Positions 1 to 64,000 of a stretch of DNA of 64,000 bases are shown here, one piece after another (the first letter of the stretch is position 1; every line of letters begins with the position of its first letter). The position numbers were made by a program, and so were the translations under genes. The notes under the pieces were generated by a model that worked only from the letters and a program-made list of their open reading frames with translations, was not told the origin of the DNA and made no database searches. Source of the stretch: Tubulanus polymorphus (lineage: Eukaryota > Animalia > Nemertea); the NCBI RefSeq assembly GCF_964204645.1, contig NC_134029.1:6200001-6264000 (forward strand). The letters are read 5' to 3'.

Positions 1-220
1 TTAAATTTTCCGATACACTCATGAGACTCAACAAATTGTGTTTTTGGAAGTTCGACTCACTATTCATTACAAAGTAATAAAGAAAATTTCAAAATTGTAA
101 GAATAATTAAAAAACTACATAAAAATGTCTATTGATCCTGAAAATTTAAGAAATACAACTAAAACCTGTTAGAATTATAAGATGAACCTTTGATGATTTT
201 TAAGTTGAATTATCGAGAAT
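1..220. repeat. Dispersed AT-rich repeat fragment, homologous to 29319-29545 (probably an old DNA-transposon remnant)
   Basis: Colinear blocks shared with 29319-29545: aaattt(t)cccgata..catgaga, tttttggaagtt..actcactatt, gaattatc(g/a)agaat. Confidence 0.6.
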
Positions 221-704
221 TCTGTATAAAGGCTCATTAACTTTTTTAACATTCACCCGAGTGTTTAATCTTAACAACAATTGTGGAACTCTCAACTAAG
301 TCATATTTACTATAGGGTTTGTTGTACCAATCCCAGTCCATCAAACTAACCCAAAAATAGATTTATTATAGTAATTATAGATAAGCACGTGTTTCATAGA
401 AAAGCTTCAGTACGCAAAGAACTGAGAAACATGTAATTTAATATTGGTTTTTTTCATCATCGTGAACGCATTCGCCCCAGGTTAAAACATCGGGTGTTGA
501 GATGGAACTCTACGTGCAGTAATTGCGTTTCTACGGATCTGCGCGCAGCCGAAATCAAGAATATACGAGAGATTTCTTCAGAAAACCGGATTAGTTTCTT
601 TTCCCCCACAGATAAACGAAATCATGGCATTAACTATTAGGGCAATGGATCAGCGTAATGCACGTTATATTTATTGCAATAAAACTATATGTATATATAC
701 TTAC

Positions 705-2282
705 GTCGCTTTCGTTCTTTCTTTCCAGTTTTTTCCACATTCGCTGCTCTTCGAGTAGATCGAATTCGCCCAGTCCGACGATTACTTCGCCGATCAATTC
801 GGGACGTCGCAGATTGCCCACTTTGTTCTGTATCTTGATGCGGAGGCGCAGCGACCTCAGCTGATCCGCGTCGATATCGTGGAAGTGAAACTCTTCGTTG
901 AAAATCGGATCAGTCGTGTGTTTAGCGACGTTCGACGATTGCTTTTGAAGTTTACCGGGCATCAAGCAAACCTTCGCGAACGGGTTCGTGTTCTGTTCGT
1001 TTCGTTCGTTTAGTACCAAGTGCTCGGCCCTGATCAGCAATACGCGAACGTGTCTTTTTTCGGGTACGTAGCGCACTGAGAATTTGAGCTCCCCGAACTC
1101 GGCTAACGGATTAACAGCTTTTACGCTATGACAAGAACAAGATGTTGATAAAGAGTTTTGTGAACCGTTTAATGTCAGTTCCGTTGAATTAGCGCTCAGG
1201 CTCGTTCGAGCTTCGGTTCCATTAATCGAGAACTGACTATTTTCATTCACGCACTCAGACACTGAACGTCCGTGGACCCTGAAACCGTATGTTTTAGCCA
1301 CGTTGTTATTTTCATTCAAACCGGGCAGCGACGATCTTCGCCTACGATAAATACTGTTTCGCATCTTCGGTTCACCCTGTCCTCGACTACTGGCGCGACG
1401 AATCAGGCCTTCGAAATTCAATCGTATTTTTGTACCAGCGTCCGGTGTACTAACGGGCGATGAACTCGTCGACCAAGGTAGACCATGCGATGGGCTCCCA
1501 CCACCTGGGCTTAAATCCACGCTTGCAGACGTTACTACGGGCGTCGTAAGCATAGCCAAGGGTGAAACTAATGATTGTATATTACGCCTTCTACTAGAAG
1601 GTACCCGTTGCAAAATCGGTCGGTCCATTTCAATTTCCGCTTGTTCTGGGTAACTAGGTATCGAAAGGCCAATCCGCACCGTATCGCAGGAGCTAAAGTT
1701 TCTTCTCCCAACTTGAAGGGTCGATACAGAATTATGTACACCCGTTTCACTCGGTTCCAAATAATGGAATAAACTTTCTTTTCGCCTAGTATGCGGAGCC
1801 TGCTTTAGAGTATCAAACCCGAAAGGCGTTTTCGTTTTGAAATGCGCCAATCCCATGGCGGCCAACGACTGTGGATCAGCATTCGTATTATCAAATGAAA
1901 CATCATCGGTCGACACGGATTGTTCGTCTCCGAATTTTAGTGTTGGACTGTGACTCGGACTGACCGGTGCTGATCGAGGATGTTTCAGTGAACTAGGTAG
2001 CAACAGAAAGTCATTATTCGGAGGCGTGTACGACGTTGGAGACCTGCACGGTGAACAGGATGACAGACTGCCACTTGTACTGCTGTTGATACTACAATTC
2101 TCACCTAGATCGGTCTTCAGCTCTTTGCTGGAGCGGTGTTGTTGTTCTAAACTACACGTTCTCGGAATTGTAAATGCTGGGATGTTGTTTGGTGTAACAA
2201 CATTAGTGTAACCCGGTGATAGTTCGTCATCGTTAATGACAAGCTTACACTTATTTATCACCCATTCTTTAACTGAATCCAT
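705..2282 (-). CDS. C2 calcium-dependent domain-containing protein 4 (C2CD4C/NLF)-like; large first coding exon, gene probably continues past the left edge
   Basis: C2CD4 family motifs NVVTPNNIPAFTIP, DPQSLAAMGL and FGFDTLKQAPHTRRKESLFH, then a C2 domain (GELKFSVRY...NPFAKVCLMPGKLQKQ...DPIFNEEFHF). A splice donor GAC|gtaagt at 705/704 means the last ~24 aa of the ORF track are intronic. Acceptor tttcag at 2305-2310 just upstream of the ATG. Confidence 0.8.
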
Positions 2283-2363
2283 GGTCAGTATAGATATGAT
2301 TTATCTGAAAGAATAATTTAAAAACCAAGCATTATTGATGTGTATACCCCGAGAGTTTTAAAC

Positions 2364-2393
2364 CATGGACCCTAAAACGTTTTAGAGTCCATG
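2364..2393. mobile_element. 30-bp CA..TG hairpin with 7-bp flanking direct repeat (putative minimal MITE)
   Basis: catggaccctaaaacgttttagagtccatg is a near-perfect palindrome. Flanks are tttaaac (2357-2363) and tctaaac (2394-2400). Confidence 0.5.
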
Positions 2394-5080
2394 TCTAAAC
2401 ATAAAAGAAACGATATTTTCAAAGTTCCTCTTTCATGCCAAATGGCCAAACAGCGTCAATATCGATTTTATCAGCAAGTTTTTACTCGGTGGAATGAAAT
2501 GAGTTTCATGGATCTAAATTCAATGTATACGACATACTTGTGAACATCTTTCATGAAAAAACCCGACTCGTGATCTTACTTTTAATTGTAATTAGGTTTC
2601 GATATAAAAATAGTTTTGTCTTGCGACAAGAATATACTGACACCGCAATGGATTTTAACCATATGACATAAATTCTAAATGAAAGGTTTCTTCTCGACTT
2701 CCTCCAATACATCATTTCTTTATTACAGTATTACAACTTAAAGAACATGAAAAAGCTTTATGAAATTATCAATTATTCGTGAAATGAATGATTTACCTTC
2801 TAGTAACATACATGTAAAGCACACAAACTCTGCAGACTATGCTGTTCTCCTCTTTGTCTTGATAGACATAAATGAAATTATTACCAAATGATCCACAAAA
2901 ACTTCACGGGGGGTATGAATGATATTCCGCGTAAGCTCTAATTGACGTATGATCCATTAACACATTTACAAGCATACGCAGGTGTTATCGCGGTCGAAGT
3001 GTCGAAAATTGCAAAAATGGCAGCTAGCTGACTAAGAAATTGTCAAAGTCGACTTTGAGCTAAATGAATAAATGTGATCAATTCAATTTGTTTATTTGAA
3101 GACATTACGGATATTAGTGATGAATGAGGCTATCAAAACTGTCTTGTGTTTCACCATATCAGCATTCCGAATCCGAATTAAATAGTACGTGCAAACGTTA
3201 ATGGATGGTTTTAGCACTAGATAACAAATACTTCATCTCGTATATCAACGAGAACATTAAATCTCTTGAAACCTATTCATGCGCCAGTAACTTAAAATTT
3301 GGATTTACTGTGGGGAAAAATTATGAATGTTTATTTCTATTTTCATACCTATGCTTAAAAATAAGCGGACACCGGGAAAAAGATAAAATCCGAAAAAGTG
3401 CGTCGGTGGATCTCCGTAATCCAACTTATAAAAAACGACCTTAGATGCGTTACGTAAAGCTCCTCTTTTAATTTTCATACCCACATTATATGAAATAGAA
3501 TGTGTGGGATTGAAAATTTGTTGGACGCCGCACCCCGTCGTGAGATATTAAGTGTCATTGTACTACCGCCAATTTCCCTTCCACAAGGGCGCACGTGTCG
3601 CACCTATTGCACCAGTGATATATTTGGAACATTCATTATAGACCGAACAAACGACGATAAAAGGTGTTAACGCGGCTTCCTCCAAACTGGGAAGGTCCCA
3701 CAAAAAGTATTCCTCGAGCCAACTTCGTAATGCTCATATCCTTTCTTGGTTGTTAATTCTGATTCATTTTATGCGCCCACCTTTTATTGTCTCCTACCGC
3801 AAAGCTGATCAATTTTACACAAAAATTAGAAGTCTCCTATTAGTTGTTTGTCAGTAAAGATTTTTCTTCTCATAGCGTTCGTGATGTTACGTTACCTGGA
3901 TTGGTGACACTGATTAGTTATGAGAAAATTGTCTTCCCTCGAAGCTACGCGGAATACGTAGATTGAGATCGGCGCGCGTAACTTTGTTTGAAAGAAAAAC
4001 ATCTATAAATAATCAATTTTGCCTTCATTGCGTCTGTCCATATAAATCAATCGTAATGAAAATTAGATGACCATAACATACATTGTGTATTAAGCACTGG
4101 AAGGCATTTGAAGGCTAATTCTCTGAATAATTAATGGCTGACATTGATTGATAAGTACGACAATGATGCAAACGAAAAAAGGAAGAAAAGATCCAGAACA
4201 TCATACACATTGAATACCTGGGTATGCAGCTATTGCGTTAGCATCAACTTAATGTCATATTAAGAATGTTCCTTACATACAGTATCATATCAGATATCTC
4301 GGTAGAACTATTCTGCTTCGTCTGATCTACCTGCAACCCTCGGGATTGTTGGATGGTTTTTTCCCGTCTTCAAAATGACTGATCGCTTCCCTTTCTTTAC
4401 CCGATTACGGAAGTCACCAATTTCATACACGAGCCAGTAATTTCTATCTGAACAGAAAGCTCTGTTTACCGTAAAGTCGAACAATAGACAGAGCTGGTCG
4501 GATGCGACAGCAATTTGAAAATCTATCCGCGTCACATTACGGTGCCAGCGTGAAAGCGTCCCGAGGTTGGAGCTATTCGTTTTCTTTGTGTATACAAGAT
4601 GCATCGGATTGTTCAGATTTTTGTCCTAATCGTATTGATACAATACAGCTCCAAAAAGGCTCTATGCATCATAAAGCTACACTTTCAGTTCCAGTGTCAT
4701 CCGCCGCAATAAATTCTGGAAATGACGGCCGCTTGGCCATCAGCATGCAAAGTGCCCTTTCGTAGAGATAAAAGCCTCTCGAAGAAATTCCATGGGAATA
4801 GAACCAGCCGCGGTATCACTCGAAAATCGTTCCCCGCAGAAGGAAAGGAGCTCTTTCCCGATAGGCACTAAGAGTCTACTTGACATAGAAATGAAGTCGC
4901 TACATGAGATTCGTTTTTTAGAATTACGTAAAACGTAAATGCTACTTAAACTCACGCGGCTCCACATCACCCCCCCCCCCCCCAAATACGCGAGTACTTG
5001 AAAGTAAGGAATTATTGAATTGCATTGGAAATTGGTGTCTGAGTATGAACTGATTTAGATTTAGATTTTATTTTCTCCAC

Positions 5081-5113
5081 ATATACATATATATATATAT
5101 ATATATATACATA
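5081..5113. repeat. (TA)n microsatellite; poly-C run nearby at 4970-4983
   Basis: Directly visible in the sequence. Confidence 0.9.
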
Positions 5114-8100
5114 TGAAAACAGATAAAATTTCTTACGATATTTCCTTAAAAAATCTATATAAAACAGGGAAAGAAAAGAATAATATCTTATATTAGTAGC
5201 TTTAAACATTTTCTTATGCATTCTTAAATCTTTGAAAACAAGACATTGTGAAATAAAGTGATACACATCTCCTATTTCATTAAGGTCACATTGAGCGGAT
5301 ATATTTACTATACGTACATGTATATAGCCTACGGACTAAACGTTGGGGCGTATAATAAATAATTTACGTATCAATTTCCATGAACGCTGATAGTCAGGCG
5401 TCATTCGAAACCGTCGAGAGAAATTGGTTTTCGACAATACTGAGATTCACCTGAGATAACTCAGCACGGTATATCAGTATCGTATAAGAGAAAACTTCGT
5501 TAAACAGATATATACGCATTTGTCTATTGCGGGTTTTGCATAATAGATAATGTTTGATTCCTCACAGAATTCGAATCGTATGGCTTCAGAGAGTTGCATC
5601 AGCAAAAAAGTTACCGCGATTATTTGATTATTCAGCGATGTAATTTGATTAGAATTGATTATCATCATTATTACATTACGCATCAAACATCTACCTCATG
5701 TTTGCCATGTTTCGACCGAAGGCAACCGAACTCTGACAAGCAAAGATGCATTGCAGTAAAATTGTATTTTTTGTTCCTCTTGAGATGATGTTTAGTTTTA
5801 ACCTCGAAACTGTAAGGAAATAAACTGTTTCTACAGATCTACAGTCGGTTTTTATTCGTTATGCATTGCATCAGCTTCACGTGATGTACATATATTTCAC
5901 ATATTTTACCATTTTGTTTTTTGTCAAACATTTTCTTTCTCCATGTTATAAATTCTAGGAGTAAACTCGTGTGAGAGAAAGATTGTATGCTTTAGTGAGA
6001 TACGTAAAAATACCTCGAATGACGAGATCCAATCGTCATTGGTATGGCGACGAATTTTTTTCCAAGGGGGACTCAATTTATTATTGTCCAGCCATTGTAG
6101 CTGTTTAGGGTTTATTAGAACAATTACGTATCTATTCCATGTCATATCTATTTTCGCCGTCCACATGGGTTGTCCATAGAAACATGTATAACTTTTTATA
6201 TCCTCTTTCAAGGCCACGCAATATCCACACAGACCTCATCCACCAAACAGGCGATAAGTTGCAAGAAAAAGCTACATAAAACTGTGAGATCAATCTTATC
6301 CATTATGCTCTACACGCTACTATACCTACTACTACGACGGATTTCCTATTAAACTATTTAGAATCCACCATGAAGTGCCAAACATTTTTAGGGAAAAATT
6401 TCCATCGGAACAAATTTTGTTCAGTACTGAGACCCGTGATATCAACGAACAAGATACCGAATAAGTCATACATAATCCTCAAATTGATGAAATCTTACCT
6501 AATAGATGAAATCGAAACTTATGTTATTTCTTCATACAAAATGGAAAACCCATCAGGCAATCAAGTATGCGCATTTCAACGCTTTCATGTTTTTGATATC
6601 AGGCAGGGGTAGAATCAATTTTTGTGTATTGTTTAAGGGTTAAGCAAATCAAGCGTATTCGGTATGTATTTATTTATAGATAAGCCTCCGGCATGTCATA
6701 TCCATCCTCATCATCATTTTATATGCGCCATATAAACATCAAGTAGTTTCCATTGTGCATCATGATAGAATCTCTAGTTAAAAGAAGAACCGTCGTCTCC
6801 ATGTGATAGCGTGTGGACCAGTTTTCATCCTTTAGAATGTGGGTTGTATGATTCGTTATATCAACTGACATCCTGAGAAGGCACATTTTTCTTTCGTCGG
6901 TAAATAGCCTTGGATATTAAAAGTCTTCATTTTCAACGCATCGTCTACAAAGGCTTATCATGCTTATCGACTTTCGGCAGGTTTATTCCATCTACGCCGA
7001 TGCTAATACAATTTTTGCATTTCATGGGGATGGGATAGTTGAAGTGTCGATTAAGATTGTACCGATAGCTTTACGTGTAACTGAGCATCGCGGAAAATAA
7101 GGCCTCAACCCCTGACCATATATCTATCCGCACGTCCTTATTTCCTTTGAACCAGACCGAAATCAAATAAAGCCTAGAAAAATGTCTCGGATGACAAGTT
7201 GCGACAGATGAAACGGTAATGGTATTATCATGTTTCACCAAAGCAAGGAAAAGTACTTTACATTTCATAAAACCAAATCTCTGAGAATAAAATCGCATGA
7301 TGTCACCTTATTCCCTCCCCGTCTCTACTGCCAATGAAACGAGCAACCCATCTACGTCAAACTGTGGCAAAAAAAACTTTAACCCTCGTTTAACAACGTA
7401 CTTTCGATTTTAGATCAAATGGTTGACATGTACATATATAACATTACATCTGATTGATTTGCAAATTCAAATTGATTTGGAACGAAGCTCCATCCACGCA
7501 CAGTTTGATGTCATTCCACGAATTAGACATGACATTGATAAATTAATTAGTGAGCGACCGAAAAATAGCTGTGACTGATGCACAAATTTGTTTATACCGT
7601 CACATCACCTCGAAGCTGGTTATCGATTTCATGTTCAGTAAATGTAAATTATCTTTCTGTATATCGTCAGTATGTCAGAGTATGATCTATGAACGGCTGC
7701 TATTTGCTGCACCGCAATTCAGACGTCAACGTGATGTTTTATTATTGACGTTTTATTGATCTTGATGGTAAATATTTTGTAGACGCATTGAAATTATAGC
7801 AACCTGATAAAAGTGCTGCACTCAACTGGTGCTGATTGAGTTGTCATTAGGTCGAAAATGTAACGCGTCTGCTCAACGTCCTTGAATATCTTTGGCTATT
7901 CGTTGCGTAGGTCACAATTGGCAGAAATCACAGTAATCTATATATGTCAAAATGAGAAATCCCTCACCAATTCCCAGAAGCTGGTCAACTTTGCCCGTTC
8001 ATTACATACAATGGCGATTGATGGTTGATTAATACCGTGTAATAATGTAATGGACCGACATTAAATAAGCTAGGAAGTAATTTCACGTTGAGGGTTATTT

Positions 8101-11100
8101 GAGCACCACTCTACGATCTTTATATTGAATCGTCTGTTGACATGGTGAACTGTGCGTTGTGGGATTGAAGGCCGATATATGGCTTCATTTTAGATTGCTT
8201 CGAAATCTCGTGTGATACATGAGACTATTGTACGCTGGGCTTAAGACGGAGATGACTACAACGAATGTCACTTCAAATCATCTAGAATTCCAGTTTGCAT
8301 CCGATTGATTGATACATAACGACGTGAAATTATTCATTACCACCACCGCAACCGTCGCCATCCGCTTAAATCTGTTCCCGCCGAAACGGAGATCCCCTTC
8401 AGCCAGTGCCCTGATAGCTTTTTGAAAACGAAATTCTCTGTGATCAAGCGCTACCCTTAATGCCTGGATGAAAGTGCAACCACTCGTTCGTTGCTGATAA
8501 GCAGGTAACCTAATGGGTCTTTTTGAAGGGCGAATTAGTAAATGTTGGACGGACTAAATAGGCATCCTTAAGTCGGAAATAATTTCCGTGTCGCATATGA
8601 TGCCGCTACTGCAGAAATCAATCATGGTTTTTGCCCGAATTGTTTCTCATCTCCCACGCCGTCGTCGATTACCGCATAGATCGATTACCACAATGGAAAA
8701 GAAGACAGTAACCTCTTAAACCCAACGGATACCGACACCTCTCCGACGAAAGGTGACATACCGGGTCAGATATGATTTACTGAGACAAGGTATATCATTA
8801 CATGGTCGAGACGCTTCGGTCGATAGTCATTAGTTCAATGATCACTGGGTGAAATAGACGACGTTGTTTGCTGTACGCTGTAAGATTTATTATCGCCATT
8901 CACCTGCCCGGTGTAACGCGCTGGTTCGACGTCAATCATTACTGAAAGAAGTCTTTTTCTTACGTTTATTCTCATTTCGTTCGTTCGATGTGCGCGCATT
9001 GATTTCAAAATATAGCGCCAGATATGTGGCAGTAATGCGATACTATTAGAATGATCAGATCTAAATGTCAAAGTCTTTGCGCACGAGAATGAGGATTTAG
9101 AAGCCATTTTCAGCCGTAAAGGTGCGTCAAAGCTTCCATGTATATATGCTAAGCCGTATAGTATAACCACTATTACCTTAATTTTTCATAGAATCTGCAC
9201 GATAGCCGCAAAAAAGCTCGACAAGACCTTTCCAATAAGTATATCTATCAACGTTGGTATTGGCTTAATTTCCGGATCATGGCTACGAAATGAGTAAGAC
9301 ACGTATTCAAGTAGAGAACCCCATTAGGAATATAGACCGCCAGCAAAAATAGAAGATACCTTATTTCATAGCGATACGCCTACCAAGACAAAGGATGTTC
9401 ACCATCTCGGCGTGAAAACGGATAATTGCGTTCAGGTTATTTTATCGTTACTTGCCTTTTGGGCAGTAAACAGGTTTTTACAGCTGAAATATCACATTCG
9501 GCGCGCATTTCTTTATTTCATAGCAATTGAACGAACTTCAACCTTTTCGCAATGATCATGAATAACTACAAACCAGAGGTGAAACCCGAGCTATCCCGAT
9601 GGCAATTTGCCTTTCGTCGACACGAAAATTGAATTTTCTAATTCGTAAACAAAACGAAATTATTCAATAGCGTCGGAATAAGAGAAATTGCAACGGACGA
9701 CTTTTATCATGTTAGCACTACAATTAGAATAATTGCCGGCTTGATTCGCTGAAACAACGTTGTTTGCATTTCCGTTTGCTGCCTTGTAAATAAGAGATCG
9801 TCGCATTTACATCAATAAAATATTTTATGATTGCGTTGCAACAAAAACAAGCGCAATTTATTTCCATTAATGATATGTTCTGATCGCTGAAGCCCTTCGT
9901 ACTATAACGGCAGCAAAGAAAACCGTTTCGAGGCCAGAAAGTGCGTGTGATTAGAAGACAATGAACGTCCAGTTAATTGGGAATTAAATTTACGTGATTA
10001 CGGGCGATAAGTTTTCTGATTCTTCCATCGAATCTGAATTCGTTGAATACAGGTATCAGGGTATTTCGTCGTGTTTGAACAATTTATTCCTATCATGAAA
10101 TCATATTCACCGTATTCAACGAGATTCGTATGGAAAACCCACGATCCTCAATTATTGATCCAGTTATGAATGCAAATAATAAATTCCGAAGTCTTAATCT
10201 AACAAATTGAAATAAAGGTATATCGATTAGTCAAGATCGAAACGTACACAACGGATAAAGACCCTATGATGATCATTACTTTTCATACATTGGAGTTGAT
10301 GAGTCAGATTTTCTAAAGGAAAATCATCATTTATGTACGGGTACATACCTGCGATTGAAAATTGAAGTAAACTCCAGCGTTTCCACTCGATCAACTCGCA
10401 TCCGTCCATTTTGTTTGTATTCGTAGGGTATATTGCTAACTTCATATATAGATATATTTATATATCCGAAGCTTGTCGATGTCGGAAGATTCTGCTGCTA
10501 CACTGAACTGCGAGAGCAAGTCAATCTTTCTATCGATCACATTTGCGAGCGTCGCCGAAACACCATTCTCTTTTCGAGCTGCTCGCGTCAAATCCATAAT
10601 ACAGAGAGGAAAGCGTGTTCCTGACAACGGGAGGTTTATGTTACGTAGATTTCTGATAGATCTGCGGGTTTTAATGAAAGCGGATAATGAAAAATACTAA
10701 TTTAATCTTCGTTGCGGTAGACATGTTGTAGGTAGACTGCCCAACGCCGCGGGCGTATGAAAAATATAAGCGGCAGGGATAAGTATGACATAGCGTACAT
10801 ACTGCCCCTGCAGACGTTGTCAATTAGACATAACACCGGAATATCGGTAAATCCACTGCTTAACCATTGCTCGTCGCATGGCTTAGCCGAAGATATGAGT
10901 TTGATAGAATTTAAACTGCTTTCTCGAGTGGCTGGGAATTTTGAAACTAAGGCCAGTGTGAACATCCGGTATGGACCTTCAGATCGTATTTACAGTCAGG
11001 GTCCGTTTTAATGGCATCCTTTTCGATGCCATTGATCGCTATACGCCAACGTTTTTCAGTGAACAAATTTTCCTAATCTAATTCAAATTCGATAAAAAAC

Positions 11101-13388
11101 CGCCACGTGTTCCATTGGTCCCAACAGGGACATTATAACGGGCTTTCACTGTTTATGTATCAGTCTAGCTACTGTTTGCTCAGTCGTTGTTTTACGTCAT
11201 TGTCAAACACACATCGCCTCATGATATTATTTTAGTAAAAATTCGATTTACCGATACATTAGAATTTCGCAAGTATTGAGTCCAACCATTACCTATTCCC
11301 CATCAGAGCAGTTTTGATGTTGTAAAAACAGCGTAATGTCGGAGTTTACTCCGAACAAAACAAAAATCGCCCACCTCTTTACATATATACGTATAGAGAC
11401 AACGTAAGGCACGACCTTTTCACCGTCATATCTTGTGATCTTAAACAATCAGTAAAAAAGCATCAGCCTTCTTCTGCTAGCAGTAATCAAGGATCAGTTT
11501 CGGCATCATCAGCAATGCGGTATAATTGAATTCAGTTAACACTTTTGTCAGCGGCGTCGACTAGTTGCAATAATGATTAGTTTCGCGATGTAACTGATGT
11601 GGACGCAGTTATAAGATGAAAAATCTCACACTAGAAATCAATTTGAATATTTATTAATCGACTGAAAGTACGTAGTTACGGCTGTTGACTGTTGACGTTA
11701 ATTAACAGGAAATTAGGCAGAGCTATTAGACTTCAAATTGATGTAATTCTAGGCTTCGCATCGTCCATCCGCATTTATTGAAATGTCGCCTCTAACTCGT
11801 AGAACTAACATCTTTTTGATTCATCCATTCAGTGCTGATTAAACGTCAAAACAGATTTTTCGTAAGTGACGGTTAGAAATGTTTCTGGATGTAATTTCTT
11901 ACAGCTGAGTGATCGGATATTCACCATAGCATTGAACCACGAATGAACAGATAGTTGTTGTCAATATGTGAAATTATACCTATCAAGTAAAATTTTCATT
12001 GGGATTAGATATCTGAAAAGCTTGAAATCCACTCAATGAACTATACTGTATAGACTTTGCCCAAGTCAGATCCGTTTAACTCGGATGACCGTTCAGCTCG
12101 GATCTTTTTAAATATATTTTTTGACACTGTAAATGAAATAAACAGCATACAACTCGCATATCACTCAAATCGGACACATTTCTACTGTCCTAAAAGATTT
12201 GACTTGAGCGAAGTCTACCGCAATATGAAATGTTACAGACTATACGAAAATGGTATTTATCAAATTTCTCGGAAATTGATGTCAGAAAAGAGTTTTGCTT
12301 CCGATCCTCAATTCAGATAATACGATTACATTGATGCATTCTTCACTCGACTCAGCGCGCAAATACGAAAATATACATCGATCGTATTTCATCAACAAGA
12401 AATCATCATCTTTCGATGACGCCATCCATCGGAGAGCGTTGATGTATTCGTGGTTTTGTATGTATCCCGAATGATAAGTATATGGCAGCATCCTCGTGAA
12501 CAGCTCACAAAAAAACCTTCGGATATTCAGCAGACGAAGTATCGTGTGACGCATGTTCATTGGAAATTGCAATTTTGCGTGAATTCCAAAACCATTATTG
12601 ACAGAACGCCAAACTTGCAATCGGTGATCTCCGTTAGATGCACTTTTTACTACACGAATCAATGTTGATTGTATGTTTTACCATGTAATTCTCTTGTGTG
12701 TTTCGTGATAGGTTTGATCAGGGAGGCTTCACGCCTCCTTGGTATAACGGACGACCTACCGGACGTTTGGCGACCACCAACGCGCTTTCAGCGATAATCG
12801 ACTATTCGGTGCATGCGGATGCTAGTTTTGGCCGAGGCAAAGAAGTATAAGTATCGAATTATATTCTCAAAACCTACGCGGATTGCGGTAGAATATCAAG
12901 TCGGGGTCCATTTTCGTAGGTCATCTACGAGAAAACAACGAGAAAAGGCCTCGACTAACTCGGGTTTATAATCCTTTTTACAGTTTCCAGGCGCTATATT
13001 TTTGGTACTCGCTGGGTCCGTATTGTCCCTATTTTTTCTAATTCAATCTTTTTATTTCATTCATATCACTGGATTGGAAAAGAAAATAGATAGTAGGGAA
13101 AGCGAAGTCTATTATGTTGATCTGTTTAATCAGTCATAATATAGGAAATATAATTTTAATTTCGAGGCATCGTTTTCATTGTCGATTCCCTTTTTCTGTT
13201 AGTCTCCGTCAATCTGAGTTTGAAAATGATACTCCTGAAATTGATGGATGGATGTAAGTATGCTGGAAATACGATGCATTTATATAGTTATTTCATCAGT
13301 TCAAGGTCCAAGTTCAACATAGATTTTGTATAATTTGGTAACGAAATTAGACGACTATATTCTTCCTTATGCATTTTTATACCTTGAA

Positions 13389-16300
13389 TTAAAGGCACAC
13401 TAATGCAGCTCCGGACCAAGTACCATCGGCTAAGCAAGTCCTACTTTCATCTCCTGACTGGTATATGAGCCCTGGTTTACAGCGATATGTGATAATTTGG
13501 CTTTGATAATATGTACTTGATGGTAGAACCCCGTCGTGGTCTATCGTGGTTGTATCATCGCTGATATCATCTGGGGGACTGCACACAGCGCCTTCGTCTA
13601 CAACAAACAAGACGAAGAAAATGGTTTTTGATTTTGAATTTAGGGAGTTTATGATAAGTGCCAATCGGTGCTATAAGTCTACCTGGTTTTAAAATGGCTT
13701 GAACTGAATAGTTTCGACATTCGGACCAATACGTCGAGAAACCACCCAGTGTCTCACCCACCGCTGGAAACTGATCATAAATCATCCATTTTTTCATGAC
13801 GGCGTTCTCTTGTTCAGGAGTCGTTGGAACGCATTTAGTATATGCCAATGGCTGGACTTCGTTCGATACATACGCCCATCCCAATACGTCACCTGCTTTG
13901 GCAGAAATTCGCTCGGTCGAGTTAAGAGGGATGGTCATCATCGTACCAGCAAATGTTTGGACGTAGGTCTCGCCGACGAGCAGAAAAGTGTTATCGCTGA
14001 CTAGCCGCCATACTTGAAAATGGACGGCTCTACTGCTGTCAGTGAAAAATGCCCATTCAATAATGGAACCATCGACAGGGATAGTTAGGGACTTAATAAT
14101 GTTGACATGTCTGTTTACATCTCTGTAGTGCTGAGGCACCATACCGTGTCCGATTGTTATTTGTAGTTCGTGGATGCCTAGAAAGTAAAACACCCTAACG
14201 CATTCATTAACTTCATTTTTATGAATGTCCAGCTGATATTGTATTATCGTTATGTATAGTAAAATCAACCAACCATCAACGATATCTAATTAAGATAGCA
14301 AACTCTGCTGGGCTACTACTACTGTAGACTCTTATTGCATTAATGTACGTACTCTGGCAGTTAGGAACAGCTCCAATCCATGTTTCATTTCCCATGCAAA
14401 CTCGGTGAAATTCCTCCTCAGTGGGACTGACGAAGCCAGTTAGACAGGCATATGACGCTACATTTCCCTGATGATAAGTCGCCAATGTTCCATCCATGAG
14501 AGAAGCATTCTGGTAAAGTGGCGGGACAGAACATCCATCTGAAAAAAAAGCCACTCACTCGATTACTCGTTAGGTATACGGTGACAAGTATGGTGATTCT
14601 AAATGAAGGAAAGGAAGTAGAACAACCTTGTTTGCAAAGTTGGTCGGCACATAGTCCACAAGTTCGAGGACAAAATGACTTGGCATAAGATTCGTATTGC
14701 GTACACATCACTGGTATTCTTAACAAGAGGCCGGGACAGTCCTCGTCTTGAACATCCTCGCAACTGGATGATACTGAAAATAATGTGAAAATCGACAATG
14801 AAAAATAGCAATATTCCCCAGCCGATTGTTTTTTTTATTTTCGACAGACGATTAAGTCACATACCAGGAGATGCACTGCCCGCACATACAAATGGTTTTG
14901 TTAATTCACAGTCAGAGCTTTGCCACGAACCACTTGGCATCAAAACTCCGCAGTCGTCATTATCGGTTCCCCAATCCCAATTGCTGTATCCAGCAAACGG
15001 CATGCCTCCCCATGTCCAATCTCCATTTACATTTTTCTCTAGACCGATCCACGCTGATGAAGAATAGTCGAGCTGTGTGACACTGAATTCAAAAGATGGC
15101 AAAAATCTTTACAATTTCCAATTTTACTCACAAAATCATTCCGCTGATTACGTACATGAGATTTCGAACGATTCCATTCTCTTGTGAGTCATGAATGTTG
15201 GCCAGCGAGTAGCCTGAATTTGGACAAGTAGCTTTCGCTTCAGCCTGGGACATTCGCTTTTTAGATAAGCGAAAGCAGTGACCATTATGCTCATAATCAC
15301 CAACACTACAACCTAGAAATTGAAATTAGAAATCTTCGGGGTATGGCGTCATTCGCGACTGATCAAAGTTGTTTTTTGACAGAATCTGTTTGATTTGACG
15401 CATTGAAACTTCGTATATAGCGTCGCTCGATTCGGTTTCTGGAAACGCATTGTATTATTATCAACGCAATAAACGATGGTATATTATCATTTACCGCTGC
15501 AACTTCGATCCGTCACAGACCATGCGCCATTACTCAGACACATGATAGTGTGTATAGCATCGCCGCCATTAGCACAAGATAGTTGGACAACATCGCCGAC
15601 ATGGTAGCTCGACTTGGCAATGGAAATCATCTGTTCTACCGTTGCATTGTATTCCGGGGGTTGGCAGCTAACACAAAACGCTGAAAATAATATACATTCA
15701 ATTCTATGATTTCAGCTTACTTCAAAATCGTATTCTTTGTAATCTTTGATTTTACATTCATTTTCTTCACTTAATAAATGCTTATACTTGCCGAATCTAC
15801 TGAGGGATATCATTCGATGCCTTACCTTTAACAGGCGGGTTCCCACAGTGGTTACAGGAGGCGTGGCAGCCGATGAATCCTGCGAGGGAATCACAAAATA
15901 ACGAATCGGAAGTCTTCATTTCTAGACAGTTCGAATACGAATCGGTGCACTCATCTATTGGAAAAATAGGCAATATGTGAGCAATGGATTAAGACGTGTC
16001 GGATTTTAGTTATCAAATCACATCTTCATTTTAGATTAATGCTTCGATACCTAATAGACATGGGTCACATAGATGTTGCTGGCATGATTTGGTATCCGTA
16101 TAACACCACGGTGCAGGCCCTCCATCTGGATTTCTACAGTAGCTATGGCCGCCCTGGATGCCGGTTCCTATATAACTGAAAGTTATATTTTACATATTAT
16201 TTTATGCAACGATGGGTCATTTTCGCTAGTTAATAATAATAGAATTTCTTCCACTTACTCAGGATTCAACGGATGCACCGAACATTTTGGATCCACTTGT

Positions 16301-19300
16301 TCCCAGTTTACGCATGGTATGTATTCTTTGGTATAGCTTACATTGCCGGCGTATGAAGCGCCTCGATCCGCTAGATTATAACAGAAATCATCCTCTGAAA
16401 CAAGAAAATGACAACGTATTTCATTTTCACTCTTCCACTTCTTCTCCCAACAATTAAAGACTACCATCTACTAGAGCAAAACGTCGTCTAAACAATTCTT
16501 TGCCGACCAAATCCAACAGTGAGCTGTTGTAATACAATCATTTTACCAGTTCGGTGTTGCCAAAACATCCGGAAAATAGAAATCATCCACCAGACGATCG
16601 TGTAGAAATTACCTGTGATGTATGATACAGAAGCAACGAATCCTTTGGCGTTGTATATTTCATTACTTTCGAAAACAACACTTGCGTAATTGGTTAGGCT
16701 GATGACGGACCTTGAGACATTACTGGTACCACAAAATCTGAATAAAATGATTAGCACAATTCAATCGATAATCTACCGAAACGGAAATCCTGGCACAATG
16801 ACGCACAAAGCGTTTGATATATCTAAATGGAAGGAATTGCTGCATCTAAGACGTTTAAATTCAGAAAAGCCAAGTATAACTAGAAGTGTAATTCTATGAA
16901 CACTTAACTGTTCGCCAGCTTGACCGGGAAACCTGCTGTAAATTATTAGCTTGTCCACGCAATCGACTGTGTGAGTTTCTACTTGAACATCGATTTCCTG
17001 AATTGTTATTTGAATGAAAGTATCTTCTGGAGCCTGGAAGATATTAAGAAGATACTTATCAAATTCTTTGCCATAGCAAGGCTTTTCGAAAATGATACAA
17101 AATCAAATTTAGACTCTTTGTATTTGACGTCTACCTGAATTAGCCATGTACAGTGATCTCCGTCGTAGTAGTTATTGGGCCATCCCGGTGACGTAATCGA
17201 TTCAATGGTGTTCGTACTGTTCAAAATGATATTGTGTCCGCATCCTGGAATATTAAGAAAAAAAAACAGATTAAACGAATAATGCCATTTAGTATGATCC
17301 AAGTATTAGTATCGGGAAATGGTGTGGTGGTGTATGGTATGGTATGGTATGGTATGGTGTGGTATGGTGTGGTGTGGTGTGGTGTGGTGTGGTGTGGTGT
17401 GGAGTGGAGTGGTGTGGTGTGGTGTGGTGTGGTGTGGTGTGGTGTGGTGTGGTGTGGTGTGGTGTGGTGTGGTGTGGTGTGGTGTGGTGTGGTGTGGTGT
17501 GGTGTGGTGTGGTGTGGTGTGGTGTGGTGTGGTGTGGTGTGGTGTGGTGTGGAAGGTGTGGTGTGGTGTGGTGTGGTGTGGAAGGTGTGGTGTGGTGTGG
17601 TGTGGTGTGGTGTGGTGTGGTGTGGTGTGGTGTTGTTCTCATTAATCGGGTGAAATGAATTTACCGTAATACAGAGGATAGTAATAGCAGTAATACAATT
17701 GGATTTCTCCCCACCATCCGCTGTGTTTTGGTTGTAAGGTTCCCGTAATGTTGTGATCGTCGGTACCAAATGAGAAGATTTCCATGCGATTGACTGTACC
17801 TGATGAAATGAAGATTCTACTAATATCAAAAAGGATTGAAACTGACTGAATTGGAGCATTCGATGAAATAGCCCTCCACAAATATAGGTTAATCATAGAT
17901 TCTTACCAGAAACCACTGGACATTCGGAGTGACCATGGAGTGGAATCAGATAAAAAGGGTCTGTGAGCGGTAAGTGTGTATCGTCATTTCCGGTGTATTC
18001 ATGGCAGCAAAATGTAATGACGGTCGAATCGTTTGTATAAATCCCAAATGGAAGCGGTCCGTACGTCTCATCTGGTTGATTAGCAGAGTATCCGTAACCA
18101 GCAAATGATACCGTAGTTGTCGACATACCTAAAAAGGAGGAAGCGGAAACTAACAGTGCGATCCTGTTAAACTTCATTGCAGTTTCCCTCTTTGTAAATA
18201 ATTTGCTTTCTTTTTAAAAATCAACTTAAAAAGTTATGTACTTTGGGGACAGTCGCTATTGGCTCCCGCAAAAATGCAGTAACTTCCTTGATCCCAAACA
18301 GCCTGATTATCGGTCGAGACAGGTATATCCGCCATACAAAATAGTTGGTAAATAGTGTAGAAGTCTAGCATTTTCGCTGGCTGATATACTGGGTTCCACC
18401 AGTAGTTATTGGCACCAGGTTGCACCGATTGATGCCGCATTGCTGGGGTCCAGTTTGGAACGGTTCCGCAATCGGCTTCCTCATCCATTACCATTGGAAT
18501 ACCGTATCTCCCTGATGGCCACTCGACTACATCTAAAATACCAAATGTTGCACATCATCTATTCAGTTACTTGTCTGTGGTTTAGTTCCCCGATCGAATG
18601 TTTTTACACCACTTAGATGAAATTGTTTTAAGCTCATTCAATTCTAAAGCCTATTTATCGCAAATATATTTTGTCGATTGTGTTGGCGTAAGTTTTTTGA
18701 TAAAGTAGACTGGCTGAATTTACCTGGGTAGCTGGCGCCGTCACAGGTTGGACCTCCAGTTGGTTCGGGACATATGCATTTACATGTGCCATCGTAATAT
18801 CCCCAATATCCTCCGTTCTGACAAGCGAGTGGTGTTTGATTTGAACAATTCTGCGCTGAAAGTGCAATAAACTGTAAGTGAAACTTCCACGAGTCGTGTA
18901 TGTGAGGTAAAAGGATTAAATCTTTTCTCACCGACGCAGCCATAAAATATCTGACCATACATAACATCATAATAACTGAGAGTCAGTTTAGAAACATCCG
19001 CTAAGTATACGTTATTTTCGTCTTTAACATTATATATCGGATGGCCGTTAGTACTGAAATCCTGTTGAAAGAATTGAAAATATTGGAAATTATGTGTATT
19101 AAAAACGCTCGAAAATCCTTTCACTCACCGAATTCTGTTCAAAAGGTAGTTAACAACTTACGAATTTGCCATAATGCATGACTGACGATAAGTCATAATT
19201 TATTGGGTATTTTGTGTAATGGGTTCCCGAAAAAAGATCTGTAAGTAGGGAAAGACATGAATTAATTTCGCACACAAGTTTCATCCTTGTAAGTAGATCC

Positions 19301-21313
19301 GATATTGATATGCAATTCTTTAATATCTTTGAAATCTAGTTTTTACCCTTATCAGTATTCTGATCCAAAGGATTGATGTACTGATCACGTTCTACTCGCG
19401 TTTGTTCGTGTGAGAATCCAAGGGAGTGCATAATCTCGTGCAATATGGTCGTCTGAAAGAGTTTCAGAATTAGCGAAATTCATGACTGATTTTTTTTAAT
19501 TACTGGTTCTATACTAACGGAAAAGTCGCATGATGATATTTCTTGTGCCGAAACATTGAGGTTACCAATGAAGGACCAACACCCCTCGTCACTGTAAATG
19601 CACCAGAAAAGAAATAATCGCGATCATATTCGGTGACAACCAAGAAGAGTCCGATTCAATGAAACGGACTTAGATCAAGGCCAGAAAATGTATGAATTAC
19701 CTGATAATAAACTTTAAAAAGCCGATGTGCGAAACTCCATAATCTGCATGAACGTTTTCGTAGTAAGGAATGAACTCCAAACACAGAACTTTTTCCAAAT
19801 ATTCCATTACCTTAATCGTTTTCTCTATCTGCCCTGTGCCTACAAATGATTTTATTACAACTCACATTCTGCCCACCTACACTTCACTTGTTCAATTACA
19901 GTATTGGTAATTATTTGAAGTGCCACACGTTGCGGTAATTATTTGAAGTGCCACACGTTTCGGTATTTTTGACCATCATCAAGTGCAACATTCACCTGAA
20001 TGTTCTTTGTACTTACCGACTGCTTCATCGAATGTGTAGAACACCTTGCCATTTTCCCAAGCCAATGAATCATCGGTTTGTATGGCTATGTCCCGTTTCT
20101 TACGGCTCTTTGTCCTTCGATCATGCGCATCTTTTTCGTCGTGTTCTCTCTTTTCGTGTTCAGTTATTTTACCAGTAACGAAATTATTTGAGCGTCGCCT
20201 TGCCTTGATTTTCGATTTCGTTTTCCTGGTTTTCTTTCTCTTCAATTTTGAGCCACTTCCCACGTTTAATATCGATCCATCATTTTGTTTTGATTTCAAC
20301 TTTTTAGCTTTCTTCGATTTTAGAGAACTAACTGCCTTGTCGATCTAGCGAATAACGTTAACAGAGAGCGTAACATTGACTAAATGCGTTGAAAAGATGA
20401 TTTCTGAAGATAAAAAACCCACCGACACCTGACAATGATCTTTCTAGGGTGAGATCGAAACATCGTGTTCTTTTAATTGTCTTATTGAATAAATTCTCTA
20501 TTTTCTTTTAAACTTTTAATCTATACAAAGTGAGTTTTTTTATCTTATAATCCGTGCACCGTGCTTTCTTACCGTCGATTTCCCTTTCGCTATGTCAAAC
20601 GCAGTACGAAGAACTTCTTTCTGGCTTTCCCCGTCGAGTTTCCCTTTCCCTGTTTTAACGATTCTATCGAGTCGTTCAACTTCAACATCCATGGCTGTTA
20701 GATGATTTTCATTTGCAAAATCGTCCTGAAAATACATGCGTTGGATCTTTTTGAATCGACATTCGGAATCGACGATTGGAATACAAGTTTAAGTTTGTTA
20801 CACACATTCGCGTTTCTGGAATGGCTTCCTGCATTTAGCACATGACTTAACCGCGACTTCTCACCGCTGGAAGGCTCCAATGTTCTGAACAGTCCTTCGC
20901 CGTCCAAAAAGATCTGCAATTGTAATTATACAAAACAAGGTGTTTTTCAAATAAACGTACCAATAATGAACCATTTCGGACGACAATTAAGAGATCTTAA
21001 GTTAATATATATCTAAATCCGATAATTCATAGATCATTTTCGGCGGATCTGTCAGTGATTACCTCGTTCAACCGTTTCGGGTTGAACTTTTTACCATTGC
21101 GAACGCTGTGTCCTCTACTATTAACACTCTCATTGATCAGATTAGCATCGGGCACGGGTGCCTTTGTCCCTAAGGCAACGCCCGCTATGCCCAAAATTAA
21201 GGTGAGTAGGCTGCAATGAAAGTGATATAGAAATATAGAGTATCCTCAATTACTATGTCGAGTGAACGTGGGTATAATTTGCTTGTAACTTACCTGAGAT
21301 TATGTAGTTTCAT
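13389..21313 (-). CDS. Secreted multidomain astacin (M12A) zinc metalloprotease: SP-pro-astacin-EGF-ApeC-CUB-kringle-(partial ShK)-Sushi-CTL-ShK-Sushi-unnamed domain-Sushi; >20 exons
   Basis: ATG at 21313; signal peptide MKLHNLSLLTLILGIAGVALG over exons 21294-21313 and 21063-21210. Furin site RKKR|DIAI; GCWSFIG; zinc motif HEIMHSLGFSHEQTRVERD (~19385-19440); Met-turn YDLSSVMHYG (~19170-19200). EGF CQNGGY..CKCICP; CUB ITSPGWPNNY..CTWLI; kringle YCRNPDGGPAPWCYT; CTL WIGL; ShK CEDVQDEDC..CPRTCGLC; three Sushi repeats. Canonical splice phases link nearly all exons; the exon 3 donor is uncertain. Confidence 0.88.
17320..17632. repeat. (GGTGT)n pentanucleotide satellite in an astacin-gene intron, with GGTAT/GGAGT/GGAA variants
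   Basis: Directly visible. It explains the spurious HHTTP and VVWCG ORFs. Confidence 0.97.
19906..19965. repeat. 28-bp tandem duplication (intronic)
   Basis: ggtaattatttgaagtgccacacgtt occurs at 19906 and 19934. Confidence 0.9.
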
Positions 21314-21360
21314 CGCCTTCCTTTACCCCACCAATGACAAAATTCATCATTCCGATTTAA

Positions 21361-21370
21361 CTTATATATA
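21361..21370 (-). promoter_or_regulatory. Probable TATA box of the astacin gene
   Basis: TATATAAG on the minus strand about 50 nt upstream of ATG 21313. Confidence 0.5.
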
Positions 21371-23256
21371 CAAGTTGCTTTAACAGGTGCTGGATTGACT
21401 TGGATTAAGATTACGAAAGGTTTTGCAATATGCGTGATTTGTATTTTGAACAGCTCTTTCATATTCGAGATGAATTCGTACATTGAAAATAACAATGGTT
21501 TTTGTTCTAAACGTCTTTATGAGGTTACATTTCCGAAAGAATTACAATGAGCATAAAATCCGGGTTAACTGTGCGTTAATTTAGAAGGGATTACGAGTCA
21601 TAATATAAATCGTCGGTTTAAAAAATTCTTTATTAACTTCCATTGTATTCACAGACAACGGTTTCAGATAGAATGGAGTATACTTCAAACAAATTATCTG
21701 CGGTCTAGACCAAACATGAAAGTAAATTGTGACGCTTATTTCCGAAGAAGATATATTGCAGTTATCAAATTAATTTTATCAATGATTTGTAATACCATGA
21801 AAGAATCACAACAATTAAAAACCTCATCTTTTGTGGGTTTACAAAACTTTCGACCCTGTACCGAAAGTTTGTCAATGATATTTTAGAAACCTCCATGAAA
21901 CCATTGAAGTCGGTAAAGTGATAGAGCAAGTTGCACAGAGTGAACTGGATTCTGGGTTCTGACTTAAGGAACTAACATCGCCCCTACAGTAAATATTACT
22001 TATAGCCTAGAAGCTATATACCATCGTATACCGGAGGGAAACCATGGGACACGATGTTGATCGGGATCGGCACAAAATGGTCCATGAAATCAAGTTCTAA
22101 GTTCTAAGACTGGAATCTGAATATTTCAACGTGAGCATTCAATTGATTTTTTCTTTTTCGTGAAAACGACGCTGGTTGTTGCCGCGAGTATCTCGCGAAC
22201 TGATAGAAATAAACTGTTGATCTTTGCTTCTTTATTGAGTCAGCACTACCTGCGGCGCTAAAGCAGTTTTCACGCATGGTATTTAGGAAATGGCTTCGAA
22301 TAATATGTATATTGCCATGCTAGGTAAGATTTTACGTGGCGCTTTTTCTATTAACATTAGACAAATAGTACATATGCATAATATATGTATACCTTCATCG
22401 TCTTCTCAATAATTTTGATCCTGAAATGATAAGTAATCAGCGCGTTTTTGAGTTTGTGGTTTGATTTCACAGTTGTACTTTCAATCTGACTCTACACTTA
22501 AATTATTTCATTTTCACTCTGTCCATCATTGAGAGGGTAACGTTTAATAATCGTTCAAATAATTCGTATAAGGTCTCTAAGACTAAGAGACTGGAGATTG
22601 TGATTTATACGACACTATGGTTTCCATGGCGATATGCTCGGATACGTACGATCAGGCACCTTGAAACCGGTTTTCGTAACCAACGCCCTAAAATTAAAGA
22701 TCGCTTTTACCAACACATTGTGTTATCAGCACGGTAGCTGATAAGGATAAATCATCTGTTCCATTCACTAGTTTTTTTGTAGTCGATACGAAAATCAAAA
22801 TAGCTCATGAAATATCTTCATGAAAAGACAAAAACCCCTGGTCTTATTCCCATGGATGTGTTTTAAGGCAACACAATTACATAAGAAATCCTGAAAATCT
22901 GAAATAGTTTTTGTTCTATCAATTACATGCAAGTCAGGAGTTGACGAATCATATTGTCCTTCGTTTCTATCTTCATCCAATCTACAATTTAGAGATATGG
23001 ACGAAGTAGAAAAATCTAATTAGAAAAAGGAAATAGAGTAAAATATACAATGCGGACTTTTAAAAAAGCCCTTTGAATATTCATATATCTATAAATATTT
23101 CACAGCTATTCTCAACCAGTATACCAGCCCCAGTGTTTTAACCATTGATCGAGACATACGCTGACTACCTACGAAACGATTAATACGGAACCAGGAATTA
23201 GTCGCTCTCTCTAGATTATTGTAATCAGTAACTCTTTTGCCTATTTAGAATCTGAC

Positions 23257-25396
23257 ATGTCATTGGTAATTCTATTATCTATTTTTACAGTAGGGTCATT
23301 GGCGGTAATTACAAGCGCAGCTGATGTTCTTCCACCATGCGAAGGTAACACTTACTGTATTCATGTCACCGACGACGGCAATTTGACCACGAAGATACCG
23401 CGTTTTACTGTGTCGTGTACTGTGAGTAGACTGTATGAATCATATCTTTCTTCATCCGATGTCTTTTCTAATAACAAATCCCGATAAATTGTTACCAACT
23501 CGGAACATTACTTTTCTATGCGAATTTTCTGTCTATTATTCAAAAAATAATGTTTGTACATCGGGGAGGTTTCTCTCATGAGAAGAAAAATGCTTATTTC
23601 AGTAGATAGAATCAGGACAGTTTTCGAGAGATAAGAAATAAAAAAAGAGTCTATTAATGCACGCATTTCAAATTCAACATGTCTCTGTCTCTATGATTTA
23701 GATAGGGTCGGAGTTCGAAGGTTCTGTCGAAGATTTTTACATCACGAAAAGTGTAATTGGTTTGCCCGCGTATAATCTGACGTACGGTTCAACTTGTGCC
23801 CAACCTTGCAGCCACAGACTAACCGTCACATCGAACCCACTTCAAGCAACTTTCACAGGTGAACAAAATGTGAATGTGTTCCTTCGTTCGTTTCGAGAAA
23901 AGGGTTATTTTCCAATGAGAAATAGAGAATGTGTCGAAAATGGTTTTAATTTTATATCTACTGGGAAGGTGCGCTCGGGGGTGATACTGGAACATATGGT
24001 TGTGTGCAAAATTCAACAGGTGAAATCAAGACTAAAGATATTACTGTCACAGGTATTGAAATAGTTACAACGCATCTCATTATGCCAAGCGAAATGATGT
24101 TTATTGCGGCTGCTCCATCTACGAATGAAGATTATATTACTTCACACAATTTCAGGATCGGTAATTGGTGGTGGGCCATATTGGTTGCAAAAAGTAAATG
24201 GGCACAATGTTTACTTGACTACAGGCGAAAAGCTAACGGTAGATCTTCGAAACATATCTCTAATCCCAAATATAACGTAAGCCGTTGTTATTTCTAACAG
24301 CAGTGTTTCGATAAAATGGGCCGATGAATAGATATGTTTTTATTGTTTCAGGTGCTTAGCGAATTCTGGTGGTTATATGGCTCCTTCTCTTACGATAGAC
24401 CTTCCAGAAAATCCTTCCCACCTATCGATACGTAAAAACGGCAGCATCGGGAATGGAATCCCCGTAAATGGGTAAGTTAGGAGCATACGACGACTGTTAG
24501 ATTTTTTCGATTCCAATGCATTCTTGTAATGATTTCATTATCATAGGATCCATATTTGGTGGGTCGCCAAGACGGAGTTAGTTCTGACGAACGACGTGAT
24601 CAGTGACCTTATATCGACAGATGATCACGGACGGGATCTATCGTGTACCGCAGCAACTGTTGGTTCAGAACTTAGCAAAAACGTTACTCTATTTGTTAAA
24701 TGTAAGATTGAAAGGAAGCGAATTTATAAGCTGTTTTCGAATGCATGTAAAGTAATCAAAAGTAATCAAAGATTCTGATGAATAGCTTCCACGTAAATAT
24801 TAGTGTAAATGTGGGAATCAGATATTGAGTGACTCGTTTAGCTAGTCTTGAATGTTGAACGTATTATACATTTTTCAGTTTTTCCAGAAAAGTTTCGTGG
24901 AAAGAGTGCCACGGGCATTAAACCTGGTGATTTGAACGTAAAGGTTTCAATCAGTTTCTCGGCAAACCCGTTGCCCGCGGATTCAGAAGTTATATGGAAA
25001 ACCAAAGGTGACAGGCTACTTAGTAGCTCGGCGCAGTACCAAATAACAAACATCGTACGTGTTATTCGAAAAGGCAGTCTTTATACCGGTGTATAATGTG
25101 CATTAAACCTGGGGAACAAGAATCATACATGGTTGTTGTATACGTTATATTTCCAAGAGAAAATAATCCATATTCTAACCATGCGTCATTTTTTACAGAT
25201 GGAAAACATCGAATTCAATTCAACTTTGACAATTGTGAATGTGACCAAAGAAGACATAGGAATACAATACTGGATTCAAATGAACAGAGTCCCAACACCG
25301 ATTACTGTAACAATAAGCTCCGCTACAAAGAACTACAAAACTTGGACACTGTTAACAGTAACAATATTAGTGTATTCTTCATTTTCGTTAACGTAA
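23257..25396 (+). CDS. Ig-superfamily cell-surface protein: 3 Ig-like domains, ~8 exons, probable GPI anchor, fasciclin-III/nectin-like layout
   Basis: Signal peptide MSLVILLSIFTVGSLAVITSA. Ig1 FTVSCT...GDTGTYGCVQ; Ig2 ITCLA...DDHGRDLSCTA; Ig3 SISFSANPLPADSEVIW...STLTIVNVTKEDIG. Ends in hydrophobic WTLLTVTILVYSSFSLT-stop with no cytoplasmic tail. GT-AG phases are consistent. Confidence 0.75.
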
Positions 25397-25555
25397 TAGT
25401 AATTTAACGTAAATTTATTCGAGATCTAATTCACATTTGACTTAGGTTTTAGTTCTGTACTAAAAAAAATAATCCAATTCAAGACCACTTGCGGATAGTT
25501 TAGAGATTTGTTGTAATTTAGTTGTAAATAATGATTTGATACTCAGAGTTGTCGA

Positions 25556-25654
25556 ATTATCGGCATCATCAAGTTCCACCGGTGACTCTAGGTCTTTGTT
25601 TTACCTTGTATATACACATATGTTATTGAGAAAATATCATATAAAATAAATAGA

Positions 25655-25738
<84 letters not shown>

Positions 25739-25837
25739 TCTATTTATTTTATATGATATTTTCTCAATAACATATGTGTATATACAAGGTAAAACAAAGA
25801 CCTAGAGTCACCGGTGGAACTTGATGATGCCGATAAT
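25556..25837. repeat. 282-bp perfect palindrome: 103-bp unique arms around (TA)38
   Basis: 25556-25658 is the exact reverse complement of 25735-25837. The (TA)n run spans 25659-25734. Confidence 0.95.
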
Positions 25838-25961
25838 AGGGGAATTAAAAACTATATATATATACATGTAGATAAAGTTCATACACGTGATATGCAAAAT
25901 GATGTCGATTTTTTGTTTATTGTTCCATGCCGCTAAAGGCGGGTCACGTGATCGTGTGACG

Positions 25962-28166
25962 TCACGGATTTTCATCAGATCGACTGCACCGAATGAATAG
26001 GGAATGATTTTCACGAGATTCCGGGATGAATCCGGCGACAAAAGTTCTTTTCATTCGAATCCCCAGCTGTATTATGCTGTTCGTACTCCGTTTAAGCTCC
26101 TCGTCAAATCCACCGCACATATAGATACTATCGCGCCCCAGCGCCGCCATACCACATTTCTGAGTGACGTCACTCTCTTCCACATCCATATATTTGAATA
26201 ATATATTGTTGACACAGTCGTAGACGTAAATAACGTTGTAGTAGTAGTCGTACTTGTGAATGAAAATATGATTTCCATTAGAGACGGCGTTGCCGCATGG
26301 AAACTGTCCCTCGCATTTGATAATCCACTGACCGCTGGCCAGATTCAGCACCAACAAGCTGTCATCACCCATCACATACAGATAGTGGTTGATCACCAAC
26401 ACCGATGACACTTGTCGAATGTGCATCGGCATCTTGGGTAAAGTTGTCCAGCAATATTTCGTGAAATTAAACCGATATACCGAATCCAGATTACCAACGA
26501 CATAGAGATAATCTGAACCCTGGTGACGAGAGAAGAAAGATTTATGGTTCTTCATCGGTTTTGGAATTTCAGGAAGAGGTCTAATGTATTGAATAGCGTC
26601 CAATGGAATTGTATTGCCGTACTTGATTCGCGCTTCCATTATAATCTGCGAGTCTGTTTTGGTATCCACTGCCCAGAAGTGGTTTGTTGGTATTTCTTCT
26701 TCACCGTAACAACCGCCTAAACAGAGAAATAGTGTTGGTTTAAATCGACATTTTAGAAAAAAAGTTTGTTCAGAAAAACGCTATGTTAACTTCAGCGTAT
26801 ATTATGTACAAAAATGAAAAGTACTAGAATGGGTATTTACACCTTCAGTAGAAATCCTTGACATACGGAAAATGAGTTAGTTGCCACCAACATTGTCTTA
26901 GAATAGAATAGCAATTCATTTTGCAATTCATTTTTTAAGATGTTGCACTCTAAGACATTATTACAAAGTTAAGGTATTAAGTAAGAAAAATACAACAAGA
27001 TCATTTGGGTTCACGGAGAGACTGGTTCAAAGCCATGTAACCCGTAAGCAGTCATCATCGAAAAATTTACTTGCTAAAATGCTCGCCTAACCATCTACAA
27101 TTTCTTCGCCTTGAGCGATATCACATAAATGAAGGTTCTATTGAAAACTTATTAGTAATTACTTGATAAGACAATAGTGAAATAACATCGAATGTGCTAC
27201 GTATTTCAAGCATTTCATTTCATCAAAGTCTGATCAATTGAGGCCAGTTTTATGAAAACATATCCCTTTTTCAAGATTCAAGTGATATCAAAAATACATA
27301 AAGTCTTTATGTATTTTTGGTGATATTTATAGTTGAGTCATAGAATGAATCATTAGAATAAACTACTTACCCGTGAGGTAAACTAAGGATTTATCCGTAT
27401 TGAATGCACTAGAAAAGCTGTGCGTCAGCATACGTGTGCTACCATTGTTGAATGTATAACAGGGTAATGGCACCCGTCTATGCTTACCCCTTTGACCAAA
27501 TCTGTTTAATGAGAGAAACATATAAAAGGTTCACGACCCGCGTAATTGAATTGGTTCAAATAGAAATCATATAATAAAATGATATGATATAAGAAAATAT
27601 ACTTAGATAAATACAACAAAAGAAAGAATCGATCAGTAGAAAATAAAAAGATTTAAAGATAAATGAACGCAAATCAAAATGTAAAAATCATAGAGAAATT
27701 TGATATGTATGATGGCTGATTCGGGGCCATACTAAAAATTTTTCTGTACGGCTAGAGCAACGATAAAAAATGTTCACATTGGCCCGTTTTTTAGTTTTCT
27801 CGCGTGAGAATTTTTGAATTCTCGTGCGAGAAAACCAAACTTTTTAAATTATCGCGCGAGAAAACCAAAAAACGGGCCAATGTGAACATTTCTTTTTTTG
27901 TTGCTCTAGCCGAACAGACAGATTTTTTGGTATGGCCCCAATCAGCCACCAATGAATACGCATTCGTTACGATCTACATAAAAAAAGAAGATGTGTACGG
28001 TATTCATAGACTGAAGACGTATGTATTGCACTTACTTGTTATCGAGCGAATATATTTCTATGTCTGTGAAATGTGAAATCTGGTTGGATATCGACTGACA
28101 TCCCCCAACTAATATCAATTCCACATTGTCATCAGCTGGTAAAACATTGCTCTGTCCGCAACCCAT
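25962..28166 (-). CDS. Kelch-repeat (beta-propeller) protein, 338 aa, no BTB domain, N-terminal MGCGQS acylation motif
   Basis: Exons 28036-28166, 27371-27501 and 25962-26716 splice in frame (1017 nt) with canonical sites. Kelch-like LILVGG, VYLTGG, LYVVGN..YRFN..W, LYVMG..W, IYMCGG. Confidence 0.75.
27289..27319. mobile_element. 31-bp CA..TG hairpin with exact 7-bp flanking duplication (putative minimal MITE)
   Basis: caaaaatacataaag-t-ctttatgtatttttg, flanked by gtgatat at 27282-27288 and 27320-27326. Confidence 0.6.
27713..27948. mobile_element. MITE-like foldback element in a Kelch-gene intron
   Basis: Long imperfect terminal inverted repeats: tggctgattcggggccatactaaaaa...gctagagcaac...aatgttcacattggcccgtttttt versus aaaaaacgggccaatgtgaacatt...gttgctctagc...tggtatggccccaatcagcca. 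Confidence 0.8.
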
Positions 28167-29318
28167 GAGTAAACTGATGATGAAATCAAAGCTATTAAGA
28201 TTGAAAGAGAACAAAGACACTTTATGAGAAATTAGACGCAAATGGACCATAATTTGAAAATCCTTTATCTATAAATGCCTCATACATATTTGGTAGATTT
28301 ATCTAGATCCAAATGTGTGTTCCTGTTCTTTTTAGCCAACATGATCAAGTGAATAAGTGTATTTCATTGTTGTCTCCTTTCTTCGAGATATTGTCGATAA
28401 GAAGTGGAAATTCCGAATTAAAAAGTCGAGATTTCGAAAAAAATCATATGGCCGCAATTCTCCTCCGTAGAAAAAAGACAATTTTTGGAGTTCATGGTCT
28501 GAGACCATCATAACATGAACTCCAAAAGATAAAAATATTGAAATTTGATGGAATACTTACGAAAAAAATGTAATTGCCTAAATAAGTCAAACTACGCAGT
28601 ATCGTTGATTAAGTTTATATCATTTAGTAATCCCGATCCAAGATTTTATGTTCGTTTGAGCTCCTTCCTTCCGTTGCGGATGTTTAGTAGTAATAGAATA
28701 CTCATCCATCGGGTGCCGTCTATATACATACACACATCTAGGAACAACAAACACGACCCGAATTCCACTAAACAAAGATCATCGTCAAATAAAACCCCCA
28801 TAAGGACAAACGAGTGGATAAAAACCGTATTTTCCAGGATTCCAGCATTTTACCCGGTCCCGGAAGTACGTCGACCCCGATCGATTCAGCACAACGCAGA
28901 CGATTCCAGGAAATGGATGCGGTTGTTCTTTCATCGGTGGTTACTGTGTTTTCAGTGATAATTATTGACGGAGATCGTCAATGAACAGCGTTACGAATAA
29001 TCGCCGTAAATTCCTCGAAACAAATGACATTGAATGCGTAAAATAATGACCTGTTTATTAACTGTGTTATGTTCGTAGATATTCGTTAAAAAACAATGAT
29101 ATTTCGTCTGTTTATCGACCAAAGAGAATTTAGCGCCATAAAATGGCAAACTTGTAAGTTTATTCCTACACGGCAGTAAAAACCTTACGTGCCATACTTT
29201 TTGATTCGATAATAAAACTGACATTTGTTCATACTTGTGCTTCGATTGTTCGCATTAGAAGTGTATAATGAAACAAAACTTGGAAAATGTAAAACAAAGT
29301 AGGGACCTGTAAAACCTG

Positions 29319-29545
29319 TGAAATTTCCCGATAGAGACATGAGAATCGATAAAAAGTTTTTTGGAAGTTTTACTCACTATTACATAAAAACTTATTACAA
29401 AAAATTGAAAATTGTAAAAAGCCTTTGAATAATACGAATGAATTTCTGTCGATCTCGAAAATTTCAAGAATTTTACATAACTGTTACTATTATCACGAGC
29501 TATTAAATGCGATAAACAATGATTTGAGTCGAATTATCAAGAATA
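29319..29545. repeat. Second copy of the dispersed repeat at 1-220
   Basis: Colinear similarity to the window start. Confidence 0.55.
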
Positions 29546-32322
29546 CGGTTTCAATGTTAATATCCTCATCAGCGCGCATTGTTGCAGAAAATATTCGAAC
29601 GAATTACGTCATAAAAAAGGTAACTATCAGCGGGTCTGATCGATATTTCCACTTTGTTTCAGCGATATGAACGAAATGAAAAATTGAATTGAAAAAATAA
29701 GGAGAAAAAATTCGACAAGGCGGACCCAGGGGGTACCCAAAAACATGGCGCCTGGAAACCGTAAAATGGCTTATCGGGTAAGAAATCTTCGATTTTCAGA
29801 GTAGCACGTTTTCGAATACGAGTTAACTAGTGTATGATGATATGAGCAGAGACAAATGCCAAGGGGTTTCCTGACAGACTCATAAACTTAGAAGATTCGT
29901 GCTCAGTGACCCCGAAACGGTTGAATCAGTGGAGTGCGACCCTTGATACAAAATCCATCAATCACTATAGCACGAATGCATAATATTCGCCACTTCCGAG
30001 AATAAAAATCGAATCCCAACTGTGTATTTAGATATCACAAAGTACCTCGTAAATTTCGTCTCGTTAATTACATCGAGATCTCGTGTATACGCGCGTCTTC
30101 AGGAAATGATTCGTATTCAAGATCATATCTCGTTCAAGTTGTAATATTCGCTTGGAGAAGATAAAACCATTTAAATTCTATCGACCTGCTAAATATGAAG
30201 AAAATGCTTGGAAATTGTCACGTATATTCGTAAAGTCTGCAGGTTTACCGCCCATCGTAGATAAACTTACATTCTATATAGCTGTGTGGAATAGTTAGAA
30301 AAATCTTTGAACTTACCTCCCTCACTCGTTTTCACGGGAAAATGTGTTCCCGAAACAAAGCGAATCTCGCTTTATCTAGAATCGATAATTCTGTGTATTT
30401 TACAACATCTTGTGCATCATCGTTTCGCGCGTATAATTCACGATAATGTCACCAGTAGCGTGCGTAAAATACCCTGATCAAAACTAATTACGCTTAGTAT
30501 GAAGAGACGTAGCTAAAGCTACCTGAAGCTATTATCGGAATAATTTCATCAGGATTTCACCGTCGTTGTGCGAGCTACAAAAATAGCAACATTATTGGAT
30601 CTATAAATTGTCATTGACGCTCACTCCTTAACAAATAATATAGACGATCTAATCATTTTTTATTTCTATATCGGAAGTCCTCCTGCATATGAGGGCTATT
30701 CACGTACATGCCTTTTTAAAACAAATCTATTTTTAAAACTTTTGTTAAGAAAAATTAATTAGTACCATTTGAATGTGACCGCTTGCCGCATGCCGGATGT
30801 ATATGATTTCACGATCGAAAATGACTAACAGGATCAGTTGGTTTTTTATGTATCTTTATTGGCAACAATTTTTCAGCTTTTTACATATAATGGAAGCATA
30901 ATAACGATAACTGAGCAAGAATACGGGTTAAGCATTATATTCAGTATTGAGATGAACTTTAAGCACAAGGGAAAGGGACCTTGTGAGAATTCCTACCCAA
31001 GCTCTATGGTTTTAATGTGCCAGAACACGATACATTGGAAGGAATTGAAACGAACCATTAGAAAACGACATAGATTCTACAAACGAAAAATATGTAGCCA
31101 CAGCACCAACCGCTGGTCTAACGGGGTTGTTATGACATGCCCTGAGGGCATTCTAGGGGTTCGTGCTTAAGTATCTCCAAGTACCTTTTTTAACAGATTC
31201 ACTCGTACGAAATGTATGTAGAAAGGTTTTTAATTGTCGATTTCGATATCAGGTTCTTGTTGAAAATTGCACAAATGCACAATATTGATATAAAGAATGT
31301 CACTCAATATCAATGATTCACTAATTATTACTGCGCGTCCTTAAGAAACTCTACGCGCTATTGAAATTTGCTTATTGCCCTTTTTGCTATGTTGCTCAGG
31401 TTTGACCCATCCCGTAAATCCTGACAACGGGCCTGTTTTCAATATAACTGATCATCTGATTCCTGTGTGCCCTAAGAAACTTCTCGTGTTTAGCACGAAA
31501 GATTTCTTGACACGCAGGAAAATGAACAGAGGACAAATTTGATGTATCGTGCAACAGTCTATTCTAAAGTGATCGGTATGTATATTTCTTTCCGTATTTT
31601 TTCACTATACGCTGTTGTGACGTAATAGCGAGTACATTCTATATACATCGACGGTTTTTACCTTTTAGTACGAAAATAACTAAATGATTCTAGATAAAAT
31701 ACTGAAAGCTTTTTAAGCATAGTGTCTCCGAAATAGTAATATATTCGAATAATAAATGCAAGTCGCTAATACGGACCGGTCATTTTAGCGTATTAACATG
31801 TACGTACATAAATATACATATATATTTCGTTTATACATTACGTGATAGTTAAAAAGAGCCATTCGAATCTACCGCTTATGATTTGCGGTGAGGGCGCAGT
31901 CCAGCCGGAGTCATGTAAAGATTAGGGAGCCATTCAGGGCAGGAATGTTAAGGGAATGAAGTCTATACGGTCTGCTTAGTTGTATCAAGCACGGTTTAAA
32001 CTCTGAGACGAGAGCGTCGGAATAATCTAAGCTAAGACGAAGCAGATGCGAATATGTAGGATATTTTACATTTTGTCGATGCTAGAATGAGTCATGATAA
32101 CGGAACACAACGTTTGATGCCTCTTCACAGGACACAATAACGAACAACAATGGAGCCTAGGTATGAAGAAGAAATGGATCTACATATTTCAATAGAAATA
32201 TATCGTCGATTGAAACCGCAATCAACGATGAAACGATTTCTTCAAAAGATCAAATCAATATGAGCGGTGTCCTTACGAAAAGTGAAGATGCATCGAATGC
32301 TTGTTTCAGATTTAAGTAATTT

Positions 32323-35300
32323 CTAGTAAAGTAAGTCGTCTAATGTTTTGGGAATTGAATCTTGCCCTGAATTAAGGCTGGGTTCTTCGATTGATAGAAT
32401 TTCGCTGGGTCTGCGCAGAAGGGCCGACCTACCGGCTGGACCTGCGTGCTCGTGTTTACTAGCCAGACCCATCAACTCGCTATAAACGTTAAACGTTTCT
32501 CTACGCGACAGCAACCTATCATCCGCGTCAAAACTTCCGGTCGAACTGCCGTCTGCGATCATCGCCTGACCACGTGGTCGTGACATCATGTTTTTGTACC
32601 ATTCTCGACTTTCTTCATTCGACTCGAGATCGATTTCAATGATACGAGTTATGATAACCGCCGTTTTGCGCCACATGTCCATTGTTCCCCAAATCGGGAT
32701 AGTTCGTTCGCATCTCACTTTCACTTCCACCTGAGCGCGACCGTTTTTCACACCGAGTTCAACATTCTCGGAGACCGAATCGAAAGTTTCAATCGAATCT
32801 AAACTAGGAATAGTTCCGTCAGCGTGCACTAGGTGGGGCTCTCCGATAATCTCCTCTTCCTCGCGATCTACGTGTACATTTTGATTAACGGAAGTAACTG
32901 TAGGGTTTACGAGTTTACTTTTCGATTTGACAACGGAGTTTTGTTCCAAGTAATTTTCAGCTTGAGTGTAATAGTCGTAACGTCTTGGTTTATAGACATA
33001 TTCGGACCTTAGTTTATCCATGTAACTCCTATGATCGGTATAATCCAAATCTTCAGTTTCAATTTCGTTATTGTAAATATGGGTTCCAGTCGTCGTTTTA
33101 GAATGATCAGTTCTTGTCTCATTTACGTAAGTCGAAGGCTGGAAATCGGGTATACTCGGTCTTTGTTTACTCTTTCTTCGGGCGCTACCGTCGTATTTAT
33201 AAAAATACCGATCAGGCAACTTGACATCATCTAAAAGAACTGATTCTGAAATAGAAAATTGTGATGTTGAAACTTTTTCAAGTATCTAATCGTAGATATT
33301 TCCACCCACACCTTTATATCTTAAAGCTTATATTCTTATTTTACTGGCGTGACCTACCTGAGCCAAGCATTTACCAAAAATACCAGTTTGTAACAAACAA
33401 ATTGAAGAATACTTATTCGATAAAAAATAACATGGCGTAAGACATGTCAGATATGATTTGATATATGATGAATGTTATAATCGTGTAGAGAAGATTTTTA
33501 TTCCGAACTTGTGGCCGACTGGGACCTTTAGGTAATAAGTTTATTCTAACTTCACCAGTCGTCCAGCGTCTTATATCACATTATTTTGTATCAATTCCTG
33601 CAACTTCATATTGTAATTTAAATCGCGAATAAAACATTATAATCATTATTGTTCGCAGACATTTAGTATCATAAACAGGGTTCTTGTTATATATCATACG
33701 TATACAGTTATGCAGTGAGTTAGGACGTGCTCTAACTAGGTTTTGAAAAAATTATACATGTTCAAGTATATCATATAGACAGTCTGGCTTGTTATATTTC
33801 GTCGTCAGAATAAGTTTTGTTTACACTCGAGCGGGTGAAACTCTCTGTGTGAAAAGCTTCAAATATTTCTAGGAGTGCTTGGGTTAACGTATATACATTC
33901 CTAGCGAACAATCAAAAAAGGAAAATATAGTAAGAAGCCCATTATTTTAATTCATGTAATAATCTCGAAGTCTTATTCTGGACCTCTTGTATTGACAAAC
34001 ATACACGAAAAGCATAATAATCTGATGTGGATATTTTTCCGAAATTACGTTCTGTGGGTCTCTTCTGCGCAGTTCGAATATAAATCGGTACGTAGTACCC
34101 TTATTTTCCCACACAGTGAAAAGTTGGATGACTAGTTTCAATGGCCATGTGTGCATTGTTCGATAAGAACAATTGACACACAGAGCACTGAAAGTTACGT
34201 CGATTGCGGCGTACAGATTTGGTCTCAAATACGTAAGACTCTACACTATCCGAAATATCACATCCTGGTTATTTGAACAACTCTTTAATGCATATCTACT
34301 TATATCGTTCGTGTTTTGATAGGAAGTCAAGGATTGGCACGCAATAAGCCATGTTTATGTGATGAAACCAAAAAATTGCTGAAACTTTGTTATATTGTTA
34401 AGTTAACTAGTTATATGGTTAACTAATTTACCTAATCATTACTAAAATGTGTTAAACTACGAAAGAGTTGCAAACATGTTATTATAAATATGATTATTTA
34501 GCTCATTATTAGTTCGGGCAACGTTAGCTACGAATCCTATCTACGTATTAGAGCGCTTTGGTAAAACAGTTACGAGGCGAGGGTGCAGCGGTCAAAATGC
34601 ATGCAAACCCACCGCGTTCTGTGGTCGTACGTGTAACTCGCGTCGCCGGATTCCTCCTTTGTTGGTCTAAATGGGACTGGAACACTGCTTTCGGTAGCGA
34701 GTAGATAAAATCGGACTCGTCGATTCCTACCTTTTCTGGCGGCGGTGGAGGTCTATGGTAGTTTGTACGCGTTCTCGTGGTAAACGTTTCTTCACGTCTG
34801 CTCAGGTCGGGGTTGCTGTCGTACATCGGATTGGCTCGATTCACGTAAAACGACGTCTGAAATACATTACCATCATCTCCATATTCACTGAGCTTTCCGT
34901 CGTCATCTTCGACCACATTCATAAACTGTGGTGCTCCAGCAACGCCTTCTAGTTGATTTGAAATCAATATTCTTCCTCTCTCCACCTGCATGTCCGGCCG
35001 CTGTTCGCTGATGATGATCTGCGCGATATTTTTCGTTGTATCTTCACCGTCCGAACCGGACGACGATGAGACATCAAGTTTCATCGGTTTCTCGATGTTT
35101 ACGCCTGACATGTACCGCCGGCCGGATTCTAAGAACGCGTGGTCATCGTTAACGTCGACGCTAGGGTACGCGTCTTCGACATAAATACCACCATCGCCGA
35201 ACTCGAACATCGTATCCGAATGTTCTAGATTAACATCCATTAATGTTTCCTTATTTAAGTTCACGAAGACCGACTGCCCGGAGGTGTGACGTACCCTATC

Positions 35301-37544
35301 GTTGTCACCACTGAGACTGTAGGGGGCGCTGTGGACGTAGGTTTTGGTGGTCTCAGTGTTTGTTTGATTGTAAGCGGGTGTGTCGCGATAAATACGAATA
35401 TTGTCGCTTTGTGGAGACAGGACGTGATTCATCTGTCTATTATTTACTGTTTTCTCCGGAATTGTGATATAGATTGAATTATAAGCTGATTTCATACCTT
35501 TCTGTTTTTCTGCTTCAACTTGTTCGCTCGTCGTGTGTGTGGTTGATACACTCGTTATTGACTTGGAAATTGGACGTATTTCGACTTCGTTTACAGGTTG
35601 TTCGATTTCTTGTTCTACATAAACGTTTATCTCTCTATCAGTCGTAACCGGCTTCTCTTCGACCAACGGCGGTTCGTAACTCATACGTTTAACGATGCCT
35701 CTTATTTTTGGTAAATCATCTAGATTCGTCTTTTTATCGGCGAATGTTTGTTGAAGCGGTTCCTCTTCGACTTCGCGGTATTCTTCCACGTTTATCTCCG
35801 GTACAATTTCTACTTTATGGTGCTCGGGTTTCGGTGACGCCTTGCTACTTTTGGCCTCCGCAGGTTTGCTCTGGTACAGGGGGTTCTGTCGACGGACGTG
35901 ATAATTCGGTTTAAAAATGTTGTCCGAATTGTTACCCTTTTTTCCTTTTTTATGCTTTTTCGACGATTTCTCATTTTCCGACGGATCAGAATCCCGATGG
36001 ACGCGAACTATACGCTTAGTAGTTTCTATATTATCTTGTATTTCTTTGCGGGAATTGTGCGGGCTTTTCTGAACCTTAACGCCGACGGGCTGTGGCTTCT
36101 CATAACCATTAGTGACGTACTCGGTCTTCGCAACTTGCGTTTTTGCAGAGTGATTATTTGGCGCGTACTTTTCATGCTTGATGTGATGTTGTTTGCGAAT
36201 CATTTTCGGAGATATCGCTCGGAGAATGTTCGGTTTGCCATTCTCTCGTTTGACCACACGGACGTACTGATCGCCATTGTTTAGAGTAGGATTTTCAGCG
36301 TGATTTTCGGCTTTCACCGCTCGACTCTCAAGAAACCGGACATTATCAACGCGCGCAGGCTCAGATCGTTCAACTCGGATAACAGCATTGTTAAGATTCG
36401 GAATCTTATCAGCCTTGCCGCCTCCTTCCTTTTTAATGACTACGTTTTTATATCGCTTTTGTCCATTGTCCTCTGTTACTATCTTCGCGGGGATAGAGTT
36501 ATCGTCGCTCGTAGATGAACTACGACTTTCGATGCGGTACCTTTGTGGAATGTTATTCGAATCTTCAACAACTACGACCTTTTGTACGCCGCCGTGACCA
36601 GTGTCTAGATCACCGACTTTGATTCGTTTGCCTTCGATAACAACGATCTTATTCCCACTTTCGTCGTAATCTACGCGAACATTTGCCGTGTCTTTGTCAA
36701 CTTTTCCGTGTTCGTTGCCCATGTCGGTGGTAACGTAATCCAATTTGCGTTGATCTAGATCAGCATTCGATTTGTAGCGTTTTTCTAACGATTCCAAGCG
36801 TCTCAATCGTCTGTCGACGTCGGTTCCGTCACCGAATTTATTCAACAGCTCCTCTGTTTTGCCTTTCGTCAACACTCGTACCGAATCCGGCGAAGATGTC
36901 TGCGCAGCATAAAAATGTTTTGGATTTTCGAATTTTTCCTTCGTTTTTGATACACTGCCGCGTCTGACTACCCGCTTAATATGTCTAGCTTCTGTGGGAT
37001 TAGTCAAATAGATGTTCAAGTCGATACTTGCAGGCTCGCTTACAGCGTAACTACTGGCATTTCCGCTCGTGGTCGCTAAGCTAACGGGCTCACTGATGAC
37101 CATGGAACTGGCCATAGAACCAGAGCTCGGGAACGACTCGTCTTCGCTACTGTATACATTGCTTGTGTGAACTGCTCGTTGCTTATAGCGGGTATGTGAG
37201 TCACGAACATGGCCACGAACATTTTGAGTACTCTCGACATTTTCAGGCAATCTAGAAGTTGTCGATACCGATCTTAATTCAGTTACACGAGGACCCTTCA
37301 CCGTTTGAACGTTCGCCTGGTTTTCATTTATTCCGTACCCAATCATGGTGTCAGCGGTTGGTACCATAACACTCATTGGGGCGTATCCGTCGTAATAAAC
37401 ACTGCTTTCTTCGTGTTCCATGTCTTTTATACTTCTTGACTTGGGAGTTTCCTTTGACATCTTTTTCCCACCTTTTCTTTCTCTGCGAAACCGACGCCTA
37501 GCGTCACTGGTCTTTTGCTTCGTGTCTTTTGGCTTTCTTAACAT
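32323..37544 (-). CDS. Uncharacterised ~1284-aa, largely disordered protein (2 coding exons)
   Basis: Exon 34613-37544 (donor G|gtgggt) joins in frame (phase 1) to exon 32323-33245 (acceptor tttcag), total 3855 nt. 5'UTR intron 37575-37718; TATA-like element near 38005. No domain recognised. Confidence 0.7.
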
Positions 37545-39418
37545 TTTGCAACTTTTTTTTTAGCAAATCGCCATCTGTAACACGTATTTAAATATGTAGT
37601 AAATGACATATATAACATCTAAATTGAGGGGAATTTACCAGACATTCTTGTACCTCATACATTGAAATAAAGTTCCTCAGTAGTATATAAAGGTGTAACC
37701 GTTTTTGGCGTTACTCACCTGTATATTCAAGACGTGGGTGGTAACATACGCGCTCAAAGAAAATTACAACTCCCTATAACAAATATTCCGAACGTGATCT
37801 TCACGAATTCCATCGTTGTCTCAATATAGAATCTGCGCTACATTGTCGAATCTCAAATCCGCTAACGAGTAATTTCTGTGTATATGCAGTTCATTAGAGT
37901 GAGAAATACGTGATCAGTTTTCTCGAAGTGTCGAATTGTTTAACAGTGCTGGGTGCGCATGTAAAGCAACTAACAATGCCCGGCGGACAAGATTCTAACC
38001 GGTCTATATATAATGCGTCAATAGGCAGTCATTTTTTTCAATTACCACGGATTTCATTATGAAATTTGTAAAACCTTCCAACTCCGATCAACAGTGACGA
38101 TTCGTTTTAACACATTCAGGCTGGATATATAATGTGTTTAAATAGGTCGCAAATAGAATATAAAGAATTTCAGAAAATTAAAGTCGATCTCGAACTTTTT
38201 CGTAATGTTGACAGATTTCACAAACGTAAACCCAATCCATATAAATCCCATTCGGATCGTGCTTCGAAATATCACATTAGGAGTATAAACTGAAAATAAT
38301 AACAGTGATCGTTTATCAAAAGATAAATATAAAAATATTGCACAAGAAAGAAATGCGGGTAAATTGGGTCACACGCAGGAATGTCATTCGGTTAGCACGT
38401 TCGAATTGACTTGAAGCTCGTTTTTAGATTTTAAACTGGTCTGACGACATATTTTGATCACTGATAAAAAAATCAACAACATCCTTCCCATATAGATAAT
38501 CATATCTGGGTTAATAAGATAAATGCAAACTCTATAGTTCGTTTTCACAATACGGTCTTAAATCGTCGTATTTCTGCGTGGGACCTGTAAGTGTAAAAAA
38601 TAATGTAATCACATGAGTTGTTTATGCTCGATAATTCACATATTTTTCACACCATTTTTCTGATTACCTGCTACAAGTGGCTATTGGTAAGCAGCTACGA
38701 GCTTTTGGAATAAACCTTTAATCATCTGTGTTTTCTACAAACACTATGAAAATGGTGCGATTGCGCACTTGCTTTAAATATTGTCGTGGACGTCATTAGG
38801 TTCAATGACATATCTACCAATCTAAGACCAGCTTTGGATTAGTTTCAATTCATCTCGATTTTTTTGAAAGGTTCCCCTAGTAGAATGAAATTAAAAATGT
38901 TTCAAACACATTCATCCGAGTGTTTTTTGGCTAATGTAAATTCCTAGATAAAGATGGCTATGTAATTTCTCACGCCCACTGCCGTAGATTCATCTTCTCT
39001 AGGATGTATTCACCCGTACCCTCGATCCAACGTACTTGTACAACGCGTGAAGTGTTCTTCAAAGAGAAAATATTTAACAACAATTGCACAATGACCACTT
39101 GATCCCTTTTCTATATGGGTGTGTTTCTCCAGTACTGGATATCTAAAAATACAATACTGCGATTCGGAATAGAAATAGCTGTACATTTATTCTGTAAAAA
39201 GAGGAGTTAGACGCGTGTCTTTTTTTCGTGTGGATCTGTAATATGGGATCATCAAATGAAAGAAGCGTCAGATGATAAGTTGACAGAAAGTCTTTATTTG
39301 AAAGCTGATCAAGTAAGTTTGCAAACATTCCAGGAATCTTTCAAATTCTCGAAAGAATACCTGGATATCATGTCTCTATTTCTTTGGTTTTTTATAGATG
39401 TGTTCATGAATCACGATC

Positions 39419-41893
39419 ATGGGTGTTGTGTGGCTAAGAAGGGCTATCTTTTTCACTGGATTGATTGTAATCTGGCTTACATTGGTCGTCCTGAACTGTT
39501 TGAATATAGACTGGGCTAGTTTACAAAACCTGAGAAGCAGCGAAGCTATTCAAACGTACGCGATCGTAGCGATGACATGCGTCCTCCATCTGGGAGTAGC
39601 TGACGCCCTACTCCGCACTGTGGTAGTAATCATCCGCGGATGTAGTACGAGGCAGACCGGGTTACGAATGGCAGACGGATCGAAACTCAAACTAGTCATC
39701 AATTACAACTTATTGGCAATATCGGAAGAATGTATCGACCAGACGTTTACGAACATGTATCAAACGTTTATGAATAATCTATCACCGAACGTGACTTTAG
39801 TTTTAGTAAGTACGACTCCCACCGACGAACTTCGCGAATACTCGCTCGCCCAGGTGGCTGAATATCGGCTGCGGATCTACGACCGGCTGATTGCAGAGGG
39901 CGAATTATTTCTGGAAGGTCGTTTCAAAGCGGTCGATTCGCATAGACTTCATCATTTTTGGTTCGATCTTTGCGACCATTTTGGTCTCACCTACGTACAA
40001 GAGAAGTTAGCCGAATTATGCAGTCGTCACAGCTACGAATTCATCTGCGTCCATCGAGTGTCAAATGTCTTGAAAAAATGTGGGCAATATCAGGACCTAA
40101 TACTTTTATCGGAAGGCGAGGATCAAGCGTATACCTACACGGAAAAATGCCTGTATGGTAAATTTTGCCGGCACCACGGGGAACCTTTATTCCAAAACAC
40201 ACCCGATTCTAGAAGACTCGATGGTCGTCATTTCGATTACACGCTAGTTTTAGATAGCGACACCGTCGTACCGAGAGGTACAGCTTTACAACTCCTAGCC
40301 GCCGCCGCGGGGAACCCACGTCTTGCCGTTATCCAACCGAATATAAAACTGGAATTGCCGAAAGAAGCGACCTTCTTCATGTATCTGGAGCGTGTAAGAA
40401 ACGAGTTGACAACGGCCGAAAACAATGCCATTACAAATTTCTTAGGTCAAACTTTATTCTGCGGCAAAGCCTTAATTAATAATCAGTTATACGTAGATAA
40501 AATCATAGGTAGTCCGGTGAACCAATTGGAAATGATACCAGTTGACGTCATGAGTCACGACACATACGAATCGTTGATTTTGCACCCGTTTCCGTTAACA
40601 TCGGTTTCGTTAAAGGAACAACCCACTACAAATCTCATCACGTGGTCTCACAGACAACAACGATGGACTACGGGGGAAGTGATCAACGCCACCTATATTT
40701 GGAACTTGACATTCGGAATGCTGATTCGCTTGCTAAGAATCGTATTTTGGTGTAATTGCTGCGAGCCATTCCGGCGCGTGCGCAATTACCCGCCTTGTAA
40801 CCTCACCGGGCTTTACCTCGTGGCTAAAATTCATTTCAGTTTATTCATAAAACCATTCCTGATAACGTACATATTGCTGCACAGTTTTCTCTACGGAGTT
40901 AAGTTTCGCTATCCGTATATTCCACTAGGCGGTGCATTGGTCGTATGGTTGTTTCTTCCGCGTTTATTCGTCTTCCGAAGAAATCTGCTGAAATATTTGC
41001 CGCTGGAATTGTTGACGTCGATCTTGCAACAAACCTCTGATATCTTTGTCGGTACGTACCGTCTACTCGTGGGCATCGTCGCTGCGTTGTCCCGCCACCC
41101 GCTGAAATGGCTGCCACAGCGCATAATCGAACAGAAATACGAAGTGAAATCGAACTGCGGAATTTTTCTCGACTCGTTGCGTGTGTTCGGTATTTATGCC
41201 CTCGTCGCTTCTATAGCGTGTTTCACACTCGTTCTCGTAGACTTATACGGAATTTACTCGTCGTATTTATTGATATACGTAATGCTGGGAATAATTTCAC
41301 TGCTGCCGATTTATTGTTTCCTGACGGGGCTGTCGCCGATGTGCGGTCGACGTAAAGTATTCAAATTACATCTCAGTCCACCGTGCAACCATGCGCTAGA
41401 ACTGTCCAGTGTTAAACGCATTTACAGCATCGATACTTTGGTCAGACGACGGATGGAAGATTCCGATTTATCGGAACAGAATTTTGATCTATTTCACGCT
41501 GTGCAGCCAAGCGTTGACGACCATTCAAATTGCAGTATTTGTCATATGAGTTACGCAAATGAAATACTACCATCTGTCGAAGATGGACTCGGGCACTTCT
41601 CGGGGAATGGCCACGTGAATTCCGGTTTCGAATCCAATTTTACTCTCTACGAACAACCGTGGCATATTGATGGCCAATTTCCCGGTATTCACACGCGACA
41701 CTTCGATAGTGAAAATAACGAATTGACTCATCGTATATCAGTGGACACAATTAGTCTGTCTGAATTCCGCCCAATCAAAGAATCATTACAATCGTCAACA
41801 TCATCGTCATCATTATGTTCATCATCTTTATCATCATCACAGACGGAATCAGATTTTCTCCCTAATGGAGTGATCGGTGCCCATTTCTCTTAA
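39419..41893 (+). CDS. Intronless multi-TM processive GT-A glycosyltransferase related to bacterial beta-1,2-glucan synthases (OpgH/MdoH; Cgs/NdvB GT84 domain)
   Basis: 824-aa ORF: two N-terminal TM helices, then VHR..VLKKCGQYQDL, YTLVLDSDTVVPRG, GNPRLAVIQP, FLGQTLFCGKALI, VMSHDTYES and EQPTTNL..HRQQRWTTGE, several C-terminal TM helices, and a Ser-rich tail. AATAAA at 42067-42072. Confidence 0.8.
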   Translation: MGVVWLRRAIFFTGLIVIWLTLVVLNCLNIDWASLQNLRSSEAIQTYAIVAMTCVLHLGVADALLRTVVVIIRGCSTRQTGLRMADGSKLKLVINYNLLAISEECIDQTFTNMYQTFMNNLSPNVTLVLVSTTPTDELREYSLAQVAEYRLRIYDRLIAEGELFLEGRFKAVDSHRLHHFWFDLCDHFGLTYVQEKLAELCSRHSYEFICVHRVSNVLKKCGQYQDLILLSEGEDQAYTYTEKCLYGKFCRHHGEPLFQNTPDSRRLDGRHFDYTLVLDSDTVVPRGTALQLLAAAAGNPRLAVIQPNIKLELPKEATFFMYLERVRNELTTAENNAITNFLGQTLFCGKALINNQLYVDKIIGSPVNQLEMIPVDVMSHDTYESLILHPFPLTSVSLKEQPTTNLITWSHRQQRWTTGEVINATYIWNLTFGMLIRLLRIVFWCNCCEPFRRVRNYPPCNLTGLYLVAKIHFSLFIKPFLITYILLHSFLYGVKFRYPYIPLGGALVVWLFLPRLFVFRRNLLKYLPLELLTSILQQTSDIFVGTYRLLVGIVAALSRHPLKWLPQRIIEQKYEVKSNCGIFLDSLRVFGIYALVASIACFTLVLVDLYGIYSSYLLIYVMLGIISLLPIYCFLTGLSPMCGRRKVFKLHLSPPCNHALELSSVKRIYSIDTLVRRRMEDSDLSEQNFDLFHAVQPSVDDHSNCSICHMSYANEILPSVEDGLGHFSGNGHVNSGFESNFTLYEQPWHIDGQFPGIHTRHFDSENNELTHRISVDTISLSEFRPIKESLQSSTSSSSLCSSSLSSSQTESDFLPNGVIGAHFS

Positions 41894-42461
41894 AAAAAAT
41901 GGGAGTTCAATACTTAAAATCCCCAAATGAACTGGATCCCGGGCATATGGTTCATTTTAGGAGATAGAGGCAGACGGTCTAGACATAAACGTACTAGACG
42001 TAAAGGTATCACGACTTAATCACAGAATATGTAGGCATTCAAGCGTATAAAATACATTGTTGTAGAAATAAATCATTTTTATTCCAATCGTTTTTGGTAA
42101 TTCTAACAAATTCATCATTTACAGCTTGCAAACCCTACAATACTAGTTATAAATATTCACGCAATGTCACCTACGTCAAAAAATTTAATTGAGACATCAT
42201 TTTAACTATTCGTATCATTACACATAACATCAGAATATACATCACACATGAATTATATATCCATTGTCGTTCTGATGTTTTACTATTTTGGTTAAGAATA
42301 AGGTACCAGCAACGTCCGAGTTCCTACTAGAAAAGCTGGTGGATCATCACTTGTCACAATAGTATTGCCGGTATCTAATGAAAGTGGTAAATCTAGGCGA
42401 AAACACATGAAACATGGTCATATAGTTACATCATCGGCAAACGAAGATGATAAATGTATCG

Positions 42462-43343
42462 TCAGATTCTAGCGAATTCAAATTCACGGGACATATTATT
42501 GTTCCACAAGTTGAAATTATGGATCGGGTCGATTCGCAAAGTGTGAACACGCGCTGATGTAACAGTCTGTCCATCTTTCTTCCTTATCGTATCTAGAATA
42601 TCCATCGCGTTCTGGAAACGATATGACATAATCAGTTGTTTGAACAATTTACTGTCTTTGGCCAGTTTCGGAATTTTGTCACTTGTTAACTCGGAAACTG
42701 CTCGAGGTCCGAGCCCTGGTTGATGTTGAATCGTAATTGCCATGGCAGGAACCAACTGCATGTTGTTGTGGTTGTTGCGGTGTTTCTGTACCGCTTCGAT
42801 CGCGAGTTGTTTCTCGTTTTCGGTTTGAGTTTCCAGTTCGGGCGGCGGTCGTATGGACAGACGAGAATTACTAACAGGCGGGGATGACGTTCTGCTCAAA
42901 ACGTTCTGATATTCCGGGAAGACGTCCGTAATGCGCTCATACAGAATATCCTCGTAACATTTCATTGCAGCGTACTGCGCCTCGGCAGAGAGCAGGGATA
43001 GGAAACGAGGGGTGGGCGGCAACTCGATACGCTCTTCTTCCAGTATCGATGACGTCGCCGAATCCCGTCTGCTTTGTTGACGCGGGAAACCTTTGAAAAC
43101 GCGATTGATCGACGTGCGTCGACCGAACATACCAGCATGGCTGATGTTGGTAATGCTCGGTCGGCCGATACCGGCTCGCGACGATCGACGACCGGGATAC
43201 AGTGTCTGTTCCGACGAGTCCCTTCGCTCCTCGTCCTTATGAAAAGCCACTGCTTTCGTATGTCCGCTAGACTGTGAGCAAACGCTCGTCCTGCGACTAG
43301 CCGGCTGCGTTTGAATGTTCGGTAGCTTGTTTCTATCGCCCAT
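42462..43343 (-). CDS. Intronless 293-aa uncharacterised protein with many RRxS sites
   Basis: Long ATG-initiated ORF in good context (aaaATGG). Helical core FLSLLSAEAQYAAMKCYEDILYERI. Minus-strand AATAAA at 42078-42083. Confidence 0.7.
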   Translation of the reverse strand: MGDRNKLPNIQTQPASRRTSVCSQSSGHTKAVAFHKDEERRDSSEQTLYPGRRSSRAGIGRPSITNISHAGMFGRRTSINRVFKGFPRQQSRRDSATSSILEEERIELPPTPRFLSLLSAEAQYAAMKCYEDILYERITDVFPEYQNVLSRTSSPPVSNSRLSIRPPPELETQTENEKQLAIEAVQKHRNNHNNMQLVPAMAITIQHQPGLGPRAVSELTSDKIPKLAKDSKLFKQLIMSYRFQNAMDILDTIRKKDGQTVTSARVHTLRIDPIHNFNLWNNNMSREFEFARI

Positions 43344-45374
43344 TTTGAAAATTCATACGATTACACGATTAAGTCTATAATACACGATGTAATATAACCA
43401 AGTTTTAAATCAGCGATGAATAAACGCGATATCGGCTGCAGTTAGCAACGGTTGCTGGCATTATTTGAATCGACTTCCTGTTTGACAAATATTCGCCGCA
43501 AATCCAATTTCTACTAGGAGCTATCGTTAGTTTTCGTCGAAGAAATAAACGGCAATACTTCTAAACAGCTCCAGTTTTTTCGTCTTTGAGATATATATAT
43601 CACCTCTACAATCGAAAGGAAATCACCGCACGGGTTTCGACACCACTGTCTAAATATAATGAATGATTTCTGCTTTTGTTATTTACACAATGACCAACTA
43701 AACATTTCATTCAATTAATAAGCTTAATCGTGGAAGTACTCATGGGTTCATGAGTTCGCAAAACCTATACACACAATAAAATCCCGTTTTGCTGGCGTAA
43801 ATATGAAATGAGTAGCGTTGACAGCGATTCTGTTTACGATTTGAATTTTGCCGTTATTTGTATTGACAAAGTCCAGGCCCGCGTTTCGCAACGATCGGTA
43901 TCCAAACCACGGTTTCAAGTGATCAGATATTCACCAAAGTCTTAACGATGCGCGTTGTACAGTCAATTATGGTGAACTGGTGACTTTTTGCGCATTGAGG
44001 ACAAAATCGTTTCGCTTTCACGCTGGTCGCAAAGCAGACTTTCCACTGGGCGCACTGCAAAAAAGCCGAACAAATCAGTTATTAATTTTGTACGTACATA
44101 CAAAACAGCAATCATAAAAACCGGGACGCGTTGATTGTGTTAGTATGTGTATACGTCAAAGATTGACTGAAAAGCTTTAGTGTATTTCCTCGAATTCTAA
44201 CTCCCATTTATTTTCGAATAAATGTCGTCTTAATACCGACGACTAATCGATTCATCCCCTTATCAATAAGCGGCATACATTCTATTCAATATCAGCGCCG
44301 ACGCGAGTTTCTCGCAACGAGAATGTTTGATCAAAACACCAGATATTTGGCAGTTAAACAAGTCCGAACACCTGTCGAAAAAACTATACCTGTTATACCA
44401 GTTTTAAATGCGATATTTATGAAGTTCATTACACGTCTCTAAATTTTGTGCGACACGAGTCTTGGGAAATATCATGGTCTAAGAATTATTGCTTACCGAA
44501 AGAGATCGAACAGGAACAAAAATAAATGAACATTGAACTGTTTTGTTAGATGGAACGCAGGCGACATTTGAAAATGACGCTTCATAAAAATGCAATAAAA
44601 ATGTAATAAAGTATAAGATTTTTTCAATAGGTCACCGGCTAAAGTTTAGCAAATTGTACTCGGCTATATACATACCTATAATGGATGCGAATTTACTATT
44701 CGGTATAAAATGTAATTTCTTCAGATGTTATAGTTTAAATAGTTTTAATTCTTTTGGGAAGAAATTTGCCAATTTCGATGCAACGCTAAAGAATGTTTCG
44801 AAGTGATAAGGTGGCTACCGCAGTGTAAAAATGATTCATTTGCTTTAGAACGTAAACAGGTAACTATCAACTTAATAGATATTTTAAACTTTGAAAACTA
44901 GCAAAACTACTTACGCGCTTAATTTGTGGTCTCGATGTACCGGAAACTTCAGTATCGGGGAGTATCGATCGTGGTGATAGACATAATGTACTCTCTTGGA
45001 GTAACGAATATTAATGAATATAACGCTTACTGGTGGTTTCTACGCGTGTGGCCAGCGCTCCACTCGTCGACACGGAAAATTAGATTAAACCTCTTTACAC
45101 GGGCTGATTGCTCCTCGCACCCTCGTCGTTTAACAAAATAATACCCTCGTGCATGGCTGAATTAGTTAATCCCATTTTATTTCAGCTCGATATGTTCATT
45201 CGTAATCATTGAGTATAATAGTATATACGAACTGTTTCTCAATGACCATTTCATTATATTAATCCGCAACGGCTTCAATCGTTAGATCGAATTGCATTGA
45301 AATTATTATCATTAATTACAATGACCATGATTTCAAACGATATTGATTGCTTCCAATCTACATTATGAGATACA

Positions 45375-45483
45375 GGGCACGGTTTTATAGACTGGTATTA
45401 CCTTTAATCCGGGGGCTAACACAATTCATTATCAATTGAGTTAGCCCCGGGTTAATGGTAATACTAGTCTATAAAACCGGCCC
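45375..45483. mobile_element. ~110-bp palindromic MITE-like element
   Basis: cggttttatagactggtattacctttaatccgggggctaac versus gttagccccgggttaatggtaatactagtctataaaaccg. Confidence 0.75.
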
Positions 45484-46726
45484 CGGGACATTCCTTATTT
45501 TACCTCGACTAGACGTTGATCATATTCTCGTCTAATTTCAACAAAAATAACGCTGGAATGAAAACTTTTAGTTTGATTTAAACATGATGTATCCTTCGCA
45601 AAGCAGTTGAAGTGCATAGAGTCTGCTTTCTAAGCATCCAGCCATAATACGCATGATGCTTGTAATTATACATATGTACATATGTATATCGCATAAATGG
45701 CAAATGAATATTATCATTATTGCGTCGCGTAGATATGAAATTCGAAAATGTTACAATGTCCGTGGCTTCACGCATACTGATACGTGAGAAGTAAACGCCT
45801 ATAAGGTTCAACCAAATCGACTGGACGCAAAGGTAGCAGTGGGTTAGAATAAAGAGTATTGAGATCACAATTATTATTTGGTCAAGTCAAGCCCTTATCA
45901 AATGATCGAATGATCAAATAAAGCGTTCATTCATTCATTCATTCAACCTTAAAAATGAAAAAAAACTGCCATTCTTTTTTATTCTTATTTTCTAGCGGGA
46001 AGGTAAATATAAATTCACATTAACAGTGACTCATATGTATGGGGAATAGTTGGGGAAAATGAATTATACATGTATATCCTATTTGATTTACTTTTTAACA
46101 TGTATATATTTGAATACCTCTATTATAGCAATTATATATTATAAATAGCGAATTTATCGATTTAACATAATAGAATATCAAATAATACTTCAAGTGAACT
46201 TATAAATACTTCCTAGTACGTGTTAATAGTCTAATCTTACATGGAAATCAATTTTTCATTATCCTCCAGTAAGTTGTGCGTTATACAGCTACAAAGATCC
46301 GTGGATGATCTTGGAAGCGAAGAAAATGGAGGTTTGTCTTAAAGATCATTCTGTAGTATTTTTCTAAGCTCTATTCATCATTCCAGTATTCTCTTCGTGA
46401 GAATATTAGGTATGAGCATATACTTTCATGTTTTTCGGTTTGAAAAACTTCACTTTCTTTTATTTATCGCTGAAATCAAGTCTTAACAACTGTGTTACTT
46501 GGCCTTGCTGTTTTGCTAATCGGTGCATTTAAAAATGGTTTTCTTTTTTCTGGATACACTTTGAATTGGGTGGAAAGAAACGACTGTATCCTAAATTAAG
46601 GCTTTACCTCGAGGAAAAATTACCTCTTTGAATGAATGATTTTATTTTTCTCTTTACTTTCGGGGTAAACTAAAAATCATTTTATGATAAAATCAATTTA
46701 TGATCGATTGTTGAATGTTCTAGCGT

Positions 46727-48128
46727 ATGAATCTAACACATACGACGGCAACAACAACAACAACAACAACGTTGATCGATAATACGTCGCTCAATACAAC
46801 GTTAACCGATATTCTGAACCGAACTGTGGAATGCCCCGCCGTCAACAAAACAATCGGTAGGATTACACACTATTATTACTCAATCCGATTTTCAATCAGG
46901 ATTTCTATTCAACAGTTCCTTTTCTTCAATTTCGTGGTTCCGGTTTGATCTGTAACGTTATTTTCCAATTTTCAGTAAACTGCTCCGATAGTAGGGAAAC
47001 AAGTTGTAAGTAATTTGAAAAGCTCCTGACTACTCAATTCTACTTCTACGGCTTTTTGAAATTAATTTGAAGATTTCTTAAAAGAAGAACACTGCATATC
47101 AACTCAAACTGTATATCAACGTTAATTCGATTTATGTTGGTTTGCAGATTTATCCGGCTCATGGATATCTCTAGATTGGGCAATCGGTATCACAGTAATT
47201 GCGTCAATCGAACTGATGATCATTATACTGATGTATGACAAAATATTACGTGATTCGCATCGTCAGCAAACAGATTTGCGAGGTAAATTGACTTTTTCTT
47301 ACCGTTTTAAGGTGTGAAGAACACTAAAAAGTTTTGTTTGCAATAGAATCACTGAAGTAGTACAGAATTGAATTGATTAGGCGTAATGTGAAAAGATTCT
47401 AATATTTGTAATTCAGCTAACGTTAATACTACTAAAGATTTGTATCTAAACCTATCTGCTTATATCAATCTAGGGTGAAATCGCATTTCGTAGAATAGAG
47501 TAACTATTTGTATTTTGTCATTACAACAGATTCATCGAAAACTAAGAGAACCAGATTTGCCCCGAGTTCCGTATTTTTCCGTCCCAATTCTGGTGGAGAC
47601 GATTCCGTCAACCTCTTCGCTGACCGGAACGCGGAGTCCGGTTTTCCAAGCGACCGACAAGCAGCGTCGAGCTCCATCGATGCAGCGTCGGATTTTTCGC
47701 AACGACGTTGGAATAGTGAAAGACAGCACTTCAGTAACAGACGATCGATGTCCGAAATGAATTTGGCTCAAATGGGATCCAGAAATAAGACTCGTCTCGC
47801 ACCGCCACCACCGCTACCTCCGAGTCAAATTAGAGCTCAAGGTTACTGTATGGGACAGGCTGGAACTTCAAATACACTTCCATGTAATTTCACCAGTGCG
47901 GCACTCGAGCCGAGGGAAACTTCCTACATAAATCTGGATGATATGGAGATTGAGAGCTCGATTCCACCGGATCTTCCGAGTATTAGTGATATAGAGGGCG
48001 AATTCAGAGTACATTACGAGAGACCGTCATTGCAGTATTCTATGTATACTTCCGACGAACCATATATACCTACCCCACCACCACCGACTTGGAAACCACA
48101 ACCACCTCCGACAACATCTGAAATCTAG
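46727..48128 (+). CDS. Single-pass membrane protein with a Thr-rich, N-glycosylated ectodomain and a Pro/Tyr-rich tail (>=297 aa; further 5' exons possible)
   Basis: Exons 46724-46856, 46976-47005, 47148-47282 and 47530-48128 join in phase 1. TM segment WAIGITVIASIELMIIILMY. Tail contains PPPPLPP, TSYINL and YIPTPPPP. An acceptor just before the ATG leaves the true start uncertain. Confidence 0.65.
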
Positions 48129-48464
48129 AGGATTTGATCAAAGATTGCAAAAATATCGTGATTTCATATCTTTAAATTCTATTTGACAGTTTATTTTACG
48201 ATCAATCATTTCGTTATGACACATAAGACATGAACACTCAATAGATTGTATTCAAGACCGATGTGATTATTATTCTTCGTATCATTCCGGATGACGAGTC
48301 TTAAATTGTGTTTGTTAGGTCACTTACACGAAATACCGTGATTTATCGAGGGAACATTTTATTTCAAATCCGTGAGAAAATAAAACACTTGACCAAATTT
48401 GCATAAAAATGTACAATTTTTTCTGTAGTTCGTTGAACCTAGCATAAGCCAACTAGTATATCTC

Positions 48465-49716
48465 CTAGACGTGTTTTCCTGGCTTTCTCATTCCAGTCAC
48501 TTTACAATGAAAACCGGTGAATGAATTGATTAATTGCCTTCTGAAAACCCTCAACGTTGCCATGTATATGAAGAAGTTGACGCAGAATACAAACTCTCGA
48601 GGAAAATAAAGGATTCTTTCCAACCCATGACAATACATTTTGCTAATGGCGTAAGTTCCATTCGAAAAAGGGTCGATGCGATGATTGACCCAGATCTGGT
48701 AAACTACGTACTCAATGAAACTTTGCAAAAACTTGAATAATGAATTCGGTAAAACAAGTGCTATGTATACAACGACTACAACAAGGAGGGTTTTGCTGGC
48801 TGCGGACTGATGACGGTCTTTCCTATCCGCACAGAGAGCAGCACCAGATCGTTTATTACGTAATACAGCAGTATGTACTGATACTATAATGATAACTACA
48901 GATGGGATTATGTCGTGAAGAAATACCTTTAATGCAAGTAAAAATACCGTATGATATCCGTTTATTCCTAAGTCACGACACTGTAAACTACTAAACGACT
49001 CCTTTCGTATGCGGATCGTGCGCAAATAGATTTCTTTAATCCTAACAGCGTTATCCAAATTCATAACAAATGACCACAAAATCACGACGGCCACAACAAT
49101 TTTGCGTCGATTGACGGTGAAATGTTTCATGTGAAAGAAGGGAAAACGAATCGAAACCAATCTCTCCATAGCAATCACAAGAACTGTGTAGTTTGATACA
49201 GATAAGGCCTGTTGAAAGAATTGATAAGTCAATAAACACAATGGAATCAAACGTCTAGGTAAATATTCAAAATAGTAATAATAGTAATATAATGATGGGC
49301 ATAATTTGTAGTGTTTAGCTACCGTTAACGAGTTATCCATGCACTCTTTCGGAGCCACCCCGACATGGTGTAGGAAACGCCGCATGTAGTACGGGAACTC
49401 CTAAAAACCGAACAGTACATAAATTTGATCGGAACAGGCCAGAGTTATTAGATAGGGGAACCTTTAACGAACTGACTGACATTTCCGACACTTTATCAGA
49501 AGAATGATAGTAAGACCATTGAAGACACATCCCAGTGGAAACAGGAACAATCTAGTCGAGTATTTGTTATAAATGCTAAAATGGCGAATGAACTGATTAA
49601 ACGAATTAAGCAGTAGCCTTTCGCCGCACGATTATCCGTACGCTATCAATGGTAGTGGTCGAGACTGTCGAATTTCGATTTAGTGCTCTTTCCAAAACGC
49701 TGGTAAAGTTGTGCAT
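48465..49716 (-). pseudogene. Disrupted paralog of the class A GPCR at 52883-54133
   Basis: Spans 1252 nt versus 1251 in the intact copy (+1 base near 49606) and has an in-frame TAG at 49401-49403. The remaining 306-aa ORF lacks TM1-2. Confidence 0.85.
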
Positions 49717-50387
49717 ATTCAACTGCACTGCCACTGACGACACAACGAGCGTAAAATAGACGTTACTGCTACCCGAACTTTTTTAGATATTTCTCTGTTT
49801 CGCATATTGTGAAACCGATCTCTGAAATAAAATGTTGAGTAAGCTTCAAGCAATACACGGAGCCTCTAGCGTTTCATTCTCTTTCGGTTGGAGACAACGA
49901 GTGACGTTTGATACATTCTGAATATACAAGTAGTTCATATACGTTGCATGCTATGTATGAAAATCCTACAGAAGCATAAAATAGTGAGCAGCAAATAAAT
50001 TTCTCAATTCTTTGCCAAGAATATCCATTCTTGTATTTTCTGTTACGGTAGTCTTTTTAGTGGATGATTTTAGATTGGCAACTCGGTGTACTAGAGTGCT
50101 TATCAAGGATTTAAGTAAAGAATCGGAGGCTGTACGTATAAGGTCGCAGTTGTGTTTGGGAAGGCTCTCTGCGTACAGCGACAGTAATTCAAAATTGTCA
50201 ATCTGAATAATTGAGAAAGGGTAGACTTCGTACTTTTTGATGAATGATTTTCAATAACAGGCAAAATGTCATATTTTGTGGATACAGAGAAGGATTTGAT
50301 GACCCAAATTGACTCTCAGACCCCTAAAAATTCAAAATTATTTATGATATAGATGCCCTTCCATAGCTGAGCAGTACTCTGAAACCA

Positions 50388-50737
50388 GGCTAGATCCATC
50401 CTGGATCCAGAGATAAGGCGCCTCGTCACGCACCGCCACCACCGAGTCAAATTAGAGCTCAGCGTTACTGCATGAGACAGGCTGGAGCTTCAAATACACC
50501 TCCACGTGGTTTTACCAGTGCAGCACATGAGCCGAAGTAAACATCCTACATAAATCTGGATGATATGGAAATTGAGGGCTCGGTTCCATCGGATCTTCCG
50601 ACTATTAGTGATATAGAGTGCGAATGCAGAGTTCATTACAAAAAACCGTCATTGCAGTATACTTCCAAAGAACCATACCTACCCCACCACCACCAACTTT
50701 GAAACCACAACCACCTCCGACAATATCTGAAATCTAG
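50388..50737 (+). pseudogene. Older degenerate copy of the membrane-protein last exon
   Basis: Similar to ~47770-48128, with indels and a stop codon (ccgaagtaa). Confidence 0.8.
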
Positions 50738-51144
50738 GTGATTTCATCGACGATTGCAAAGGAATATCGTTATTTCTATTTCTCAATCATATTTGACAGT
50801 TTCATCTTAACGATCTATAGTACCATTATAATACAAAACACGTAGATAATCAACAGATTATATTCAAGACCGATGTGATTATTATTTCATTAACCTGCGG
50901 CCTACCGGATGGTGATTTACTAAAGGCTGAGGCACTGTTATATCTATTATGCCACGAACATGAAATATCGTCGTCTATCAGGAAAACATCTTTTTTTGAA
51001 TGTTCCGTGAAAAAAATAAAAAAACTTAACCAAATTTGCAAAAATATACAAATACTAATGTTTCTCTATTCTGTCGAACCATAAATCAGCCGAATCGCTT
51101 CTTTCTCCGGACATTGTTCACTCTCTTTGTTGTTTGTTCAATTT

Positions 51145-52543
51145 AACTGCTCCGATAGTAGGGAAACAAGTTGTAAGTAATTTGAAAATCTCCTGACTAC
51201 TCAATTCTACTTCTACGGCTTTTTGAAATTAATTTGAAGATTTTTTTAAAGAAGAACACTGCATATCAACTCAAACTGTATATCAACGTTAATTCGATTT
51301 ATGTTGGTTTGCAGATTTGACCGGCTCATGGATATCTCTAGATTGGGCAATCGGTATCACAGTAATTGCGTCAATCGAACTGATGATCATTATACTGATG
51401 TATGACAAAATATTACGTGATTCGCATCGTCAGCAAACAGATTTGCGAGGTAAATTGACTTTTACTTCCCGTTTTAAGGTGTGAAGAATACTAAAAAGTT
51501 TTGTTTGCAATAGAATCACTGAAGTAGTACAGAATTGAATTGATTAGGCGTAATGTGAAAAGATTCTAATATTTGTAATTCAGCTAACGTTAATACTACT
51601 AAAGATTTGTATCTAAACCTATCTGCTTATATCAACTGCTTGGAAGATTGTTTAAATGAACCGGAACCGAATTTCCAATTATGTACTTCGATTTAAAAAA
51701 GAAAATTCTGTAAATTAGACCGTCGAGCAAACAACTATATCTGTACTTCCATTTCCGATTTCAAAATCAAACCCCCTGTTTCGCTCCCGGCAGGTGTGGT
51801 GGGTCTGTAAGGGACACTCAATCAAAAAATCTAACGAAATTTACAAACAAAATAAACAACAGGGACAATCCCTATTTTAAGATCTATATCAATCTAGGGT
51901 GAAATCGCATTTCGTAGAATAGAGTAACTATTTGTATTTTGTCATTACAACAGATTCATCGAAAGAAAACCAGATATGCCCCGAGTTCCGTATTTTTCCG
52001 TCCCAATTCTGGTGGAGACGATTCCGTCAACCTCTTCGCTGACCGGAACGCGGAGTCCGGTTTTCCAAGCGACCGACAAGCACCGTCGAGCTCAATCGAT
52101 GCAGCGTCGGATTTTTCGCAACGACGTTGGAATAGTGAGAGACAGCATTTCAGTAACAGACGATCGATGTCCGAAATGAATTTGGCTCAAATGGGATCCA
52201 GAAATAAGCCGACTCGTCTCGCACCGCCACCACCGCTACCTCCGAGTCAAATTAGAGCTCAAGGTTACTGTATGGGACAGGCTGGAACTTCAAATACACT
52301 TCCATGTAATTTCACCAGTGCGGCACTCGAGCCGAGGGAAACTTCCTACATAAATCTGGATGATATGGAGATTGAGAGCTCGATTCCACCGGATCTTCCG
52401 AGTATAAGTGATATAGAGGGCGAATTCAGAGTACATTACGAGAGACCGTCATTGCAGTGTATACTTCCGACGAACCATATATACCTACCCCACCACCACC
52501 GACTTGGAAACCACAACCCCCTCCGACAATATCTGAAATCTAG
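51145..52543 (+). pseudogene. Duplicated, disrupted copy of the membrane-protein gene (last three exons)
   Basis: Lacks the 46724 exon and the acceptor of the 30-nt exon. Has a 5-nt deletion at the start of the last exon and a 7-nt deletion near 52457 relative to copy 1. Confidence 0.8.
51636..51884. mobile_element. 249-bp insertion with target-site duplication, absent from copy 1
   Basis: Empty site atctgct-tatatcaa-tctagggt at ~47454-47476. The filled site has tatatcaa at 51628-51635 and 51885-51892. A related copy lies at ~56610-56825. Confidence 0.85.
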
Positions 52544-52882
52544 AGGATTTGATCAAAGATTGCAAAAAAATATCGCGATTTCATATCTTTAAATTCTATT
52601 TGACAGTTTATTCTACGATCAATCATTTCGTTATGACACATAAGACATGAACACTCAATAGATTATATTCAAGACCGATGTGATTATTATTCTTCGTATC
52701 ATTCCGGATGACGAGTCTTAAATTGTGTTTGTTAGGTCACTTACACGAAATACCGTGATTTATCGAGAGAACATTTTATTTCAAATCCGTGAGAAAATAA
52801 AACACTTTATCAAATTTGCAAAATAATGTACAATTTTTTCTGTATTTTGTTGAACCTAGCATTAGCCAACTAGTATATTCTC

Positions 52883-54133
52883 CTAGACGTGTTTTCCTGG
52901 CTTTCTTATTCCAGTCACTTTACAATGAAAACCGGTGAATGAATTGATTAATTGCCTTCTGAAAACCCTCAACGTTGCCATGTATATGAAGAAGTTGACG
53001 CAGAATACAAACTCTCGAGGAAAAAAAAAGATTCTTTCCAACCCAAGACAATACATTTTGCTCGTGGCGTAATGTCCATTCGAAAAAAGGTTGATGCGAT
53101 GATTGACCCAGATCTGGTAAACTACGAACTCAATGAAATTTTGCAAAAACTTGAATAATGAATTCGGTAAAACAAGTGCTATGTATACAACGACTACAAC
53201 AAGGAGGGTTTTGCTGGCTGCGGACTGATGACGATCTTTCCTATCCGCACAGAGAGCAGCACCAGATCGTTTATTACGTAATACAGCAGTATGTACTGAT
53301 ACTATAATGATAACTACAGATGGGATTATGTCGTGAAGAAATACCTTTAATGCATTTAACGATGCCGTATGATATCCGTACATTCGTAAGTAACGACACT
53401 GTAAACTACTAAACGACTCCTTTTGTATGCGGATCGTGCGCATATAGATTTCTTTAATCTGAACAGCGTTATCCAAATTCATAACAAGCGACCACAAAAT
53501 CACGACGGCCACGACAATTTTGCGTCGATTGACGGTGAAATGTTTCATGTGAAAGAAGGGAAAACGAATCGAAACAAATCTCTCCAAAGCAATCACAAGA
53601 ACTGTGTAGTTTGATACAGATAAGGCCTGTTTATAGAATTGATAATCCAATAAACACATTGGAATCAAACGTCTAGGTAAATATTCAAAATAGTAATAAT
53701 AGTAGTATAATGATGGGCATAATTTTTTGTGTTTAGCTACCGTTAACAAGTTATCCATGCACTCTTTCGGAGCCATCCCGACATCGTGTAGGAAACGTCG
53801 CATGTAGTACGGGAACACTTTGAAACCGAACAGTACATAAATTTGATCGGAACAGGCCAGAGTCATTAGATAGGGGAACGTATAACGAACTGATTGACAT
53901 TTCCGACACTTTATCAGAAGAATGATAGTAAGACCATTGAAGAAACATCCCAGTGGAAACAGGAACAAGATCATCGAGTAGTCATTATAATAGCTAACAT
54001 GCCGAATGAACTGATTAAACGAATAAGCGGGAGCCTTTCGCCCCACGATTATCCGTACGCTATCAATGGTAGTGATCGAGACTGTCGAATTTCGATTTAG
54101 TGCCGTTTCCAAAACGCTGGAGAAGTTGTGCAT
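52883..54133 (-). CDS. Intronless class A (rhodopsin-like) GPCR, ~416 aa, FMRFamide/peptide-receptor-like or expanded chemosensory type
   Basis: Seven hydrophobic segments. G..FNGLTI (TM1), YLMTLACSD (TM2), IALERFVSIRFP (E/DRY-like), HDIIPS (TM5), LVLPN (TM6), FCVNFFIY..FRRQL (TM7/H8). N-glycosylation sequons in the N-terminus. First in-frame ATG is 54133; the ORF track starts at a GTG. Confidence 0.88.
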   Translation of the reverse strand: MHNFSSVLETALNRNSTVSITTIDSVRIIVGRKAPAYSFNQFIRHVSYYNDYSMILFLFPLGCFFNGLTIILLIKCRKCQSVRYTFPYLMTLACSDQIYVLFGFKVFPYYMRRFLHDVGMAPKECMDNLLTVAKHKKLCPSLYYYYYYFEYLPRRLIPMCLLDYQFYKQALSVSNYTVLVIALERFVSIRFPFFHMKHFTVNRRKIVVAVVILWSLVMNLDNAVQIKEIYMRTIRIQKESFSSLQCRYLRMYGYHTASLNALKVFLHDIIPSVVIIIVSVHTAVLRNKRSGAALCADRKDRHQSAASKTLLVVVVVYIALVLPNSLFKFLQNFIEFVVYQIWVNHRINLFSNGHYATSKMYCLGLERIFFFPREFVFCVNFFIYMATLRVFRRQLINSFTGFHCKVTGIRKPGKHV

Positions 54134-54795
54134 ATTCAACTGCACTGCCACTGACGACACCACGAGCGTAAAATAGACGTTACTGCTACCCGAACTTTTT
54201 TAGACATTTCTCTCTTTCTGCATATTGTGAAACCGATCTCTAAAATAATAAAATGTTGAGTAAGCTTCAAGCAATACACTGAGCCTCTAGCGTTTCATTT
54301 CTTTTCGGTTGGAGACAACGAGTGACGTTTGATACATTCTGAATATACAAGTAGTTCATATACGTTGCATGTTATGTGTGAAAATCCTACAGAAGCAAAA
54401 AATAGTGAGCAGCAAATAAATTCCTCAATTCTTTGCCCAGAATATCCATTCTTGTATTTTCTGTTACGGTAGTCTTTTTAGTGGATGATTTTAGATTGGC
54501 AACTCGGTGTACAAGAGTGCTAATCAAGGATTTAAGTAAAGAATCGGAGGCTGTACGTATAAGGTCGCAGTTGTGTTTGGGAAGGCTCTCTGCTTACAGC
54601 GACAGTAATTCAAAATTGTCAATCTGAATAATCGAGAAAGGGTAGACTTCTTACTTCATGAATGATTTTTCACTAACAGGCAAGATGTCATATTTTTGTG
54701 GATGCAGAAAAGGATTTGATAACCCAAATTGACTCTCAGATCCGTAAAAATTCAAAATTATTTATGATATAGATGCCCTTCCAGTACTCTGTAAC

Positions 54796-55089
54796 CAGTC
54801 AAATTAGAGCTCAGGGTTACTGCATGGGACAGGCTGGAGCTTCAAATACACTTCCACGTGGTTTTACCAGTGCAGTACATGAGCCGAGGTAAATATCCTA
54901 TATAAATCTGGATGATATGGAAATTGAGGGCTCAGTTCCATCGGATCTTCCGACTATTAGTGATATAGAGTGCGAATTCAGAGTTCATTACGAAAAACCG
55001 TCATTGCAGTATACTTCCGACGAACCATACCTACCCCACCACAACCAACTTGGAAACCACAACCACCTCCGACAATATCTGAAATCTAG
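54796..55089 (+). pseudogene. Degenerate last-exon copy (duplicate of 50388-50737)
   Basis: Sequence similarity to 50388-50737 and a stop at ccgaggtaa. Confidence 0.8.
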
Positions 55090-55429
55090 GTGATTTCATC
55101 GACGATTGCAAAGAAATATCGTTATTTCTATTTTTCAATCATATTTGACAGTTTCATCTTAACGATCTATAGTATCATTATGATACAAAACACATAGATA
55201 ATCAACAGATTATATTCAAGACCGATGTGATTATTATTTCATCATCCTGCGGCCTGACGGATGGTTATTTATTATAGGCTGTGGCACTGTTATATCTATT
55301 ATGCCACGAACATGAAATATCGTCGTCTATCAGGAAAACATCTATTTTTGAATGTTCCGTGAAAAAATAAAACACTTAACCAAATTTGCAAAAAAATAAA
55401 TCTGCCGAATCGCTTCTTTCTCCGGACAT

Positions 55430-55815
55430 TGTTCACTCTCTTTGTTGTTTGTGTAATTTTAAGACGAAAACCGGTGGATAATTCGATTAATTGACTCCTG
55501 AAAAACCCTCAATGTCGTCATGTATATGAAGAAGTTGACACGGAATAAAATTGTCGAGGAAAATAAAGAATCCTCTCCAACCCTTGGAAATACGATTTGC
55601 TCTTGGAATAACTCGTATTCGTAAAAGGTCGATGCCATGATTGACCCAGCTCTGGTGAACTATGAACTCCGTGAAAGTTTTCCAAAATTTGAATATTGAA
55701 TTCGGTAAAACAAGTGCTATGTATACAACGAGTACAAAACAGAGGGTTTTGCTGGCTGCGGACTGATAGCGATCTTTCCTTCTATCCGCACTGAGAACAA
55801 CACCAGAACCAGCAC
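55430..55815 (-). pseudogene. 3' fragment (ICL3-TM7) of an older GPCR paralog
   Basis: RKDRYQSAASKTLCFVLVVYIALVLPNS, frameshifted downstream and truncated at the 5' end. Confidence 0.85.
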
Positions 55816-56609
55816 CTAAATATAGAAATTCAATAATTGCTCCCATAATCTACCCGGCAAGACAAGGAACGTTGATTCATAATTTTTTAGGCTTCCGAAT
55901 CCATACATTATCACAGGATCCACCAAACCTTAATTCTCCTACGAGGTATATGATTATATTTTTGAATGATGATTGATTTGTTTAAGAGAAAGGTTCATTC
56001 GATTTTGAAATGTAGAAGACATTTTGAACGTTGAAGACCGAGTAACTTTTGGCGAACCAAGTGGATCTTTGCTTGCAATGGTTGGAGGTTCCACATTTGT
56101 CGTGTAGTTTCTGTTCAGTAAAAGAAAATCTTTTCAGCATTTGAAAATTGAGAAGTAACCATCGGTACAATATAAATCAAACATCTTTAGACCTCAGGAT
56201 GAAGCAGGATGAATGAATAGTTTTATTTACAGAATATAGGGTGTATACGTACAGGTTTACAAACAGCGGGACGCTGGAGTGTGCGAGACTTGAGCAAAAC
56301 ATGAATAACAGTGAGCGAATAATTAATGGGTTGATAATAGGTGACAGACATGTTAACACGATGGCAGGGTCACCCATGAATGTTAATCCAAATCATCGAA
56401 AAACAGTGTTTTCATAGTCGATAGTTTTTAATGCGAAAGAAAAAATAAACGGGTACCCATTCGGATTTTGGATGATTTCTTGTATCAATACACATGCTTT
56501 TTAGCTCTCCGATTATCTATCCTTCCATTTTTAATTTCGTGTTACACTTCGTACGTATCATATCTATTTCGCTTTATTGTAGCTCCGTCAATCAGTTGCT
56601 TGCCATTTC

Positions 56610-56825
56610 AGCTGGTTGGATGACTGTTAAAATGTACCGGAACCGAATTCCCAATTACGTACTTTCGATTTAAACTCTAAAAAATTCTTTCGACCACCGA
56701 TGACACGAATGTACTTCGATTTCCGATTTCAAATCAAACCCCCAGGTAAGGGACATCATATCAAGACGAATCAAACGAAATCTACCAATCAAAATAAATA
56801 AGTGTCAATCCCTATCTGTAGATCT
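56610..56825. mobile_element. Diverged copy of the 51636-51884 element, just upstream of ZFR
   Basis: Shared blocks accggaaccgaatt, gtacttc..tttccgatttcaaa, aaacccc, gtaagggaca and caatccctat..agatct. Confidence 0.75.
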
Positions 56826-56953
56826 CAAACAATATAGCGTATTTGAATTGTAAGAATCGAATCGATCTGCGTCTTACGTGAACTAGTATCAACCAGCGTA
56901 TGCTAATGAGCTATGACGCGCACCTGCTAGCTTTGTGTCTGGATTTGGAGAAC

Positions 56954-63999
<7,046 letters not shown>

Positions 64000-64000
64000 T

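Follow-up and report, generated by a model that had tools for sequence, protein, structure and literature searches.

A membrane glycosyltransferase gene of Tubulanus polymorphus related to Cgs and OpgH belongs to a clade of eukaryote and giant-virus proteins

The window analysed here is a 64,000-nucleotide stretch of Tubulanus polymorphus contig NC_134029.1 (positions 6,200,001 to 6,264,000, forward strand), in which a single frame of 824 codons runs without interruption from 39419 to 41893 on the + strand (Table 1). The original prediction, made from the letters alone, had named an intact ORF with an ordered set of motifs, and each motif was located at its predicted position: VSTT starts at 39806, KKCGQ at 40073, VLDSDT at 40247, PRG at 40271, NPxxAVIQP at 40313, FLGQ at 40439, FCGKALI at 40457, MSHDTYE at 40550, EQP at 40616 and RQQRWTTGE at 40652. 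The AATAAA noted downstream is likewise present. The start codon has an A at −3 and a G at +4. The database model of the same gene (P0002) is 741 aa long and begins at Met84; because the homologues align across both N-terminal helices, the 824-aa start appears preferable. The coding region contains no intron. A candidate intron in the 5'-UTR begins with GTAAGT and ends with TTTTTATAG, and it lies within 38068-40737, an interval outside the coverage, and hence outside the reach, of the X4 contigs. One X2 contig skips 308 bases of the ORF (41115>41424, AC..TT) and one shallow X3 contig has a 2-base gap at 41814; both were set aside as likely assembly noise.

Table 1 Features of the glycosyltransferase locus in window coordinates
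Feature	Position	Strand	Remark
ORF of 824 aa; membrane glycosyltransferase related to Cgs/OpgH, eukaryote/giant-virus clade	39419..41893	+	
Candidate 5'-UTR intron	39313..39397	+	consensus ends only
AATAAA, candidate polyadenylation signal	42067..42072	+	
N-terminal pair of hydrophobic helices (residues 2-73), predicted TM1-2	39422..39637	+	aligned to Cgs from residue 401
S131-T132-T133; T132 = column of Cgs D527 (first Asp)	39809..39817	+	
KKCGQYQDL family signature; K219 = Cgs R586	40073..40099	+	
DxD motif D279-S-D281 = Cgs D624/D626	40253..40261	+	
SHD; D381 = predicted catalytic base, equivalent of Cgs D739	40553..40561	+	
RQQRWTTGE; R415 = Cgs R773 of the RW motif	40652..40678	+	
Four C-terminal hydrophobic helices, residues 462-636	40802..41326	+	AlphaFold2 model
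Tail, residues 646-824, low-confidence, Ser-rich at end	41354..41890	+	model, alignment

The gene sits among spliced animal genes, as had been proposed. X4 contigs skip 37574>37719 and 44054>44915 (CT..AC on the + strand) in the two neighbouring genes, and because canonical introns are skipped in both neighbours, these contigs behave like RNA. Inside the gene lie three short X4 pieces (40853-41037, 41228-41397 and 41781-41977), a weak hint of its transcription. In the X6-X8 runs, matches were confined to the Ser-repeat stretch. A single X1 contig (33611-45409), which may be the assembly's own source, covers the gene together with both neighbours. Raw DNA reads of the X5 run, which belongs to a second study, cover 30/30 bins of 31000-46000 with no joint within the gene, and they contain neither a stop nor a frameshift over it. 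Mixed alleles occur at three ORF positions in the X5 reads; the three substitutions found within the ORF in reads are all non-synonymous, too few to weigh. The GC3 (0.49) and CpG o/e (1.45) of the ORF fall inside the ranges of eight neighbouring long ORFs of the window (0.41-0.53 and 1.06-1.53, respectively), and the window also codes for rhodopsin-family GPCRs, a C2 protein and a Kelch protein, consistent with an animal.

These observations show that the 824-aa ORF is a gene in the nuclear genome of a eukaryote that looks diploid, and not a contaminant, and the claim of a genuine host gene stands. That the gene was recently transferred from bacteria into the lineage, or is a contaminant that was joined to the assembly, could be argued from the intronless coding region and from the bacterial relatives that annotation names. 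However, the nearest sequences are from animals (35-40% identity), bacterial matches are at E 2e-6 or worse compared with 1e-122 for animal ones, and the composition, the spanning contig and the joint-free reads all speak against it. This explanation is already largely refuted, and we give it almost no weight.

The AlphaFold2 model, built on a 35-row alignment (mean pLDDT 79.5), is confident over approximately residues 1-640 and of low confidence over 682-824. It places two N-terminal hydrophobic helices (2-28 and 40-73) before a GT-A core and four further hydrophobic helices (462-490, 501-518, 579-609 and 617-636) after it, so that the modelled layout agrees with the two N-terminal TMs, GT-A core and several C-terminal TMs of the original prediction. 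The region of the C-terminal helices also contains interface helices and, between TM4 and TM5, a WLPQR segment. The Ser-rich tail, expected at ~180 aa, measures 179 aa beyond residue 645 and is 18% Ser, clustered close to the end; the tail shows no conservation across the family.

Neither a Pfam search nor a single-sequence PDB search with the 824-aa protein gave a match. A profile of the family searched against the PDB matched two Cgs sequences (E 1.2e-5), the only matches at E ≤ 1, and Foldseek with the model placed Cgs at ranks 1-3 (E 9.8e-15). When model residues 1-641 were superposed on Cgs 401-982 with VIA-align, 507 residues were aligned (Z 23.7, rmsd 3.5), above the scores of BcsA (Z 18.3) and HAS (Z 15.3), with Cgs favoured by default over OpgH in that the fold search returned no OpgH structure and OpgH was likened by sequence alone. 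Chitin synthases appeared in Foldseek at E ~1e-5 with TMq 0.22-0.25. The best fold match is the GT84 domain of Agrobacterium Cgs/ChvB/NdvB (PDB 8RF9/8RF0), comprising TM1-2, the GT core and TM3-6, and the predicted structure thus matches the membrane and glycosyltransferase module of Cgs.

Sequence identity to Cgs is only 13-17%. The two proteins would share six TM helices, which are predicted here, and the catalytic residues of Cgs were paired with those in Table 1 by way of the accessible text of PMC10901819 and a bridging alignment. The Y/HxxN helix end, QP, FxGKG/A and RWxxGD/E are kept as in Cgs. Unlike Cgs, the 824-aa protein lacks the N-terminal domain, the cyclase and the GH94 phosphorylase, has T132 in place of D527, lacks the WNxxExxWMGW insertion and carries an insertion of ~45 residues between KKCG and DxD. 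The Cgs IF1h loop with the primer Tyr694 becomes a plain helix (319-342) in the model, without a conserved Tyr. An autoglycosylation Tyr was considered and rejected: many molluscs have a Tyr near the position of Cgs Y694, and the position is without Tyr in the T. polymorphus protein and in hemichordates.

The protein resembles OpgH/MdoH in being a stand-alone membrane enzyme with SHD, DxD and RW (RxxRW); the OpgH DxD is discussed in the portions of PMC11389396 available. It differs from OpgH in having FxGK (FCGKA) for YWGHN and LVS[A/T/V] (LVST) for ILSD. MdoH models were its only NCBIfam glycosyltransferase matches, and the MdoH equivalog scored 18 bits, below the cut-off of 419; the best score among 14 family members (58 bits) is also far under it. 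No MdoG/opgG partner was found among the 20 window ORFs scanned, as expected for a eukaryote. When the oyster member was searched by tblastn against plasmids, 31 records matched, and among the 25 of these listed, 12 were named mdoH, four 'glucoamylase family' and nine were unannotated; one 'glucoamylase family' record that was inspected is Cgs-like. By these membership tests the 824-aa protein falls outside both OpgH and full Cgs, and its sequence suggests a likeness to their catalytic module.

A profile built from 79 eukaryote/viral rows orders these relationships. Eleven bacterial cores of the sister group described below scored 104-201 bits, 11 Cgs cores 43-86 bits and three OpgH cores 54-79 bits, with β-1,2-glucan-synthase-type proteins (30 of the 33 bacterial rows) at 43-201 bits, while three other E. 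coli GT2s, BcsA and PgaC included, reached at most 0.8 bits. Two proteins, the E. coli GT2 L014 and P0040, were dropped from the comparison, no core motif being detected in them. Chitin and hyaluronan synthases carry EDR or DDR at the catalytic-base position, and BcsA and PgaC have TED where the 824-aa protein has SHD. Had the gene come down the ordinary eukaryote line as a diverged synthase of chitin, hyaluronan or cellulose, its product would share the processive GT2 fold, which is what the Z scores of BcsA and HAS reflect. Nevertheless, Cgs lies more than 5 Z units above both, the SHD motif departs from TED, the BcsA and PgaC cores stay under 1 bit, and no such enzyme came from the PDB profile search or from Pfam; we therefore consider this descent very improbable. 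The proposed kinship with OpgH and Cgs rather than with chitin or hyaluronan synthases is thus borne out by profile, fold and motif tests.

The family proved to be widespread. The first homologue search returned 63 proteins, including that of the window itself, and the animal relatives are 34-40% identical to the 824-aa protein. Animal members were found in the bivalves Sinanodonta, Mizuhopecten, Mactra, Mercenaria, Mya, Dreissena, Ylistrum, Pinctada and Crassostrea, in the gastropods Haliotis and Littorina, in the nemertean Lineus and in three hemichordates. A search of the full library gave 145 matches, and look-up identified members in the dinoflagellates Polykrikos, Noctiluca and Gymnodinium and in the ichthyosporean Chromosphaera perkinsii. 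The Crassostrea and Pinctada records bear the automatic name 'glucans biosynthesis glucosyltransferase H', and mollusc proteins so named (e.g. Crassostrea gigas XP_011437382.2) have the same architecture at 35-39% identity; compared with them, the T. polymorphus protein is more divergent and has a tail of its own. In the Atlas, the oyster protein falls in a cluster of 63 members (90% eukaryote, mostly molluscs), and the named clusters next to it are those of OpgH, at 0.93-0.94. Members of ~600 aa lie on IMG/VR contigs, of which three of five are labelled GVMAG, often with topoisomerase II adjacent. The giant-virus neighbouring genes scanned held no glucan clue, phage records gave no match, and when viral records were scanned with P0228 and P0188, no locus turned up. 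The clade signature comprises YNLL, LVS[AVT]T, [KR]KCGQYQDL, YTLVLDxD, GK, SHDTxE and RWxxGE, all of which were found; most rows called eukaryote/viral are unnamed metagenome proteins assigned through the tree.

The original prediction of a transfer domesticated by this animal is not supported, as the family spans protostomes, deuterostomes, protists and giant viruses. A literature search, with most subscription papers beyond its reach, found no study of this family, and two supplementary files of the hemichordate genomes (PMC4729200) contained no MdoH or glucan match. The family is undescribed as a eukaryotic β-1,2-glucan synthase variant, and it is wider and older than first thought.

Among ten long family proteins, six have the glycosyltransferase module between Walker A and Walker B of NBD1 of an ABC transporter, so that one or two copies of the module lie within the first nucleotide-binding domain; two have one flank only and two have neither. 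One of the ABC-inserted members is from Gymnodinium, and the transcripts concerned are assemblies.

The original prediction had also cautioned that the first conserved Asp reads VSTT and that activity might be altered. The loss was correctly seen, but it is not peculiar to this copy. In the column of Cgs D527, which coordinates UDP according to the accessible text of PMC10901819, Asp is found in none of the 79 eukaryote/viral rows (five are gaps) and in 25 of the 33 bacterial rows; the 74 filled eukaryote/viral rows have A (53), V (14), G (3), T (2) and S (2). DxD and RW are present in all 79 rows and SHD in 78. A Lineus copy has SHA at the SHD position. Because animals, protists and viruses all have the change fixed and yet retain the remaining catalytic residues, the aligned sequences indicate that the missing first Asp is a family trait and not decay of this copy.

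A variant of the decay explanation is that the family is active and the T. polymorphus copy itself is decaying or non-catalytic. Its branch is the longest among the named animals (0.85), three of 42 columns conserved at 90% or more have changed (E142S, I304V and R473F), and a copy from the nemertean Lineus lacks the catalytic Asp. On the other hand, the 824-codon frame is open, the protein retains 39/42 (93%) of these near-invariant columns compared with 57/208 (27%) of the variable ones, its DxD, SHD and RW are intact, and the X5 reads are free of stops and frameshifts. We consider such decay improbable.

In a quick tree of 112 rows, the 79 eukaryote/viral rows form one clade (SH-aLRT 98), with Cgs, OpgH and the new clade mutually unresolved. 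In a more careful tree of 45 rows, the eukaryote/viral clade (27 rows, 100/96) lies inside the Cgs/OpgH radiation and is joined outward by a bacterial sister group (89/83, not starred), then by OpgH (95/90), which is thus nearer than Cgs, and Cgs is outside, although the root of this tree rests on long branches. The GT2 outgroup in the trees consists of BcsA, PgaC and one more E. coli GT2, all on long branches, with HAS and CHS absent. The T. polymorphus protein falls in a group (98/97) of animals together with some dinoflagellate-type rows. Animal monophyly was neither recovered nor rejected (AU p 0.193); therefore, dinoflagellate-type rows nested among the animals do not prove transfer. The ultimate bacterial ancestry that had been suggested agrees with the tree, in which bacterial proteins of the β-1,2-glucan-synthase type surround the family. 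From the sequences, this ancestry is likely, though remote in time, and the gene in T. polymorphus was most likely inherited from an animal ancestor.

The sister group, recovered in both trees (91; 89/83), consists of uncharacterised bacterial 'KKWGxYQDL' proteins from Ca. Saelkia tenebricola (Omnitrophota) and from metagenomes. They share the YQDL signature with the family (hhalign probability 99.9%, E 3.7e-32, 481 columns) and, unlike the eukaryote/viral clade, most retain the first Asp. Proteins of this type are rare in Omnitrophota, with six of 401 genomes better than E 1e-30. At two of seven sister loci examined (L005 and L006), where the gene encodes a long form, GH144-like and MdoG-family genes lie directly upstream as in an operon, and at L006 a UDP-glucose pyrophosphorylase gene lies downstream. 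The GH144-like Glycoamylase gene beside the sister gene has XCC2207 as its best PDB match, a β-1,2-glucanase according to the available text of PMC12102758. At the other five loci, no β-1,2-glucan gene was found among the neighbours scanned.

By analogy with Cgs, we lean modestly towards a membrane enzyme with six helices whose product, made on the cytosolic side from a nucleotide-sugar glucose donor, is linear β-1,2-glucan or a sophoro-oligosaccharide. The DxD motif would bind metal and diphosphate, and D381, like Cgs D739, would activate the acceptor hydroxyl for an inverting, metal-dependent glucose transfer. The product would be linear because the N-terminal, cyclase and phosphorylase domains of Cgs are absent. 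Cgs itself is described, in the accessible text of PMC10901819, as a compact six-helix bundle that forms no export channel, its glucan being exported by the transporter Cgt. A similarly channel-less bundle here would release the chain into the cytosol and would need a separate exporter, and the sequences of the family members inserted in an ABCC transporter would fit, indirectly, synthesis coupled to export. For the animal, a secreted matrix or osmotic role is our guess.

It is possible, though we think it on the unlikely side, that ancestry and fold are as above and the chemistry has changed, with another nucleotide-sugar, a different sugar, or a lipid or protein acceptor, yielding a non-glucan polymer or glycoconjugate. 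In general, the linkage made by GT2-type enzymes is not readable from sequence. The donor and product are doubtful mainly because the first Asp is lost clade-wide (all 74 filled rows) against a background of otherwise fixed catalytic residues, and the donor may differ. The absence of a primer Tyr and of any partner domain points the same way, as do the five sister loci without a scanned β-1,2-glucan neighbour, one of which has a mannose-1-phosphate guanylyltransferase-like gene nearby. In addition, the available portions of PMC11842490 and PMC12102758 name no animal-made β-1,2-glucan. Against changed chemistry, the characterised relatives on either side of the clade both produce β-1,2-glucan (PMC10901819 and PMC11842490, in the parts available), the SHD, FxGK and K/R-K-x-G features common to those relatives are retained, and the bacterial sister protein P0241 likewise lacks the first Asp.

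Reviews, as far as their accessible text goes, treat β-1,2-glucans as molecules of bacteria with osmotic, symbiotic and virulence roles and name no eukaryotic β-1,2-glucan synthase (PMC11842490, PMC12102758), with cyclic β-1,2-glucan cited from the alga Chlorella (PMC11842490). Going further than the enzyme itself, and tentatively, since we are somewhat doubtful of the whole, we suggest that molluscs, ribbon worms and acorn worms may make β-1,2-glucan by a stand-alone synthase of ancient bacterial origin, an enzyme that may also serve giant viruses and, fused inside an ABC exporter, dinoflagellates. If this suggestion is true, β-1,2-glucan would be a widespread, overlooked polymer of marine eukaryotes and a new class of animal polysaccharide, and the ABC-inserted form of dinoflagellates would be a one-piece machine for making and exporting it. 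As a conserved candidate synthase is present in oysters, scallops, clams, abalone and acorn worms, the question is testable in farmed animals. The stand-alone six-helix enzyme would serve as a pared-down model for the catalytic module of Cgs, and the family offers a natural test of the role of the first GT2 aspartate. The ABC-inserted forms, in turn, hint at how the product of a channel-less synthase may be exported.

The family to which the gene under study belongs includes members that reside within larger proteins. In some of them, the first ATPase domain of an ABCC-type transporter is interrupted after Walker A and before Walker B by the GT module, i.e. the transmembrane segments and glycosyltransferase core, either as one copy or as more in tandem; this form is found in Gymnodinium smaydae (protein P0141), among others. 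Other members (P0152; P0180, P0187 and P0197) carry a fused formin FH2 domain or an additional GT2 domain that differs from their own. The Lineus longissimus protein P0044 has SHA where the family has SHD and is therefore without the predicted catalytic base, and its close relative P0139 keeps SHD. On giant-virus-type contigs, which have a GC content of ~0.21-0.30, the family member is compact (600-650 aa) and is often adjoined by topoisomerase II.

Among bacterial relatives, the Omnitrophota operon encodes a GH144-like protein, an MdoG-family protein and a synthase bearing a long insertion, and in locus L006 it is followed by a gene for UDP-glucose pyrophosphorylase. Omnitrophota genomes also contain the GT module within giant open frames of 4,000-24,000 aa. 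In loci L046 and L047, an OpgH-like gene is followed by an HlyD protein and then by a fusion of an outer-membrane efflux protein with a Glycoamylase domain, a cluster that is possibly a glucan export system.

Table. Features of the window and loci carrying related genes
Feature	Location or handles	Remark
ABCC-inserted GT module, proteins	P0130, P0133, P0134, P0141, P0143, P0146	
ABCC-inserted GT module, loci	L052, L054, L055, L057	
Giant-virus-type contigs with family member	L001-L004, L048-L050, L060-L070, L073	
Omnitrophota operon	L005 24-11123; L006 3-13378	three very large proteins
Omnitrophota giant open frames	L026, L027, L029, L032	and other matches
OpgH-like, HlyD and efflux cluster	L046 6677-12798; L047	
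Three-codon uORF	39398-39409	in frame with 39419 start; weak ATG context
Out-of-frame uORF	39406-39519	overlaps 39419 start; weak ATG context
Long single-exon ORF	34548-37559 (-)	spliced 5' exon
Long single-exon ORF	42462-43352 (-)	spliced 5' exon
Long single-exon ORF	32323-33285 (-)	
Tandem duplications	46978-55807	
Younger copies	47461-50363; 51885-54783	
(GGTGT)n satellite	17290-17660	
Short high-copy repeat	45373-45484	

The two uORFs upstream of or over the start of the gene under study might dampen its translation. A Pfam scan of the three long single-exon ORFs gave no convincing match. Rhodopsin-family GPCRs without introns lie in the tandem duplications, as does a repeated exon; the younger copies are 95% identical to each other, and the older ones are at ~77% identity. 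The satellite yields open frames in most reading frames, and the contig depth of the short repeat is ~100-fold over that of its flanks.
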